A stretch of 64,000 bases of DNA, from positions 128,833 to 192,832 of the forward strand of contig CAZWIT010000002.1 in the NCBI GenBank assembly GCA_964633905.1. Direction: 5' to 3'. Below the pieces are notes generated by a model. That model did not search any database. It saw only the letters and a program-made list of their open reading frames with translations, and was not told the origin of the DNA. Shown piece after piece: positions 1-64,000 of the stretch (the first letter of the stretch is position 1; each line of letters opens with the position of its first letter). Origin of the DNA: an uncultured Gammaproteobacteria bacterium. Lineage in GTDB: Bacteria > Patescibacteriota > Patescibacteriia > UBA1558 > GWA2-36-10. The translations under genes and the position numbers were made by a program.

Positions 1-324
1 ATTAATAAAAAAACTAAGACCAAAGCTCTACAAATGGTTTTTAGCGACAAAGTAGCAAGTGATAGATTTATTTTAGTTGATAAATATGATGATGCTGCCA
101 AAACTAAAACATTAGCTAAATCTCTAGCCACTTTACCAATCAAAAAACAATCTGTATTAATTATTACTGAGAATGCTCAAGATAAAATAGTATTGGCTGC
201 TAAGAATTTAAAGAAGATTAATACTATTTATTACGGTAGTTTGAATATTAGAGATTTATTAAAACACGAATATTTATTGGTTAGCCAAAATTTATTGGCC
301 AAAATAGTTCAGCATTATTCCTAA
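1..324 (+). CDS. rplD: 50S ribosomal protein L4 (C-terminal portion; 5' end lies upstream of the window)
   Basis: Open frame from base 1 with no stop. The tail ...LAAKNLKKINTIYYGSLNIRDLL is typical of the uL4 C-terminus. It sits immediately upstream of L23, as in the S10 operon. Confidence 0.8.
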   Translation: MNKKTKTKALQMVFSDKVASDRFILVDKYDDAAKTKTLAKSLATLPIKKQSVLIITENAQDKIVLAAKNLKKINTIYYGSLNIRDLLKHEYLLVSQNLLAKIVQHYS

Positions 325-331
325 AGCAATT

Positions 332-733
332 ATGAGTATTTTTTCAAAAAAAGAAACTGCTGCCAAAACAGCAACTACTAAAGTAAAAAAAGTAGCTAAG
401 GTTAAAGCAGTCGCTAAAGTAAATAAGGAAACTAGACTAAAAGCTAGCGATCGTCCTTATCGTATTTTAATTAAACCTTTGATTTCCGAAAAGGCTACTA
501 TGGTTAATGCTTTAAATAAATATGTATTTGCAGTTAGTATTAAAGCTAATAAAGTAGAAATTAAAAAAGCCATCGAAGAATTATATAATGTTGTGCCTGT
601 TAGTGTTAATATTTTGCGTAGCACTGGCAAGTATGTTCGTTCTAATCGTGGCTACGGAAAGCGTTCTGATTCAAAAAAAGCTATCGTTACCTTAAGAAAA
701 GGCGATAGTATTAAATTATACGAAGGTATTTAA
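332..733 (+). CDS. rplW: 50S ribosomal protein L23, with a Lys/Ala-rich N-terminal extension
   Basis: Conserved uL23 core (RPYRILIKPLISEKAT...KKAIEELY). Positioned between L4 and L2. Confidence 0.9.
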   Translation: MSIFSKKETAAKTATTKVKKVAKVKAVAKVNKETRLKASDRPYRILIKPLISEKATMVNALNKYVFAVSIKANKVEIKKAIEELYNVVPVSVNILRSTGKYVRSNRGYGKRSDSKKAIVTLRKGDSIKLYEGI

Positions 734-742
734 AGATTTATT

Positions 743-1579
743 ATGCCAATTAAAGTATACAATCCAATTACTCCTGCTCGTCGTAAGACTAGTGCTTTGA
801 TTAATCGAGATTTAGATAAGGTTAAGCCCTTAAAATCTTTGATGTTGTCTGATAAGCGTAGAGCTGGCCGTAATAACACTGGTAAAATTACAGTGCGTCA
901 CCAAGGTGGTGGTAGTCGTAAATTAATTAGAGTAGTTGATTTTATCCAGAGTCGCTATGATATTCCAGCCAAAGTAGCAGCTATTGAATATGATCCAAAT
1001 CGTAGCACTAATATTGCTCGTTTAGTTTACGCTGATGGTGTAAAATCTTATATCATTGCTCCAGAATCTTTGCGTAATGGCGATAGTGTTTTGTCTTCTC
1101 AGAAAAATATCGCTATTAAAATTGCTAATCGTTTACCTTTAAAGCATATTCCAACTGGTACTATTATTTATAATGTTGAGTTGGTGCCTGGCAAAGGTGG
1201 CAGACTCGCACGTTCAGCTGGTAGTAGTTTGACCTTAATGTCTTTATCTGACGGTAAAGCCCAGCTTAAAATGCCTAGCGGTGAAATTAGATTAGTGTCT
1301 GAAGATTGCAGTGCCAGCATTGGTGTGCCAAGCAATATTGATTGGCGCAATGTGCGTTGGGGTAAAGCTGGTCGTATGCGTCACCGCGGTATTCGTCCTA
1401 CTGTTCGTGGTAAAGTAATGAATCCAGTAGACCATCCTCATGGTGGTGGTGAAGGACATAACCCAATCGGTTTGAAACATCCTAAGACTTATACTGGTAA
1501 ACCAGCCTTAGGTGTCAAGACTAGAAAAGGTAATAAATATTCAAACAAGTTTATTGTTCAACGTCGCAAAAAGAAATAA
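743..1579 (+). CDS. rplB: 50S ribosomal protein L2
   Basis: 278 aa. Highly conserved uL2 motifs (GGGSRKLIRVVDF, HPHGGGEG). Confidence 0.97.
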   Translation: MPIKVYNPITPARRKTSALINRDLDKVKPLKSLMLSDKRRAGRNNTGKITVRHQGGGSRKLIRVVDFIQSRYDIPAKVAAIEYDPNRSTNIARLVYADGVKSYIIAPESLRNGDSVLSSQKNIAIKIANRLPLKHIPTGTIIYNVELVPGKGGRLARSAGSSLTLMSLSDGKAQLKMPSGEIRLVSEDCSASIGVPSNIDWRNVRWGKAGRMRHRGIRPTVRGKVMNPVDHPHGGGEGHNPIGLKHPKTYTGKPALGVKTRKGNKYSNKFIVQRRKKK

Positions 1580-1612
1580 TAAGATCAAAGACCATAAAGA
1601 ATAAGTAAATAT

Positions 1613-1906
1613 ATGTCAAGAAGTTTAAAAAAAGGCCCATTCACTGATCCACGCCTATTGAAAAAAATTATCAATCGGCGTCCAACTGAAGGCAAAATTA
1701 TCAAAACCTGGTCACGAGTTTCTGTGATTACTCCTGAGATGGTTGGTTTTACCTTTGGTGTTCATAATGGTAAGGATCATTTACCAGTCCATGTTGTAGA
1801 AAATATGGTAGGTCATCACTTAGGTGAATTTGCTCCAACCCGTAAATTTGTGGTCCATGGTGGTAAGATGGCAAAATCTCAAGCCAAAGAAGAAACAGCT
1901 AAATAA
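1613..1906 (+). CDS. rpsS: 30S ribosomal protein S19
   Basis: Canonical uS19 sequence (SLKKGPF...TWSR...[17 protein letters not shown]). Confidence 0.95.
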
Positions 1907-1915
1907 TTTTAGGAT

Positions 1916-2455
1916 ATGATAGAAATACAAGCAAAATTAAACAATGCAAAACTTGCGCCCAAAAAAGTGCGCTTGGTTGCGAATGCTATTCGTGGTTTAG
2001 CTGTTGTAAAAGCGCAAGAGCGTTTGGCAGTGATTTTCAAAAAATCATCTCCAGTGCTTATCAAACTTTTACGTTCAGCTATTGCCAATGCTAAAGATCG
2101 CTATGAAGTAAAAGAAGAAGATCTAATAGTAAAAAGCATTCAGGTTAACAAAGGCCGTGATTTAAAACGTTGGCGTCCAGCTGCTTTTGGTCGGGCTCAT
2201 CCTTTTAGTACACATTATTGTCACGTTACTTTGGTTTTAGGTCTAAAGCCGGGTGCTAGTGCCAAAGCTTTAGCTAAAGAAAAAGTTGCCGTTGAAACCG
2301 TAGATTTGACTAAAGTAGAAAATAAAGCAGCTGCCAAAGAAGCAGGTGTTGCTGATAAAGCTAAAGGTCTAAAAGAAACAATTGGCAAATTAAAGAAAAC
2401 TAAAGCTCAAAACATTGATAATAAAGCCAAGGGCGTTAGAGTAAAAAAAGGTTAA
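1916..2455 (+). CDS. rplV: 50S ribosomal protein L22, with a long Lys/Ala-rich C-terminal tail
   Basis: uL22 core followed by a ~65-aa K/A-rich extension. Operon position S19-L22-S3. Confidence 0.9.
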   Translation: MIEIQAKLNNAKLAPKKVRLVANAIRGLAVVKAQERLAVIFKKSSPVLIKLLRSAIANAKDRYEVKEEDLIVKSIQVNKGRDLKRWRPAAFGRAHPFSTHYCHVTLVLGLKPGASAKALAKEKVAVETVDLTKVENKAAAKEAGVADKAKGLKETIGKLKKTKAQNIDNKAKGVRVKKG

Positions 2456-2459
2456 TTAT

Positions 2460-3239
2460 ATGGGAAAGAAAGTAAATCCAAGAGTATTTCGTCTCGGTTT
2501 AAGCGAACGTTGGCGTTCACGCTGGTTTGCTGGTAAAGATTATGCCAAATTTTTACAGCAAGACATGTTGATTCGTAAATTTTTACAAGTCGAATTAAAA
2601 GATGCTGGCGTTGATCGTGTTGAAATAGAAAGAAATCGTGGCGAAATTATAATTAATATTATTGCTGCTAAACCAGGCGTAATTATTGGTAGAGGCGGTG
2701 CTGGTATTGAAGAATTAAAAGCCAAGGTTGTTCGTAAAATTTTAGGGAAAGGCATTAAATTACAAATTAATGTTACCGAAGTTCAATCTGCTAATTTGTC
2801 AGCTAATGTCATTGTTCAAAATATCAAAGAAGATATTGAGAAGCGTATGCCTTATCGTCGTACCATGAAGCAGAATATTGAAAAAGTCATGAAAGCTGGC
2901 GCTAAAGGTGTTCGTATTAAAGTAGCTGGTCGTTTAAATGGCGCTGAAATTGCTCGTTCAGAAAAATTATCAGAAGGTTCTATTCCTTTGCAGACCTTGC
3001 GCGCTAATATTGATTATAGTCGTGGCGTTGCTAATACCATCTATGGTGTAATCGGTATTAAAGTTTGGATTTATAAAGGTGAGTATTTTGATAAAACAGT
3101 TAAACCAAAAGAAGAAATCAAAGTTTCACAAAAAACTGTTAAATTGTTTAATAAAGACAAAGCTGTTTCTTTAGCATCTTTGACTAAAAATACTGGTGAA
3201 GCTGCCCATAAACCAGTTAAGAAAACCACTAAAAAATAG
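2460..3239 (+). CDS. rpsC: 30S ribosomal protein S3, with a C-terminal extension
   Basis: KH domain and uS3 core (GVIIGRGG, LQINVTEV). Confidence 0.95.
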   Translation: MGKKVNPRVFRLGLSERWRSRWFAGKDYAKFLQQDMLIRKFLQVELKDAGVDRVEIERNRGEIIINIIAAKPGVIIGRGGAGIEELKAKVVRKILGKGIKLQINVTEVQSANLSANVIVQNIKEDIEKRMPYRRTMKQNIEKVMKAGAKGVRIKVAGRLNGAEIARSEKLSEGSIPLQTLRANIDYSRGVANTIYGVIGIKVWIYKGEYFDKTVKPKEEIKVSQKTVKLFNKDKAVSLASLTKNTGEAAHKPVKKTTKK

Positions 3240-3261
3240 GATAAATTGATTTATTAATAAT

Positions 3262-3678
3262 ATGTTAGCACCCAAGAAATTAAAACATAGAAAATGGCAT
3301 CGTGGTGACCAGATAAAAGGTAAAGCAACCCGCAATAATACTTTAGCTTATGGCCAATTTGGCTTAAAAAGTTTAGAAGCTGGTTGGGTTTCCGCCCGTC
3401 AGATCGAATCAGCCCGTCGCGCTATTGTTGGTTATATTCAACGTGGCGGTGATGTTTTTATTCGTATTTTTCCAGACAAGCCAATTACTTTTAAAGGTAA
3501 TGAAATGCCTATGGGTAAAGGTAAGGGTGCTGTTGATCATTATGTAGCAGTTGTAAAACCTGGCACCGTTATGTTTGAAATGCGCGGTGTTGATGAAGCT
3601 AGTGCTCGTAGAGCTATTGATTTAGCCAGACATAAATTGTCAGTTAAAAGTAAATTTGTTAGTAAAGAGTTAAAATAA
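3262..3678 (+). CDS. rplP: 50S ribosomal protein L16
   Basis: uL16 motifs ([25 protein letters not shown]). Confidence 0.95.
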
Positions 3679-3682
3679 TTTT

Positions 3683-3922
3683 ATGGATTTTCAAGAGATT
3701 AAAAAACTGAACTCAAGCGATTTGCATAAGAATTTAAGCGAACTAAGACAGAAAGTGCGTGAATTACGTTTTAGTATTGCTAATAATCAGTTAAAAAATA
3801 TGCATCAATTTCGCCAAACAAAACTTACTATTGCTAGAATTTTAACTGTTTTAAAACAACAAGAAACAACAACAGCTAAAGCAGTTGATACTAAAAGTAG
3901 TCAGGAAGATCATAAAGAATAA
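3683..3922 (+). CDS. rpmC: 50S ribosomal protein L29
   Basis: Small coiled-coil protein between L16 and S17. The LRFSIANNQL motif is characteristic. Confidence 0.8.
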   Translation: MDFQEIKKLNSSDLHKNLSELRQKVRELRFSIANNQLKNMHQFRQTKLTIARILTVLKQQETTTAKAVDTKSSQEDHKE

Positions 3923-3935
3923 ATAATTTTTTTAT

Positions 3936-4208
3936 ATGAAATCTGTAAAGAAAAATGAGCAAGCTAAAGTTATTCATCGCCGTCGTTTGATTGGTGTTGT
4001 GTTTAGCGACAAGATGATTAATACCGTGGTAGTAAAAGTGATTACGGTAAAAATGCATCCTAAGTATAAAAAGCAATATCAACAAAGCCGTAAGTATAAA
4101 GCTCACGTTATTGATAAAACTTATAAAGTTGGTGATGAGGTTATTATTGAGGCTTGTCGGCCAATGTCCGCCGATAAACGTTGGCGCGTTGTGAGTAAAG
4201 TTAAATAA
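3936..4208 (+). CDS. rpsQ: 30S ribosomal protein S17
   Basis: uS17 OB-fold sequence ([13 protein letters not shown]...ITVKM). Operon position. Confidence 0.85.
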
Positions 4209-4218
4209 ATTAAAATAT

Positions 4219-4590
4219 ATGATACAGCATCGTTCAATGTTACAAGTCGCGGATAATTCTGGAGCAAAATTGGTCCAGTGTATTCGAGTTTTAGGTGGTT
4301 ACCAAAAGCGTTATGCCCAAATCGGGGATATGATTAATGTTGTTGTAAAAGTAGCCCAACCTCATGCTCAAGTAAAAAAGAGTCAGGTATTACATGCCGT
4401 GATTGTTAGACAGCGTAAAGAAGTTCGTCGTAGCAGCGGTGTTTATATTCGTTTTGATGATAATGCGGTCGTAATTATTGATAAAAAATCCAAAGAGCCA
4501 GTCGGTAGTCGTATTTTTGGACCGGTGGCTAGAGAATTAAGAGCTAAAGGTTATAATAAGATTATATCCTTAGCCTCAGAAGTATTATAA
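4219..4590 (+). CDS. rplN: 50S ribosomal protein L14
   Basis: Conserved uL14 sequence ([17 protein letters not shown]...). Confidence 0.95.
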
Positions 4591-4591
4591 T

Positions 4592-4936
4592 ATGGCTACT
4601 AAAATTAAAGTTAACGATAAAGTTTTCATTATTGCCGGCAAAGAAAAAGGTAAAGTTGGCAAAGTGATTCAAGTTTTACCACAAGGTAACAAAATTGTGG
4701 TGGAGGGTGTTAATGTTATGTATAAACATTTACGCACTCAGAAAAAAGGCGATAAAGGCCAGAGAGTTCAATTTAATGGGCCATTAAATATTAGTAATGT
4801 GTTATTAAATTGTCCTAAATGTGGCAAAAATTCTAGAGTTGGTTTTCAAGTATCAAATTTGACTGGAGAAGATAAAAAGTCTGTTAAAAAAACCAAAGTT
4901 AGAATATGTAAAAAGTGCCAAGAAATTATTGATTAA
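4592..4936 (+). CDS. rplX: 50S ribosomal protein L24, with an unusual Cys4 (CPKC...CKKC) C-terminal module
   Basis: KOW motif (GKEKGKVGKV) and uL24 core. The C-terminal third carries CxxC-x24-CxxC where E. coli L24 has no cysteines. Confidence 0.85.
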   Translation: MATKIKVNDKVFIIAGKEKGKVGKVIQVLPQGNKIVVEGVNVMYKHLRTQKKGDKGQRVQFNGPLNISNVLLNCPKCGKNSRVGFQVSNLTGEDKKSVKKTKVRICKKCQEIID

Positions 4937-4972
4937 TATATTATTATAAAATAGTAAAATTGATTCACGGTT

Positions 4973-5524
4973 ATGAATAAATTACAAGAAAAATATCAAA
5001 CCAGTTTAAGACCAGAGCTCAAAAAAACTTTGGCTTTAGACAATATTATGTCCGTACCAAAAGTTTTAAAGGTAGTGGTCAATATTGGTATTGGTAAAGC
5101 TTCTCAAGACAAAAAGTATATTGATATCGGTGAAGCAATTTTGACTCGTATTACTGGTCAAAAACCAGTCTTAACTAAGGCCAAAAAGTCAATTTCTAAT
5201 TTTAAAATTAGAGAAGGCATGGTAATTGGTGCCAAAGTTACTTTGCGAGGCAAGATGATGTATGATTTTTTAGAAAAATTAATTAATAGTACTATTCCTC
5301 GTTTACGTGATTTTTATGGTTTAGAAACTAAAAAAGGTTTTGATGGCCAAGGAAATTATATTTTAGGCTTTAAAGAACATATTGTTTTTCCAGAAATTGG
5401 CATGGAGGATGTAGATCGTACCCATGGTCTAGAAATAGCGATTAACACTTCAGCTAAAAATAACGAAGAGGCATTAGCTTTGCTTACTGCCTTGGGATTT
5501 CCTTTTAAGAAAACTAAAAAATAA
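4973..5524 (+). CDS. rplE: 50S ribosomal protein L5
   Basis: Strong uL5 conservation (GMEDVDRTHGLEIAI, FPEIG). Confidence 0.95.
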   Translation: MNKLQEKYQTSLRPELKKTLALDNIMSVPKVLKVVVNIGIGKASQDKKYIDIGEAILTRITGQKPVLTKAKKSISNFKIREGMVIGAKVTLRGKMMYDFLEKLINSTIPRLRDFYGLETKKGFDGQGNYILGFKEHIVFPEIGMEDVDRTHGLEIAINTSAKNNEEALALLTALGFPFKKTKK

Positions 5525-5552
5525 GATCAAGTAAAAGATTAATTTAAATATT

Positions 5553-5738
5553 ATGGCAACTAAAGCAAGAATAGCAAAATCAAAGAAAAAGCCAAAATTC
5601 TCAACTAGAATTGTGAGACGTTGTTGGCGTTGTGGTCGTAACCGTTCCTATATTGGAGCTGTTAAGATGTGTCGTATTTGTTTTAGAGAATTAGCTGACA
5701 AAGGTGAATTACCTGGTGTTACTAAATCTAGCTGGTAA
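5553..5738 (+). CDS. rpsZ: 30S ribosomal protein S14 type Z (zinc-binding short form)
   Basis: 61 aa with CWRCGR...CRIC zinc-ribbon cysteines. Position between L5 and S8. Confidence 0.9.
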   Translation: MATKARIAKSKKKPKFSTRIVRRCWRCGRNRSYIGAVKMCRICFRELADKGELPGVTKSSW

Positions 5739-5784
5739 ATATAATTTAAATATAATTTTATATAAAAATAAGTAAAGTATAAAT

Positions 5785-6174
5785 ATGATAGATTCCATTG
5801 CCGACATGTTAACTAGAATTCGCAATGCTTCTGCGGTAAAAAAGGCAGAGGTAGTGATGCCTTGCTCAAAAATTAAGATGAGTATTGCTGAAATTTTAGT
5901 TAGAGAGAATTATATTGGGGGTGTCGAAAAAATAAAGGTGGGTAAATTTGATTTTATTCGCTTAAAGCTGAAATATACTGACCATGGTCCAGCAATTCGT
6001 CACATCAAAAATATTTCTACTCCTGGTCAGAGGATTTATGTGTCCACTAAAGATATACCACAAATCTTAAATGGTTATGGTACGGCTATTATCTCTACTT
6101 CTCGCGGCTTAATGACTGGCAAAGAAGCAGCTAAAAATAAAGCCGGTGGTGAATTAATGTTTGAAATTTGGTAA
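5785..6174 (+). CDS. rpsH: 30S ribosomal protein S8
   Basis: uS8 sequence (DSIADMLTRIRNA...). Confidence 0.95.
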   Translation: MIDSIADMLTRIRNASAVKKAEVVMPCSKIKMSIAEILVRENYIGGVEKIKVGKFDFIRLKLKYTDHGPAIRHIKNISTPGQRIYVSTKDIPQILNGYGTAIISTSRGLMTGKEAAKNKAGGELMFEIW

Positions 6175-6178
6175 TTAT

Positions 6179-6718
6179 ATGTCCAGAATAGGAAAAAAAA
6201 TAATTATAATTCCTGAAAAAGTTGAAGTTAAAATCAACGCTCAGGTAGTAGCAGTTAAAGGGCCAAAAGGTAACCTCGAGTTAACTTTGCCTAATGGTAT
6301 TAAGGTCGTTCAAGATGGTGGTAATTTACAATTGACTTTGGAATCCAAAGAAAAAGGAGCTGATGCTCTATGGGGTTTGTCCAGGGCGTTACTCCAAAAT
6401 GCTATTACTGGAGTTTCTCAGGGTTTTAGTAAAGTTTTAGAGATTAATGGTGTTGGTTTTAAAGCTGCTATGCAGGGTAAAAAATTAATGCTAAACGTAG
6501 GTTTTTCCCATCAGGTAGAGTATGAATCACCAGCAGGTATTACTATTAGTGTTGAAAAAAACCAAATAACTGTTAGTGGTATTGATCGTCAATTGGTTGG
6601 TCAAACAGCTGCAGAAATTAGAGCTATTAAAAAACCAGAACCTTACAAAGGTAAGGGCATTAAATATATAGATGAAACTATTCGTCGTAAAGCTGGTAAG
6701 GTAGTAAAATCGGCTTAA
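6179..6718 (+). CDS. rplF: 50S ribosomal protein L6
   Basis: uL6 sequence (SRIGKKII.IPEKVEV). The ORF-track start at 6161 overlaps the end of S8. The in-frame ATG at 6179 (MSRIGKK) is the likely start. Confidence 0.92.
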   Translation: MSRIGKKIIIIPEKVEVKINAQVVAVKGPKGNLELTLPNGIKVVQDGGNLQLTLESKEKGADALWGLSRALLQNAITGVSQGFSKVLEINGVGFKAAMQGKKLMLNVGFSHQVEYESPAGITISVEKNQITVSGIDRQLVGQTAAEIRAIKKPEPYKGKGIKYIDETIRRKAGKVVKSA

Positions 6719-6732
6719 AGATTTTAAAACAT

Positions 6733-7089
6733 ATGAAGGATTTAAATAAAGTAAAAGTACAAAAAATCGTCCGTCGACGCATTAGAACTAGGGCTAAAAT
6801 GCAAGGCACAGCACTCAAGCCTCGGGTTTCAGTTTTTCGTAGTTTAATGCATATTTATGCCCAAGCTATTAATGATGATGCTAAAACCACATTGGTAGCT
6901 GCTTCTGATAAAGAGCTTAAGGCATCAGCTAAAAAACAAGATTTAGCTGCTCAAGTCGGTGAGCTTTTGGGTAAAAAATTACAGGATAAAAAAATTAGCC
7001 AGGTAATCTTTGATCGTGGTGCTTATAAATATCACGGCAGAGTAAAAATGTTAGCCGAAGGCTTAAGAAAATCTGGTATTAAATTTTAA
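6733..7089 (+). CDS. rplR: 50S ribosomal protein L18
   Basis: uL18 core (PRVSVFRS...HIYAQ, FDRGAYKYHGRV). Confidence 0.9.
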   Translation: MKDLNKVKVQKIVRRRIRTRAKMQGTALKPRVSVFRSLMHIYAQAINDDAKTTLVAASDKELKASAKKQDLAAQVGELLGKKLQDKKISQVIFDRGAYKYHGRVKMLAEGLRKSGIKF

Positions 7090-7094
7090 ATATT

Positions 7095-7748
7095 ATGGAT
7101 AATATCAAGCAGCAAAATTTAAGCGTGGAAACTACTACTGATCAAAAGAGCGATCAGACAGCTAAACGTAAATATAGCGGTCGTCCTATGCCCAGCAGAG
7201 CTCGTCGTGAAAAAGTCAACGATGAATTTGAACAACGTATTATTGATTTGGCTAGAGTTACAAGGGTAATGGCTGGTGGTAAAAGAATGAAGTTCAGAGC
7301 CTGTTTAGTTTTGGGTGATAAAAATGGCCGCGTTGGTCTAGGTTTAGCCAAAGGCGCTGATGTTTCTCAAGCTATTTCCAAGTCAGCTACTATGGCTAGA
7401 AAACAAATTCAGATCGTTCCTATTTATAATGGTACTATTCCACACCAAGTGACAGTTAAGCTTAAATCAGCTAAAATAATGGTAAAGCCAGCCAAAAAAG
7501 GTAGTGGTATCAAAGCAGGTGGCGTGGTTCGTACCGTACTTGAACTAGCTGGTATCAAAGATGTTACTGCTAAAATTTTAGGAACCAATAATAAAGTAAA
7601 TAACGCTCGCGCTACTTTGCTTGCCTTGGCTTCCTTTATCCCAGCTTCAGTTGTAAAAACTACTGATAAAGATAAAAACAAGAATTCCGAAAGTAAAAAT
7701 AATTTTAATAGAGATTATAAACCAGCTCAAAATAAAGTAAGAAAATAA
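7095..7748 (+). CDS. rpsE: 30S ribosomal protein S5, with N- and C-terminal extensions
   Basis: uS5 dsRBD and C-domain (RVTRVMAGGKRMKFRA, GSGIKAGGVVR). L15 follows directly with no L30 gene in between. Confidence 0.93.
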   Translation: MDNIKQQNLSVETTTDQKSDQTAKRKYSGRPMPSRARREKVNDEFEQRIIDLARVTRVMAGGKRMKFRACLVLGDKNGRVGLGLAKGADVSQAISKSATMARKQIQIVPIYNGTIPHQVTVKLKSAKIMVKPAKKGSGIKAGGVVRTVLELAGIKDVTAKILGTNNKVNNARATLLALASFIPASVVKTTDKDKNKNSESKNNFNRDYKPAQNKVRK

Positions 7749-7752
7749 TTGT

Positions 7753-8238
7753 ATGCTAGCTTTACATAACTTAAAATCTTCTACTGGATCAACAAAACGT
7801 CGCAAGCGATTGGGACGTGGTAGCGGTAGTGGTCATGGTAATTATTCTACTCGTGGTATGAAGGGCCAACGAGCCAGATCTGGTGGTAAATCCGGTCTTG
7901 CTTTGCGTAGTGTCAGGAGCTATTTATTACGTATTCCAAAAAATCGTGGCTTTAGATCATTAGCTACTAAATTTGTTGTGGTTAATGTGGGTGTGTTAGA
8001 AGAAAATTTTAAAGCTGGCGAGACAGTTAATGTTAGAAGTTTACATAAATTAGGATTAGTAAATACTACTACTGCTGGTTTGAAAATTTTATCAAGTGGT
8101 GAGTTAAAAAAGAATTTATTAGTAGAAGCCAACGCCTTTTCTGAAGGGGCTAAGGCAAAAATAGAAGCAGCTGGTGGCAAAATTAAATTAGTCAAAAAGC
8201 AAAAAGCCGCCTCTGAAAAAATTGCTGATAAAAAATAA
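7753..8238 (+). CDS. rplO: 50S ribosomal protein L15
   Basis: Gly/Arg-rich N-terminus (KRLGRGSGSGHG..TRGMKGQ) typical of uL15. Confidence 0.9.
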   Translation: MLALHNLKSSTGSTKRRKRLGRGSGSGHGNYSTRGMKGQRARSGGKSGLALRSVRSYLLRIPKNRGFRSLATKFVVVNVGVLEENFKAGETVNVRSLHKLGLVNTTTAGLKILSSGELKKNLLVEANAFSEGAKAKIEAAGGKIKLVKKQKAASEKIADKK

Positions 8239-8240
8239 TT

Positions 8241-9518
8241 ATGCTTGCAAAATTAAAACAACTTCTTAAGGCTAAAGATGTTCGTAATAGTATCTTGTTT
8301 GTTTTAGGATTACTTGTTATTTATCGCATTGCCGCCCATGTGCCAATTCCTGGTATCGATGTCACTGCTCTTAAAGATTATTTACAAAATAATCAACTCT
8401 TAGGATTACTCAGTGTATTTTCTGGTGGTTCACTCCAGAATTTTTCAGTTATTATGTTAGGAGTCGGTCCTTATATTACTGCCTCCATTATCTTGCAGTT
8501 AATGGTAATGATAGTACCAAAGTTAGAAGCTTTGAGTAAAGAAGGTGAGTATGGTCAACAAAAAATTAGTCAATATACCAGAATATTGACAGTGCCTTTA
8601 TCTTTTATTCAGGCCTATTCTTATATTAAATTATTATCAAATCAATCGGGTGGTCAGCTACTTGCTGATATGACTATTTATCAATTACTAACCACTATTA
8701 TTATTATCACAGCTGGTACTATGTTTTTGGTATGGCTAGGTGAGCTTATTACTGAAAAACATGTTGGCAACGGTGTGTCTTTGATTATTTTTGCTGGCAT
8801 TGTGGCTGGTGTACCGGCTAGTATTCGTAATACTTTTGTATCTTTTGACAACACCATGGTTTTAAATTTATTAATTTTTATAGCCATTGGTTTGATTACC
8901 ATAGCAGCGGTTGTTTTAATGACCGAAGGTCAACGCAATATCCCAGTGTCTTATGCTCGTCATATGGCTGGCACACGTAGCGTCGGTGGTGTAAATACTC
9001 ATTTGCCATTGCGCGTAAATCAAGCTGGTGTTATTCCAATTATCTTTGCGGTGTCAGTTATTTTATTTCCTTCCATGGTAGCTCAATTTTTTGTTAATTC
9101 CCAAGTAGCTAGCCTTGCCAATTTTTCTCAGTGGATTTTAGACATTTTTAAGAATCAAACAATTTACGCTATTATTTATTTTATTTTAGTTTTCTTGTTT
9201 ACCTATTTTTATACTTCAGTTATTTTTAAACCTGTCCAGATCGCTGAAAATTTGCAAAAACAAGGTGGTTTTATTCCTGGCATTCGTCCTGGTAGACCAA
9301 CTTCTGATTATTTAAATTCAGTAATGAATAGGGTAATACTTGCTGGTGCAATATTTTTAGGCTTGATTGCCATTTTACCAATTGTAGTTAGTCCTTTGAC
9401 TGGCATTACTACCTTTGCTTTAGGTGGTACTAGTTTGCTCATCGTTGTTTCGGTGGTTATAGAAACCTTAAAACAAATAGATGCCCAGTTAGTAATGAGG
9501 GACTATGAAGGATTATAG
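8241..9518 (+). CDS. secY: Preprotein translocase subunit SecY
   Basis: 425-aa polytopic membrane protein with SecY signature regions. It follows L15 as in the spc operon. Confidence 0.97.
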   Translation: MLAKLKQLLKAKDVRNSILFVLGLLVIYRIAAHVPIPGIDVTALKDYLQNNQLLGLLSVFSGGSLQNFSVIMLGVGPYITASIILQLMVMIVPKLEALSKEGEYGQQKISQYTRILTVPLSFIQAYSYIKLLSNQSGGQLLADMTIYQLLTTIIIITAGTMFLVWLGELITEKHVGNGVSLIIFAGIVAGVPASIRNTFVSFDNTMVLNLLIFIAIGLITIAAVVLMTEGQRNIPVSYARHMAGTRSVGGVNTHLPLRVNQAGVIPIIFAVSVILFPSMVAQFFVNSQVASLANFSQWILDIFKNQTIYAIIYFILVFLFTYFYTSVIFKPVQIAENLQKQGGFIPGIRPGRPTSDYLNSVMNRVILAGAIFLGLIAILPIVVSPLTGITTFALGGTSLLIVVSVVIETLKQIDAQLVMRDYEGL

Positions 9519-9534
9519 ATTTTATAGTAAAAAT

Positions 9535-9572
9535 TAAGCCCATAACTCTAGGGCTTAATTTTTTGTTTTTGG
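9535..9572 (+). terminator. Rho-independent terminator after secY
   Basis: TTAAGCCC-ataactct-AGGGCTTAA stem-loop followed by TTTTTTGTTTTT. Confidence 0.8.
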
Positions 9573-9625
9573 CATTTCCGTAAATCACGAGTTTTTGTTA
9601 TAATTTTAAAGTAATTAATAAAAAC

Positions 9626-10279
9626 ATGGCTAATAAAAAAATAAGCAAAATTATTCTTTTAGGACCACAAGGTTCTGGCAAAAGTACCCAAGGTAAGGTG
9701 ATTAGTGAATTTTTAGACATAGATGTTTTACCGGCAGGGGATTTATTAAGAGCTAACATTAGGCAACATACTGAATTAGGCGCTAGAATTGGTGACTTTG
9801 TTAATAATGGAGAAATGATTCCTAATAGCTTAATGATCTCTTTAATGTTGGGAGAACTCAAAAAACCACAATATAAAAAAGGCTGGTTGCTTGATGGTTT
9901 TCCGCGTGATATTGAGCAAGCTTCCAGTTTGGATCAGCATTATTTAGTTGATAAAGTTTTTAATATTGAAATTAGCAATGAACTTGCTATTGCTCGTATT
10001 GCTGGTCGGCGCATTTGCCCTAATGGTCATGTTTTTCATATTGAGCATGCTCCCTCTACTAAGGCAGATTTTTGCGATATTTGCCATGAAGCTTTATATT
10101 ATCGAGAAGATGATCAAGTTCATGTTGTGGAAAAAAGGTTGGGTATTTATCGAAACGAAACAGTAAAATTATTGCGTTATTATGAACAGCAGGGTAAGCT
10201 AGTGGTTTTTGATGGTAGTCCTAGTATTGCCGAAGTTTCCAAAAATATTATAGATTATTTGAAACAAAATGTGGGATAA
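9626..10279 (+). CDS. adk: Adenylate kinase (with zinc-binding lid)
   Basis: P-loop GPQGSGKSTQ, LID domain with CPNGH...CDIC. Confidence 0.95.
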   Translation: MANKKISKIILLGPQGSGKSTQGKVISEFLDIDVLPAGDLLRANIRQHTELGARIGDFVNNGEMIPNSLMISLMLGELKKPQYKKGWLLDGFPRDIEQASSLDQHYLVDKVFNIEISNELAIARIAGRRICPNGHVFHIEHAPSTKADFCDICHEALYYREDDQVHVVEKRLGIYRNETVKLLRYYEQQGKLVVFDGSPSIAEVSKNIIDYLKQNVG

Positions 10280-11015
10280 AAAAACCCAGGCAGAAATAGA
10301 AATTTTAGCTGTTGGCGGTCAGATTTTAGCCAATATTTTAAATCATCTTGCCAGTCTAGTTAAGCCTGGAATTACTGGTTATGAATTAGATCGTATTGCT
10401 GAAGAAATGATTAAAAAAGCTGGCGGTCAAGCAGCCTTTAAAAATTATAATGGCTTTCCTAATGCCTTATGTTTTTCTGTTAATAAAACAGTAGTTCACG
10501 GCATACCTAATCAGACCCCGCTTAAAGAGGGTGATATAGTAGGACTAGATTTAGGTTTAAAATATAAAGGTTTGTATACTGACGCAGCTTTGACTGTAGC
10601 AGTGGGCAAGGTTAGTAAAGCTGCCCAAAAATTGATAAAAACAACTGTCCAGGCCCTAAACATTGCTTTACAGCAAGTTAAGCCTGGTAATGATGTAAAT
10701 GACATTGGTAAGGCCGTAGAAAGCTATATAAGGCCTTTTGGCTATGGTATTGTGAGAGATTTGGCTGGCCATGGGGTGGGTAGAGCTGTGCATGAAGATC
10801 CTTGGGTGCCTAATTTTGATTTTGGTAAAAATATTGGAAAATTATATCCAGGTCTAGTGATTGCCATTGAACCAATGATTATTTTGGGTGGAAATGATAG
10901 GGTAGTAACTGCAGCTGATAATTGGGGCATAGAAACTTTTGATCAAAGTTTAGCTGCTCATTTTGAGCACACAGTGGCTGTCACTGAATCTGGCTATCAA
11001 ATTTTGACTAAATAG
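10269..11015 (+). CDS. map: Methionine aminopeptidase type I
   Basis: MetAP fold motifs (VVHGIP, DIVGLDLG, AGHGVGRAVHE). Confidence 0.95.
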   Translation: MWDKKTQAEIEILAVGGQILANILNHLASLVKPGITGYELDRIAEEMIKKAGGQAAFKNYNGFPNALCFSVNKTVVHGIPNQTPLKEGDIVGLDLGLKYKGLYTDAALTVAVGKVSKAAQKLIKTTVQALNIALQQVKPGNDVNDIGKAVESYIRPFGYGIVRDLAGHGVGRAVHEDPWVPNFDFGKNIGKLYPGLVIAIEPMIILGGNDRVVTAADNWGIETFDQSLAAHFEHTVAVTESGYQILTK

Positions 11016-11017
11016 TT

Positions 11018-11404
11018 ATGAAAAAATATTTAGGCATTGATTATGGTGATAAACGGGTTGGCTTAGCCCTGGCTGCTGAAGCTAGTATTGCCTTGCCTTA
11101 TAAAGTGTTATTAAATAATAACTTGGAACAACTACTACTTGATTTACAGAAAATTGTTGAACAAGAAAATATTAGTTTAATAGTAGTTGGCTTGCCTCAT
11201 AGTTTATCCGGTAATTTAAATCAGCGCTTAGCTATCACGCAAAGATTTATTGATATTTTAAAAGTCAAAATAACGGTGCCAGTAGTAACAGTTGATGAGC
11301 AAATGAGCTCAAAATTATATGAACGTCAAGGTGTTAAAAAAGATATTGATAAATATGCGGCTAGCGCAATTTTAGATACTTATTTGACTCAGCATCATGT
11401 TTAA
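11018..11404 (+). CDS. ruvX: Putative pre-16S rRNA nuclease / Holliday-junction-resolvase-like YqgF
   Basis: N-terminal YLGIDYGDKRVGLALA motif of the YqgF/RuvX RNase H-like family. ~128 aa. Confidence 0.8.
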   Translation: MKKYLGIDYGDKRVGLALAAEASIALPYKVLLNNNLEQLLLDLQKIVEQENISLIVVGLPHSLSGNLNQRLAITQRFIDILKVKITVPVVTVDEQMSSKLYERQGVKKDIDKYAASAILDTYLTQHHV

Positions 11405-12449
11405 TTATTTACAAGTTATTTTAATTTTTTTGGCTAGTTTAACACTGAGCATTGTTTTAACTGGCTTTTTTATTTATGTAGCTAAAAAAATCAACTTAGT
11501 AGATAGAGCCGGTGTTTTGGAGCGTAAAATTCATAATAAAAATATAGCCTTAGGCGGTGGGCTTGGTATTTTTTTGGCTTGGATATTAATGATTATTATT
11601 TTATGGCAGTTCAAAATATTACCAGATCAACGTTTTAATGTTAATTTATTATTTTGGGTTTTTGTTAGCAGTCTAGTATTAATGATTAATGGTTTGTTGG
11701 ATGATAAATATGCTAGACCAGCTAAGCTTACTATTTTAGGGCCACTATTGGCTATTATTATTGTATTGTTAGCGGGTTTAAAAATAAGTTATATTACTAA
11801 TCCAGCTGGTGGTATTTTGTATTTAAATCAATGGGGTTTTGGTTTAAGCCTTATTTTGACATTTTTATGGCTTTTGGGCATGACTTATACCACTAAACTA
11901 TTAGATGGATTAGATGGCTTGGCTGCAAGTATTAGCATGATTGCGGCTTTAGCTATTTTTGTGGTTAGCTTATCGTGGGATGTTAGTAACTCTACTACTT
12001 CTTGGTTAAGTTTAGTTCTAGCAGGTGCAATTTTTGGTTTCCTAATATGGAATTGGCACCCAGCTAAAGTTTTTTTAGGAGAAGGTGGTAGCACCTGGCT
12101 CGGTTTTATTTTGGGTGTGCTGGCCATAATTTCGGGGAGCAAGATAGCTACTGCCTTGCTAGTTATGGGTTTGCCGGTTTTAGATATTTTGATTGTAATG
12201 CTTCGCAGGATTAAAAAAGGCAAAGCAATTTGGCAAGGCGATCAAGAACATTTGCATTTCAGGCTGCTGGCAGCCGGCATGTCGCAGCGCCAAACGGTAT
12301 TATTTTTCTGTTTAGTTAGTTTATTGTTTGGTATTTCTGCGATATTTTTTTATACAAAAGTAAAAATAATTGCTCTAAGCTGTTTGGTTATTTTTGTTTT
12401 GTATTTTAGTAATTATTTAGATAAAATTATAAAAAATAAAAATATATGA
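11397..12449 (+). CDS. Polyprenyl-phosphate N-acetylhexosamine-1-phosphate transferase (MraY/WecA family, GT4-like)
   Basis: Polytopic membrane protein with the diagnostic LLDGLDGLA motif of the MraY/WecA family. Confidence 0.8.
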   Translation: MFNYLQVILIFLASLTLSIVLTGFFIYVAKKINLVDRAGVLERKIHNKNIALGGGLGIFLAWILMIIILWQFKILPDQRFNVNLLFWVFVSSLVLMINGLLDDKYARPAKLTILGPLLAIIIVLLAGLKISYITNPAGGILYLNQWGFGLSLILTFLWLLGMTYTTKLLDGLDGLAASISMIAALAIFVVSLSWDVSNSTTSWLSLVLAGAIFGFLIWNWHPAKVFLGEGGSTWLGFILGVLAIISGSKIATALLVMGLPVLDILIVMLRRIKKGKAIWQGDQEHLHFRLLAAGMSQRQTVLFFCLVSLLFGISAIFFYTKVKIIALSCLVIFVLYFSNYLDKIIKNKNI

Positions 12450-13000
12450 TTAACAATGACTTTTCCAGTAGGATGAAATTAAATAAATATATTATTTTTA
12501 TTTTATTTATTATCATGCTGGCTATTTTTTGGGTAGTGGTGAGTAAACAAGTAAAACCACAGTCCTTGTCGCCGCTAGATCAAAATAATACTAGTCAGCA
12601 GACAGATCAAGCGCGAGCTATATTAAACGGCAAGGTTTTTGTTTTAGAAGTTATGGATACTCCTGATAAACAAAGAGAGGGCTTATCTGGTAGGGATAGT
12701 ATAGATAAAGATCAGGCAATGTTATTTGTATTTGATCAGGCTAAGATTATGGATTTTTGGATGAAGGATATGAAATTTAATATAGATTTATTGTGGATTA
12801 AGGGTGATGAGATAGTAGCCTGGGAAAAGAATATGTTAGCTCCAGACCCCAATTTACCAGATGATAAATTAAAGCACTATACTTCTCCTTTTCCAGTTGA
12901 TAAGGTTTTAGAGTTAAAAAGTGGCACAATTGATGATTTATCCTTAAAAATTAACGATAAAGTAGAATTATTAAATTTGCCTAATAACTTGAATAATTAA
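12446..13000 (+). CDS. DUF192-family (COG1430-like) membrane-anchored protein
   Basis: N-terminal TM segment, then an MLFVF...FWMKDM...DLLWI pattern resembling DUF192. Call is from recall only. Confidence 0.5.
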   Translation: MINNDFSSRMKLNKYIIFILFIIMLAIFWVVVSKQVKPQSLSPLDQNNTSQQTDQARAILNGKVFVLEVMDTPDKQREGLSGRDSIDKDQAMLFVFDQAKIMDFWMKDMKFNIDLLWIKGDEIVAWEKNMLAPDPNLPDDKLKHYTSPFPVDKVLELKSGTIDDLSLKINDKVELLNLPNNLNN

Positions 13001-13015
13001 TGATTATTTGTTAAG

Positions 13016-13423
13016 ATGTGGGGTCAGCATAAACATAAAATTATCAAAGTATTAATACTCGTTTTGGTGCTAGCAGGTGCTTGGTATTGGGCAAATAATT
13101 TTAGGCAAGATGCTATTGATAGTCAAGCGGATTATATAGATACGGTTAGGCCTTGGTTTAAAGAAGTTGATAAGAATTATAGTTTAGATCAAATTGCTAA
13201 TGTGCGTAATAAATTATTGTATTTAAATAGCAAAGAAAAGTCTATTGGCGATAGTCACTTGAATTTATTTTTAGCCTTTGATGCTTGGCAGCAGTATTTG
13301 GAAAGTAATAATCCAGAGTTACAACGTCAGGCAGATAAGTTTTTTGAACAAGCGGCAATTTCTTTACCACCACTGCACAATGAGATTAATAGATTACAAA
13401 CAATTTTATTAGGCGATGTTTAA
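13016..13423 (+). CDS. Hypothetical membrane-anchored protein
   Basis: 135 aa with a single N-terminal TM helix. No recognisable domain. Translationally coupled to the flanking genes. Confidence 0.4.
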   Translation: MWGQHKHKIIKVLILVLVLAGAWYWANNFRQDAIDSQADYIDTVRPWFKEVDKNYSLDQIANVRNKLLYLNSKEKSIGDSHLNLFLAFDAWQQYLESNNPELQRQADKFFEQAAISLPPLHNEINRLQTILLGDV

Positions 13424-14147
13424 AACTATTTTACCATGGTTAACAGCTTTTATTACACTCCTGGCTTGGTGGCTATTTTTTAGTCAAACCAAAAGTTTAT
13501 GGTGGGTTTTGATTGTTTCAATCTTATTGATACTTTGGACAGCTAGACGTATAGCTGGACCTTTGTTTTGGCAATATAAACTATCTTGGCTTAATATTAT
13601 TTTTATTTATTTATCCCAAAGTTTATTTTTACTTTTATTAAAATCAAATAATTTACGCTTTGGTTTATCTTTTTGGCTAGCGCTTTTATGGGCTTTTATT
13701 TGGTGGTTTTGGCAGCAATATTTTCGCAAAGTCCATATTGCCTTACTGCAAGCTGACTATCTATCTTTTAATAAATTTTGGTATTATCTAAATTTTTGGT
13801 TTTTAGCCAGCGGTATTTATGCCTTGTTAGCTTTTATTAATTTGCCTTTATTATTAGCTTTCTTTATTATATTATTAGTAGGATTTAGCTTTTCCTTGGA
13901 GTTATTATTAAGGGAAAGAGTTTTTGTTTGGCGTTTATTATTGTTATGGTCATGGTTATTTTTACAAATAACAGCGGCTATTTCTTTATTACCAATTAGC
14001 TTTTATTTAGCCGGCGCTTTGCTTACTTTATGGTATTTTTTTCTAGACGAGGCTTGGCTTGAGTTAGGCCAAAAGTGGCATTGGTATACTAGTTTATTAT
14101 TAGCAGCTAATTTACTTATATTAATAATTACATTTTTATATATATAA
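13416..14147 (+). CDS. Hypothetical Trp-rich polytopic membrane protein
   Basis: 243 aa, at least 6 predicted TM helices, unusually Trp/Leu/Phe-rich. Overlaps the upstream gene by 8 nt. Confidence 0.45.
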   Translation: MFKTILPWLTAFITLLAWWLFFSQTKSLWWVLIVSILLILWTARRIAGPLFWQYKLSWLNIIFIYLSQSLFLLLLKSNNLRFGLSFWLALLWAFIWWFWQQYFRKVHIALLQADYLSFNKFWYYLNFWFLASGIYALLAFINLPLLLAFFIILLVGFSFSLELLLRERVFVWRLLLLWSWLFLQITAAISLLPISFYLAGALLTLWYFFLDEAWLELGQKWHWYTSLLLAANLLILIITFLYI

Positions 14148-14171
14148 ATATTCATTATTAATCTTATAGTT

Positions 14172-15257
14172 ATGCAAGAAACAAATACAGCCAATGATAG
14201 CCAAGATCGAAACAAGCATTTTGTTAGACCAACTTTTGAAAGACCGCCTTCTTTGGTTAGCTTTAGTCTGTTAGCCATTGTTTTGGGCCTACTGGCTGGT
14301 TTAGGTGGTTATTTAATAGGTAAGACTTGGCTGCCTACTAATTTAAGCTTTTTGAATTCACAGCCAGAGATTAAAATAAGCTTAGAACAACCATTGGTTG
14401 ATATGGCTACTAAAAATTTGGAAAGTGTTGCTGGTATTTATCGCCCAGTTAAAGTTAATGCCTTATTAGGGCAGCCTTTATTTACTGCTAGTGATCTTTT
14501 GGGGCAAGCAGCTGTTGTTACTTCTGATGGTTGGTTGATGACCAGTGATCAAATTTTAGTGGATAAACAATCCTTAGTTGTTTTAGGTAGTGAAATTTAT
14601 AACATCAAAGATATTAAAACTGATAAATTTAGTGGTCTTATTTTTATTAAAGTAGCAGCCAGCGGCTTAGTGCCGGTTAATTTTCAATTTACTAATGAGT
14701 TTAAAAAAGGGGAGACAGCCTTTACTATCTTTGATACGCCAAATAATATTGATAACACTTTTGCTAGCAGCATATTGTCTCAAGCCCACTATGTTAGAGA
14801 TAATACTTTGAGTACAGATATAATGGATTATTATTTACTATTAGATAAAAACGAAATTGTTTTAGGGGCTCCATATTTTAATACTAAGGGTGATTTATTG
14901 GGCTTAGGACACAAGGTAGCTGATGAGCCAGTTTTAATACCAGTAGAATATTTGCGCCAAGCAGTAAGGCATTTGCTTGATAACACCCAAAGGGTTGTTT
15001 GGGGTATTAGCTATTTAGATTTAGAAAATAATAGCGGCATACTTAGCAGTGGTAATGTTGTTAATTTAGCTCCAGCTAAAAATAGCCTAGCAGCCAAAGC
15101 CGGCTTACTGGCAGGGGATAGAATTAAAGCTGTTAACAATGACACTGTTTCTAAAGATCGTAGTTTAACTTCAATTCTTCAAAATTATCGTTCGGGGGAC
15201 AAGGTTATCTTAAAGGTTTTAAGATCAGGTGTTGAAATGGATATAGAGATTAAATAA
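14172..15257 (+). CDS. HtrA/DegP-like membrane-anchored protein with C-terminal PDZ domain. The catalytic Ser appears to be substituted.
   Basis: N-terminal TM. The segment GAPYFNTKGDLLGLG aligns to the HtrA GNSGGPLVNxxGEVIGIN block with the Ser lost. A clear PDZ follows (LAGDRIKAVNNDTV...GDKVILKVLRSG). Confidence 0.55.
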   Translation: MQETNTANDSQDRNKHFVRPTFERPPSLVSFSLLAIVLGLLAGLGGYLIGKTWLPTNLSFLNSQPEIKISLEQPLVDMATKNLESVAGIYRPVKVNALLGQPLFTASDLLGQAAVVTSDGWLMTSDQILVDKQSLVVLGSEIYNIKDIKTDKFSGLIFIKVAASGLVPVNFQFTNEFKKGETAFTIFDTPNNIDNTFASSILSQAHYVRDNTLSTDIMDYYLLLDKNEIVLGAPYFNTKGDLLGLGHKVADEPVLIPVEYLRQAVRHLLDNTQRVVWGISYLDLENNSGILSSGNVVNLAPAKNSLAAKAGLLAGDRIKAVNNDTVSKDRSLTSILQNYRSGDKVILKVLRSGVEMDIEIK

Positions 15258-15355
15258 AAATACCCCCTCTGTCCTAAAGGACATCTTCTCCTGTTAAGCT
15301 AAAGTTCATAAGCAAGCTAAATTAGGAGCAGATTATAGAGGGGGTATTTTTTATT
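15257..15355. terminator. Bidirectional structured terminator between convergent genes
   Basis: A 14-bp perfect closing stem (AAAATACCCCCTCT...AGAGGGGGTATTTT) encloses about 66 nt with internal hairpins (GTCCtaaaGGAC; CTCCT/AGGAG). U-runs follow on both strands. Confidence 0.55.
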
Positions 15356-15635
15356 CTGACTCTTTTTTATTAATCAGTTCTGGACTGGGGCTATATTTGC
15401 GATTGCGTATTTTCCATTGATCAACATATTGTCCTAAGCCTTGGCTTTTCAATAAATTAAAACGGCGAGTAGATTGTTGCGACCATTCAACCAAAGAATT
15501 AAAATTTATTTTATAGCGTCCTTTTACTACAATGTATTTTAATTCTTGGTTTTTTAAAGCTTGTCTAATAGTCTTAGTAGAAACACCAAAAAGTTTAGCA
15601 GCTTCAGAAACCGATAGTCTAATAATATTTTCCAT
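15351..15635 (-). CDS. Small helix-turn-helix DNA-binding protein (excisionase/MerR-like HTH)
   Basis: An LSVSEAAKLFGVSTKTIRQAL helix-turn-helix near the N-terminus. 94 aa. It is the only minus-strand gene in this stretch. Confidence 0.5.
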   Translation of the reverse strand: MENIIRLSVSEAAKLFGVSTKTIRQALKNQELKYIVVKGRYKINFNSLVEWSQQSTRRFNLLKSQGLGQYVDQWKIRNRKYSPSPELINKKESE

Positions 15636-15786
15636 AAAATAGTATTTAAGTATAGATTATTCTACACCTAAATCATAAAAAAAACAATCAAAAATTTATT
15701 ATTCATCACTTTGGAGAGCAGGTGAAGTGAGTTGAAACAATTGAATTTTATTGTATAACAAATGGACTTTATTAGTTTTCTAGTTT

Positions 15787-15814
15787 CCGCCATCCGCCGA
15801 TAGGCGGATGGCGG
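15787..15814. repeat. Perfect 12-bp GC-rich palindrome with GATA loop (CCGCCATCCGCC-GATA-GGCGGATGGCGG)
   Basis: Read directly. It sits in a ~400-bp AT-rich noncoding region upstream of the ECF sigma gene and has no adjacent U-run. Confidence 0.7.
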
Positions 15815-15910
15815 AGGCCTCTTGAAATAACAATTAATTTGTATATTTTTTAGCTCTTATTTAATTGGATTTTTGCTAATTCTTATCAACAAATAGCTTA
15901 TTTTTAGGGG

Positions 15911-15939
15911 TTTACATATTCTTAATTTAATGTTATAAT
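15911..15939 (+). promoter_or_regulatory. Sigma-70-like promoter (TTTACA-17-TATAAT) upstream of the ECF sigma gene
   Basis: TTTACA at 15911-15916, a 17-nt spacer, TATAAT at 15934-15939. About 100 nt upstream of the 16038 start. Confidence 0.4.
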
Positions 15940-16037
15940 TTATAAAATATAATACACATATTTTGGAATAAGCTATTTTTCGTTTGTTTTTATAGTTATT
16001 TTAGTGTAATATTTAGCCTTATATTACGTCTCTATTT

Positions 16038-16592
16038 ATGAGCAACTGGAAGTACAATTTACAAGAGAAGATCGTTTTCTTAAAGCTCAAGTCTGGCGAT
16101 TCTGATGCTTTTTCTTTTTTCTACGACCAGTATGTTACTCGAATTTACCGTTTTGTTTTTATCAAAGTATCAAATAAGCAAGTTGCCGAGGACTTAACAC
16201 AAGAAATTTTCTTAAAAGTCTGGCAGCACTTAGTTGATAAAAAGGATATTCAAAATTTTCAAGCTTTTATCTTTAGAGTAGCTCGTAACTCTATTATAGA
16301 TTATTATCGTCGGGCTTATCGTCAAGAATTACCTCTGGACTATATAGACGAAACTAAACACGAAGCCTTGCTTGATGATAAAACAGAAAATTTAGATAAA
16401 TCTCTAGATTCAGAAAAATTGCTCAAGCAATTAAAATCCTTAAAAGCAGAATATCAAGAAGTTTTACTCTTGCGTTATGTAGAGGATATGTCTATAGAAG
16501 ATATTGCCAGTATTTTACAAAAAGATAAAAATAATGTGCGCGTCTTAATTCATCGCGCTCTAGCTAAGCTCAAAGACTTAGCCAACAAATAA
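16038..16592 (+). CDS. ECF-type RNA polymerase sigma-70 family factor
   Basis: Sigma region 2 (DLTQEIFLKVWQHL, ARNSIIDYYRR) and region 4 HTH (LLLRYVEDMSIEDIASIL...NVRVLIHRALAKL). Confidence 0.85.
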   Translation: MSNWKYNLQEKIVFLKLKSGDSDAFSFFYDQYVTRIYRFVFIKVSNKQVAEDLTQEIFLKVWQHLVDKKDIQNFQAFIFRVARNSIIDYYRRAYRQELPLDYIDETKHEALLDDKTENLDKSLDSEKLLKQLKSLKAEYQEVLLLRYVEDMSIEDIASILQKDKNNVRVLIHRALAKLKDLANK

Positions 16593-16598
16593 TATACT

Positions 16599-17951
16599 AT
16601 GATGATTAGCAAAAAATTAAACCAACTTAAAGACTTGCCTGATCTACAGCCGGATTATACCTGGGTGCAAGCTACTAAGTACAATTTACTGTTGGATATC
16701 AATGCCCAAAATCGTATGCGTCAAGCTCAAAAATTAGAATGGCGTGAACGTTTTGGTATTTTTGGTTTGACTTTTGGTGTAAAACTAATGCAATCAGCTA
16801 GCAAATTAATTGCTATGTTTTTGGTGATATCTTTGGGCTCTGGTATTAGTTTAGCTGCTCAGGCTTCAGTGCCAGGTGAAATGTTATGGCCAGTCAAGAG
16901 GTCTCTAGAAAAAGCCGAGGTCACTTTGACCATGAGTCCAGTCAAAGAAACAGAAATTCACATTAAGCATATCAATACTCGTCTTGATGAAATGGATCAA
17001 ATCTTAAATGAAGATAACACCAAAAATGATGCTCAAAAGGAAAAGGCTATTAAACAAGCTGCTAAATATCTAGAAAAAGATGTAGCGGCTGCTAATACCT
17101 CTTTGAAAGTTGCTAAAGAAGAAACTGATCCGATAGCTGTAGTGGTGCTGGCTGAAAAGCTTACTAACTCCGCTAAAGAAGTAGCCTCTAACCTAGAAAG
17201 CAAATCAAATAATTCTCCCGATCAAGTTATTAGCGAAGTCTTAGATAGCGCTAAGAAAGTCAATCAAGAAGCCAAAACTTCAGCGGTAAGTTTAGCTTTA
17301 GAGGTGCATGAACAAGTGGTAGCCGAAGCTGTTAAGCAAGATAATAATAAAGACTTGACCATCAATGCTACTAGCTCTAGCGCTCAATTAAGTACTGATA
17401 ACCCCAAGATTCAAGAATTGAAAAATGTTACCGAAGTAATTATCAAAATACTGGATTCAGAAATTAAAGATTTATCTTCGGAAGTGCAAAGCACTAAAGC
17501 CAAAGTAGAAAAAGTAGAAAGTGCTGATGCCAAAAGTGAGCTTAATATCAAAAATATTAAAGTTGACGGACAAATATTATCTGGCACTGATGCTTTGAAA
17601 AATAGCGGTCAACAGGCTGCTGAGGGTTTAAGCAAGGCCAAAGATCTTTTGGATCAAGGTGCTTTAAAAGATTCATTGGATAAGATTGCTGAAGTCAAAG
17701 TAGCTACTAAGACTACGGAAACAGTTTTAAAGCAAATTCAAGCTATTGCTGATGAAGCCAGTGTTAAGCCAGTAGTTATGCCTACTAGCACTAAACCAGT
17801 ACTGACTAGCACTACTACTAAAGCAACTACTACTAATAGCATTATCAAGTCAGATGGTGGTGAAGAAGTATTGCCAGACAGTAGTCTAGATATTAAAGCA
17901 GAGGATGGTATTCAAACAGAAGAAATAGATAATAGTAATTTAATAAATTAA
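16599..17951 (+). CDS. Putative membrane-anchored anti-sigma factor (DUF5667-like)
   Basis: Directly downstream of the ECF sigma gene. One TM helix followed by PGEMLWPVKRSLEKAEV (resembling the DUF5667 signature) and a long alpha-helical extracytoplasmic region. Confidence 0.5.
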   Translation: MMISKKLNQLKDLPDLQPDYTWVQATKYNLLLDINAQNRMRQAQKLEWRERFGIFGLTFGVKLMQSASKLIAMFLVISLGSGISLAAQASVPGEMLWPVKRSLEKAEVTLTMSPVKETEIHIKHINTRLDEMDQILNEDNTKNDAQKEKAIKQAAKYLEKDVAAANTSLKVAKEETDPIAVVVLAEKLTNSAKEVASNLESKSNNSPDQVISEVLDSAKKVNQEAKTSAVSLALEVHEQVVAEAVKQDNNKDLTINATSSSAQLSTDNPKIQELKNVTEVIIKILDSEIKDLSSEVQSTKAKVEKVESADAKSELNIKNIKVDGQILSGTDALKNSGQQAAEGLSKAKDLLDQGALKDSLDKIAEVKVATKTTETVLKQIQAIADEASVKPVVMPTSTKPVLTSTTTKATTTNSIIKSDGGEEVLPDSSLDIKAEDGIQTEEIDNSNLIN

Positions 17952-18034
17952 TTATTAATTAAAAAATTCCTAAAGTTGTGAAGCGTGTATGGTTTAGTCG
18001 GCCATAAGATAGGATAGGGGCAAATGATTCCGTC

Positions 18035-18054
18035 ATTCCCGCGTAGGCGGGAAT
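18035..18054. repeat. GC-rich hairpin repeat copy (ATTCCCGC-GTAG-GCGGGAAT), same family as the 24.3 kb copies
   Basis: The core GTCATTCCCGCGTAGGCGGGAATC recurs at 24309-24333 (direct, 2 substitutions) and 24359-24383 (inverted). Confidence 0.7.
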
Positions 18055-18378
18055 CCCATTGAATTGACATTAAGTTAAATGGAGATACTGAAATAAATTC
18101 AGGATGACTGCATCAACTGTCCCTAGCTTATCGCTAAATCGCGCGCGACTTAGGGAAGCTCTCAATGTCCGTACGGCAAAGAGAGTATCTAATTTGGTGT
18201 TCTTTTATAAATTTTTAAAGTGAAAAGACTAAGCCCAAGGCTTTTGATGACCAGAAAGGTCGGCTCTTAACAAAAGAGGGTGTCAAAAAATTTGGTTTAG
18301 CCTGGCTAGAGTTTAGCGAGGTGCTTGGGAACTTGCCTTTAAGAAAATGTAAAGAACATTTATTAATTAAAACTAAAC

Positions 18379-21300
18379 ATGAGTTTATTTAAGAAATTTT
18401 TCGTGTATTCAGTGGTAGTTACTACAACTCTTTGGTCACTTGGTTTACCAATGGCTAAAGCTGCTGGTAGCTATCCAGCTGGCTCTTTGCTAGCTTTACA
18501 AGGTCAATCTGGCGCTGCTGTTTACGTTGTCAATGCTGATGGTACAAAATCGGTTTTCCCCGATTCTAAGACCTATATGACTTGGTTTTCTAACTTCGAC
18601 AAAGTTGTTAGAGTTCCAGTCTCAGAATTAGACATGTATCCAGACAAAGGTGCGGTAACTTACCGTCCTGGTACCAAATTGGTCACCCATGCTAATACTG
18701 CTAAAGTTTTTGCAGTTGAACCAGGTGGCGTTTTACGCTGGGTTCCTTCAGAAGCTGTAGCTGTTAGCTTATATGGTGCAAACTGGGCAACTAGAGTCCA
18801 AGATGTTATCCCTGGATATTTTTCATCCAGCTATAGCAGCACTGGATCAGATCTTTCTACTATGTATCCAACTGGATCATTAGTAAAGATGGGTACTACC
18901 ACCTATTATATTGATGGTACTACCAAACGTCCATTTGCCAATGACGCTGCTTTGACTGCTAATAACTTCAGAACTGAATTTGTTATCAATGCTACCAGTT
19001 TATCTGGTTACAGTGATGGCAGTTCAATTACTGGTGCTGAATCAGCCTTGACTGCTATCACCGGTACTGGTTCTGTTGTTGTTATCCCATCAGGTGGTTT
19101 GTCAATTGCCTTAAATGCTGGTACTCCAGCTTATAATGGTGCTACTTTGTGTGGTGGCGATGGCTTCTTATTTTCTAAGTTTAACTTCTCAGCCACTTCT
19201 GGTGATGTAGTTGTAACTGGTATGAAAGTAAAAAGAAGTAGCGTTGGTTCATACAAAGATCTTGACAAAGTTTGGGTAGTAGTTGATGGTGCTCGTCGTG
19301 GTGCTGTTAAATCTGTTAACAGTGCTGATGAAGCCAGTTTACTATTCTCAGCCGATAGTCAAAAAATTACCGTTGCTAATGGTACAACTAAAACCGTAGA
19401 ATTATGGGCTTCTTTACCAGCAACCAATGGTACAGATACCTGTTTATCTGGTAACTATAATGCCCTAGGTATTACCGAAGTTACTACTGCCTCAACTGTA
19501 AATGGTTTACCAGTTACTGGTTATGCCCAAGCAGTTTTGACAGCCGCAGCTCCAGATATGACTATCTCTCAAGGTAGTATTGGTGATACTGCTGCTATTG
19601 GCGACACTGCCGTTGAAGTAGCTAAATTTAAACTATTAAACCAAGAATCCAATGAAACATTGGTTTTCAAGGGTATTAGTTTAAAGAGCGTTGCTCCTGC
19701 TTCCGGTACTAAAGTTGCCAATGACGACTTTATTAATTTCAAATTATTAGATAACAGTAATAACGTAGTAGCTGGTCCAGTTGCTATGAGTAATGATGGT
19801 TATGTTCGTTTTAATTTGAACACACCATTTAGTATTGCTGCTGGTACTAATAAATATGAATGGTTTACTGTAACTGCTGATGCAGTTGCTGGACCAGAAC
19901 ATAAGATCACTTTGGATTTAGAAGATCCTTCAGATCTAAATGTCTACGGTGGCACAAATATGTTCCACTCAGCTGTTTCTGATAGCTATACTGCTGAAGA
20001 AGTAGCTTTAGGCAATGCTGATTTAGTAGTTGCTGTTGACAGTGCTACTAATCCAATTGCCAGAGATGTTTCTGAAAATAGCACAGTTGTGTTATTAAAT
20101 GCTAAATTCACTGCTGCCAATGGCCCAGTTAGCGCTACTGGTATGGATGTCTTATTAGAAGGTGCTGACATGGATACTGATTCTCCACAAGAATTTGATA
20201 ATTTACGTGTTTACGTAAATAATGTCTTGGTATCAGAAGCTACTGGTACTGCCTTAGGTAACACCGATGGTGATACTACCCAGACCATTAGCTTTACTGA
20301 TGATTTCAGCGTAACTGGTGTTGTGCCAGTACGTGTTGAAATTGACACTAAAGACTTACAAGGTACAACCTTGACTACTATTAGAGCTACTATTAGCAAC
20401 TTGGCTGGTACCACTAGAGATTCTGATGGCGCTGCTATCACTGAATCTGGTACTGCAGTTGGTAATTATGCCACTTTAGTAACCCCTGGTTATACTATCT
20501 ATAGATCAGCTACTCCAGTTAGTATTTCTAAAGTATTAGGTTCACAAAATGTAGATTTCTTAGGTCTTGATATTAAATCAAACAACACCACTAACGTTGT
20601 TGTTAACAAATTGAAAGTACGTTTAGTTGGTAATGGCTTTACTGCTCATCAAAATGACGTTCAAAATGTCAAATTAGTTGACGTAAATGGCAATTTGATT
20701 TCCGGACCAAAGAGCTTAAATAGTTCCAAAGAAGCTGAATTCACTGGTTTGAATTTAACTGCAACTTCAAATGGTACTAAAGTAATTGTCAGAGGTGATA
20801 TGAATTCTACTATGAATGATAGTGGTAATGTCACTTATGACACTGATGATTTATATTTTGTCGTAGTTTCTTCTGAAGCTACTGCCAATAACAACACCTA
20901 TTCTGCTAAAGATTCAGGTGGTGATACTATTGACGGTACTGCTGGTAATGAAGTAAACGTTACTTCAGGCAGAATCGATATCACTGTATCACAAACTGGT
21001 ACTTTGACTGCTACTTTAAGCAGCGATACTGCTGTATCTGCTCAATTGCTTGCTGGTTCTACCAACAATGCCATTGCTCAATACAAATTGGTAGCTGACA
21101 AAGAAAATGTCCAAGTTAAGAAATTCCGCGTTGGCTTAACCACTGGTGCAGCCGGCGAAGATGAAATTTCTCGTATTGCTTTGTATGATGGCGCAACCTT
21201 ACTAGCTGAAACCAATAGTTTCTCTGGTGCTTATACTGAATTTGATATTACCAGCAAGAATTTCTGGGTAATGTCTGGTACTGGTAATGCCAAATATTTG

Positions 21301-22230
21301 ACTGTAAAAGTAGACTTAACCAGTACTACTAATACTGTCTTAGATTCAGGCGCCACTGTGGCCGCTGTCTTAATTGACATGGAAACTTGGGGATCTGTCA
21401 ATGAAGTTGCTCCAGCTTCTGGTGCTACTGCTGACGGATTTGCCTTTGCTGCTGCTGACGATTTAGATGAAGACTTGGATGCTAGCGAAACCGAAATTAC
21501 CTTGGTTGATACTACTGGTATTTTAGCCGGTGATATTATCAAGATTGGTAGTGAACAAATTTATGTTACTACCGTCGCTTCTGCTACAAGCTTAGATCCA
21601 GTTGTTCGTGGCTTTAATGGTACTACAGCTGCTGCTCATACTGATGCTGACTTAGCTGATGATACAACTGTTGCCAAATCTATTGAAGGTAATAACTTCA
21701 AAGCCTATGGTAACAAGTTGACCATTGCTAACGGTACTTTATCTGGTGGTACTTTATCTGAATGGGGCACCTATACTGATGCCTTTAAATTCAAATTAAC
21801 TCCATCAGCTTCAGCTACTGAAGAAGCAGTGTTGAATTCCGTTAAGGTTTCCTTAAATACTGCTACTGGTATTTCTGCTGCTAATAGTACTGGTTGGTAT
21901 ATCACTGCTGTTGCTTTATACAATGGTGCTGGTACCCAACTTGCTACCAGCGCAGTTGATATCGTAGCTGCTTCTGGTGATGTAACCTTCTCTTCTTTAG
22001 CAGAACCAATTGCTACAAGTGGTGAAGAATTTACTGTCAAAGTACAAGTCGCCTTAGGTAGTGGTGGTGGTGTAATTGAATCAGGAGATAAATTAGCCAT
22101 GGCTATTGAATCTCTAGGTTCTATTTCTGCCGCTGGTGATATTGATTGGGATGATTCAGTTTCAGCTGCAATCACCTGGATTGATATGGGTAATACCACT
22201 TCTTTGGTTGGCCCAACCTTCTCTTACTAA
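18379..22230 (+). CDS. Giant secreted Thr/Ser/Gly/Ala-rich surface protein (S-layer or adhesin candidate)
   Basis: 1283 aa with an N-terminal signal peptide (VVVTTTLWSLGLPMAKA|AG). Very low charged-residue content and repetitive beta-rich composition. A strong terminator follows. Confidence 0.6.
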   Translation: MSLFKKFFVYSVVVTTTLWSLGLPMAKAAGSYPAGSLLALQGQSGAAVYVVNADGTKSVFPDSKTYMTWFSNFDKVVRVPVSELDMYPDKGAVTYRPGTKLVTHANTAKVFAVEPGGVLRWVPSEAVAVSLYGANWATRVQDVIPGYFSSSYSSTGSDLSTMYPTGSLVKMGTTTYYIDGTTKRPFANDAALTANNFRTEFVINATSLSGYSDGSSITGAESALTAITGTGSVVVIPSGGLSIALNAGTPAYNGATLCGGDGFLFSKFNFSATSGDVVVTGMKVKRSSVGSYKDLDKVWVVVDGARRGAVKSVNSADEASLLFSADSQKITVANGTTKTVELWASLPATNGTDTCLSGNYNALGITEVTTASTVNGLPVTGYAQAVLTAAAPDMTISQGSIGDTAAIGDTAVEVAKFKLLNQESNETLVFKGISLKSVAPASGTKVANDDFINFKLLDNSNNVVAGPVAMSNDGYVRFNLNTPFSIAAGTNKYEWFTVTADAVAGPEHKITLDLEDPSDLNVYGGTNMFHSAVSDSYTAEEVALGNADLVVAVDSATNPIARDVSENSTVVLLNAKFTAANGPVSATGMDVLLEGADMDTDSPQEFDNLRVYVNNVLVSEATGTALGNTDGDTTQTISFTDDFSVTGVVPVRVEIDTKDLQGTTLTTIRATISNLAGTTRDSDGAAITESGTAVGNYATLVTPGYTIYRSATPVSISKVLGSQNVDFLGLDIKSNNTTNVVVNKLKVRLVGNGFTAHQNDVQNVKLVDVNGNLISGPKSLNSSKEAEFTGLNLTATSNGTKVIVRGDMNSTMNDSGNVTYDTDDLYFVVVSSEATANNNTYSAKDSGGDTIDGTAGNEVNVTSGRIDITVSQTGTLTATLSSDTAVSAQLLAGSTNNAIAQYKLVADKENVQVKKFRVGLTTGAAGEDEISRIALYDGATLLAETNSFSGAYTEFDITSKNFWVMSGTGNAKYLTVKVDLTSTTNTVLDSGATVAAVLIDMETWGSVNEVAPASGATADGFAFAAADDLDEDLDASETEITLVDTTGILAGDIIKIGSEQIYVTTVASATSLDPVVRGFNGTTAAAHTDADLADDTTVAKSIEGNNFKAYGNKLTIANGTLSGGTLSEWGTYTDAFKFKLTPSASATEEAVLNSVKVSLNTATGISAANSTGWYITAVALYNGAGTQLATSAVDIVAASGDVTFSSLAEPIATSGEEFTVKVQVALGSGGGVIESGDKLAMAIESLGSISAAGDIDWDDSVSAAITWIDMGNTTSLVGPTFSY

Positions 22231-22276
22231 TATTTTAAGAGATAAGAATAGTTTGCTAAGTTAGCAGACAAATTAG

Positions 22277-22316
22277 CCAGCCCTGCACCGTATGGTGCAG
22301 GGCTGGTTTTTTGTTT
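22277..22316 (+). terminator. Strong rho-independent terminator
   Basis: CCAGCCCTGCACC-gtat-GGTGCAGGGCTGG, a 13-bp perfect stem, followed by TTTTTTGTTT. Confidence 0.9.
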
Positions 22317-22375
22317 GAAAAATAAAAGGCTTTTTGTTATACTATAGCTACAAACTTATTAATTTAAAAAATCTT

Positions 22376-23701
22376 ATGTTTAAGAAATTATTCTTAATAA
22401 TTGGAGTTTTAGCTTTACTTGCTAATCCAAGTCTAGCTTTTACGCAGTCGCAGATTAGTAGTAATTTAGTTTATCAAGAACTAAGAGCTTATAATAAAGA
22501 TTTTGATATTTTGGCTTTGGATTTTACTTTAAATAATCTAAATGGTGATGCTATTAATGCTTTGACAGTTTATAATAGTAGAACAGCAAATAGTGATGAT
22601 ATTGCCGAAGTTAAATTATGGCTAGATGATGGCGATGGCGTGTGGCAAGGTTATTTAGTTGATCATTTGCTGGCTAGTGCTGAGCGCATTGATACTAGAC
22701 GTTGGTTATTTAATAATTTAAATACTACTATTTCTAGTAGTAAGCATTTTTATATTTCTATAGAAACTAAAAACACAGTTGTTAATCAGCATAAATTGCA
22801 ACTAGAAATAGATAGTCTCTATGATGCCAATGCTAACCAAGTTTATGATACAGGCGACACTGGTTTATTTGTGGCTTCTAAAAATAATGGCCCAGTTGGT
22901 CAAAGTTTTGTTAGTAATTATGTTTATACTTTTGAACAAAAAGGCGGGGACACAGTAGCTCCCAAAGTAGCTTTGACTAATTTAAAAAATAACGATATTT
23001 TAGCAGCTTCTAGTAGCACGAATTTTTTAAATATTAGTGGTGGTGCTAAAGACAGAATGGGCGGTACAGTAAAATTTGTAAAAATTTCAGTAGTGCCAGT
23101 CGGACAGTCTCCGCTTTGGCAAGATGTTAATGTTTTGACAGCAGACTTTGCTACTTGGGATTATACGGTAAATAATCTAGCAGCTGGTCAGTATAATGTA
23201 CAGACCTATGCTTCAGATGGGGATAGTAATAGTATTATTTCTGATATTTTGACTTTTACAGTAAATATTACCAGTGAAGATAATAATCCAGAACCACCAG
23301 CTGATAATAATCAAGATGATAATGGTCAGATTTGGTCAGGCGGTCGCTTGTTAAAAACACCAGCAACACCTGCTGTTTATTGGCTAGTTAATAATAAAGT
23401 TTATTCATTTTTAAATGATAAAATATTCTTTCAGTATTTTATAGATTTTTCCCAAGTAGAAAATATTAGCTTGGAGGAAATTGCTAACTATGAGTTAGGT
23501 AGTAGTGTACCAGTAAAACCAGGCACCTTAATCCAAAGTGTTGATTCTAATAAAGTTTATGAAGTGAATAATAAATGGCAGCGTCGTTGGTTAAAAACAG
23601 CTAGTGAAGCAGAAAGCTTGTATGGCGCTGCTTGGGAGAATAAAATTCAAGCTGTGTCTGGTGCTTATATCTTTTTATACGCAGAAGTAGAAAATCTATG
23701 A
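22376..23701 (+). CDS. Secreted hypothetical protein
   Basis: The signal peptide MFKKLFLIIGVLALLANPSLA starts at 22376. The ORF-track start at 22334 adds 14 residues with no supporting RBS. No recognisable domain. Confidence 0.45.
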   Translation: MFKKLFLIIGVLALLANPSLAFTQSQISSNLVYQELRAYNKDFDILALDFTLNNLNGDAINALTVYNSRTANSDDIAEVKLWLDDGDGVWQGYLVDHLLASAERIDTRRWLFNNLNTTISSSKHFYISIETKNTVVNQHKLQLEIDSLYDANANQVYDTGDTGLFVASKNNGPVGQSFVSNYVYTFEQKGGDTVAPKVALTNLKNNDILAASSSTNFLNISGGAKDRMGGTVKFVKISVVPVGQSPLWQDVNVLTADFATWDYTVNNLAAGQYNVQTYASDGDSNSIISDILTFTVNITSEDNNPEPPADNNQDDNGQIWSGGRLLKTPATPAVYWLVNNKVYSFLNDKIFFQYFIDFSQVENISLEEIANYELGSSVPVKPGTLIQSVDSNKVYEVNNKWQRRWLKTASEAESLYGAAWENKIQAVSGAYIFLYAEVENL

Positions 23702-24288
23702 AGTCTAAAAGAATTTTTTACATTGTTGGCGCTTTATTATTAGCGCTGATACTGGCAGGAGTTTGGTGGTTTTATCAAAAAGCAAGTAGTCCCTACCCTG
23801 AATTAAGTCCAGAAAAGATAGAGGAGTTAGGCGGACAAGCTGTGGTTGATGATTTATCTCAAAAATTAGAAAATGCTAAAAAAGAATTAGATTTAGCGAT
23901 TGATGATTATGAGTTAAATAATTTACCAGCAGATAAAAAACCAGCCGAAAAGCTTTTTATTAATGCCTCTAATCAAGCTTATTATTTGCATAAGTATGAT
24001 TTAGCCCTTTCTTATTTGCAGGATTTGTTTAAATATTATGATAAGTCGCAAGTAGCTTGGGCTAATATGGCTCATATTTATGAAGCCAAAGGAGAGTACC
24101 AGCAAGCGATTGATGCTTATCTAAAAGTTTATGAAGCTTATAGTATTAAATATATTTATGATCAGGAGATTATGCAAGACTACATTGCCTTGGGTAATCG
24201 GGATAAAGTAGCCGAAGTTTATGCTGCTTATAAGGCAGCGGGTTATAGTAGCGAGTCAGTAGAACAATATTTAAATAATAATAAATAA
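23698..24288 (+). CDS. Membrane-anchored TPR-like repeat protein
   Basis: N-terminal TM. The C-terminal half has a TPR-like periodicity (AWANMAHIYEAKGEYQQAIDAYLKVYEAY). Start overlaps the upstream stop (ATGA). Confidence 0.45.
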   Translation: MKSKRIFYIVGALLLALILAGVWWFYQKASSPYPELSPEKIEELGGQAVVDDLSQKLENAKKELDLAIDDYELNNLPADKKPAEKLFINASNQAYYLHKYDLALSYLQDLFKYYDKSQVAWANMAHIYEAKGEYQQAIDAYLKVYEAYSIKYIYDQEIMQDYIALGNRDKVAEVYAAYKAAGYSSESVEQYLNNNK

Positions 24289-24290
24289 AT

Positions 24291-24409
24291 TAAAAAAATC
24301 CGCTTCTCTGTCATCCTCGCGTAGGCGGGGATCTGTAATGATTTGACGAATAGTCTATCTAGATTCCCGCTTTCGCGGGAATGACATATAAAATATTAGC
24401 GGATTTTTT
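24291..24409. repeat. Composite ~120-bp palindromic element (MITE/REP-like) between convergent genes
   Basis: Outer arms AAAAAATCCGCT / AGCGGATTTTTT. Two internal copies of the GTCAT(T/C)CC(C/T)CGC-loop-GCGGG(G/A)AT hairpin sit in opposite orientations. Likely also a bidirectional terminator. Confidence 0.6.
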
Positions 24410-24424
24410 ATTTGTTTTTTTCTG

Positions 24425-25615
24425 TTAAAATAATTTTAAATACAATTCTTCAGTTTCTCTTAAAGTCTTATCCAAGCTAAAATTAGCTTGGATATTTTGA
24501 AAATTTTGCTCAGCTAATTTTTTAGCTAAGTTTTGATCTTGGCTTATTTTTTCCATAGCCTCAGAGAGAGCTAGGGGGTTCAAGTTAGCCTTTAAGAGCC
24601 CTGTTTTCTCGTCAGTAATGATTTCAGATACACCGCCGGTGTTAGTGGCAATAAGGGGTATTTGCGCAAGCCCAGCCTCTAGAATGGTGTAGGGCAGACC
24701 TTCTTTGACTGAGGGCAGTATAAAGTAGTCAAAAGCTTTTAAATACTGCCAGTCATTATCTTGGGCAGCTACGATTTTAAAATAAGCTTCCAAATGTTCA
24801 GTCTTAATTTCTTGCTCGATTTTTGTTTGCTCTGGACCAGAGCCAATCAAAATCCAAAGATGATCTGCAAGCAGAGGGGATTTTTTGGCTTTGAGCATTT
24901 TGACAGCTTCGATTAAATAGTGGTGTCCTTTAGTGGGGTAAAAGCTAGCAATAGTACCAAAATATTTTTTTTTCGGATCCAAATTTAATTTTGCTTGCGC
25001 TTGGTATTTTTCTAGAAAATTATATTTAACTGGATCAATGCCATTGTGAACTACAAAAATTTTATGAGGGGCAGTTATTTTATTAGCAATAGCACTAGTC
25101 TTATCATATTTTGAGACAGCGATAATCAAATGTTGCAAGCCAGTAGAAAAAGTTTCTGATACCTTATAAAGCTTTTTAACATGATTTTTTAAGGGCTCAT
25201 TAAAAACAAAGCCATGAGCAGTATAGACAACGCGCATTCTAGGATTAAGGGGATTAATATTGTAGGCTTGAGCAGCAATGCTGCCTAAAAGTCCAACTTT
25301 AGAACTATTTAAGTGGACTAGGTTATATGATTGTTTATTTAAAATTTTTAGTATTTCAGGAATAGCAAATAAGTCTTGGCTAATATCAATATTACGGACT
25401 AATTTGTGGATTGGTATTAAATGAATATTATTTTGTTTAGCTAAGTTTATAAATTTTTCATTAACATTTTTAGTTTCACCATAGGCAATATGAACTTCAT
25501 TATCTTTACTAAAATGCTGAGCTAATTCTAAAACATATTTTTGAGCACCACCCCATTTAGTTTGGGTGACAATATAGAGTATCTTTTTCCCGGATAATTT
25601 TTTATTGTTTTCCAT
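24425..25615 (-). CDS. Glycosyltransferase, GT4 family (GT-B fold)
   Basis: C-terminal EX7E-type motif region (LPSVKEGLPYTILEAGLAQIPLIATNTGGVSEII). Confidence 0.8.
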   Translation of the reverse strand: MENNKKLSGKKILYIVTQTKWGGAQKYVLELAQHFSKDNEVHIAYGETKNVNEKFINLAKQNNIHLIPIHKLVRNIDISQDLFAIPEILKILNKQSYNLVHLNSSKVGLLGSIAAQAYNINPLNPRMRVVYTAHGFVFNEPLKNHVKKLYKVSETFSTGLQHLIIAVSKYDKTSAIANKITAPHKIFVVHNGIDPVKYNFLEKYQAQAKLNLDPKKKYFGTIASFYPTKGHHYLIEAVKMLKAKKSPLLADHLWILIGSGPEQTKIEQEIKTEHLEAYFKIVAAQDNDWQYLKAFDYFILPSVKEGLPYTILEAGLAQIPLIATNTGGVSEIITDEKTGLLKANLNPLALSEAMEKISQDQNLAKKLAEQNFQNIQANFSLDKTLRETEELYLKLF

Positions 25616-25730
25616 AATATTTTTTAGCTAAAATTAGCTAAATTATTTATTGATTTTTTTATTCAAGCTTGGTATAATTTTATAGAATTTAAGTGATTTT
25701 AGCAAGAAATTAGCGTTCTAAATAGATAGT

Positions 25731-26855
25731 ATGAAGATATTGATAGCCAGTGGTATTTTTTTGCCGGAAATAGGTGGCCCGGCTACTTATGCGGATAGAA
25801 TTGCACGAGATTTTTTAGCCTTAGGCCAGCAAGTAGAAATTATTACTTATTCAGACTCAAATACTGCAAATTTACTTTTTGATAAACAACTGCCTTATTC
25901 TGTTTATAGAATAAAAAGAATTAATAAGATTTTAAATTATTGGCTTTATTTTTTGGCTGCAATCAAGCGAGCACGATCAGCAGATGTTATTTATATTTTT
26001 GATCATTCTAGCGCAGGCTTACCGACTATGCTGGCTAATTTTTTTCTTAGAAAAAATTGCTACATTAGAATCGGAGGGGATTATCTCTGGGAGAGTTATT
26101 TAGAAAAAAGTGGAGAATTAGTAACTTTGCCAGAATTTTATAAGCAGAACATTTATAAAAAATTTAATAATTTTAAATTTAAAATTAGTCGTTTTATTTT
26201 ACTTAAGGCCCAAGGACTTATTTTTACTACTCAATACCAAGCACAGATTTTTAGCAAATATTACCAGCTTGATGCTAAGAAAATATTTATTGTTTCTAAT
26301 CCAATCCTTACTGAAAATAAAGCAGAGCGTAAAAATATTAATAAAGATATTATTTTTGCGGGCCGTTTTGTGCATAAAAATAATATTTTTACTTTATTAC
26401 AAGCTTGGCAACAAATTAAGGATCAATCTTATAATTTGCATTTAATTGGCGCTGGGCCTTTATTGCCAAAATTATCAGCTTTAATAAAAAGTAAAAATAT
26501 AAATAATATCAGTATCGAAGATAGAATTAGCCCTGAAGCATTACGGCAAAAATTAGCTACTAGCTATTTGGCAATTTTTCCTAGTCTTAGTGATATTAGT
26601 CCGAATTTAATGCTTGATTGTTTGAGCCTTGGTTTGCCTTTTATTAGTTCACAAGAAATTGGTTTTACTTGGTTAAAAGATCAGATTATCACTTTTGATC
26701 CTAAGGATCCCCAAGCTATGCTAAGGCAAATAAATTTTTTGTTAGAGCCTGTAAATTATCAAGCCTATCAAATAAAAATAAAGCAAATAGATTATCACTA
26801 TACTTATATTGCTGCGGCTCAAGATACGCTAAATATTTTTAAAGCTAGTTTATGA
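25731..26855 (+). CDS. Glycosyltransferase-like protein (GT4-like N-terminal domain)
   Basis: N-terminus MKILIASGIFLPEIGGPATYA typical of GT4 enzymes. C-terminal motifs are divergent. Confidence 0.55.
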   Translation: MKILIASGIFLPEIGGPATYADRIARDFLALGQQVEIITYSDSNTANLLFDKQLPYSVYRIKRINKILNYWLYFLAAIKRARSADVIYIFDHSSAGLPTMLANFFLRKNCYIRIGGDYLWESYLEKSGELVTLPEFYKQNIYKKFNNFKFKISRFILLKAQGLIFTTQYQAQIFSKYYQLDAKKIFIVSNPILTENKAERKNINKDIIFAGRFVHKNNIFTLLQAWQQIKDQSYNLHLIGAGPLLPKLSALIKSKNINNISIEDRISPEALRQKLATSYLAIFPSLSDISPNLMLDCLSLGLPFISSQEIGFTWLKDQIITFDPKDPQAMLRQINFLLEPVNYQAYQIKIKQIDYHYTYIAAAQDTLNIFKASL

Positions 26856-27931
26856 AAGTTATTGGCTTAGGTTTAGATAAACAAATATTAAAAGCAGATT
26901 CAACTTTAGCTAAGCGAGCTATTTTTTATGCTGCCAATTTAGATGAATTTTTATTTATTTTTCCAGGCGCAGGTGCAAGATCATCTTTAACGGATAAAGT
27001 TAAGGTTTGGCCAAGTGGTTCAGACAAAAAATTGCTTAGTTTATGGTATATTTATAAAAATTTAATTAGTTTATTAAAAAGCAGGCAATATCAGCTACTA
27101 ACTATCCAAGATAACTATTTTTTGGCTGTTTTAGGCGTATATTTAGCTAAAAAATATAAAGTAAAAGTAGAGATTCAAAACCACGGCTTTGAAAAATTAA
27201 CTTGGTGGCGGCGCCTCTTGGTTAGTTGGGCTTTTAAGCGGGCTGACTTAATCAGGACAGTTAGTCAGAGCTTAGCTAATTTTTTAGAGTCAGAATTTAA
27301 AGTTAGGGCAGATAAAATTTATATTGTGCCAGTGCCACTAGATATCGAAGCTTTGCAAAAAGCGCCGCATCATTTTGATCTACATGACAAGTATTCAGCT
27401 AAATTTATTTTTTTAACAGTTGGCCGTTTAGTGGCAGTAAAAAATATTGCTTTGCAAATAAAGGCTTTAGCTGAACTTAAAGATGAACAAGTTGTGTTAT
27501 TAGTAGTTGGCGATGGTCCAGAAAAAAATAATTTAGAAAAATTAGTTCAAGATTTGAATCTAGAACAACAAGTTTTTTTCTTGGGTTGGCAAGAGCAACT
27601 AGCAGATTATTATCGGACTAGCGATTGTCTTTTACTCACTTCTTTTAGTGAAGGTTTTCCTTTGGTAATTAGTGAGGCTTTAGTTTACAATTTACCAATT
27701 GTAATGACCGATGTTGGTAGTGCCGGCGATTTGATTAAAGATAATTATAATGGTTTAGTGGTGCCGATTAATGACTTATTGGCTTTAGTGCGAGCAATGA
27801 AAAAAATTAAAAGCGATATTGAGTTAAGGCAAAAATTAAAAACCAACAGCTTGGCATCTGTAAAAAATATTTTAGAAGCAGAACAAACGCGAGCCTTGAT
27901 TCAGAGTCGTTGGCAGAGTTTATTTTTATAA
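26852..27931 (+). CDS. Glycosyltransferase, GT4 family
   Basis: GRLVAVKN...LLTSFSEGFPLVISEALVYNLPIVMTDVGSAGDLI. Confidence 0.8.
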   Translation: MKVIGLGLDKQILKADSTLAKRAIFYAANLDEFLFIFPGAGARSSLTDKVKVWPSGSDKKLLSLWYIYKNLISLLKSRQYQLLTIQDNYFLAVLGVYLAKKYKVKVEIQNHGFEKLTWWRRLLVSWAFKRADLIRTVSQSLANFLESEFKVRADKIYIVPVPLDIEALQKAPHHFDLHDKYSAKFIFLTVGRLVAVKNIALQIKALAELKDEQVVLLVVGDGPEKNNLEKLVQDLNLEQQVFFLGWQEQLADYYRTSDCLLLTSFSEGFPLVISEALVYNLPIVMTDVGSAGDLIKDNYNGLVVPINDLLALVRAMKKIKSDIELRQKLKTNSLASVKNILEAEQTRALIQSRWQSLFL

Positions 27932-27952
27932 TTAGTATAAGTATTTAAATTT

Positions 27953-28402
27953 ATGTTGCTACGAAAAATAATGTTTAAATTAAAATTGTGGAAAAGATTA
28001 TTTAAACGAATCGGTGAGCACACTATTATTGCTAATAGTATTATAGTTTATCATCCGGAAAATATTGAAATCGGCAATCATACTATTATTAACGAGTATG
28101 CTTTATTAAATGGCGGCGCAGTTATAAAGATTGGTGATTATGTGCACGTGTCTTCTTTTTGCGTGATTAACACTAGTGGTTTAGATTATCATAAGATTTT
28201 AGCAGACCGCACTCATATTTATCAGCCAGTTATTATTGAAGATGGAGTTTGGTTAGGTTCAAATGCTATTATTAATCCAGGTGTAACCATCGGTAAAAAT
28301 TCAGTAATTGGAGCTGGGGCAGTAGTTACTGCTGATATACCAGCAAATTCATTGGCAGTGGGCATACCAGCTAGAGTTATTAAACAGATCAATCAAAATT
28401 AG
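27953..28402 (+). CDS. Sugar O-acetyltransferase, left-handed beta-helix (hexapeptide-repeat) family
   Basis: Hexapeptide repeats (IGNHTIIN, IGDYVHVSS, GVWLGSNAIINPGVTIGKNSVIGAGAVV). Confidence 0.8.
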   Translation: MLLRKIMFKLKLWKRLFKRIGEHTIIANSIIVYHPENIEIGNHTIINEYALLNGGAVIKIGDYVHVSSFCVINTSGLDYHKILADRTHIYQPVIIEDGVWLGSNAIINPGVTIGKNSVIGAGAVVTADIPANSLAVGIPARVIKQINQN

Positions 28403-28411
28403 TTTTTAATT

Positions 28412-29452
28412 ATGAGATTGTTAATTTTAACACAAAAAGTAGATAAAAATGATGCTATTTTAGGCTTTTTTCAGGCTTGGATTTTAGAATTTGCTAAAAA
28501 TTGTGAGCAATTAATAATTATTTGTTTAGAAAAAGGCGAGTATGATTTACCGGCCAATGTTAAAGTTTTGTCTTTAGGTAAAGAAATAGCGCCGCAGCGT
28601 TTTAAATATATTTTTAATTTTTATAAATATATTTGGCAAGAACGTAAAAATTATGATAGCGTTTTTGTGCATATGAATGTTGAGTATGTAGTTTTGGGCG
28701 GACTATTATGGAAACTATTGGCTAAAAAAATAGCCTTATGGTATATGCATAAAAGTATAACTTTAAAATTAAAATTAGCCGTTAGTTTAAGCAATTATAT
28801 TTTTACTGGTACTAAAGAAAGTTTTCGTTTAGTTAGTAATAAATTAAAAATATTACATCATGGTATAGATAATAATCTCTTTATTTTTCAAGAAAAAGAA
28901 AAACATCTAGAATTAAGATTATTAACAGTTAGCAGAATTACAGCTATTAAGCAAATAGATTTGATACTTGAATCGCTAGCTGTGTTAAAACAAAAAATAA
29001 ATCGGCCAGTAGTTTTGAAAATAGTGGGTGAAGCAATTACAAAAAATGATAAAGTATATTTAGCAGATTTAAAATTAAAAGTTCATAAACTTGGTTTAGA
29101 TGATAGTATAGAATTTTTAGGTCCGCTGACTAATCAGCAAGTAGTTGATGTTTATCATTGGGCAGATATATTTTTAAATTTTTCTAAAACTGGCAGTCTT
29201 GATAAAGCAATTTTAGAAGCAATGAGTTGCGGGACATTGGTACTTAGTTCCAATGATGCTAGTCGTAGTTTTTTGCCAGCAGATTATTTTATTGATCAAT
29301 TAATGCCTGAGTTGATTGCGGAAAAAATTATAAATTTATCATTGTTAGCAGATGATGCTAGTAAAATTTTAGCAAGTCGATTGAGTAAGTATGTAAGTGA
29401 TAATCATAATTTAAATAAATTAATTTTTGAAATAGTATCCTTTTTAAAATAG
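28412..29452 (+). CDS. Glycosyltransferase, GT4-like
   Basis: C-terminal GT-B motifs (ADIFLNFSKTGSLDKAILEAMSCGTLVLSSND). Confidence 0.65.
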   Translation: MRLLILTQKVDKNDAILGFFQAWILEFAKNCEQLIIICLEKGEYDLPANVKVLSLGKEIAPQRFKYIFNFYKYIWQERKNYDSVFVHMNVEYVVLGGLLWKLLAKKIALWYMHKSITLKLKLAVSLSNYIFTGTKESFRLVSNKLKILHHGIDNNLFIFQEKEKHLELRLLTVSRITAIKQIDLILESLAVLKQKINRPVVLKIVGEAITKNDKVYLADLKLKVHKLGLDDSIEFLGPLTNQQVVDVYHWADIFLNFSKTGSLDKAILEAMSCGTLVLSSNDASRSFLPADYFIDQLMPELIAEKIINLSLLADDASKILASRLSKYVSDNHNLNKLIFEIVSFLK

Positions 29453-29461
29453 TTATATAAT

Positions 29462-30103
29462 ATGGATTTATTAGAATTTGAAAATAAATTTTGGCAGCAA
29501 AATACGCAAGCAGAAACAATTAGGCATAGAGTAGCTGCCAGTATGATTGATAGTGCTAAAGTTTTGGATATTGGTTGTGGTGATGGCTTGTTTTTAAAAA
29601 TTTTAAAGAACAAAGGAATAGCAGCTTGTGGTTTGGATATTTCTACTATTTCTGTCGATAAATGTATAGCAGCCGGCTTAGAGGCTAGTGTCAGTGATTT
29701 TAGTGCGAATAAATTGCCATATAATGATAAAGAATTTGCCTTTGCTGTAATGTTAGATATTTTAGAACATTTATATAATCCAGATGAATTGTTACAAGAG
29801 GCAGCTCGGGTGGCTGATAATATTATTATCAGCGTGCCAAATTTTAATTCTTTGGCAGCTAGAATCCAAGTTTTGTTAGGTTTAGTGCCAGAAAATAATA
29901 TGCCTAGACAAGGGCACATTTATTGGTTTAATTATAAGAATCTAAAACAGATGATCAATAAACATAATTTAGAAATACAAGAGATAAAATGTAATTATAT
30001 TTGGGAAAACAAATTTTTATTTGCGCCTCTGATGAAATTATTAGGAAGAAATTTTCCCTCACTTTTTGCTTTATCTTTTATTGTTAAATTAAAAAATAAA
30101 TAG
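29462..30103 (+). CDS. Class I SAM-dependent methyltransferase
   Basis: Motif I VLDIGCGDGLF and the downstream acidic residue (MLDILEH). Confidence 0.75.
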   Translation: MDLLEFENKFWQQNTQAETIRHRVAASMIDSAKVLDIGCGDGLFLKILKNKGIAACGLDISTISVDKCIAAGLEASVSDFSANKLPYNDKEFAFAVMLDILEHLYNPDELLQEAARVADNIIISVPNFNSLAARIQVLLGLVPENNMPRQGHIYWFNYKNLKQMINKHNLEIQEIKCNYIWENKFLFAPLMKLLGRNFPSLFALSFIVKLKNK

Positions 30104-30104
30104 T

Positions 30105-30845
30105 ATGAATAATTCAGAATTTCCTCAAAAATATTTTGGCCAAGTTGATAATGAGGTAGCCAAGCAGCAGGATATAAAAAATATTTCTCACCGCAAAAAA
30201 TTTGTAGAAATAATAAAGTCCTTGCCTCAGAATTGTACGGTTTTAGATGCTGGCTGTGGTTCGGGTAAATATTTAAAGTTTATTTTGGCCTATCGTCCAG
30301 ATATCAAAGTTTACGCTGTTGATATTAGCGATGTTAGTAATTATATGCCAGAACAGGTTAAATTCATCCAATGTTCAGTAGAGGATCTTGATCAGCATTT
30401 TGAGGAAAATACTTTTGATTTTATTGTCTCGGCCCATGTGATTGAACATCTGCTAACACCTATGAAGATGATGGCGGCTTGCAAAAAAGTCTTAAAGCCA
30501 GAAGGGCAATTATATATAGAGACACCTAATTGGGTAAGACTTTTTGTGCCTTGGTTGCCCCAATTTTTTTATAGTGACTATACCCATATTAGAGTTTTTT
30601 CTAAATATACTATGTTTTATTTATGTAAAGATTTTGACTTTGAAATTAAATTTTTAAAATCTTATAGTAGTACACCATTATGGATTAGTAGGGTAAATGT
30701 TTATGAAGCCATAGCACCAGTTCAAGAGACAAATAAAATAAAGACCAAGCCACTACCCATAAATTTGTTAAGTAAAATAATGACTCGTTTGTGGTCAATT
30801 GTTATTAAAGATATAATGATTTTAGTAGCAGTCAATAAAAAATAG
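30105..30845 (+). CDS. Class I SAM-dependent methyltransferase
   Basis: Motif I VLDAGCGSGKY. VSAHVIEHL. Confidence 0.75.
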   Translation: MNNSEFPQKYFGQVDNEVAKQQDIKNISHRKKFVEIIKSLPQNCTVLDAGCGSGKYLKFILAYRPDIKVYAVDISDVSNYMPEQVKFIQCSVEDLDQHFEENTFDFIVSAHVIEHLLTPMKMMAACKKVLKPEGQLYIETPNWVRLFVPWLPQFFYSDYTHIRVFSKYTMFYLCKDFDFEIKFLKSYSSTPLWISRVNVYEAIAPVQETNKIKTKPLPINLLSKIMTRLWSIVIKDIMILVAVNKK

Positions 30846-30846
30846 C

Positions 30847-31905
30847 ATGCAGAAAAAAAATTTTTATTTTATATCTTTCGGTTCCATTGGTGATTTTTTA
30901 ATGGATATTGTTTTAGCTGAAAATATCAGACAAGATGGTTTGCGACAAAAAGATGTTGATGTTAGATTATATATAATTATTCCTAAGCAAAATAATTTTT
31001 TGCAAGATATTATAAAATATTATGATTATATAGATTTGATAGTGCTTGATAATTTTAAAAAAAAGATATTGTTTTATTTTAAGAATTTTTATAAATTAAA
31101 TTTTATATTTACCGTGCCTACTTTCGGCAGTATGCCAATAGAGCTTAAAATATTTGGATTTTTAATAACCCGTAGCAAGGGCAGTAAATTTATTGGATTT
31201 AATGATAAAAGTGGTATTAATAAATATTTTTATGATAAGGAAATTATTTTTGATTATCATCAGCCTTATTATGAAAATTTATTAAAAATATTAGATTTTT
31301 TAAAAATTAATTATAGTAAGGAGCCTCCTTTTTTAGATATTGAAATTGATAGAAAATTAGTAGATAGTCAATTTACACAATATCTAGATAAGTCCTATGT
31401 TGTATTACATGTCTGTGGTAAAAATATTACTAGATCTTGGCCAGTTGATAATTGGGTAAAGTTTATTAATTATTTTCACCAAAATTATCCAGAACATAAT
31501 ATTATTATGACAGGCTCTAAACAAGATACTGATTTTATTAATCAAATAATTAATAATTTACCAGAAGCGGATTTTATAAAAGATTTTAGTGGGAAATTAA
31601 ATTTTAATGAGTTATTATTTTTATTAAAAAATTCCAAGTTATATATTGGCGTAGACACTGGCATTACCCATTTGGCTAGTCTCTTGCGTTTACCAAGTTT
31701 AGTGATTGGCAACCTATCAAATCCAACTTGGCTTTCATATTATAATCCACTGGTCACCATTTTATTTAATAAAGAGAATTGCACCTGTAAGGGTGATAAA
31801 AGTGGTAATTGTTATTATTTTATAGATGACAAAAAATATTATCGTTGTATGATGGATATAAAATTTGACGATGTAATAAATAGTTTAAAAAAATATTTAA
31901 ATTAA
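30847..31905 (+). CDS. Glycosyltransferase family 9 (heptosyltransferase-like)
   Basis: N-terminal FISFGSIGDFLM and a C-terminal VVLHVCGKNITRSWP...LYIGVDTGITHLASLLRLPSLVI block characteristic of GT9 (RfaF/WaaC-like). Confidence 0.65.
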   Translation: MQKKNFYFISFGSIGDFLMDIVLAENIRQDGLRQKDVDVRLYIIIPKQNNFLQDIIKYYDYIDLIVLDNFKKKILFYFKNFYKLNFIFTVPTFGSMPIELKIFGFLITRSKGSKFIGFNDKSGINKYFYDKEIIFDYHQPYYENLLKILDFLKINYSKEPPFLDIEIDRKLVDSQFTQYLDKSYVVLHVCGKNITRSWPVDNWVKFINYFHQNYPEHNIIMTGSKQDTDFINQIINNLPEADFIKDFSGKLNFNELLFLLKNSKLYIGVDTGITHLASLLRLPSLVIGNLSNPTWLSYYNPLVTILFNKENCTCKGDKSGNCYYFIDDKKYYRCMMDIKFDDVINSLKKYLN

Positions 31906-31919
31906 GTTATTAAAAATTT

Positions 31920-32519
31920 ATGAAAAAATATGCACCTTTAATCTATAATCCTGACAAAATAATATCTAAGAATGCTTTGGCTGAATTTGAGAAAATTTTA
32001 GATATTGGTTGTGGCCCCAACAAAGTAGAAGGCGCTACGGGTATTGATAGTATTAAAAGTCCAGGCGTAGATGTAGTTTGGGATTTGGATCAATATCCTT
32101 GGCCTTTTCCGGATAATCATTTTAATCTTATTATTTCTAACCATGCTTTTGAGCATTTGACAGACCTAGTGAAAGTTATCACTGAGTGTTATCGTATTTT
32201 AGGGCCAGAAGGTAGATTAATTGTTAATGTGCCTTATTTTAGAGATAGAGATGCCTTTGGTGATCTTACTCATAAACATTTTTTTACAGTCCGATCTTTT
32301 GATCATTTTGTTAAAGGTACAAAAGCTAGCCGTTATAAATACGCTAATGTAGATATGGAGCTAGTTGATATTTACTTAGGTTGGCCTAGTGTTAGCAAAA
32401 ATAAAATACGCAACATATTAAAAAAATTTATCAACGGGCATAAAGATTTTTATGAGAAAAAGTTATCTTATTTCTATCCGGTTAGAAATATAGTTTATGA
32501 GTTGCTTATAAAAAAATAA
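31920..32519 (+). CDS. SAM-dependent methyltransferase
   Basis: ILDIGCGPNKVEGATGIDS motif I. NHAFEHL. Confidence 0.65.
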   Translation: MKKYAPLIYNPDKIISKNALAEFEKILDIGCGPNKVEGATGIDSIKSPGVDVVWDLDQYPWPFPDNHFNLIISNHAFEHLTDLVKVITECYRILGPEGRLIVNVPYFRDRDAFGDLTHKHFFTVRSFDHFVKGTKASRYKYANVDMELVDIYLGWPSVSKNKIRNILKKFINGHKDFYEKKLSYFYPVRNIVYELLIKK

Positions 32520-32530
32520 ATTTTTTAGGA

Positions 32531-33772
32531 CTATATTTTTTTAAAATAATATCTCAACAGAAAACCATTGAGTAGTAATTGGATAATAGTAGCTAAAATG
32601 GCTCCTTTGATTTGAAAAAGGGGAACAAAAATTAACATTAAAACTATTTGTAGAATTGGTCCAATAGTATTGATAATGTATAAAAATTTTGTTTTATATT
32701 GAGTTTGAATTGCCAGTAGCAATAAATTTTGGGGATAAAAAAGTAAAATTAAAGAATATAATTGTGAGTAAAAAACAGAGTCTAAATAAGCGGGAAAAAA
32801 TATTTTATAGATTGTAGGTGCAGCTAGCCAGTATATTATTATAATAAAAAATAAAACAAAATATAATCGAGATATTTTTTTTGGTAAATTTTCTTGTATT
32901 TCTAAATTATTTTGTTGGCTTATTTTTGGTAGAGCTAAGGTGCCTAAATTTTGTAAGTAGCCTTTAATATGAATAATTGGTGATATTGATAAAGCATAAA
33001 TGGCTAACTGCACTGGTCCTAAAAAATGCCATAAGATTAATTTATCGGCATTGCTAGCAAGAGCTCCCAGGACACCCATAAAGCTTAAATGTTTGCCGTA
33101 TTTTATGGTTTCTGAATCTTTTAGTTTATTTGCTTTATATTTTTTGACTGTTAAAATGAAAAATAAAATAGACAGTAAAGTATTAATAAAAAGATGGGCA
33201 ATGATAATACTAATTAAACTATGAAATTTTGTTATTATTAAGGTAATAAAAAGCAGATAAACAGTCACACGAATCATTTTGTAGATACTGGATGTTTTAA
33301 AAAGTTTTTTAGCATTTAGGATAGCCGCATAGACATCAAAACTTTCTAGCAGCGGAAAAAATAGAGCACAGATTAAAAATATTTTAGCAAAATCAGTATT
33401 ATTTTTATATTGATAATAGCCAGCAATAAAAATAAAAATTAAACTTGCCAACAGACTCCACTTAAGTTTAGTTTTTATAATATCATATATAGAGCCTTCT
33501 TGATTTTTGGCAATTGCCTGGATTAAGGCAGTATTTAGACCGGGTAGATTAAAGATAGTTAAAATAGCAATAATAGAAGCTACATATTGATAGCTACCAT
33601 AGGTTGTTTTACTTAAAAAATTAGCAAAAATAATAGTAATAAGGAATGCTACTATAACTCCGATGGTTTGGCTAAAAATTAACCAAAATCCGCCTTGAGC
33701 TAAATACACCATATCAGTTTTGGTGTATTTTTCACTCCAGCGCAAGAGATTGTATAATTTATTTTTAAGCAT
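32531..33772 (-). CDS. Wzx-like oligosaccharide flippase (MOP/polysaccharide biosynthesis protein family)
   Basis: 413 aa with about 12 TM helices. The N-terminal region resembles Wzx/RfbX flippases. Confidence 0.65.
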   Translation of the reverse strand: MLKNKLYNLLRWSEKYTKTDMVYLAQGGFWLIFSQTIGVIVAFLITIIFANFLSKTTYGSYQYVASIIAILTIFNLPGLNTALIQAIAKNQEGSIYDIIKTKLKWSLLASLIFIFIAGYYQYKNNTDFAKIFLICALFFPLLESFDVYAAILNAKKLFKTSSIYKMIRVTVYLLFITLIITKFHSLISIIIAHLFINTLLSILFFILTVKKYKANKLKDSETIKYGKHLSFMGVLGALASNADKLILWHFLGPVQLAIYALSISPIIHIKGYLQNLGTLALPKISQQNNLEIQENLPKKISRLYFVLFFIIIIYWLAAPTIYKIFFPAYLDSVFYSQLYSLILLFYPQNLLLLAIQTQYKTKFLYIINTIGPILQIVLMLIFVPLFQIKGAILATIIQLLLNGFLLRYYFKKI

Positions 33773-35136
33773 TAGCGTCCTAAAGCCATGTTAAAGACGG
33801 CGTTGATAGTTTTTAAAATAATAGAAATATCTAAGATAATTGATTGATTTTTAATATAAAATAGATCATATTGCAACTTTTCTTTAGCATCAACCACCGA
33901 AGAGCTGTAAGGATAATTAATTTGTGCCCAACCAGTTAAGCCCGGTTTAATAATGTGTCTTTCGTTGTAAAATGGCACTGCTTGGCTTAATTGTTCAACA
34001 AATTCGGGACGTTCAGGGCGTGGTCCTACAAAACTCATGTGGCCAATTAAAATATTTAGAAATTGAGGTATTTCATCAAGACGTAAGCGTCGCATAAATT
34101 TACCAACTTTAGTAATGCGAGTATCATTTGGTTGTGACCAGACAGCTCCATTTTTCTCAGCATCTACTATCATAGAGCGAAATTTATAAACTTTAAATTT
34201 TTTACCTAAATAGCCAACGCGTATTTGTTTGTAGATAATCGGGCCAGGGGATTCGATTTTAAGAGCAATGATTATCAGAGGAATTATTAGTAAGGATAAT
34301 ATTCCAAACACTAGAGCAAAGATAATATCGATTACTCTTTTGGCTATTGGAAAAGTGCGGTTGTTTTTTTGAGTGATATTTTCTAAAAACCAAATTTTTT
34401 CTAAAGCAAGCAAAGGAATTTTTCCGGTAATTTTTTCGTAAAAATTAGTTAGGTTATAATATTGGATTTTAAGATCCAGGCTATCAAATAAGGCGCGGGC
34501 AATTTCAGGACTGTAACTTGGGTTATTAAGATTTACTACGGTATTTATTTTGTGCTGACGTAGTTTATTTTTTAACTCAGTAATATCTTTAATACTAGGT
34601 ATAATTTGAAATTTTTCTGGTAAGGGGGAATGGTCAGGGTTAACTATTAGTCTTATTTTGTAGCCTAATTGTGGTTTACTGATAATTTCCTCAATTAATG
34701 ATAATGATTCTGGGCTAACTCCAATTAAGGCCAGATTATTACCCAGGGTAGTACTAGAATTTATTTGGTAGAAAAATTTTCGCCATAAAAAAAATAAAAT
34801 TGCAAAAACAGCAATTAATATCAATAATATAGTTTGTGGTTTTAGATCACTAAAGCGTCCAAAGATTAAATAAAAAAATAAAACAGCCAGTAAGGCGTTA
34901 ATAGCTATATTTTTGGCTATTTGCCCATAAAATTTAAAGTCATTACGAGCTTTATCAAAGTCATAAAGACCGTTAATAAAAAATACCAAGATCCAAACCA
35001 GAAAAATAATACTAAAAGGTATTAAGTGTTTTTGCCAAATAGCATTAGACCAATGACCATAGCGCATCCATAGAGTTAGACCTAAACTAATATATAATAT
35101 AACAATGTCTCCCAAACAGAGGCTAAGTTTTTTCAT
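33772..35136 (-). CDS. Polyprenyl-phosphate glycosyl-1-phosphate transferase (bacterial sugar transferase, WbaP/CpsE-like priming enzyme)
   Basis: C-terminal catalytic domain IESPGPIIYKQIRVGYLGKKFKVYKFRSM...DEIPQFLNILIGHMSFVGPRPERPEF. N-terminal TM bundle. Confidence 0.85.
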   Translation of the reverse strand: MKKLSLCLGDIVILYISLGLTLWMRYGHWSNAIWQKHLIPFSIIFLVWILVFFINGLYDFDKARNDFKFYGQIAKNIAINALLAVLFFYLIFGRFSDLKPQTILLILIAVFAILFFLWRKFFYQINSSTTLGNNLALIGVSPESLSLIEEIISKPQLGYKIRLIVNPDHSPLPEKFQIIPSIKDITELKNKLRQHKINTVVNLNNPSYSPEIARALFDSLDLKIQYYNLTNFYEKITGKIPLLALEKIWFLENITQKNNRTFPIAKRVIDIIFALVFGILSLLIIPLIIIALKIESPGPIIYKQIRVGYLGKKFKVYKFRSMIVDAEKNGAVWSQPNDTRITKVGKFMRRLRLDEIPQFLNILIGHMSFVGPRPERPEFVEQLSQAVPFYNERHIIKPGLTGWAQINYPYSSSVVDAKEKLQYDLFYIKNQSIILDISIILKTINAVFNMALGR

Positions 35137-35313
35137 GGGTTTATTTTAAAAATATATTTGATATTATACTATAAATAAGCCATTTTTGTCAATAAAAACG
35201 GCTTTATTTTTTTAAATTAGACTTGTTTATTTATCAAAATAAAGTATAATTTAGGAAATGCATAAGATTAACTTTTGTTTATACAAATATTTTAAAAAAT
35301 AAAATAAATATTT

Positions 35314-37503
35314 ATGAAAATCAATTGGCCACGTTTAAGAAATATTGATGACTTTCTTAATTTAATTATTAAAATTTGTTTAGTTTTAGTATTTATTACT
35401 CCTTTGGTTGCCCCAATTTTTTCTAGGCAACTTGAGAGTTTTAATTATTATTTCCCTTTTATTGTCCCGCGTAATATATACTGGCGTTTTTTGGTAGAAC
35501 TTGCTTTGACTTCTTATTTATTTTTAGCCTTGCATCATAAAATAGCTAAACCACAATTAAATAAGGCTTATACTTTTTTTATTTTATTTGTAATATCTTT
35601 ATTTATTTCTAGTTTGTTAGCTCAAAATTTTGTTTTTAGTTTCTGGAGTAATTATGAGCGTATGGATGGTCTAGTAAATTGGCTACACTTGCTGGCTTAT
35701 GTTTTTGTTTTAGCCGCCTATTTAGGCAAGCATAAAAAGTCATGGCAGTTGTTAATGAAGGTTTCTATTTTGATTGCTGTATTGGTCGCTTTGCATGCTT
35801 TAGGGCAAAGATTAGGTCTAACTTGGTTAATTGCTTCTTCGGGCGGCGCTAGATTAGCTGCTACTTTAGGCAATGCTGCTTATGTTGGCTCTTATTTATT
35901 TTTACATTTAGTAATTTTAAGCTATTTATTTATTTTAAATATTAGATCAGGCAAATTATGGTCCTTAAGTAGCTGGGCTTATTTTTTTAGTGCGATATTA
36001 TTTATTTACGTTTTAGTGGCTACTAATACCAGAGGACCATTTTTGGCTTTAATGTTTTTTGTGTTTTTTATGGCCCTGGCTTATTTGTGGTTTCAGCGTA
36101 AATCACGCCATCGTTTTTATTATGTGGTAGCAGGGCTATTGTGTTTAATGATATTTTTTGTAGCTTTATTATTTATTCAAAAACAGAGTACTTGGGTAAA
36201 AGCAGTGCCTTTGTTTGAAAAGATATCTAGCATATCTTTGAGCGATACTAGCACTCAGTCACGTTTATTGATTTGGGGCGAGAGCTTAAAAGCTTTTAAA
36301 GAAAAACCAATTTTTGGTTGGGGCGAAGAAAATTTTATTTATGCTTTTAATAAATATTTCCCAACTAAGATTTATCATGGCGCTGGTTCAGAAACCTGGT
36401 TTGATCGGCCACATAATATCTTGGTGCAGCATTTAATCCACGGCGGTCTACTGGCAGTTTCTCTTTATTTGGCAATATTTATTTATTTGATTATTCTTTT
36501 ATACAAAGAATATAAAAAAGATCATGATTGGCTAATTAATTTTTTGTGGATTGGCTTTTTGCTTAGTTTCTTGCTACAAGATTTATTTATTTTTGATAAT
36601 TTGAGCGTCAGCGTAGTTTTTTATCTATTATTAGCCTTTTTAATAGCAACTTTGGGTAATGAAGCAGGCGGTTTTTGGTCTAGAACTAGCGCATTATTTA
36701 GCAAAATAAAAATTAGGAGAACTCATTATAAAATTTTGCCTTTTATTTTATTATTTTTATTTCTCTGGTCTTTGCAGGAAATGATCTATAAACCGTTGTT
36801 AAGTAATAAAATTTTAGTTAATACTTTACGTGACTCCTATTTAGCGAGTAGTGCCGATGATTTTACTAAATTACAAGCAGATTGGGAGCGCTCAGTTAAT
36901 TTGACTAGCTTAGGGGACAAGGAAAAAGTCGAAGTTTTATTACAGATGTTTCAAAGTGTTTTAAATAATAAACAGGCCACTGATCAAGATAAGAGAAACT
37001 TTTTTGCCTTATTGGGTAATAATTTTGAAGAAGTAGCTGCAAAATATCCAGATGATATTAGGTTTAATATGATTTTGTCTTCTTTTTATGCTAACTTGAT
37101 GCAAGTAGAGCCAGTTTTTGCTCAAAAAAATGTTGCCCTTTTAGAGCGTTTAGAAGCTTATGCTCCTAAGCGACCAGATATCAAGATGTCTTTAACGGGC
37201 GCTTATTTACAACTTGGTAATTTAGAAGGAGCTAAAAAAGTAGCAATTGCTGCTAAAGATTTGGTGCCAGATGTGAGAGAAGTATATTGGAATTTAGTTT
37301 ATGTTTATGTTCAAGAAAAGAATCTTAGTGAATTAGATATATCTTTAAAGAAGATTATAGTTTTAAATATGCAGATTGAGGGTATTGCTCTGAGCCAAGA
37401 AGATGTGATGAGGTTGAATTATATTTTATCTAGAGTTGATCAGAAAAAAGATCCAGAATTATATAAAGTTTTGAATAATTTTTTACCAGCTAGTCAGGAA
37501 TAA
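35314..37503 (+). CDS. Wzy_C (O-antigen ligase / O-oligosaccharyltransferase PglL-like) polytopic membrane protein with C-terminal TPR-like domain
   Basis: 729 aa with about 12 TM helices. The loop LVATNTRGPFLALM is characteristic of the Wzy_C family. The C-terminal ~220 aa are soluble, helical and TPR-like. Confidence 0.65.
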   Translation: MKINWPRLRNIDDFLNLIIKICLVLVFITPLVAPIFSRQLESFNYYFPFIVPRNIYWRFLVELALTSYLFLALHHKIAKPQLNKAYTFFILFVISLFISSLLAQNFVFSFWSNYERMDGLVNWLHLLAYVFVLAAYLGKHKKSWQLLMKVSILIAVLVALHALGQRLGLTWLIASSGGARLAATLGNAAYVGSYLFLHLVILSYLFILNIRSGKLWSLSSWAYFFSAILFIYVLVATNTRGPFLALMFFVFFMALAYLWFQRKSRHRFYYVVAGLLCLMIFFVALLFIQKQSTWVKAVPLFEKISSISLSDTSTQSRLLIWGESLKAFKEKPIFGWGEENFIYAFNKYFPTKIYHGAGSETWFDRPHNILVQHLIHGGLLAVSLYLAIFIYLIILLYKEYKKDHDWLINFLWIGFLLSFLLQDLFIFDNLSVSVVFYLLLAFLIATLGNEAGGFWSRTSALFSKIKIRRTHYKILPFILLFLFLWSLQEMIYKPLLSNKILVNTLRDSYLASSADDFTKLQADWERSVNLTSLGDKEKVEVLLQMFQSVLNNKQATDQDKRNFFALLGNNFEEVAAKYPDDIRFNMILSSFYANLMQVEPVFAQKNVALLERLEAYAPKRPDIKMSLTGAYLQLGNLEGAKKVAIAAKDLVPDVREVYWNLVYVYVQEKNLSELDISLKKIIVLNMQIEGIALSQEDVMRLNYILSRVDQKKDPELYKVLNNFLPASQE

Positions 37504-37528
37504 TGGTTTAATTTTTTATCATCTTATT

Positions 37529-37562
37529 AGAGCAGCCTTGTGCATAGGCTGCTCTTTGTTTT
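37529..37562 (+). terminator. Rho-independent terminator
   Basis: AGAGCAGCCT-tgtgcat-AGGCTGCTCT followed by TTGTTTT. Confidence 0.8.
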
Positions 37563-37587
37563 AGGTAGCAAAATATGTTATAATAAA

Positions 37588-37642
37588 CCCTGTTAAATGC
37601 CACGCAGTGGCAGTCCCGTTAAGGCGGGACTATTTAACAGGG
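37588..37642 (+). ncRNA. Candidate cis-regulatory structured RNA (three-way junction) in the 5' leader of the chemosensory/pilus operon
   Basis: An 11-bp closing helix (CCCTGTTAAAT/ATTTAACAGGG) encloses two hairpins (GCCACgcaGTGGC and GTCCCGttaaggCGGGAC). It lies between a terminator and the gene start at 37678. A TATAAT sits at 37579-37584. Confidence 0.35.
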
Positions 37643-37677
37643 TAAAAGGGTTATAAAAAGCAAAAACAAAAATTAAA

Positions 37678-38820
37678 GTGAAGTTAGTAGAAACTAAAAT
37701 TTATTTAAAATTTATTGTTTGGTTTATTGGTGTGGCTTTGCTGCCCATGGTGCTATTATTGCTATCTTTTTATTTAGCGGGCCAAGATGGGGTTAGCCCA
37801 TTTTTATCTAATTTACCGACTATTATTTGGATTGGAATTTTCTCTTCTTTGGCTTTAGTTTTATTATTGTCACTACTAGCGACTCGTTATTTATCTAGGA
37901 TAATAACTTCACCAGTACAACGTTCGGTTAATGAGCTTTCTCAAGTGGTAGATTTGCTCTTAAAATCTATTCAAAATTTATCTACTATTAGCCAAAGTAA
38001 TAATCAGATTTCTCAAGTTTTAACTATCACCAGCCAACAACAGCAGTTAGGCTTAAAAAATGGTGGCAAGGCTCTAGCTAGTATGGTTTCAGCTTTGAAT
38101 AAGATTAGCCAAAAAACAGAATTAGTTACTAGCGATGCTATTAAGACTGATAAGCTTGCCAAAGAAGGAGCGACTAAATCAAATAAAGCCATAGCTAGTC
38201 TTTCGGCAGTTAGAAATTTATTAACTGAACATCAAAAATTAAGTCAAGCTTTGCAGGCCTATACTAATAAAGTTGTAGATATAGCTAAAAGAGTGGCTGT
38301 GGTAGCAGATACGGCTAGATTTTTTAGCTTAAACATGTCGATTGAGGCTAATAAAACAGCTTTAAGTGAGGATTTTGTTGATTTAGTGGCACAATTACGC
38401 GATTTGAATATGGCTAGCGAAACCGCAGCTAGTAGTATTCAAAATTTATCTGAAGAAATGCGTCGTCATATTGAACAGTCTAAACAGTCGACTATTTTTG
38501 AGTGGCAAGAAACTAATAAAAGTATTGATACTGTAGTACAAACTCTTAATTTTTTTGACAAAATTATCAAAAATGTTGCCCAAATTACGGATAACATCCA
38601 AGTAATTAATCAAGAAAGTTCAAGTACCTATCAAAAGGCTGGCGATATTAATACTATGATCAAAGATTTGACTAAACAATCACAATTACTAGTTAAGCAG
38701 ACAGATGATATTACTAAAGTAATTCAAAATCAATTGGTGGTAACCAGGTCTTTAAATAAATCATCTTTGTCTTTAAATGAAGTTACAGATTCCCTAGATA
38801 ATTTAGTAGGTAGTAAATAA
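37678..38820 (+). CDS. Methyl-accepting chemotaxis protein-like transducer (PilJ-like), GTG start
   Basis: Two N-terminal TM helices with a very short loop, then a coiled-coil signalling region. VAVVADTARFFSLNMSIEANKTA aligns with the conserved MCP signalling-domain core. Confidence 0.6.
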   Translation: MKLVETKIYLKFIVWFIGVALLPMVLLLLSFYLAGQDGVSPFLSNLPTIIWIGIFSSLALVLLLSLLATRYLSRIITSPVQRSVNELSQVVDLLLKSIQNLSTISQSNNQISQVLTITSQQQQLGLKNGGKALASMVSALNKISQKTELVTSDAIKTDKLAKEGATKSNKAIASLSAVRNLLTEHQKLSQALQAYTNKVVDIAKRVAVVADTARFFSLNMSIEANKTALSEDFVDLVAQLRDLNMASETAASSIQNLSEEMRRHIEQSKQSTIFEWQETNKSIDTVVQTLNFFDKIIKNVAQITDNIQVINQESSSTYQKAGDINTMIKDLTKQSQLLVKQTDDITKVIQNQLVVTRSLNKSSLSLNEVTDSLDNLVGSK

Positions 38821-38821
38821 G

Positions 38822-39238
38822 ATGGCAAGTATTGGTAAAAAATACATTTTAATAAAGATTAACGAAGAGCAATGGGCTTGGCCGCTTGAGTCTAGTAGTC
38901 AATTTTTTAACATCGATTATATCTTACCTTTGCCTAAGACAGATAAATATATAGCTGGCCTTGCTTATCAGCATGGGCGTATTTTGACTGTGCTTAGGGC
39001 TGATAAATTAATTGGTCATGCCAAAAGTAATTTAAATATGAAGCAGGCTTTGTGGTTTGACTATCGACAAGATGCTTATGCAATATTAGTTGATGCTGGT
39101 GGCGAAATCATAACTGTTAAAAATTTTTCTAATGATCCACAAAAGAAAATCTTCAAAAAATATTTTAAACATCAAGCCAGTAGAATATATTGTTTAGAGC
39201 CAGAATTAATCATGTCAATATTAAAGATTTATGATTAG
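38822..39238 (+). CDS. CheW-like coupling protein
   Basis: 138 aa. YILIKINEEQWAWPL...YIAGLAYQHGRILTVL matches the CheW-domain pattern. Confidence 0.7.
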   Translation: MASIGKKYILIKINEEQWAWPLESSSQFFNIDYILPLPKTDKYIAGLAYQHGRILTVLRADKLIGHAKSNLNMKQALWFDYRQDAYAILVDAGGEIITVKNFSNDPQKKIFKKYFKHQASRIYCLEPELIMSILKIYD

Positions 39239-40790
39239 TAATAAATATCGAGAATTGTATATTACTAGTACTCAAGAACAGCTCAAAGAGCTAGCTGATT
39301 TATTTTTGTCTTTAGACAAGAATATGCAGAATAAAAATATTTTGGCTGATATTTTCAGATCTTTGCATTCTATGAAGGGCGCGGCCGCTACTATGGCTTA
39401 CAATAAAACGGTTGATTTTATTCATAATTTTGAGAGCATTATTCAGGCAGCGGCTACGGGTAAATTAAGTTTAAATAAAGATTTGTTAGATTTATTTATC
39501 ACTCTAGTTGATCATTTGCAAGATAATTTACATAGTATTAGCAGTCAGGATAAAGAGCGAGATTTTAGACAGGACAATGGCGATTTACAAAAAATTCTAA
39601 AACAACCTAGTGCTAAAATTATTAAGTTAAATAATTTGTCTGTTAAAAAAGAAGAAAATTCTGATCTAGTATCATCCCGACAAATTAGTGATTTGAGTTT
39701 AGCGGTCAGTAGCCTGGATCAGGTTCAAGATACTATGGATGATTTATTAGTTAGTATCATGTCGATTAAGGCACAAGCTTTAAAAAATGGTCAAGTTGAT
39801 CTTTTAGCCAGCGTCTTATCAGCTGATACTTTGGCTAATAATTTAAGAAGGCAGTTAGAACGTTTACGCGTTATTCCTTTAGCTACAGCTTTATCGACTT
39901 TGCCTTATTTAGTGCGATCGGTGGCTAAAGATGAAAATAAAAAAGTAAAGCTAGTTATTGAAGATAATAATTTATCTTTGGATAAATCAATGGTAGACGA
40001 TCTACTGGAAATTATAATTCAACTAGTCAAAAATTCAGTTGTTCATGGTATTAAAACTAAGCAAGCAAACGGTCAGATTAATGTTGTGGTCAATTTAATG
40101 TCAGATCATGTAGTGGTTAAAGTTAGCGATAATGGTCAAGGTATTGATTGGCATAAAGTAAAAATTTTGGCTATCAAAAAAAAGATAGTAAGTAGTAGTC
40201 AAGCAGCAAAACTCTCCGCCTCTCAGATTTTGAATTTATTGTTTCATGTAAATATGTCTAGTCAAAAACATCTAGACATTAATGCGGGCAGGGGAGTTGG
40301 TTTGAGTTTAGTAAAAAGTAAAGTTTTTGATTTAAATGGCACGATTCAGGTGCAGAGCGTAGTGCACAAGGGTACTACTTTTACTATGAAATTTCCTTTG
40401 CCCTTATCAATTTTTAAGAGTTTATCTTTTCAAATTGGTGATTGGGTGCTGGCGATTCCTTTATCACAAGTTGATAAAGTCGTACGTTTGCCAGAATTAA
40501 AAGATCTTTCTAAGGATAAGTTTTTTACTTATCATAAGCAAAGATTAAAATTGGTATCAATTTTAAAAATTTTGCCTTTAGAAAAATTTTCTAGTTTAGC
40601 AAAATATATCTTATATTTAAAAACGGAAGATGTTTTAAAAGCTTTGCCGATTTTCGGTAATTTAAAAGAAAGCGAGTTAGTTATGAAGTCAAGTCCTGCA
40701 ATTTTTCGTCAATTGCCGTATTTACGTGGTGTGGCAGTTTCTTCGGCGGGCAGGCCAGTGTTAATAATAGATGTTAATAAATTGAACTAA
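39231..40790 (+). CDS. CheA-like histidine kinase (ChpA-like)
   Basis: N-terminal HPt (LHSMKGAAATM), HATPase_c (DNGQGID, GRGVGLSLV) and a C-terminal CheW-like domain. Confidence 0.85.
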   Translation: MISNKYRELYITSTQEQLKELADLFLSLDKNMQNKNILADIFRSLHSMKGAAATMAYNKTVDFIHNFESIIQAAATGKLSLNKDLLDLFITLVDHLQDNLHSISSQDKERDFRQDNGDLQKILKQPSAKIIKLNNLSVKKEENSDLVSSRQISDLSLAVSSLDQVQDTMDDLLVSIMSIKAQALKNGQVDLLASVLSADTLANNLRRQLERLRVIPLATALSTLPYLVRSVAKDENKKVKLVIEDNNLSLDKSMVDDLLEIIIQLVKNSVVHGIKTKQANGQINVVVNLMSDHVVVKVSDNGQGIDWHKVKILAIKKKIVSSSQAAKLSASQILNLLFHVNMSSQKHLDINAGRGVGLSLVKSKVFDLNGTIQVQSVVHKGTTFTMKFPLPLSIFKSLSFQIGDWVLAIPLSQVDKVVRLPELKDLSKDKFFTYHKQRLKLVSILKILPLEKFSSLAKYILYLKTEDVLKALPIFGNLKESELVMKSSPAIFRQLPYLRGVAVSSAGRPVLIIDVNKLN

Positions 40791-40791
40791 T

Positions 40792-41211
40792 ATGGAAAAT
40801 AAGTTAGGGAAAATTTTGTTTGTTGATGATGATAATTTTTTACGCAAAGTTTATCAGTCAGAATTAAGTGAGCGTAATTATGAGGTAGTGTTAGCGGCTG
40901 ATGGTTTAGAGGGTTTAGAAAAGGCACAACTCGAAGATCCAGATTTGATTATTTTAGATATGATTATGCCTAAGAAAAATGGTTTCGAAGTCTTGACTGA
41001 ATTACAACGTAACCCCAAGACCCGTAGCATACCAGTGATTATTTTATCTAACTTGGGTCAGGAAGATGATAAAAAGAAAGGCATTGATTTGGGAGCAGTG
41101 GATTATTTAAAAAAGGATAATATGACTTTAGATTTATTGGTGGAAAAAATTAGTCAATATTTGAATTCTAAAACACATAGTAAACAAGCTAAAAATAATC
41201 AAGTAGTTTAA
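40792..41211 (+). CDS. CheY-like single-domain response regulator (PilG/PilH-like)
   Basis: ILFVDDD...DLIILDMIMPKKNG receiver-domain motifs. 139 aa, no output domain. Confidence 0.85.
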   Translation: MENKLGKILFVDDDNFLRKVYQSELSERNYEVVLAADGLEGLEKAQLEDPDLIILDMIMPKKNGFEVLTELQRNPKTRSIPVIILSNLGQEDDKKKGIDLGAVDYLKKDNMTLDLLVEKISQYLNSKTHSKQAKNNQVV

Positions 41212-41222
41212 TAATAAATAAG

Positions 41223-42908
41223 ATGGCGGCTTTATCGGAAGAAAAAATTTATCAAATTATTAGTAAAATCGGTTTAGTAAAACAGGATGTTTTGGACATG
41301 TCCGTCAAGACTGCCCAAGAGAAAAAAATTGATTTAGCAACTTTTTTGATTGAACAGGATTTACTTAAGCCGCAAGAGATTGGTCAGTTGGTTGCTAATA
41401 ATTTACATATTAAATATGCAAATCTGGCTAAAGAAAATATCAAGCCAGAAGTCCTGACACTATTGCCAGAGATTGTGGCGCGTAAGCAAAAAGTAGTTAT
41501 TTTTTCTCGTGATGTTGAGGGTACAAAAGTAGCCATGAGCGATCCTTTTGATTATCCGATGATCAAGGCCTTAGAAAAAAAATTAGGTGATAAAGTAATA
41601 CCATATTATTCTACAGATTATGAAATTACTAATGCTTTTCGACTTTATCGTCAAACTATTCAAAAAGAATATGTTAGTAATATTCAAAAAAATGCTATCA
41701 AAGCCCAGGGTGCTACCAAAGAGGATGTTTCTATTATTCGCTTAGTTGATGATTTATTAAGTTACGGTTTTATTAATCACGCTTCTGATGTTCATATCGA
41801 ACCAACGGAAAAAGAAGTAATAGTACGTTTTAGAATAGATGGCATTTTGTATGATGTTTTGAATTTTCCAAAAAGTATTTTGGAAATGATTGTCACTAGG
41901 ATTAAAATTTTAGCAAAACTTAGGACTGATGAAAGTCGTTCAGCTCAAGATGGTAAAATAATGACAGAAGTCGAAGGGGCACGCGTTGATATTAGGGTTT
42001 CAATTGTGCCTATTGTTAATGGTGAAAAAATAGTAATGCGTCTTTTGTCTTCACAGGGTAAGCAATTTAGTCTTGAAGATTTGGGCATGAGTGAACATGA
42101 TTTAACAATAGTTAATGAAGCAGCAGGTCGTCCTTATGGCATGATACTTTCTACTGGTCCTACTGGTTCTGGTAAAACAACTTCTCTATATGCCTTGATT
42201 AAAATTTTAAATCATAGAGATGTAAATATTTGTACGATTGAAGATCCAGTAGAATATAGTTTAGATGGCGTTAATCAGATCCAAGTCAATCCACAAACCA
42301 ATCTAACTTTTGCGGCTGGCTTACGTTCACTACTGCGTCAAGATCCTGATATTATTATGGTTGGAGAAATTCGTGATAATGAAACAGCTGGTATTGCTAT
42401 TAATGCCGCTATGACTGGGCATTTGGTTTTATCTACTTTGCATACCAATGATGCAGCTACTTCTTTACCACGTTTGATTGATATGCATATCGAGCCTTTT
42501 TTGGTAGCCTCAACTGTAAATATTATTATTGGTCAACGTTTGGTGCGTAAGATTTGTATGAAATGTATTTTTAGTTATACCTTGACGCCCAAAGAGTTAG
42601 AAGATTTGAAAAAAGAAATTAATATTGATAAATATTTGAATACCCAAGCTATACCAGAAGTTAGATTATATAAAGGTAAGGGCTGTGAGCATTGTAATCA
42701 TACTGGTTATGCAGGGCGTATTGGTATTTTTGAAGTTTTGCAAATGCAAGATAATATCAAAGAATTAATTGTGAGTAGATCTGATTCTGATCAAATTGCC
42801 AAACAAGCGCGAGCTAACGGTATGATCACCATGCTTGAAGATGGTTTTATTAAGTCAGTAGCAGGTAAAACTACTATTGAAGAAGTATTTAGAGTAACCA
42901 AACAATAA
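41223..42908 (+). CDS. pilB: Type IV pilus assembly ATPase PilB/GspE family
   Basis: N-terminal T2SE_N domain, Walker A GPTGSGKTT, Asp/His boxes, and a tetracysteine motif (CMKC...CEHC). Confidence 0.9.
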   Translation: MAALSEEKIYQIISKIGLVKQDVLDMSVKTAQEKKIDLATFLIEQDLLKPQEIGQLVANNLHIKYANLAKENIKPEVLTLLPEIVARKQKVVIFSRDVEGTKVAMSDPFDYPMIKALEKKLGDKVIPYYSTDYEITNAFRLYRQTIQKEYVSNIQKNAIKAQGATKEDVSIIRLVDDLLSYGFINHASDVHIEPTEKEVIVRFRIDGILYDVLNFPKSILEMIVTRIKILAKLRTDESRSAQDGKIMTEVEGARVDIRVSIVPIVNGEKIVMRLLSSQGKQFSLEDLGMSEHDLTIVNEAAGRPYGMILSTGPTGSGKTTSLYALIKILNHRDVNICTIEDPVEYSLDGVNQIQVNPQTNLTFAAGLRSLLRQDPDIIMVGEIRDNETAGIAINAAMTGHLVLSTLHTNDAATSLPRLIDMHIEPFLVASTVNIIIGQRLVRKICMKCIFSYTLTPKELEDLKKEINIDKYLNTQAIPEVRLYKGKGCEHCNHTGYAGRIGIFEVLQMQDNIKELIVSRSDSDQIAKQARANGMITMLEDGFIKSVAGKTTIEEVFRVTKQ

Positions 42909-42909
42909 T

Positions 42910-44124
42910 ATGATTTTTGTTTATCAGCTCACTGATAATAAAGGTAAAATTACCAAAGGGCGTCTAGAGGCAGCTAATATTGCCGAAGCTCGTAATCGTT
43001 TAGCCTTGCAAGACGGAACGATTGTTTCTTTAGAGCAATTTGTGGCCAAAAAAAGCTCATTAGCCCTATCCAAACAAATGGCCATTGGCAACATGCGCTT
43101 ATTAGATCGGATTATGTTTGCTAAACATTTGGCAGTCATGATTCGTTCTGGTATGTCTATAGATGCAGCTTTTGAAGTGCTAGCTGATAATCCTTCCGCT
43201 TTAGTTGCTAGCAGGATGAAAGGTATTCTAGAAGAAATTAGACGGGGGCACTCTTTAGCTGATGCCTTAAAAAAATATCCCAAAGATTTTGATAATTTAT
43301 TTATCAATATGGTAGCAGTGGGCGAGTCGAGTGGCACTTTATCCAAAAATTTAGAGCTGCTGGCTATGCAACAGCACAAGACTTATGATTTGCGTAATAA
43401 AATTAAAGCAGCTTCTATTTACCCAAGCGTAATTATAGTTGGTGTTATTTTTTTGATAGCTATTGTCTCTAAATTTGTGTTGCCAAGATTAACGGGATTT
43501 TTTACTGCCCTTGGTACTGATTTGCCTTTGTCGACTAAGATTATGATGGCGGTGGCTGGTTTTTTTGTAAATAGTTGGGGAATAGTAGTTGGAATTATTG
43601 CTTTAATTTTTGTGGGCATTATTATTATGTCTCGTTATTATGTAACCCGCCTTTGGTTGCATTATACTTTACTTAAAATACCATTGGTCGGTAAAATCAA
43701 TAGCCACGTTAATTTAGCTTTGTTTTGCCGGACTACGGCTTCACTTTTGACTAGCGGTATACCGATTGATCAGGCTCTTAATATAGTTAGTAATACTTTG
43801 ACCAACACTGTTTATAGGGAGCAGGTGGTTATTGTTTATCATAGTGTCTTAAAAGGAAATTCTTTAGCTGATGCTATGGCTAATAAAAAATATTTTCCAA
43901 CTATGTTACACCGTATGACTAAGGTAGGAGAAAATTCAGGAAACTTGAGTGAAGTTCTAAATTATTTAGCAGAGTTTTATGAGGAAGATGTTGATAATGC
44001 AACTAAGAACTTTTCCAATGTTTTAGAGCCGGCCCTATTGGTGGCCATTGGTTTAACAGTTGGTTTTGCGGCTATTTCTATTATTCAACCAATATTCAAA
44101 TTAATCAGCGTTACTGGAGCTTAA
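42910..44124 (+). CDS. pilC: Type IV pilus inner-membrane platform protein PilC/GspF family
   Basis: Two T2SSF repeats and 3 TM segments. Directly follows pilB. Confidence 0.85.
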   Translation: MIFVYQLTDNKGKITKGRLEAANIAEARNRLALQDGTIVSLEQFVAKKSSLALSKQMAIGNMRLLDRIMFAKHLAVMIRSGMSIDAAFEVLADNPSALVASRMKGILEEIRRGHSLADALKKYPKDFDNLFINMVAVGESSGTLSKNLELLAMQQHKTYDLRNKIKAASIYPSVIIVGVIFLIAIVSKFVLPRLTGFFTALGTDLPLSTKIMMAVAGFFVNSWGIVVGIIALIFVGIIIMSRYYVTRLWLHYTLLKIPLVGKINSHVNLALFCRTTASLLTSGIPIDQALNIVSNTLTNTVYREQVVIVYHSVLKGNSLADAMANKKYFPTMLHRMTKVGENSGNLSEVLNYLAEFYEEDVDNATKNFSNVLEPALLVAIGLTVGFAAISIIQPIFKLISVTGA

Positions 44125-44156
44125 GGAATAAGTTAATTTTTAAAATAAAATTTACA

Positions 44157-45272
44157 GTGAGCAGTATTTTAAAAACAATAAAAAATTTAAAACATAATAA
44201 TTTTAATATTTCTCTAAAGGGTTTTACTTTGGTAGAAATTTTAATAGTAGTTTCAGTATTAATTGTGATTTCTGCTTCGGGCGTGGCGATTTTTTCTAGC
44301 CGTACTACCCAAGTTAGTCTAGATGCTAGCTCTAAAGAAGTGATAGAGATAATTTCCCAAGCACGTAATTATGCTGTTACTGGTTATTTTGGCGATGCTT
44401 GGGGTATTAGAATTTTAGACGATAGTAGTGCTTGCGTTGATAGTGGTGATTGCGTGGTGATGTTTAAGGGTGAGTCATACTTGAGCCGTGACATTGCCTA
44501 TGATCGTAGCGTTCAGCTTGATAAGGGGGTTTATATTGATGCTAGTTCTGCCAATGAGTTTTATTTTAAACCAGTAGCTGGCTGGCTAAGTACTACTACT
44601 GGCGCTTTGGCTCAGCAGCAACTTACTTTAAAAAGTAATGATGGTGATAGTGAAACCATTGCTATTGCCGCTAGTGGTATTTCTTATTATTTTTATTGTG
44701 GCATTGATGAAGTTTTTGATATAGATGGTAAATCTTATGAAACTATTCAGATCGGTGATCAATGTTGGATGAAAGAAAATTTAAATACAGGAGTCATGTT
44801 AGCTAGCGCTGCTACTAATCCTAGTGATAATGATATAGTTGAAAAATGGTGTAATGCTGATTCGGAGGCAAATTGTGCTAGTACAGGTGGTCTCTACAGT
44901 TGGGATGAATTAATGGGTTATATGATGTTGGGTTCATCTTGGCAAAATAGGGGGATTTGTCCTTATGGTTGGCATGTACCAACAGAAGCTGAGCTTGATA
45001 TTTTGACTTCAGCTTATCCGCCAGCTTCCAATGGTACAGCTTTAAAAATCGGTGGTATTTCTGGATTTGATTTGTTGCCAGCTAATGAAATGAACACTGA
45101 TACCAATACTTATGATGATGCAGATTTGAGCGTTTTGTGGACTTCTAGTGAAAATATTGCTTTTACTAGCGAGGCTTATATTCAATACGTAGATACGCCA
45201 AGTGCCAGCATGAATAAAACTACCAATGATAAGGATTGGGGATTTTCAGTAAGGTGTTTACAGAATGATTAA
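44157..45272 (+). CDS. Prepilin-type (class III signal peptide) protein fused to a Fibrobacter-succinogenes-major-paralogous (FISUMP, TIGR02145-like) domain
   Basis: Leader ...SLKG|FTLVEILIVV (Glu at +5). The C-terminal ~170 aa match the FISUMP pattern (DIDGKSYETIQIGDQCWMKENL...GICPYGWHVPTEAELDIL...GFSVRCLQND). Confidence 0.7.
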   Translation: MSSILKTIKNLKHNNFNISLKGFTLVEILIVVSVLIVISASGVAIFSSRTTQVSLDASSKEVIEIISQARNYAVTGYFGDAWGIRILDDSSACVDSGDCVVMFKGESYLSRDIAYDRSVQLDKGVYIDASSANEFYFKPVAGWLSTTTGALAQQQLTLKSNDGDSETIAIAASGISYYFYCGIDEVFDIDGKSYETIQIGDQCWMKENLNTGVMLASAATNPSDNDIVEKWCNADSEANCASTGGLYSWDELMGYMMLGSSWQNRGICPYGWHVPTEAELDILTSAYPPASNGTALKIGGISGFDLLPANEMNTDTNTYDDADLSVLWTSSENIAFTSEAYIQYVDTPSASMNKTTNDKDWGFSVRCLQND

Positions 45273-45293
45273 TTTTATTTTTTAAAAATAGAT

Positions 45294-48200
45294 TTGATTT
45301 TAGGGTATATGTTTAATAAAAAATCACATTATAAAATTAAAAAAAGAGGCAATGGTTTTTCTTTGGTGGAATTAGTAGTGGCTCTTGGGATTTTTGCTAT
45401 TGTATCTAGTGGTGTGATTTTTGTGGTGATTAATTCTTATCGTACTTATTATGGATCAGGTGACAGGCAGGTAGTAGTCCAATTTGCTCAAGAAGGCTTA
45501 GAAGCTGTCAAAAGTATCCGTGATAATAGTTGGCAGGGTATAGTAGCAGTCGCTGATGATAATGATCATGGAGTAATTAAAGTTAATGGCTTATGGCAGT
45601 TTAGTGGCACTAATAATACTTTAGGTGCTTTAACTAGGACCATTGTGATTAGTAATGTTAGTCGTGATGCTAGTGGTAATATCGATGCTGGTGTTACTTA
45701 TGATCCTAATACTAAAAAAGTAATAGTGACAGTTTCGGGATCTGGTATTTCTAATTATGTTTTAGTTAGCTTTATTACGAATTGGTCTCATCGTTATTGG
45801 GAGCAGACTGATTGGTCAGGAGTTGGTACTAGTGAATTTTGGAACAGTGCACTTAAAGCTTCCTCATCCTATTCTAATATTAGTACTGCTACACCCGGTG
45901 CTTTGACTTTGGCCTTATCGGCTGGTGGTACGCCTGGTAGCTATGGCGATTGGGGCGATGTTTATCCTTTGGCCACTACCACTTATTTTACTAATCAAAT
46001 TCACGGCATGGCTTTATCACCTGATCAAAGAACTTTGTATACCACTGGCAATGATACGGCTCAAAGTTTTAGGGCTTATGATGTTTCTCAAGCAAGAGCT
46101 GGTATTATCAAAGAATTATGGAGTATAAAATATAATACTGACGTGCTTTTGGTTAACGCAGCTACAGTAACAGTGCATCCTAATGGACGCTATGTTTATG
46201 TTGGTTGTTATGCTGCTACCGGTGTTACTGGTAGGTTAATTTTAATTATAGATACAGTGACTAGGCAGTATACGTTTTCTACTGGTGGTACGGCCGGCAG
46301 TTCAACTATGTATATAAATGATATTGTGGTTGATGCGGACTCCAATTATTTATATGCCTTGGGTCGTAATTTTAGAATTTTTCCTTTTCAAATTACTAAT
46401 GATGGAGCTACGCTAACTTTAGTGGGGAATAGTGCTGGCCAAATTATGGCAGGTGGCGCTCTTAATCGAGGTGTGATAGCAAATGGTTGGTTATATATAG
46501 TAACTTCAGATGGTCCTAAATCATTTCAAAAAATAAATATTTCTAATCCAGCTGCTTTGACTACCACAACTGGTGGCGGCTATGTTTTTGCTAACCCCAA
46601 TGGAGCTAGGCCTAGATATAATCTTAAATATATAGAAACAGTGGCTGATCAGCCTCGTTTTCTGGTGACTAATTATTCTGGTTCGTATGAGGTAGAAATT
46701 ATAGAAGATGATGGGACGTCAGCTACTACTATTGGTAATTTAGGTTTAACTAATAGTCTTTATTTTGATATAGCTGATGGTGGTTTAGATGCTAGAACTT
46801 ATTGGCTGTATAATTATTATGGTGATTTACAAGAAATATATATCAATACGAGTGGCGTGCCGACTATTACTGGATCAGTTTGCAATGGCCGAGCTTGTAA
46901 GTATGGAAATTATTATCAGGATGTAGTTAGTAGTAGTAGTTTTTGGGCTGATAATATGGTTTACAGTAGCGTTTTAGGTGGTTTGATATTATTAGAATAT
47001 CAAGGTGCGACACCAGCTACTTATAATATGTACTTTGTTCCTAAAACTGAAACCAGGGCTAACGGCGCTACTTATTCTTATCGGCGGGCAATTACAATTG
47101 ATCATACTAAAGTATCTACTGAAGATCAAAGTTCTTTTCCAGTGCTCATTTCTGGAACCTATAGTTATTTAAAAACAACTGCTAATGGTGGTAATACCCA
47201 GAGTGATTATGGTTATGATATTATTTTTACCTCAGATATTGACGGCAATACGATACTTGATCATGAGATCGAAAGCTATTCTTCTAGTACGGGGGCTTTA
47301 ACTGCTTGGGTCAGAATTCCGACGCTATCATATACTGCGGACACTACTATTTATATGTTTTATGGGAATAACACCATTAGCACTTCACAAGAGAGAGCAA
47401 ATAGTGTTTGGGATGGTAATTTTAAGTTTGTTAGTCACATGGCTGGCAATGGTACGGACTCGGTGCGTAATGATTCTACTTCCGATAATAATTCTTTTTA
47501 TAAGTATTCAGGTGACCCTAGTACTTTTGATGTAGCGGTTTCAGCGAGTTCTGATGATGCCCAAGAGTTAGTTTCTAATGGCACTGTTACTACCAATGCA
47601 GATCCTTTGCATATGTCTTATAACGGTGGCACTTATTATACTGGTTTACGTTTTCAAAATGTGCAAGTGCCACAGGGATCTACAATTATTAATGCTTATT
47701 TAGAATTTCAAGCAGGTACACAATCAGGGGTTAATGGTGATGCTATTAATAATGTTATAGCCGCTGAAGCTACAGATGACGCAGCTACTTTTGCCGCTAC
47801 TAACTATAATATTTCCTCAAGATCAACCACTACTAGTTTTGTGACTTGGAGTTGGGCAGCAGCTTGGACAGCTGGCACTCTTTATCGTACTAATGATATT
47901 AGTCCAGTTATTAGAGAAGTTATTAACCGGCCTGGTTGGGTTAGCGGCAATGACATGGCTTTTAGGATAGCGCCTGATCCAACACAAACTTCTAAAAAGG
48001 TTGCAAAATCATATGACAATGCTACTTGGACCAGTACCACTAGTCCGCGTTTATATATTAATTATGCTTCTAGTACTAGTGGTCAAATAAATAGTGGTGA
48101 TTATTTTGATAACTATGGAGATAAACTATATGCTTTTGCTAATTATAAATCATTATGGCAAAACACTTCTGATTTTACTGCTGAATTTTGGGTTAAATAT

Positions 48201-48992
48201 GCTGGTGGCATGTCAGCATCTAATTACGCTTGCATTTTATATAAAGGCAACGGTGATGCTGGTGTGCAAGAAGGTTGGTATATCCGTTTTTTGGGTAGCA
48301 CCTCTAAATTAACTTTTCATGCTGGTAACAGCGGAAAAAATTTACAAGGCGTAACCATGACCAATGCCTTAAGCGCTGGTACTTGGACTCATATTGCCAT
48401 GGTAGTAGATCGAGATGTTGGTTATCAGTGGTATCGTAATGGTGTTGCAGAAGCAAGCTATGCTACCGACACTAGCGCTTATACGCTGGGAACTTCCACG
48501 TCCTTAGGTATTAGTTGGGATTGGTCGCCTAGTGATCCTAGTATGTCTTTTCTTGGTAATATAGATGAGATTAGAATCTCTCATACCAAGAGATCAACGT
48601 CTTGGTTAGTAACTTCTTATAATTCCCAAAATGATCCTAGTAGTTTTTATAGTATTAGTGATGCAACTACGGTAGCTGGTTATGCGAGTCCGGGTGTTTT
48701 ATATTCTTCTATTATTGATTTGGGAGCAAGCGATCAAACTCTTGCCAGCATTAGTGTTGAACAGGACGTACCAAGTGGTTGTAGTATTGTTGTTACCTTA
48801 GAAGCTTCTGATCTTAGTAGTTTTTCCTCTCTTACTAGCGCTGATTTTAGCGATAGTGCCAATTTTTTTACTAGCAGTACGCCTAGTAGTTTAGATAATA
48901 AGCGCTATTTACGTTATAAAACAACTTTAACTAATTGTAATAGTGGTTCTTCTGCTCCAAGCTTATATTCATTACGTTTAAATTATCGATAA
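45294..48992 (+). CDS. Giant prepilin-type protein (1232 aa) with a C-terminal concanavalin-A-like/LamG lectin domain
   Basis: N-terminus ...KKRGNG|FSLVELVVALGIFAIV. A LamG_3-like domain lies near the C-terminus (FTAEFWVKY...WTHIAMVVDRD...LGNIDEIRISHTKRSTSW). The true start may be the downstream Met (MFNKK...). Confidence 0.7.
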   Translation: MILGYMFNKKSHYKIKKRGNGFSLVELVVALGIFAIVSSGVIFVVINSYRTYYGSGDRQVVVQFAQEGLEAVKSIRDNSWQGIVAVADDNDHGVIKVNGLWQFSGTNNTLGALTRTIVISNVSRDASGNIDAGVTYDPNTKKVIVTVSGSGISNYVLVSFITNWSHRYWEQTDWSGVGTSEFWNSALKASSSYSNISTATPGALTLALSAGGTPGSYGDWGDVYPLATTTYFTNQIHGMALSPDQRTLYTTGNDTAQSFRAYDVSQARAGIIKELWSIKYNTDVLLVNAATVTVHPNGRYVYVGCYAATGVTGRLILIIDTVTRQYTFSTGGTAGSSTMYINDIVVDADSNYLYALGRNFRIFPFQITNDGATLTLVGNSAGQIMAGGALNRGVIANGWLYIVTSDGPKSFQKINISNPAALTTTTGGGYVFANPNGARPRYNLKYIETVADQPRFLVTNYSGSYEVEIIEDDGTSATTIGNLGLTNSLYFDIADGGLDARTYWLYNYYGDLQEIYINTSGVPTITGSVCNGRACKYGNYYQDVVSSSSFWADNMVYSSVLGGLILLEYQGATPATYNMYFVPKTETRANGATYSYRRAITIDHTKVSTEDQSSFPVLISGTYSYLKTTANGGNTQSDYGYDIIFTSDIDGNTILDHEIESYSSSTGALTAWVRIPTLSYTADTTIYMFYGNNTISTSQERANSVWDGNFKFVSHMAGNGTDSVRNDSTSDNNSFYKYSGDPSTFDVAVSASSDDAQELVSNGTVTTNADPLHMSYNGGTYYTGLRFQNVQVPQGSTIINAYLEFQAGTQSGVNGDAINNVIAAEATDDAATFAATNYNISSRSTTTSFVTWSWAAAWTAGTLYRTNDISPVIREVINRPGWVSGNDMAFRIAPDPTQTSKKVAKSYDNATWTSTTSPRLYINYASSTSGQINSGDYFDNYGDKLYAFANYKSLWQNTSDFTAEFWVKYAGGMSASNYACILYKGNGDAGVQEGWYIRFLGSTSKLTFHAGNSGKNLQGVTMTNALSAGTWTHIAMVVDRDVGYQWYRNGVAEASYATDTSAYTLGTSTSLGISWDWSPSDPSMSFLGNIDEIRISHTKRSTSWLVTSYNSQNDPSSFYSISDATTVAGYASPGVLYSSIIDLGASDQTLASISVEQDVPSGCSIVVTLEASDLSSFSSLTSADFSDSANFFTSSTPSSLDNKRYLRYKTTLTNCNSGSSAPSLYSLRLNYR

Positions 48993-50269
48993 TGACAAAA
49001 AAAATAAAACAAAAATCAGGTTTTACCTTACTTGAAACTATTATTTATTTAGCGATTGTTGGCATTTTACTTTCTGCTATTATTGATTTTAGTATTACTT
49101 TGGGAAATTCTTCTAGTAAAATGTCAGCCAACATTGATGCTTCTCGTAATCGCCGAGCGGCTTTAAGTAGTATTAATTATTTAGTGCGCAATGCTGATGG
49201 TCTATGGAAAGATGTTTATAATGATTGTTCAAATTTTAGCTCTAGTCCCCAAATTTTAGCTTTATATTTTAATAATGATGATTATCTGCCTGGTCCTTGC
49301 GTTGAAGATGGTGGGGGAGTAAAAATTAGTATTGATGAAGGTCGCCTAAAAATGACTTGTTACCCTAACGCTGGCTATAATAGTTCTTATAATACTTGTG
49401 CTAGTAGTGCTGGTAATTTTTATTGGTTAAGCGGGCAAGAAGTTTCTATTGCCAATAGTGCTTTAACTTTTTCTACTTCAACCGCTACTTCAACAGCCAA
49501 TGGTTTTACTAGCGTTACTACTTATCTCAATGTTTCTACTATTAGTAATCAGCAAACAAGCCTAAAGGCAAATTCAGCAGCGACCAGTACAGTGGCTATC
49601 CGTAATGAACAGCCGAATGGTTTAATTGCTTTTTATAAATTTGACGATGGTTCTAGCAATGCGGCTGTTGATAGTGTGGATGGCACAAGTTTGAGCTGCG
49701 CTTTAAACCCACCCAGCTCAGTGAGTAATTTAGTAGCAGGTAGTGCTAAGGCTTTTGATTTTAATAGCTCAGAATCAGATTATTGTTCGATCGATAATCC
49801 AGAAAAATTTAATTTAGGGCAGTCTTTTACTATTTCTACTTGGATAAAAATGGATAGCCCAACTGTAGCCGAACATGCTATTATTAATAAGCATGACTGG
49901 TCGGCAAGTCAGGGTTATTATTTGATGGTTTATCAAAATACTGGTCGGGTAATATTTAGAATTTGTGATGGCACAGCTTGTTCTAATATTTTAGATGTTG
50001 ATAGTATTTTAAGTAATGCAACTGTCTATAATATCACGGTGGTATATGATCAACCCAATAGTTTAGGTAAAATGTATATTTATCAGGCTGGGGTTGGCGG
50101 AGTGAGTACTACTACAGCTGCTTCTTGGCCTATTTTAGTTAACTCCAATCAAACTAATTATCCTCGGATCGGTAATAATTTAGATGGTACTTTGGATGAT
50201 TTGCGCATCTATAATAGAGCCTTAACAGAAACAGAAGTTTGGGCTTTGCAAAGTCAGGGTGCTAATTAA
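48992..50269 (+). CDS. Prepilin-type protein with LamG/concanavalin-A-like lectin domain
   Basis: N-terminus MTKKIKQKSG|FTLLETIIYLAIV. LamG_3-like domain (FTISTWIKM...GTLDDLRIYNRALTETEVWAL). Confidence 0.75.
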   Translation: MTKKIKQKSGFTLLETIIYLAIVGILLSAIIDFSITLGNSSSKMSANIDASRNRRAALSSINYLVRNADGLWKDVYNDCSNFSSSPQILALYFNNDDYLPGPCVEDGGGVKISIDEGRLKMTCYPNAGYNSSYNTCASSAGNFYWLSGQEVSIANSALTFSTSTATSTANGFTSVTTYLNVSTISNQQTSLKANSAATSTVAIRNEQPNGLIAFYKFDDGSSNAAVDSVDGTSLSCALNPPSSVSNLVAGSAKAFDFNSSESDYCSIDNPEKFNLGQSFTISTWIKMDSPTVAEHAIINKHDWSASQGYYLMVYQNTGRVIFRICDGTACSNILDVDSILSNATVYNITVVYDQPNSLGKMYIYQAGVGGVSTTTAASWPILVNSNQTNYPRIGNNLDGTLDDLRIYNRALTETEVWALQSQGAN

Positions 50270-50277
50270 TTTTATTT

Positions 50278-51225
50278 ATGCAATATATTAGAAGTTATAA
50301 AAATTTATCACAACCACAAGGTTTTATTGCTTTGATTTTAGTGATTATGGTTACAGCCATAATTTTAGTATCCAATGTGATCATTAGCATGGTTAATACT
50401 TCTAATAATTTAGCTAATTATCACATGGCTGAGTCAGAGGAAGTGTCTTATAATATCGAGGCTTGTTTAGATGATGCTTATTGGCGTATCACTTCTAGCA
50501 CTAGTGTTAGCGGTTCTTTTGGTATTACTAGTGGTGATGTAGATTGTGATTATGAAATTAGTGCCACTGATAGTGGACTTAAAATTGTCACTTCTACAGC
50601 TACTACTACCTCAGCTTTGGGTAATTGGCACCGGCAAGTAATAGCACAAATCAATGTTTCTACTACCCCTATTACTATTAGTTATTATAAAGACGGTATT
50701 AATATTATGCATGTTAATACCTCAGAAGGTCCAAATTCGCCAACTGTAGCTAGTGATTCTGGTACAGGTGGTCAAACGTGGAGCGGTGGCACTTTAAATA
50801 ATATTTTTTCTGATAATAGTACTGAAGCAGAAAATACTGCTACCTGCGGCGAAACACTTTGCAGTGATTATGAAATAAAATTAATTAAAGCAGATAATAG
50901 TCTATCCTCGCAAAATAAAGCCTTAGTAGTAGCTCTTGGTACAACAGCTGATCCGGGCTACACGAGCTACGGTGGTAGTGGCCAACTTTGGGGAGAATCT
51001 TGGACGGCTAGCGATATTAATAATGCTAATTTTGGCTTAGCTATCAAATATAATGGCGATAGTCAAAGCTCTTATTTAAAAGCTAGCGGGTTTAATTTTA
51101 ATATACCAAATGGAGCAGTAATTACTGGTATTGAAGCTAACGTTGAGCATTGGCTTGAATATTTTTTTGATCATTATGAAATTCATGTTGATCATGTTAC
51201 AATAACAATTTATTATCGCATATAA
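50278..51225 (+). CDS. Pilin-like/minor pseudopilin candidate (noncanonical prepilin motif)
   Basis: N-terminus ...SQPQG|FIALILVIMVTAIIL has the hydrophobic helix but no Glu at +5. It sits among the pilin genes. Confidence 0.4.
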   Translation: MQYIRSYKNLSQPQGFIALILVIMVTAIILVSNVIISMVNTSNNLANYHMAESEEVSYNIEACLDDAYWRITSSTSVSGSFGITSGDVDCDYEISATDSGLKIVTSTATTTSALGNWHRQVIAQINVSTTPITISYYKDGINIMHVNTSEGPNSPTVASDSGTGGQTWSGGTLNNIFSDNSTEAENTATCGETLCSDYEIKLIKADNSLSSQNKALVVALGTTADPGYTSYGGSGQLWGESWTASDINNANFGLAIKYNGDSQSSYLKASGFNFNIPNGAVITGIEANVEHWLEYFFDHYEIHVDHVTITIYYRI

Positions 51226-51239
51226 TTTTAGATTAATTT

Positions 51240-53006
51240 ATGGCTAAAGACATTATTGGGATTGATATTTCCGATGCCTCAATTGAGGCAATAGTATTAA
51301 ATAAAAAGGGTGGTAATTTTATAGTAGATACTTACTCGCGTTTTCGCTTGTCTCCGGAAATCATAGTAGATGGTAAAATTATTAAACCAGACAAGTTAAA
51401 AGAAGCCTTACAGCTAGTTTTTAAAAGCGCTCAACCGCGCCTTATGGATCCAGGTAGAGTATATTTATCAGTTTCAGAAAGCCGAGCTTTTACTAAAGTT
51501 TTTAATTTTCCTAAAAATTTAAATGATAAGGAATTAAAAGAAGCTGCTATTCATAAGGCAGAGGAGATGATACCAGAGGACATGGCACAATTGTTTAGTG
51601 CTAGTCAGTTACTGCCAAATAAAAATGAACACAAAGAAGTTTTGTATGTAACCGCTGAAAAAGAGGCGGTTTTAGCTTTGACTAAAATATTTCAAGAACA
51701 AAATATAGAAGTTCTCGGTGTTACCACCGAGTCATTTAGTGCTTACTGGGGCTTAAATGAAAAATTTAAAAAAAATCAAACTTTATTATTAGATATTGGT
51801 AGTCATACCACGATTGCAGCTATTTATGATAGTTATAGTGTGCGTGATAGTATTAATATTAATATTGCCGGTTTTAATATTATTGAGGCTATGATCAAAA
51901 GATTTAATATTGACTATTTAAAGGCTGAAGAATTGATTAGGGATGTGGGTTTAACGGCGGAGCCTGGTGATGGTGAAGTAATGCTTTTGATACAGGGACA
52001 ACTACAGCCATTACTTGATGAAGTTAATCGTTTTGTAAATTATTTTCAAGAATCAAATCAGGGACATTTAGAGCAAGTAGTTTTAATTGGTGGCTTGGCG
52101 CAAATGCGCGGTATTGTAAATTATTTTGGCTCTAATCTAAATTTACCTACTTTTATCGGGGAAACTTTTTTATCTAATAGTAATTCAGAGGCAGTTGCTT
52201 TTACTAAATATATTAATGCCCTAGGTCTGGCTAGGCTTTGTTTTGAGAAAAATAATATTAATTTTTTTGATAGTATTGATAAAAAAACTTTAAAACAAGA
52301 ATTAATTAAAGATGAAAAATTAATAGCGCCTAATCCAGATGCAGAAGCAATCGAAACACCGATCGCACCACTTGGTTTAGCAAAATACAAATTATTATTC
52401 AAGAAGATTTTTGGCAGTTTATTTTTTGCATTATTTTTAATGTTGATAGGCTTAGGTGGTTCATTTATTTTTTTGCGAAAACCTTTGCAAAATTTATTTG
52501 TTAGAGAAACTAGCTTTAGTATTAATTCAGAAAAAATTAGTGTTGGTCTAAAATCTCCAGGAGGAGCGAATCAGCGCTTTGTCTATGGTCAAAATGCCTC
52601 TTTTGTTTTAAATCAAGAAAAAGACTATCCGGCCCTTTCCTATGAAGAGGTAAAAGATAAGCTGGTGGCGAATTTATCAGAAGAAGTGATAAATGAATTA
52701 AATAAAAAATATCAACAGAGCGGCTACTACATTATTCCTCAGATTATTGGTAAACAAATTATCGATATTAGTCCTAAGCAAGTAGATTTTAAAATTGGTC
52801 AGCCTGTCAAAGTGCAAGTGAGTTTTTCTTTTATAGCAATCTCCAATAATGATGTTAAACAAGTTTTAGGGCGTATTGCCAAAGCTGAAGAGCAGGCTAA
52901 AATTTTAAGTAGTGAGGTAGAACAGGCAGAATACAAACTTATTTCTTGGGATAGTGCTAATCAATCGTTTGTCTTAGAGGTTAATTTTAAGTTTAAAACT
53001 AAATAA
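51240..53006 (+). CDS. pilM: PilM-like actin-fold ATPase fused to a PilN-like bitopic domain
   Basis: N-terminus IIGIDISDASIEAIVL plus the LLDIGSHTT phosphate-binding motif (FtsA/PilM family). A TM helix (about residues 390-412) is followed by an extracytoplasmic domain. Confidence 0.65.
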   Translation: MAKDIIGIDISDASIEAIVLNKKGGNFIVDTYSRFRLSPEIIVDGKIIKPDKLKEALQLVFKSAQPRLMDPGRVYLSVSESRAFTKVFNFPKNLNDKELKEAAIHKAEEMIPEDMAQLFSASQLLPNKNEHKEVLYVTAEKEAVLALTKIFQEQNIEVLGVTTESFSAYWGLNEKFKKNQTLLLDIGSHTTIAAIYDSYSVRDSININIAGFNIIEAMIKRFNIDYLKAEELIRDVGLTAEPGDGEVMLLIQGQLQPLLDEVNRFVNYFQESNQGHLEQVVLIGGLAQMRGIVNYFGSNLNLPTFIGETFLSNSNSEAVAFTKYINALGLARLCFEKNNINFFDSIDKKTLKQELIKDEKLIAPNPDAEAIETPIAPLGLAKYKLLFKKIFGSLFFALFLMLIGLGGSFIFLRKPLQNLFVRETSFSINSEKISVGLKSPGGANQRFVYGQNASFVLNQEKDYPALSYEEVKDKLVANLSEEVINELNKKYQQSGYYIIPQIIGKQIIDISPKQVDFKIGQPVKVQVSFSFIAISNNDVKQVLGRIAKAEEQAKILSSEVEQAEYKLISWDSANQSFVLEVNFKFKTK

Positions 53007-53121
53007 TTTTTCCCTGTGGATAAGTTTAAAATTATCAATTTGTCCAAAAAATGGTATAATTAGTCTATTAAAATAAAGCAGTATTTAATAAATTTTATTT
53101 GTATAGAATAAAAATAAAAAA

Positions 53122-53625
53122 ATGAATCAAATCTTAAAGAATTCGGGATTTACTTTAATTGAATTGATTATCGTAGTGGCTATTATCGCTCTTCTTGCTT
53201 CAGCTGGTTTTGTGGCTATTAATCCAGGTAAGCGTTCGGGTGATGCTAATAATGCCAAACGTTGGGCAGATGTAACTGCTATTGCTGATGCTTATTCTGC
53301 CTATCTGGTAGATAATGGTGGCACTCATCCAACTACTACACCAACGCCAACGGCAGGTGTTACCTATTCTATTACCACTACCACTGATGCTTCTGGTAAT
53401 CTTACAGTTTGTGAAGGGGGTGCTAACGCTACGACTACTTCTCAGTATATTGATTTGGAAGCCTTAGTAAGTAATGGTTATATTGGTAAAATTCCGCTTG
53501 ATCCAGCTTATGGCGCTGGTGATGCTAGAAATACTGGTTATTATTTTTATCGTGAATCTAGTGGCACCTTGGTTATTGGTTCTTGTGATAGTTATAACAA
53601 TGAAGACATTGAATTAGTTAGATAG
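53122..53625 (+). CDS. Type IV major pilin (paralog 1)
   Basis: MNQILKNSG|FTLIELIIVVAIIALLA, canonical class III signal with Glu+5. 167 aa, Thr-rich central region, two Cys flanking a C-terminal D-region. Confidence 0.85.
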   Translation: MNQILKNSGFTLIELIIVVAIIALLASAGFVAINPGKRSGDANNAKRWADVTAIADAYSAYLVDNGGTHPTTTPTPTAGVTYSITTTTDASGNLTVCEGGANATTTSQYIDLEALVSNGYIGKIPLDPAYGAGDARNTGYYFYRESSGTLVIGSCDSYNNEDIELVR

Positions 53626-53655
53626 TATTTTATTAATAATAATTAAATATAAAAT

Positions 53656-54159
53656 ATGAAAAAAATCTTAAAAAATTCAGGCTTTACTTTAATCGAATTG
53701 ATTATCGTAGTAGCCATCATCGCTTTGCTAGCAGCTGCTAGTTTTGTGGCTATCAATCCTGGCAAACGTGTGGGTGATGCTAATAATGCCAAACGTTGGT
53801 CAGACATTACTGCTATTGCTGATGCTTATTCAGCTTATTTAGTGGATAATGGTGGTACCCATCCAACTACCACGGCTTATACAACTGGTGTTACTTATTC
53901 AATTACTAGTTCAACTCAAGGTCATGCCGAGAGGTGTGCTGCTGATACGACAAATGGTAATGCAACTACTACCTCTGCTAATGTTAACTTAGCAGCCTTG
54001 GTTACATCTGGTTATATTGGTGCCATACCATCTGATCCTGGTTATGTAGTGGCTGATACTTTTAATACTGGTTATTATCTCTATAGAGAGAGTTCTGGTA
54101 AATTAGTAATTGGTTCTTGTGATGCTTACAATTCAGTTAATATAGAAGTAGTTAGGTAG
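53656..54159 (+). CDS. Type IV major pilin (paralog 2)
   Basis: MKKILKNSG|FTLIELIIVVAIIALLA. About 95% identical to paralog 1 over the first ~75 residues. The central region is divergent and the C-terminus conserved. Confidence 0.85.
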   Translation: MKKILKNSGFTLIELIIVVAIIALLAAASFVAINPGKRVGDANNAKRWSDITAIADAYSAYLVDNGGTHPTTTAYTTGVTYSITSSTQGHAERCAADTTNGNATTTSANVNLAALVTSGYIGAIPSDPGYVVADTFNTGYYLYRESSGKLVIGSCDAYNSVNIEVVR

Positions 54160-54189
54160 TTTATCTAGAATATTGTTTAATTTATTTGA

Positions 54190-54218
54190 TTGACAAAAGT
54201 TTATTAGCACTCTATAAT
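54190..54218 (+). promoter_or_regulatory. Consensus sigma-70 promoter (TTGACA-17-TATAAT) of the exporter operon
   Basis: TTGACA at 54190-54195, a 17-nt spacer, TATAAT at 54213-54218. Confidence 0.7.
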
Positions 54219-54230
54219 ATAGAGTGCTAA
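54204..54230. promoter_or_regulatory. Perfect CIRCE operator (TTAGCACTC-N9-GAGTGCTAA) overlapping the -10 box
   Basis: Exact match to the HrcA-binding CIRCE consensus. The spacer tataatata contains the -10 hexamer. Confidence 0.8.
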
Positions 54231-54277
54231 TGTGTTATTTAGCTTATTTTTTTAATGTATTAAATTTAATAATTTTT

Positions 54278-55948
54278 ATGAAGAAAATTTTGAAAAAATG
54301 GTGGTTTTGGTTAATTATTGTGATTGTTTTGGTTGTAATTCTAAATATTTTTTTGTCTAGTAGTAAAGAATCCGTAGTTTATACTACCGAAGCAGCTAAT
54401 ATTCAGGATTTAAAACAAACAGTTGAAGTAACTGGTAAAGTTGAGTCAGCAGATGATATTGATTTAAATTTTTTAGGTAGTGGTACTTTGCGTGATATTA
54501 ATGTTAAAGTTGGCGATCAGGTAAAGACGGGTCAGATTTTAGCTAGCCTTTCGGCTGGCGATGTTGCTGCTCAAGTTAATAATGCTCGGGCCGCTTTAGA
54601 TGTAGCTAAAAGCGATTTAGCTTCTATTTTAGCTGGTGCTTCAGCAGCAGATTTAAATGTTACTGAACAAGAAGTAAATAATGCTTTAACTGCTTACCAA
54701 GCAGCGTTAGATAATTTAGCTAGCTTAGAAAAGACCAGAGACGATGATATGGCAAGTTTGAGGACAGCTGGTTTAAATACTTTAAATGATAAATTATTTG
54801 TTGCTAGGTATTCTTTAGATTTAGTTTATGATGCTATTTTAGATAGCGATGCTGATTATTCTTTATACGTTAATGATACTAATTTATTAACAACGGCCAA
54901 ATATCAATATGAAGCTGCTCAAGCTAAATATACCGAGGTGGCTGTTTTAGTTGCTAAAGCTCAAAGTAGTAATCAGCAGGCTGATATTTTATCAGGCCTA
55001 GATCAATTGCGCCAACTTTTGCAAGCTACTTCCGAGACGCTTAACAATACTTTTAATGTAATGAATACAGTGGTTATAAACTCTGTCTATACACAAACTG
55101 TAGTTGACACCTTTAAGACTTCTTTAAGCAGTAATAATACTAGCGTTAATACAGCGATGAGCGCGGTAGCAAGCTCTGCTTCTAACTTGAGAGCTAAAGA
55201 TTTATATTATCAAAATGCTATATTACAGCAGACTAATGCAGTAAAAGTAGCTCAGGACACCTTGGATTTGGCTAAAGCGAGACTTGATTTAAAAAAAGCA
55301 CCAGCCCGTGATTTTCAAATTGAGGCGGCTAGAGCCCGAGTGCGTCAAGCGGAGGCTAATTTAAGCAGGGCCTTGAGCGATTTATCTGATAAGTCTATCA
55401 AAGCACCAGTTGATGGTTTAATTACTAAAGTTAATTATGCCAAAGGAGAACAAACTTCAGCTGCTAAAGCGGTGATTTCAATGATTGGTTTAAGTACTCT
55501 GCAAATAGAAGTTGATGTGCCGGAATCAGATATTACCAAATTAAAAATCAATGATGAGGTTGATATTGATATTAATGCTTTTACCGATGGTAGTAAGTTT
55601 AAGGGTACGGTTACTTTTATTGATCCAGCCGCTACTGTTATTAATGAAGTTATTTATTATAAAGTTAATATTTCTTTTAAAGAAAAGGATGATAGAATTA
55701 AATCTGGTATGACAGCAGATTTGACAGTGCTTACTGCTAGTAAGCCACAAGTTTTAGTAGTGCCATCAAGAGCAGTTATTAATCGCGATGATCAGCATTA
55801 CGTTCAAGTTTTAGTTGATAAGCAGCCAGTTGATAAAGAAGTAGAAGTTGGTTTAAAAGGCGATAATAGTTTGATAGAAATTGTCAGTGGTTTATCTGCT
55901 GGCGAAGAAGTTATAGTATCTGCTAAAACCAACGGTAAAAAGAAATAA
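54278..55948 (+). CDS. HlyD/MacA-family periplasmic adaptor (membrane fusion protein)
   Basis: Start set at MKKILKKWWFW (54278, in frame with the ORF-track start at 54224). N-terminal TM, long coiled-coil, C-terminal beta-barrel region. Confidence 0.75.
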   Translation: MKKILKKWWFWLIIVIVLVVILNIFLSSSKESVVYTTEAANIQDLKQTVEVTGKVESADDIDLNFLGSGTLRDINVKVGDQVKTGQILASLSAGDVAAQVNNARAALDVAKSDLASILAGASAADLNVTEQEVNNALTAYQAALDNLASLEKTRDDDMASLRTAGLNTLNDKLFVARYSLDLVYDAILDSDADYSLYVNDTNLLTTAKYQYEAAQAKYTEVAVLVAKAQSSNQQADILSGLDQLRQLLQATSETLNNTFNVMNTVVINSVYTQTVVDTFKTSLSSNNTSVNTAMSAVASSASNLRAKDLYYQNAILQQTNAVKVAQDTLDLAKARLDLKKAPARDFQIEAARARVRQAEANLSRALSDLSDKSIKAPVDGLITKVNYAKGEQTSAAKAVISMIGLSTLQIEVDVPESDITKLKINDEVDIDINAFTDGSKFKGTVTFIDPAATVINEVIYYKVNISFKEKDDRIKSGMTADLTVLTASKPQVLVVPSRAVINRDDQHYVQVLVDKQPVDKEVEVGLKGDNSLIEIVSGLSAGEEVIVSAKTNGKKK

Positions 55949-55950
55949 AA

Positions 55951-56658
55951 ATGATTGATATTAAAAATCTTCATAAAGAATATGTTAATGAAGAAGTGGC
56001 TACCAAGATTTTGCATGGTATCAATTTAAGTATTAATAAAGGTGAATTTGTAGCTATTATGGGACCATCTGGTTCTGGTAAATCTACCTTAATGCATATT
56101 TTGGGTTTTTTGGACACTTTGACTACTGGTCAGTATATTTTTCAAGATAAGGATGTTAGTCAATTAGACGATGATACTCTAGCAGAATATCGTAATAAAA
56201 AAGTAGGTTTTGTTTTTCAGAGTTTTAATCTTTTACCCAAAACTAGTGTTTGGGAGAATGTTCGTTTACCTCTCCTGTATACTACTGGTAAGACAGATGA
56301 CTCTTTAGTGGATCAAGCTATCAAAGCTGTTGGTTTAGAGCATCGTCGTGATTTTTTGTCTAATCAGTTATCAGGCGGTGAAAAACAAAGAGTAGCTATT
56401 GCTCGAGCCCTGGTAAACACGCCTGAAATTATTTTTGCTGATGAACCAACTGGTAATTTGGATTCTAAATCTGGCATTCAGATTATGTCGATTTTACAAA
56501 AATTAAATGAAGAAGGCAAAACTATTATTTTAGTTACCCATGAAACTATTACGGCCAAGCATGCTAAAAGAATTATTAGTATTAAAGATGGTATGATTTT
56601 TGATGATACTTCAGATTTTGAAAGGGTGATTGCCAAAGATAGCGAAATACTAAAATAA
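55951..56658 (+). CDS. ABC transporter ATP-binding protein (MacB/LolD-like)
   Basis: Walker [10 protein letters not shown], signature [15 protein letters not shown], Walker [13 protein letters not shown]. Confidence 0.92.
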
Positions 56659-56660
56659 AT

Positions 56661-57905
56661 ATGCATTTTCATATTAAAAATTCGATTGCTATTTTGCAGA
56701 TGTTTAGACGCAATAAGCTGCGTTCTTTTTTGACTTCTTTAGGTATTATTATTGGTATTTCTTCGGTTATTATCATCATGTCAGTTGGCGCTGGAGCACA
56801 GAGCTTGATAGTAAATCAGGTGAGTAGTATTGGCACTGATTTATTAGGTATTTTGCCAGGTGCTAGCGAAGATGATGGTCCGCCAGCTGCAGTTTTTGGT
56901 ATTAATATCACCACTTTAACTTATGAAGATGGTAAAGCAATCGCAAGTAGGGTGCCACAAATTATTGGTGTAGCTTCTTATGCCAGAGGATCAGCTGATA
57001 TTACTTGGCAAAATAAAACAGTGAGTACTAGTTTTTTAGGTGTTACTGGAAATTATTTATCTATTGAAGCTTCAGCGGGGATTGAGTCTGGGCATTTTTT
57101 TTCTGATGATCAAACAGAGCAAGTGGTGAGAGAGGTAGTTTTGGGTAGTCAAACAGCCGAGGATTTATTTGCTGGCATTAATCCCATTGATCAAAAAGTA
57201 AAGATTAATAAAGAGACTTTTAGGGTAATTGGCGTGATGAAAGAGCGGGGTAGTTCTGGTTTTCAAAATCAAGATAGCCAAGTTTTTATTACCCTAGCTA
57301 CTGCTCAAAAATTAATGTTGGGTATAAACCATGTTAGTTTTATGCGGGCTAAAATGTCTCCTGATGTAGTAGATATTGATTATACTATTTCAGAAGTTGA
57401 AAGAGTGTTGCGCGAAAGGCATAATATTCAAGACCCGGCTGATGATGATTTTTCGGTTCGTTCTTCGCAACAAGGTCTTGATACTTTGAAATCTTTGACT
57501 GACGCTTTAAATTATTTTTTGGCTATGGTAGCTGGCATCTCTCTGTTAGTTGGTGGGATTGGTATTATGAACATCATGTTAGTGTCAGTCACAGAAAGTA
57601 CTAGAGAGATTGGCTTGCGTAAAGCAGTCGGTGCTACCAAAAGAGATATTAGCATTCAATATTTAACACAAACAGTATTACTGAGTGCTTTGGGCGGAGT
57701 AATTGGCATTATCTGGGGGGTTATTATTTCTGGCTTAGTTAGCTTGGTAGCTAAAGGTTTAGGTTATCAGTGGGACTTTGTAGTTTCTTTTAGCTCCATT
57801 TTTTTAGCAGTTTCTTTTACAGTTTTAGTTGGTGTCTTTTTTGGTTGGTATCCAGCCCAAAAGGCAGCTAATTTAAGCCCAATTGAAGCTTTGCGTTACG
57901 AATAA
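56661..57905 (+). CDS. ABC transporter permease, FtsX/MacB-type
   Basis: MacB_PCD-like periplasmic domain and a C-terminal FtsX 4-TM domain (GISLLVGGIGIMNIMLVSVTESTREIGLRKAVGA). Confidence 0.85.
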   Translation: MHFHIKNSIAILQMFRRNKLRSFLTSLGIIIGISSVIIIMSVGAGAQSLIVNQVSSIGTDLLGILPGASEDDGPPAAVFGINITTLTYEDGKAIASRVPQIIGVASYARGSADITWQNKTVSTSFLGVTGNYLSIEASAGIESGHFFSDDQTEQVVREVVLGSQTAEDLFAGINPIDQKVKINKETFRVIGVMKERGSSGFQNQDSQVFITLATAQKLMLGINHVSFMRAKMSPDVVDIDYTISEVERVLRERHNIQDPADDDFSVRSSQQGLDTLKSLTDALNYFLAMVAGISLLVGGIGIMNIMLVSVTESTREIGLRKAVGATKRDISIQYLTQTVLLSALGGVIGIIWGVIISGLVSLVAKGLGYQWDFVVSFSSIFLAVSFTVLVGVFFGWYPAQKAANLSPIEALRYE

Positions 57906-57909
57906 TTTT

Positions 57910-59142
57910 ATGAAATACAGTCACAGTTTTGATATTGCTCTTAAGGCTTTGCGGACCAACAAGGTTCGAACAGCTTTAACTGTTTTAGGTATGGTAATTG
58001 GTATTATGTCAGTGTCAGTTATTATTTCCGCTGGCGATAGTATTCAAAAATTAGTTTATAATCAAGTTTCCAGTTTTGGCTCTAATTTTATTCAGATTGA
58101 ATCACGCGCCCCCAAGGCTAGCGGCGGCTCTTTTGCTCAGGTGCAGGGAGTAGTAGTGACTAGCATGAAGCTTTCCGATAAAGAAGCGGTTGATAAAATT
58201 AAAGGTATTAAAACTAGTTATGCTTCTAGTTTTAGTCAAGAAATTATGGCATCAGAAGGCAACATTAAAAAAGTAACTGTTTTTGCAACTGGTCCTGAGT
58301 TTACTGATATTGACGAAGCAGAAATTTCAGCTGGTAGATTTTATACTAAAGAAGAGGACGATAGTTTAGCACGAGTAATAGTATTAGGTGCTAATGTTAA
58401 GGATAAGTTATTTGGTAATAATTCGGCTATCGGCCATAGTGTAAAGATTCGTAACATTAGTTTTAAAGTTATTGGTGAGATGGAGCCTCGCGGTACGGTC
58501 TTTTTCTTTAATTATGATGATATTGCTTATATTCCAATTCAGACCACACAAAAATTATTATTGGGAGTTGATTATATTTCTAGCATTACCGCCCAGATGG
58601 AAGAGGGGGCAGATGATCAAGATTTAGCCGAACAAATAAGAGTTTTATTACGTGATCGGCACGAAATAGATGATCCTGACAAAGATGATTTTGAAGTAAA
58701 TACTTCCGCAGACGCTCAAAATATTTTGGGTACAATTTTAGGTGGCGTGACTTTACTTTTGATCGCTTTAGCGGGTATTTCTTTAGTAGTTGGCGGTGTC
58801 GGTATTATGAATATTATGTATGCTACTGTTTCTGAGCGGACTTTTGAAATTGGTTTACGTAAAAGTATTGGTGCTAGCAAGCATGATATTATGCAGCAAT
58901 TTTTAGCAGAAGCAGTAACAATTACCTTGCTAGGTGGCCTTGGTGGTATTATTTTGGGTGTATTTTTAACTTATATTATTTATATTTTAGCTAACTATTA
59001 TAATTTAGATTGGTCTTTTACAGTATCTCCTTTGGGCGTGGTTTTGTCTTTGGGTTTTTCAATTGCCATTGGTTTAATCTTTGGTCTTTATCCAGCTAAA
59101 AAAGCAGCGGCTCTAAATCCAATTGAAGCTCTAAGGAAATAG
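57910..59142 (+). CDS. ABC transporter permease, FtsX/MacB-type (second copy)
   Basis: Paralog of the previous gene (GISLVVGGVGIMNIMYATVSERTFEIGLRKSIGA). Start set at ATG 57910 (MKYSHSF) to avoid overlapping the upstream gene. Confidence 0.85.
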   Translation: MKYSHSFDIALKALRTNKVRTALTVLGMVIGIMSVSVIISAGDSIQKLVYNQVSSFGSNFIQIESRAPKASGGSFAQVQGVVVTSMKLSDKEAVDKIKGIKTSYASSFSQEIMASEGNIKKVTVFATGPEFTDIDEAEISAGRFYTKEEDDSLARVIVLGANVKDKLFGNNSAIGHSVKIRNISFKVIGEMEPRGTVFFFNYDDIAYIPIQTTQKLLLGVDYISSITAQMEEGADDQDLAEQIRVLLRDRHEIDDPDKDDFEVNTSADAQNILGTILGGVTLLLIALAGISLVVGGVGIMNIMYATVSERTFEIGLRKSIGASKHDIMQQFLAEAVTITLLGGLGGIILGVFLTYIIYILANYYNLDWSFTVSPLGVVLSLGFSIAIGLIFGLYPAKKAAALNPIEALRK

Positions 59143-59184
59143 TCTTGAATATTTTGGCTAATATTAGATAAAATAATTTATTAT

Positions 59185-59211
59185 TTAGCACTCCTTGACG
59201 AAGAGTGCTAA
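59185..59211. promoter_or_regulatory. Perfect CIRCE operator (TTAGCACTC-N9-GAGTGCTAA) overlapping the -35 of the hrcA promoter
   Basis: Exact consensus. The spacer cttgacgaa contains TTGACG (-35). A 17-nt spacer leads to TATAAT at 59218-59223. Confidence 0.85.
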
Positions 59212-59223
59212 TTGCTTTATAAT
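59195..59223 (+). promoter_or_regulatory. Sigma-70 promoter (TTGACG-17-TATAAT) of the hrcA-grpE-dnaK-dnaJ operon
   Basis: Hexamers and spacing read directly. The MEDRNQK start follows at 59230. Confidence 0.7.
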
Positions 59224-59229
59224 ACTTTT

Positions 59230-59886
59230 ATGGAAGATAGAAATCAAAAATTGTTAAAATCAATTATTGAATTACATATTAATACTGCTAAGCCGATTAG
59301 CTCTAAAGTTCTGGCTGAAGACGAAAATTTTGGCTTGTCTTCGGCTACTATTCGCAATGATATGTTGGACTTGGAAAATGCGGGTTATATCTGGCAACCA
59401 CATACTTCAGCTGGTCGTTTGCCTACAGTTTTTGGCTATCGTTATTATTTAGATAATTTATTATCAGTGCCAGTATTATCTGAAGCAGAAGAAAAAGAGT
59501 TAATTAATTTAGCTCAACAAGATATTAGATTGCTAGCCAAATATTTAGTAGAAAAAATTAATTTAGCTGTTATCGTCGGTTTTAGTCCAACAGATTTATA
59601 TTTTACCGGTTTATTTAATTTATTTTCACAGCCTGAATTTGAAGATTATAAAATGGTTTTATCCATGAGCCAAGTGGTTGATTCTTTAGAAAAAGCTACA
59701 GCTCAAATTTTTTATCAAATTGATAAACCACAGGTTTTATTAGGTAAGGATAATCCTTTTAATCCGCATTGTGCTACTGCTATTGCTCCTTTGTCTGAAG
59801 ATCGTATTTTGGCAATTTTAGGGCCGATGCGCATGGATTATAATCGGGTTTTAAGTTTACTTGCTAGTGTAGTAAAAATTGCTTAA
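59230..59886 (+). CDS. hrcA: Heat-inducible transcriptional repressor HrcA (compact form)
   Basis: N-terminal winged helix (LSSATIRNDMLDLENAGYI) and C-terminal GPMRMDYNRVLSL motif. Start placed at 59230 downstream of the promoter. 218 aa against about 340 in typical HrcA. Confidence 0.8.
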   Translation: MEDRNQKLLKSIIELHINTAKPISSKVLAEDENFGLSSATIRNDMLDLENAGYIWQPHTSAGRLPTVFGYRYYLDNLLSVPVLSEAEEKELINLAQQDIRLLAKYLVEKINLAVIVGFSPTDLYFTGLFNLFSQPEFEDYKMVLSMSQVVDSLEKATAQIFYQIDKPQVLLGKDNPFNPHCATAIAPLSEDRILAILGPMRMDYNRVLSLLASVVKIA

Positions 59887-59888
59887 AT

Positions 59889-60413
59889 ATGTTAGATGTA
59901 CAAAAAAATTTAAAGAAAAATAGTAAAATTTCTGATCAAAATAACGACCAAGATTTTCAAGAGCAAATTAGCTCTTTAGAAGAACAAGTAGCTGCCAATC
60001 TGCATGGTTGGAAAAAAGCCTTGGCTGATTATCAAAATTTGCAGAAAGATTCAGATAAAAAACTATCAAATCTTAGTGATTATTTAATCTCAGCTACTAT
60101 TTTGGAGTTATTGCCAATTTTTGATAATTATCGATTAGCCATTGAACATATTCCAGCTGAGCAAAGAAAGGCCGCATGGGCAGTGGGATTGGAACATATC
60201 TTGAAAATGTGGGAACAGTTTTTAGCAGATCATCAAGTTAAAAAAATTGACACTAGTAAAAAAGTTTTTGACCCTTTGTGGCACGAAGCAGTTGATAAAG
60301 TTCATGATAAACAAATACCAGATCAGCAAATAGTCAAAGAATTATTGCCGGGCTACTTGCTCAAAGAATCGTTAATTCGTCCGGCTCAAGTTGTAGTTAA
60401 TAATTTAGAATAA
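59889..60413 (+). CDS. grpE: Nucleotide exchange factor GrpE
   Basis: Coiled-coil N-terminus and the conserved ELLPIFDNYRLAIEH region. Confidence 0.85.
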   Translation: MLDVQKNLKKNSKISDQNNDQDFQEQISSLEEQVAANLHGWKKALADYQNLQKDSDKKLSNLSDYLISATILELLPIFDNYRLAIEHIPAEQRKAAWAVGLEHILKMWEQFLADHQVKKIDTSKKVFDPLWHEAVDKVHDKQIPDQQIVKELLPGYLLKESLIRPAQVVVNNLE

Positions 60414-60464
60414 AAATAAATTAAGTCGGCCACTTTAAATGGCCATAAAGAAAGGAAAAAAAAT

Positions 60465-60872
60465 ATGTCAATTATACCTTGGACACCATTTTTAGACACT
60501 TTTGACAGTTTAGAAAAAAGTTTAAGCAATTTCATGCCGGCAGTAGATATTTATGAAGACAAAGATAATGTCTACGTGGAGGCAACTTTAGCTGGTATCA
60601 AGCCAGGCGATGTTAATCTTAATGTTCATGATGATGTATTAACAATCGAAGGTAGTCGTGCTAGTACTAGTGAAATTGATGAAAATAATTATTATCGCAA
60701 AGAAGTTCGTACTGGTTCTTTTCATCGCGCTTTAGTCTTGCCGGTATCAGTGCAATCAGATAAAGCGCAGGCTAGTTTTGAAAACGGATTACTTAAAGTG
60801 ACCTTGCCTAAAGAAGAAAGATCCAAATCTAAAAATATTAAAATTAATATTCAATCAAATAAAAATAATTAA
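60465..60872 (+). CDS. Hsp20/alpha-crystallin family small heat shock protein
   Basis: Alpha-crystallin domain (PAVDIYEDKDNVYVEATLAGIKPGDVNLNV...LTIEG...FHRALVLP...ASFENGLLKVTLPK). Confidence 0.85.
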   Translation: MSIIPWTPFLDTFDSLEKSLSNFMPAVDIYEDKDNVYVEATLAGIKPGDVNLNVHDDVLTIEGSRASTSEIDENNYYRKEVRTGSFHRALVLPVSVQSDKAQASFENGLLKVTLPKEERSKSKNIKINIQSNKNN

Positions 60873-61202
60873 ATGGGAGATAATTTAAATTCACCTCTAA
60901 ATTTACGGTTAATTCGTAATTGTCCAATTTGTCAGCATGAATTCAAATTTAATGCTATTCAGGTTTTAAATGAAAATGATTTTGGCGTTTTGACTTATAT
61001 GATTTGTTCTTTTTGTGGCGCGCGTTTATTAACAAAATTAGCTACCATGCCTCAGGGTGTGGTTGGTAATGCGATTTTGACAGACTTGAAGGCAGAAGAA
61101 GTAATGGATTTTGCTGGTGGAGTAGATAGCATCCAAGCGGACGATGTTTTAGCAGTTCATAAACTTATTAATAATCAAGAATTTTTTAAAGCAATTAAAT
61201 AA
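60873..61202 (+). CDS. Small hypothetical zinc-ribbon protein embedded in the heat-shock operon
   Basis: CPICQHEF...CSFCG pair of CxxC motifs. 109 aa, no recognised family. Confidence 0.4.
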
Positions 61203-61210
61203 TAAATAAT

Positions 61211-63103
61211 ATGGGAAAAATTATCGGTATTGATTTAGGTACTACCAACTCGGCGGTAGCAGTAATGGAAGGTGGTCAACCTAAAATTTTAGAAAACAAA
61301 GAAGGTAATCGTACCACTCCATCAATTGTGGCGATTTCTAAAAATAACGAACGCTTAGTTGGTATTACTGCCAAACGTCAAGCAGTTACTAATGCTGCTA
61401 GTACTGTCTTTTCGGTTAAGCGTTTGATTGGTCGAAGATTTTCTGACTCGGAAGTACAACGTGATCTAAAAATCATGCCTTATCAGATTAAGCAAGCAGG
61501 CGAAGGTGTTAAAGTTACTTTAGGAGATAAAGAATATTCGCCACAGGAAGTTTCAGCTATGATTTTACAAAAATTAAAAGCTGACGCCGAAGAACGTTTA
61601 GGTGGTCCAGTAACTGAAGCAGTAATTACCGTGCCAGCTTATTTTGATGATGCTCAACGTCAAGCTACCAAAGACGCTGGCAAGATCGCTGGTCTTGAGG
61701 TAAAGCGTATTATTAATGAACCAACAGCTGCAGCGCTGGCTTATGGTTTTGATAAAAAGAAAGATCAAAAAATTGCTGTCTATGATTTGGGTGGTGGTAC
61801 TTTTGATATTTCTATTTTAGAAGTTTCACAAGATACAGTAGAAGTAAAGTCTACTAATGGTGACACTCATTTAGGCGGTGATGATTTTGATCAAAAAATT
61901 ATTAATTGGATTATTACTGAATTCAAAAAACAAGAAGGCATTGATTTAAGTAATGATAAATTAGCTTTACAGCGCTTAAAAGAAGCTGCTGAAAAAGCCA
62001 AAATTGAGCTTTCTTCTTCTTTGGAAACTGAAATTAATCAACCATTTATTACCACTGATGCTTCTGGTCCTAAACATTTGGTAATGAAATTTTCTCGAGC
62101 CCAACTCGAAAGTTTAGTGGGCGATTTAGTCAAAGCTACTTTAGAGCCAGTTAAAAAAGCTTTAGCTGATTCTGGTATTGATGTTAAAAATATTGAAGAA
62201 GTTGTCATGGTTGGTGGTATGACTCGTATGCCATTAGTTTTAAAAACAGTTGAAGAATTTTTCGGCAAGAAACCAAATATTTCTGTAAACCCAGATGAAG
62301 TTGTTGCTTTGGGCGCAGCTGTGCAAGCAGGCGTTTTGCAAGGTGACGTCAAAGATGTGTTGCTTTTAGATGTGACGCCTTTAACTCTAGGTTTAGAAAC
62401 TTTAGGTGGCATTCGTACACCTTTGATAAATCGTAATACTACTATTCCTACTTCTAAGACGCAGATATTTTCAACAGCTGCTGATAGTCAAGACAGTGTA
62501 GAAATAAATATTTTACAAGGCGAGCGTGAGATGGCTGCTGATAATAAAACCTTAGGTCGTTTTACCTTATCTGGTATTCCACCAGCACCAAGAGGCGTGC
62601 CTCAAATTGAAGTTACTTTTGATATTGATGCTAATGGTATTTTAAATGTTAAGGCAGTTGATAAAGCAACTGGCAAACAACAAGCTATTACCATTAAATC
62701 ATCCTCTGGTTTATCTGAAGCGGAAATTCAAAAGATGACTAAAGAGGCTGAAGTTCACGCGGCTGAAGATAAACAAAAAAAAGAAGCTGTAGAGTTAGCT
62801 AATAATGCTGATCATATGGTTTTCCAAACAGAAAAGTTTATTAAAGAGAATCAAGATAAAATTAAGGAAGAAGATAAGAAGCAATTAGAATCTAAATTAG
62901 AAACTCTAAAGAAAGCAAAAGATAGCAAAGATGTCGAGGCTATCAAAGGCGCAGTTAGTGATTTAGAGACTACTGTACAAAATGTTGGCGCTAGTCTTTA
63001 TCAAGCCCAGGCCGCTCAGTCAGAGACTAAAACAGCAGAGGCCACTAAAGATCAGCCTGTAGAAGCAGAATATAGTGAAGTAAAATCAGACAAAACTAAC
63101 TAA
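61211..63103 (+). CDS. dnaK: Molecular chaperone DnaK (Hsp70)
   Basis: [26 protein letters not shown], and the C-terminal substrate-binding and lid domains. Confidence 0.98.
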
Positions 63104-64000
63104 TGGGAAAAGATTACTATAAAATTTTAGGAGTAGAGCGCAACGCAACTGAAGCTGATATTAAAAAAGCTTTTCGAAAATTAGCTCACGAACATCACCC
63201 TGATAAAAGCAATGGTAATGCTGAAAAATTTAAAGAAATTAATGAAGCATATCAGGTTTTGAGCCACAAGGAAAAACGCGCTCAATATGACCAATTTGGT
63301 AGCGGTTTTGAACAGGCTGGTGGTGGTGCCTGGGGGCAGGGCAATCCTTTTGCTGGCGGCTTTTCAGGGGCCAATCCTTTTGGTGGTGCTCAAGGCGCAG
63401 ATTTTGATTTTGATTTAGGGGATATTTTTAGTAGTTTTTTTGGTGGTCAAGCATCTAATCGCAGTCGTTCTAGGCGCGGTGGCGATATTCAAATCGATAT
63501 TGAACTTGATTTAAAAGACATTGTTTTTGGTACTAATAAAAAAATTAGTATTCGTAGGCAAAATGTCTGTAATGTTTGTCAGGGTAGTGGCGCCAAGGAC
63601 AGTTCTAGTTTAAAAACTTGTTCCACTTGCCAGGGCAAGGGGCAGGTGATCACTACTATTTTAGGTCAATTTAGAACGCAGACTACTTGTCCAGATTGTG
63701 CTGGCCGTGGACAGGTAGTAAAAGATCACTGTTTAGAATGTTCTGGTAGCGGTATTATTGCTAAGACAACAGAATTATCTATTGAGATTCCTGGTGGCAT
63801 TGAAGATGGTCAGTCGATTCGTTTGTCAGGGCAGGGTAATAGTGGTCCTCATGGCCAAGCGGCTGGTGATTTGTATGCTACTATTCATATTAAGGCTGAT
63901 AAACGTTTTGAGAGGTTAGGTGATGATTTAATTCGTAAGATTGAAATTCCATTTACCCTGGCTGCTTTGGGCGGGGAGATTGAAGTAGAGACTATTGATA
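63104..64000 (+). CDS. dnaJ: Molecular chaperone DnaJ (3' end beyond window)
   Basis: J-domain (DYYKILGVERNATEADIKKAFRKLAHEHHPDK), Gly-rich linker, four CxxCxGxG zinc-finger repeats. The open frame runs to the window edge. Confidence 0.95.

Follow-up and report, generated by a model that had tools for sequence, protein, structure and literature searches.

The locus analysed here raised the question of whether an envelope exporter can belong to the HrcA regulon. In a window of 64 kb (the whole stretch of DNA that was analysed) from an uncultivated, ultra-small Patescibacteria (CPR) bacterium, the initial annotation described a CIRCE element on the promoter of an exporter operon, and regarded CIRCE control as classically restricted to groESL and dnaK. 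The latter is indeed the classical view, but accessory targets are documented: rpoH, genes of Waddlia and, in metagenomic sites, clpB, hsp20 and ftsH. To our knowledge, transcriptional regulation is almost uncharted in Patescibacteria, and our literature search found no papers joining HrcA and this group.

A pattern search allowing up to three mismatches revealed two perfect CIRCE sites, TTAGCACTC-N9-GAGTGCTAA, in the 64 kb, at positions 54204-54230 (CIRCE1) and 59185-59211 (CIRCE2); in 100 dinucleotide shuffles searched with the same tolerance, 0.06 sites were expected and no shuffle contained two. All genes and promoter hexamers given here with coordinates lie on the + strand. Direct reading of the sequence showed TTGACA (54190-54195), 8 nt, and then TTAGCACTC TATAATATA GAGTGCTAA (54204-54230), with no mismatch over the 18 arm positions of this predicted HrcA operator and with a spacer of exactly 9 nt, the same as in all orthologous sites. 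The spacer holds the -10 hexamer TATAAT (54213-54218) of a promoter, P1 (54190-54218), that ranked first among 52 candidates in a promoter scan, matching the consensus TTGACA-17-TATAAT at 12/12 positions; judging from the spacing, transcription is predicted to start at about 54224-54226, within the right arm of CIRCE1. The operator overlaps the -10 of P1, 47 nt 5' of the ATG of the first exporter gene, and the genes on either side of it are both encoded on the + strand. The initial annotation was thus correct on the perfect site, on the -10 hexamer inside its spacer and on the second CIRCE with identical arms 5' of hrcA, 5 kb downstream; its statement that the window carries no groESL also agreed with a tblastn search of the 64 kb, which found neither groES nor groEL. 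The arrangement was the same in L001, an independent MAG with 95% identity, implying that it is not an assembly artefact.

The four genes after CIRCE1 were confirmed by Pfam to encode, as previously proposed, an HlyD adaptor, an ABC ATPase and two FtsX permeases. The adaptor (MFP, MacA/HlyD-like, 556 aa; 54278-55948), for which an ATG at 54278 replaced a GTG at 54224 as the start codon, carries a TM helix at its N terminus and a very long stretch of alpha-helix (residues 96-371), and matched Pfam HlyD_D23/HlyD_3 and, above cut-off, NCBIfam RND_mfp. Its best match among PDB sequences was MacA (E 6.5e-24), and MacA in MacAB-TolC was also the best fold match of its AlphaFold model (pLDDT 87); as it scored 120.8 against the MacA equivalog model, whose cut-off is 342, this protein is MacA-like and not a MacA orthologue. 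The ATPase (55951-56658) is of the MacB/LolD/FtsE type (Pfam ABC_tran PF00005, 4.5e-34), its nearest NCBIfam models being DarD, the MacB NBD and LolD, each below its own cut-off. Permease 1 (56661-57905; PDB MacB 7.5e-54, S. pneumoniae 5xu1 8e-38) and permease 2 (57910-59142, with an ATG start at 57910 that is kept in orthologues) are MacB-type proteins (Pfam MacB_PCD + FtsX), both matching PF12704 and PF02687, with four FtsX TM helices and a large extracytoplasmic MacB_PCD domain between TM1 and TM2. Since they are paralogues with 39% identity (BLASTP), they probably form a heterodimer. Permease, cognate ABC ATPase and MacA-type adaptor define a MacB-type (type VII) ABC exporter, and no TolC-type outer-membrane exit duct is encoded in the operon. 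The LolCDE lipoprotein-release system was considered and rejected: the scores of 39.8 bits for lolCE (cut-off 362) and 225.6 for LolD (cut-off 307.75) fall short, and an adaptor gene is present.

The cognate regulator is encoded in the same genome, 5 kb downstream of CIRCE1, with an intact winged-helix domain. The spacer of its own perfect operator, CIRCE2 (CTTGACGAA; a predicted HrcA site), contains the -35 hexamer (59195-59200) of P2 (59195-59223), the promoter of hrcA and second of the 52 candidates in the promoter scan (11/12). CIRCE2 with C-TTGAC in its spacer is kept in 23 syntenic loci, and the geometry of P2, with its -10 TATAAT at 59218-59223, in most loci. As the hrcA ATG (59230) lies only 6 nt past this -10, the hrcA mRNA is probably leaderless. 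HrcA itself (59230-59886; Pfam HrcA) is a short form of 218 aa in which the N-terminal winged helix and the C-terminal part are intact and about 125 central residues of the canonical form are missing (compared with a 360-aa HrcA); its DNA-binding domain is close to that of T. maritima HrcA (1STZ residues 16-100, E 4e-19), and its score against the TIGR00331 equivalog (158.7 bits) falls under the cut-off of 197.2 owing to the short form. Dimerisation and GroEL dependence are presumed for this truncated protein. Downstream lie grpE (59889-60413), hsp20 (60465-60872), orf109, a conserved 109-aa zinc-ribbon ORF (60873-61202), and dnaK (61211-63103), all four syntenic in about 28 loci, with Pfam assignments for grpE, hsp20 and dnaK; dnaJ, next after dnaK, runs past the end of the window and was recovered from a Logan contig that overlaps it.

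About 30 related genomes share the gene order pilM-pilins-exporter-hrcA-dnaK, the exporter sitting between type IV pilus genes and hrcA-dnaK. The CIRCE on the exporter was found in only one monophyletic subclade of about 7 lineages and 11 loci (the window, L001, L002, L005/L203, L006, L007, L011, L012, L205 and L206), supported by 194/200 bootstraps and with L204, devoid of CIRCE1, as its sister. The arms are invariant in 11/11 loci of the clade, and the -10 reads TATAAT or TAAAAT in all its members; in an alignment of 8 orthologous loci, TTGACAAAA, which covers the -35, both CIRCE arms and TA.AAT are all invariant. Pairwise identity was 0.91-0.97 in the -35-to-CIRCE core versus 0.43-0.50 in the flanks, and the adaptor proteins of the clade are only 55-63% identical. 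Relatives lacking CIRCE1 carry in the same intergenic region a terminator (GC hairpin plus T-run) followed by a GGTATAAT-type promoter whose -10 precedes the start codon by about 30-45 nt (the window: 59 nt), which identifies this region as the promoter region of the operon. About 20 sister genomes with the same synteny lack CIRCE1, as do 49 more distantly related Patescibacteria homologues of the exporter, implying that control by HrcA is not intrinsic to this exporter family. Together, the conserved core amid diverged flanks and the ordinary promoter of the sister genomes point to a single gain of CIRCE1 in the subclade, maintained by selection. The idea that the exporter is a noncanonical HrcA regulon member therefore withstood the comparison, site and promoter being kept base for base in the clade while the flanks diverged. 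Our best reading, predicted from sequence, is that the exporter genuinely belongs to the HrcA regulon, as an accessory target confined to this clade.

Other explanations for the inverted repeat were considered. Two tandem type IV pilin genes (53122-54159; Pfam N_methyl) lie directly 5' of the exporter, and the interval from the pilin stop codon (54159) to P1 holds no separate terminator, whereas relatives without CIRCE1 have a classic one at this place. A terminator scan flagged positions 54202-54232 at CIRCE1 (14 pairs, a 3-nt loop and a T-rich tail), and this hairpin, with its 14-bp stem, dominates the predicted fold of the read-through RNA. Such features would suit a repeat that works mainly as RNA, its hairpin being an intrinsic terminator or an insulator for the pilin gene, and that matches CIRCE incidentally. 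We regard this as very unlikely: a terminator needs pairing alone, yet in each member of the clade 18/18 arm positions agree with both the CIRCE consensus and the operator of hrcA, and compensatory changes are absent; the -35 and -10 have been kept along with the arms at an exact distance, the self-complementarity of the spacer is not kept (TATAATATG in L005 and L007), and the T-tail is poor in several clade members. It is possible that the hairpin plays a dual role, serving as the pilin terminator too. A chance occurrence or a decaying relic with no present function is hardly credible, as so few sites are expected per window (0.06 even with 3 mismatches) and conservation is perfect among lineages whose flanks are 43-50% identical.

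A further alternative, which we consider unlikely, is that P1 and CIRCE1 mainly provide a second upstream HrcA-gated promoter for hrcA-grpE-hsp20-dnaK-dnaJ; the exporter genes would then be passengers with no stress function implied, and CIRCE on P1 would keep constitutive read-through from escaping HrcA autoregulation. The adjacency of exporter and hrcA is common to about 28 genomes, and in most clade members, the window included, CIRCE2 follows the last permease stop after just 30-45 nt that hold no terminator, while some relatives without CIRCE1 (L017 and L031) have a hairpin and T-run terminator between exporter and hrcA. On the other hand, many relatives (e.g. L004, L008, L013 and L015) also lack this terminator and do without CIRCE1, and L012 retains CIRCE1 despite about 400 nt inserted between exporter and hrcA. 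As the exporter would be controlled by HrcA under this explanation too, it differs from our best reading in emphasis and not in mechanism.

We therefore favor, with a probability of about 0.8, the reading that CIRCE1 is a functional HrcA operator placed over the -10 of a sigma-70-type promoter driving a four-gene MacAB-like exporter operon. As long as the cell can fold its proteins adequately, an HrcA dimer supported by GroEL, as modelled on Bacillus, Chlamydia and Helicobacter, would occupy both arms and keep RNA polymerase off the -10; once GroEL is titrated by unfolded proteins, HrcA would leave the operator and the very strong P1 would fire, so that the exporter is produced alongside the chaperones. 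Given a perfect and conserved CIRCE on its promoter, expression of the exporter is very probably induced along with theirs. No intrinsic terminator was found in the 42 nt between permease 2 and CIRCE2 (59143-59184), making read-through from P1 into the hrcA operon probable; P1 transcripts would probably extend through hrcA-grpE-hsp20-orf109-dnaK-dnaJ, so that two promoters, each gated by HrcA, would serve one super-operon. This organization probably originated only once, in the common ancestor of the subclade, where a CIRCE promoter would have taken the place of the pilin terminator and an ordinary constitutive promoter, and it would have been retained since.

The operator is identical to that of the class I HrcA/CIRCE systems (groESL and hrcA-grpE-dnaK-dnaJ of Bacillus subtilis; Chlamydia, Helicobacter, Geobacter), with which the locus also shares an autoregulated hrcA at the head of the dnaK operon and, presumably, GroEL titration. 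It differs from them in that the target is an envelope exporter instead of a chaperone or protease, in the -10 (P1) or -35 (P2) inside the 9-nt spacer, in the 218-aa HrcA, in the probably leaderless hrcA mRNA and in belonging to an uncultivated Patescibacteria bacterium. Operators overlapping core promoter elements, as here, are known in H. pylori, along with the GroE titration model (PMC6032397). Accessory HrcA targets include 12 genes in Waddlia chondrophila, among them phoH and a vWA protein gene, identified by ChIP-seq and EMSA (PMC4989314), rpoH in Geobacter sulfurreducens (PMC545781) and hsp1 in Lactobacillus plantarum (PMC3842655). Common to all these cases is a small core (groE, dnaK, hrcA) with a few taxon-restricted CIRCE promoters; unlike here, where the evidence is comparative only, no MacB-type ABC exporter with adaptor is among those targets. 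We view the exporter CIRCE as a lineage-specific, incremental addition to a known regulatory system and not as a new kind of system.

With respect to the exporter, MacAB-TolC of E. coli and the MacAB-like pumps of monoderms (S. pneumoniae Spr0693-0694-0695, PMC5768738; Bacillus YknWXYZ, PMC4887032; reviewed in PMC5985334) likewise have a membrane-fusion adaptor, an ATPase that is either separate or fused, and an FtsX-type permease of 4 TM helices carrying a MacB periplasmic core domain, and Spr0693-0695 and YknXYZ work without an outer-membrane duct. Among the points of difference, the present locus has no outer-membrane factor and encodes two paralogous permeases (a putative LolC/LolE-like heterodimer) in place of a homodimer; the helical region of its 556-aa adaptor is about twice as long as that of MacA, and its regulation is predicted to depend on HrcA. 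A link between a heat-shock regulator and a MacB pump has a parallel, of uncertain relevance, in E. coli, where macB was reportedly listed in the sigma-32 regulon by Nonaka in 2006. A sigma-32 association site lies within macB (PMC3738151); there, an alternative sigma factor acts positively at an intragenic site, whereas here repression is predicted at the operon promoter.

A -10 or -35 inside the CIRCE spacer appears from sequence to be a common promoter design, as at least 120 metagenomic sites have a CIRCE enclosing a -10. Among the 120 sites listed, the downstream genes were dnaK (27), hrcA (17), clpB (15), groES (12) and hsp20 (4), as well as ftsH; exporters followed only 2, both from this clade. 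Among the sites listed, clpB, hsp20, ftsH and others indicate that in uncultivated bacteria the HrcA regulon extends beyond groE and dnaK.

The locus provides a testable regulatory prediction: a conserved exporter operon would have gained a repressor site once, at a point that can be dated, and the sister lineages, in which an ordinary promoter precedes these genes, serve as natural controls. The Patescibacteria considered here are wall-bounded, pilus-dependent episymbionts attached to host cells. If the exporter answers proteotoxic stress, envelope export would be tied to cytoplasmic chaperone control in these host-attached organisms. Export of misfolded or lipidated substrates, as suggested in the initial annotation, would be one possible role. 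A more specific role in proteostasis, which we consider quite doubtful, would be that of an 'extractor' built from a MacB-type heterodimer and an extra-long adaptor. It would clear the envelope of stress-released peptides or of misfolded proteins, either membrane-anchored or secreted (pilins, lipoproteins), by expelling or extracting them. Were this so, it would represent the first envelope quality-control arm of any CIRCE regulon, in one super-operon with DnaK, DnaJ, GrpE and Hsp20.

The -35 hexamer of the exporter promoter P1, TTGACA, was read directly (53900-54500) at positions 54190-54195, and the HrcA operator placed on this promoter, CIRCE1, is TTAGCACTC-TATAATATA-GAGTGCTAA (54204-54230), with the -10 hexamer TATAAT as the first six positions of its spacer (54213-54218). 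When up to three mismatches to the CIRCE consensus were allowed, exactly two sites were found in the 64-kb window, CIRCE1 and CIRCE2 (59185-59211), both of them perfect; dinucleotide shuffles gave an expectation of 0.06 sites per window, and none of 100 shuffles reached two. Among the 52 candidates of a promoter scan, those of CIRCE1 and CIRCE2 ranked first and second, P1 (TTGACA-17-TATAAT) matching at 12/12 positions and the hrcA promoter P2 (TTGACG-17-TATAAT, 59195-59223) at 11/12. While in CIRCE1 the spacer holds the -10, in CIRCE2 the spacer, CTTGACGAA, holds the -35 and the -10 lies past the operator. Direct reading, pattern search and promoter scan thus confirmed the initial annotation, which had described an exact CIRCE with the -10 of a TTGACA-17-TATAAT promoter in its spacer and a second CIRCE before hrcA. 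An Rfam search of 53000-60000 gave no matches at E values up to 1.

The arrangement of the hrcA promoter (59185-59232 in the window, same position in L001-L031), with a TTGAC -35 in the CIRCE spacer and a -10 only 5-8 nt before the ATG, is shared by the majority of 23 syntenic genomes, a longer hrcA leader being present in a few of them (L015, L018, L024 and L031). As the hrcA ATG of the window is only 6 nt past the P2 -10, we infer that the hrcA mRNA originating from P2 is leaderless. A 12-bp palindrome, GCTAATATTAGC (59157-59168), precedes the hrcA CIRCE by exactly 16 nt and consists of the outer 5 nt of both CIRCE arms in swapped order. It is also present in L001, L004, L021, L028 and L031 and, with 2-3 mismatches, in L008, L009 and L019, carriers that span different subclades; it could serve as an auxiliary HrcA site, as the operator of a different factor or as an UP-like element. 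Sequences close to it, GCTAAAATTAGC, occur at 24476, inside a glycosyltransferase gene, and at 25627, just upstream of one.

The exporter operon, on the forward strand, encodes by Pfam an HlyD-type membrane-fusion protein or adaptor (54278-55948), an ABC ATPase (55951-56658) and two MacB_PCD+FtsX permeases (56661-57905 and 57910-59142) that are 39% identical to each other. The true start of the adaptor is the ATG 47 nt past CIRCE1, conserved in the orthologues. Among solved structures MacA was the closest to the adaptor (E 6.5e-24), and MacB (E 7.5e-54) and the S. pneumoniae MacAB-like pump 5xu1 were the closest to the permeases; in NCBIfam the adaptor fell in RND_mfp above cut-off, and none of the proteins reached the equivalog cut-offs of MacA, LolCDE or FtsEX. 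The AlphaFold model of the adaptor (pLDDT 87), whose best fold match was MacA in MacAB-TolC, shows an N-terminal TM helix together with a helical region of unusual length (residues 96-371), which includes two helices that measure 66-68 residues, or roughly 100 A apiece, and an extra helical hairpin. The protein is about 200 residues longer than MacA. Patescibacteria very commonly encode homologues of this size, about 550 aa (more than 1000 matches), and the added residues may let the adaptor reach across the wall or an S-layer.

On the same strand, 3' of the second permease, are the genes for HrcA, GrpE, Hsp20, a 109-aa ORF and DnaK, all but the 109-aa ORF being assigned by Pfam, with a DnaJ gene next after DnaK on an overlapping contig. 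The 109-aa ORF (60873-61202, between hsp20 and dnaK) has two zinc-ribbon-like CxxC pairs, is found at the same position in all syntenic genomes with 50-60% identity and had no Pfam or NCBIfam matches; it may act as a co-chaperone or regulator that has escaped recognition. Neither groES nor groEL was found in the 64 kb, as the initial annotation had stated, and Logan contigs reached through DnaK and L23 (5.8 and 14 kb) contained dnaJ and a hemerythrin gene and no more CIRCE sites.

HrcA (59230-59886) is a short form of 218 aa. In an alignment to a 360-aa HrcA, its residues 1-98 match 23-119 and its residues 122-214 match 248-350, about 125 central residues being missing; the missing region may be equivalent to the dimerising insert seen in the T. 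maritima structure. The winged-helix domain is well conserved: over about 90 residues it is 46-50% identical to that of long HrcAs. Short HrcAs also occur in L087, L099, L133 and others, and among the metagenome matches listed 11 of the 17 hrcA genes behind a CIRCE with the -10 in its spacer encode short forms of 227-239 aa.

Protein homologues place the organism among Patescibacteria/CPR bacteria related to Komeilibacteria. Upstream of the exporter are genes for a CheA-like kinase, PilB, PilC, large pilin-like adhesins, PilM and two tandem pilins. The two very large pilin-like proteins (45294-50269; 1232 and 425 aa) have methylation motifs at the N-terminus as well as lectin-like Laminin_G_3 domains, and their genes come after those of PilB/PilC and a Fib_succ_major-domain protein, the CheA-like kinase gene lying further upstream (39231-40790); the locus probably encodes an adhesive type IV pilus with which the cells attach to a host.

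From 27 aligned adaptor homologues we reached 80 loci in GTDB species genomes, and about 28 of these loci share the syntenic block pilM-pilin(s)-adaptor-ATPase-permease-permease-hrcA-grpE-hsp20-orf109-dnaK. Essentially all of these 28 or so have the hrcA operator, its spacer containing C-TTGAC. Among the 80, the exporter operator was found only in L001 (an independent MAG, 95% identical), L002, L005, L006, L007, L011 and L012; protein look-ups added three contigs that have it, L203 (same organism as L005), L205 and L206, and one where it is absent, L204. When the four exporter proteins were concatenated (1664 columns), neighbour joining grouped all 11 loci carrying the operator, about 7 distinct lineages, into one clade (bootstrap 194/200) with L204 as sister. 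When eight upstream regions were aligned, TTGACAAAA, both CIRCE arms and TA.AAT were invariant, and mean pairwise identity was 0.93 for the block from the -35 to CIRCE and 0.97 for CIRCE alone, versus 0.50 and 0.45 for the flanks (0.43-0.47 between the two deep subclades); adaptor proteins across this clade are 55-63% identical. In relatives without the operator, the same intergenic region has a GC-rich hairpin and T-run after the pilin gene, followed by an ordinary promoter (typically GGTATAAT), with about 30-45 nt between the -10 and the adaptor ATG, against 59 nt in the window. The simplest history would be a single replacement of a terminator and constitutive promoter by a consensus promoter embedded in CIRCE, kept in every sampled descendant, a pattern that classically marks an operator as functional. 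Chance is excluded as the origin of CIRCE1, given the 0.06 sites expected and a site conserved against diverged flanks, and the proposal of the exporter as a noncanonical member of the HrcA regulon is supported as far as sequence goes.

CIRCE1 overlies the P1 -10, and CIRCE2 the P2 -35. Transcription from P1 would start at about 54224-54226, within the right arm of CIRCE1, and HrcA bound to CIRCE1 would be expected to exclude RNA polymerase. If HrcA activity depends on GroEL, as in the titration model reviewed in PMC6032397, a load of unfolded protein would derepress both promoters. The 42 nt between the stop codon of the second permease and CIRCE2 contain no intrinsic terminators, a tight junction shared by most clade members, and P1 transcripts would run on into hrcA-dnaK once HrcA is off. 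P1 may chiefly be an extra gated promoter for hrcA-dnaK, or a means to stop ungated read-through; both are compatible with the data, and the sole difference concerns the genes for whose benefit the site was selected. The 14-bp hairpin of CIRCE1 could also terminate pilin transcripts, a role it could combine with that of operator, since the window lacks the terminator that relatives have after the pilin gene. Termination, however, does not account for 18 arm positions identical to the consensus without compensatory change, and leaves the co-conserved -35 and -10 unexplained.

The leader between CIRCE1 and the adaptor ATG differs within the clade. Subclade members whose leader is long (L205, 5856-6024; L005/L203, L206 and L012) have a short upstream ORF, MNPVRNSTYNV* or MNLVRNSRD...*, within which 15 nt are reverse-complementary to the translation-initiation region of the adaptor gene, with compensatory differences between genomes (ATCCGG/CCGGAT vs ATCTCG/CGAGAT). 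The predicted fold pairs both regions in L205, and in L206 a local alternative hairpin wins (z -3.7); the pairing may constitute a translational attenuator or an RNA-thermometer-like switch. In the window's own 5' leader the 15-nt element is absent and structure is not significant (z -0.4).

Scanning metagenome contigs for TTAGCACTC-TAWAAT-NNN-GAGTGCTAA yielded at least 120 loci. Among the 120 matches listed, the first downstream ORF was DnaK in 27, GroES in 12 and Hsp20 in 4; one BLAST cluster comprised 17 HrcA and another 14 ClpB, L110 being a further ClpB beside it, single cases included FtsH, a ClpP-like protein, a sigma-70-family protein, an Rce1-like protease and a pyrophosphatase, among others, and 27 lay at a contig end or had no ORF. 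Many of these sites carry TTGAC(A) at the -35 position, which together with the downstream genes indicates that a -10 within the spacer is a common architecture of HrcA-controlled promoters in uncultivated bacteria, whose HrcA regulons, by the same matches, already extend past groE and dnaK. An exporter was downstream at only 2 of the 120 matches listed, both from the clade described (L160 = L005 and L196 = L002), and 49 distant adaptor-ATPase-permease loci of Patescibacteria had no CIRCE at up to three mismatches; from these counts, HrcA control of the exporter would be a rare, clade-specific addition. Independent acquisition elsewhere was discarded, as the three apparent MFP matches among those listed were L160, L196 and L110; the last, a candidate third case, encodes ClpB (N-terminus MNLNKFTIKSTEAL), its weak match reflecting coiled-coil similarity. 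Between the CIRCE-embedded promoter and clpB, L110 contains a tandem array (1095-1245) in which a 21-22-nt unit, GGGAATGACAAAAAGAGGGAC, occurs about six times. An origin of P1 as a copy of the groES promoter of the lineage was not supported: its similarity to the groES promoters among the matches listed is due to the shared TTGACA-N8-CIRCE geometry alone, and the flanks differ (TTTA... vs TrTGTTAT). A functional coupling of the exporter with pili or hrcA beyond the lineage was likewise dismissed, since pilM/pilin adjoined 1/49 and hrcA 0/49 of the distant loci; in this sample, the pilus-exporter-hrcA synteny is lineage-specific.

The HrcA/CIRCE system, with its autoregulated hrcA-dnaK operon and GroEL feedback, is textbook knowledge. 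Taxon-specific accessory targets of HrcA are documented in Waddlia (PMC4989314), Geobacter (rpoH; PMC545781) and L. plantarum (hsp1; PMC3842655); in the accessible part of the source, the link between sigma-32 and macB in E. coli amounts to an intragenic ChIP site. The literature searched did not report CIRCE upstream of a MacB-type pump or exporter, nor contain an HrcA study in Patescibacteria. The exporter locus would therefore be a new target in a known system, well supported in silico and of modest novelty. By homology, the exporter would be a MacB-type mechanotransmission pump with a hexameric adaptor tube (PMC5985334, PMC5768738) and, in a cell whose locus lacks a TolC partner, its action would resemble that of the monoderm pumps Spr0693-0695 and YknXYZ, known to give protection from peptides and antibiotics (PMC5768738, PMC4887032). 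That it represents the envelope arm of the proteostasis network of this organism we consider an improbable reading, with roughly one chance in eight.
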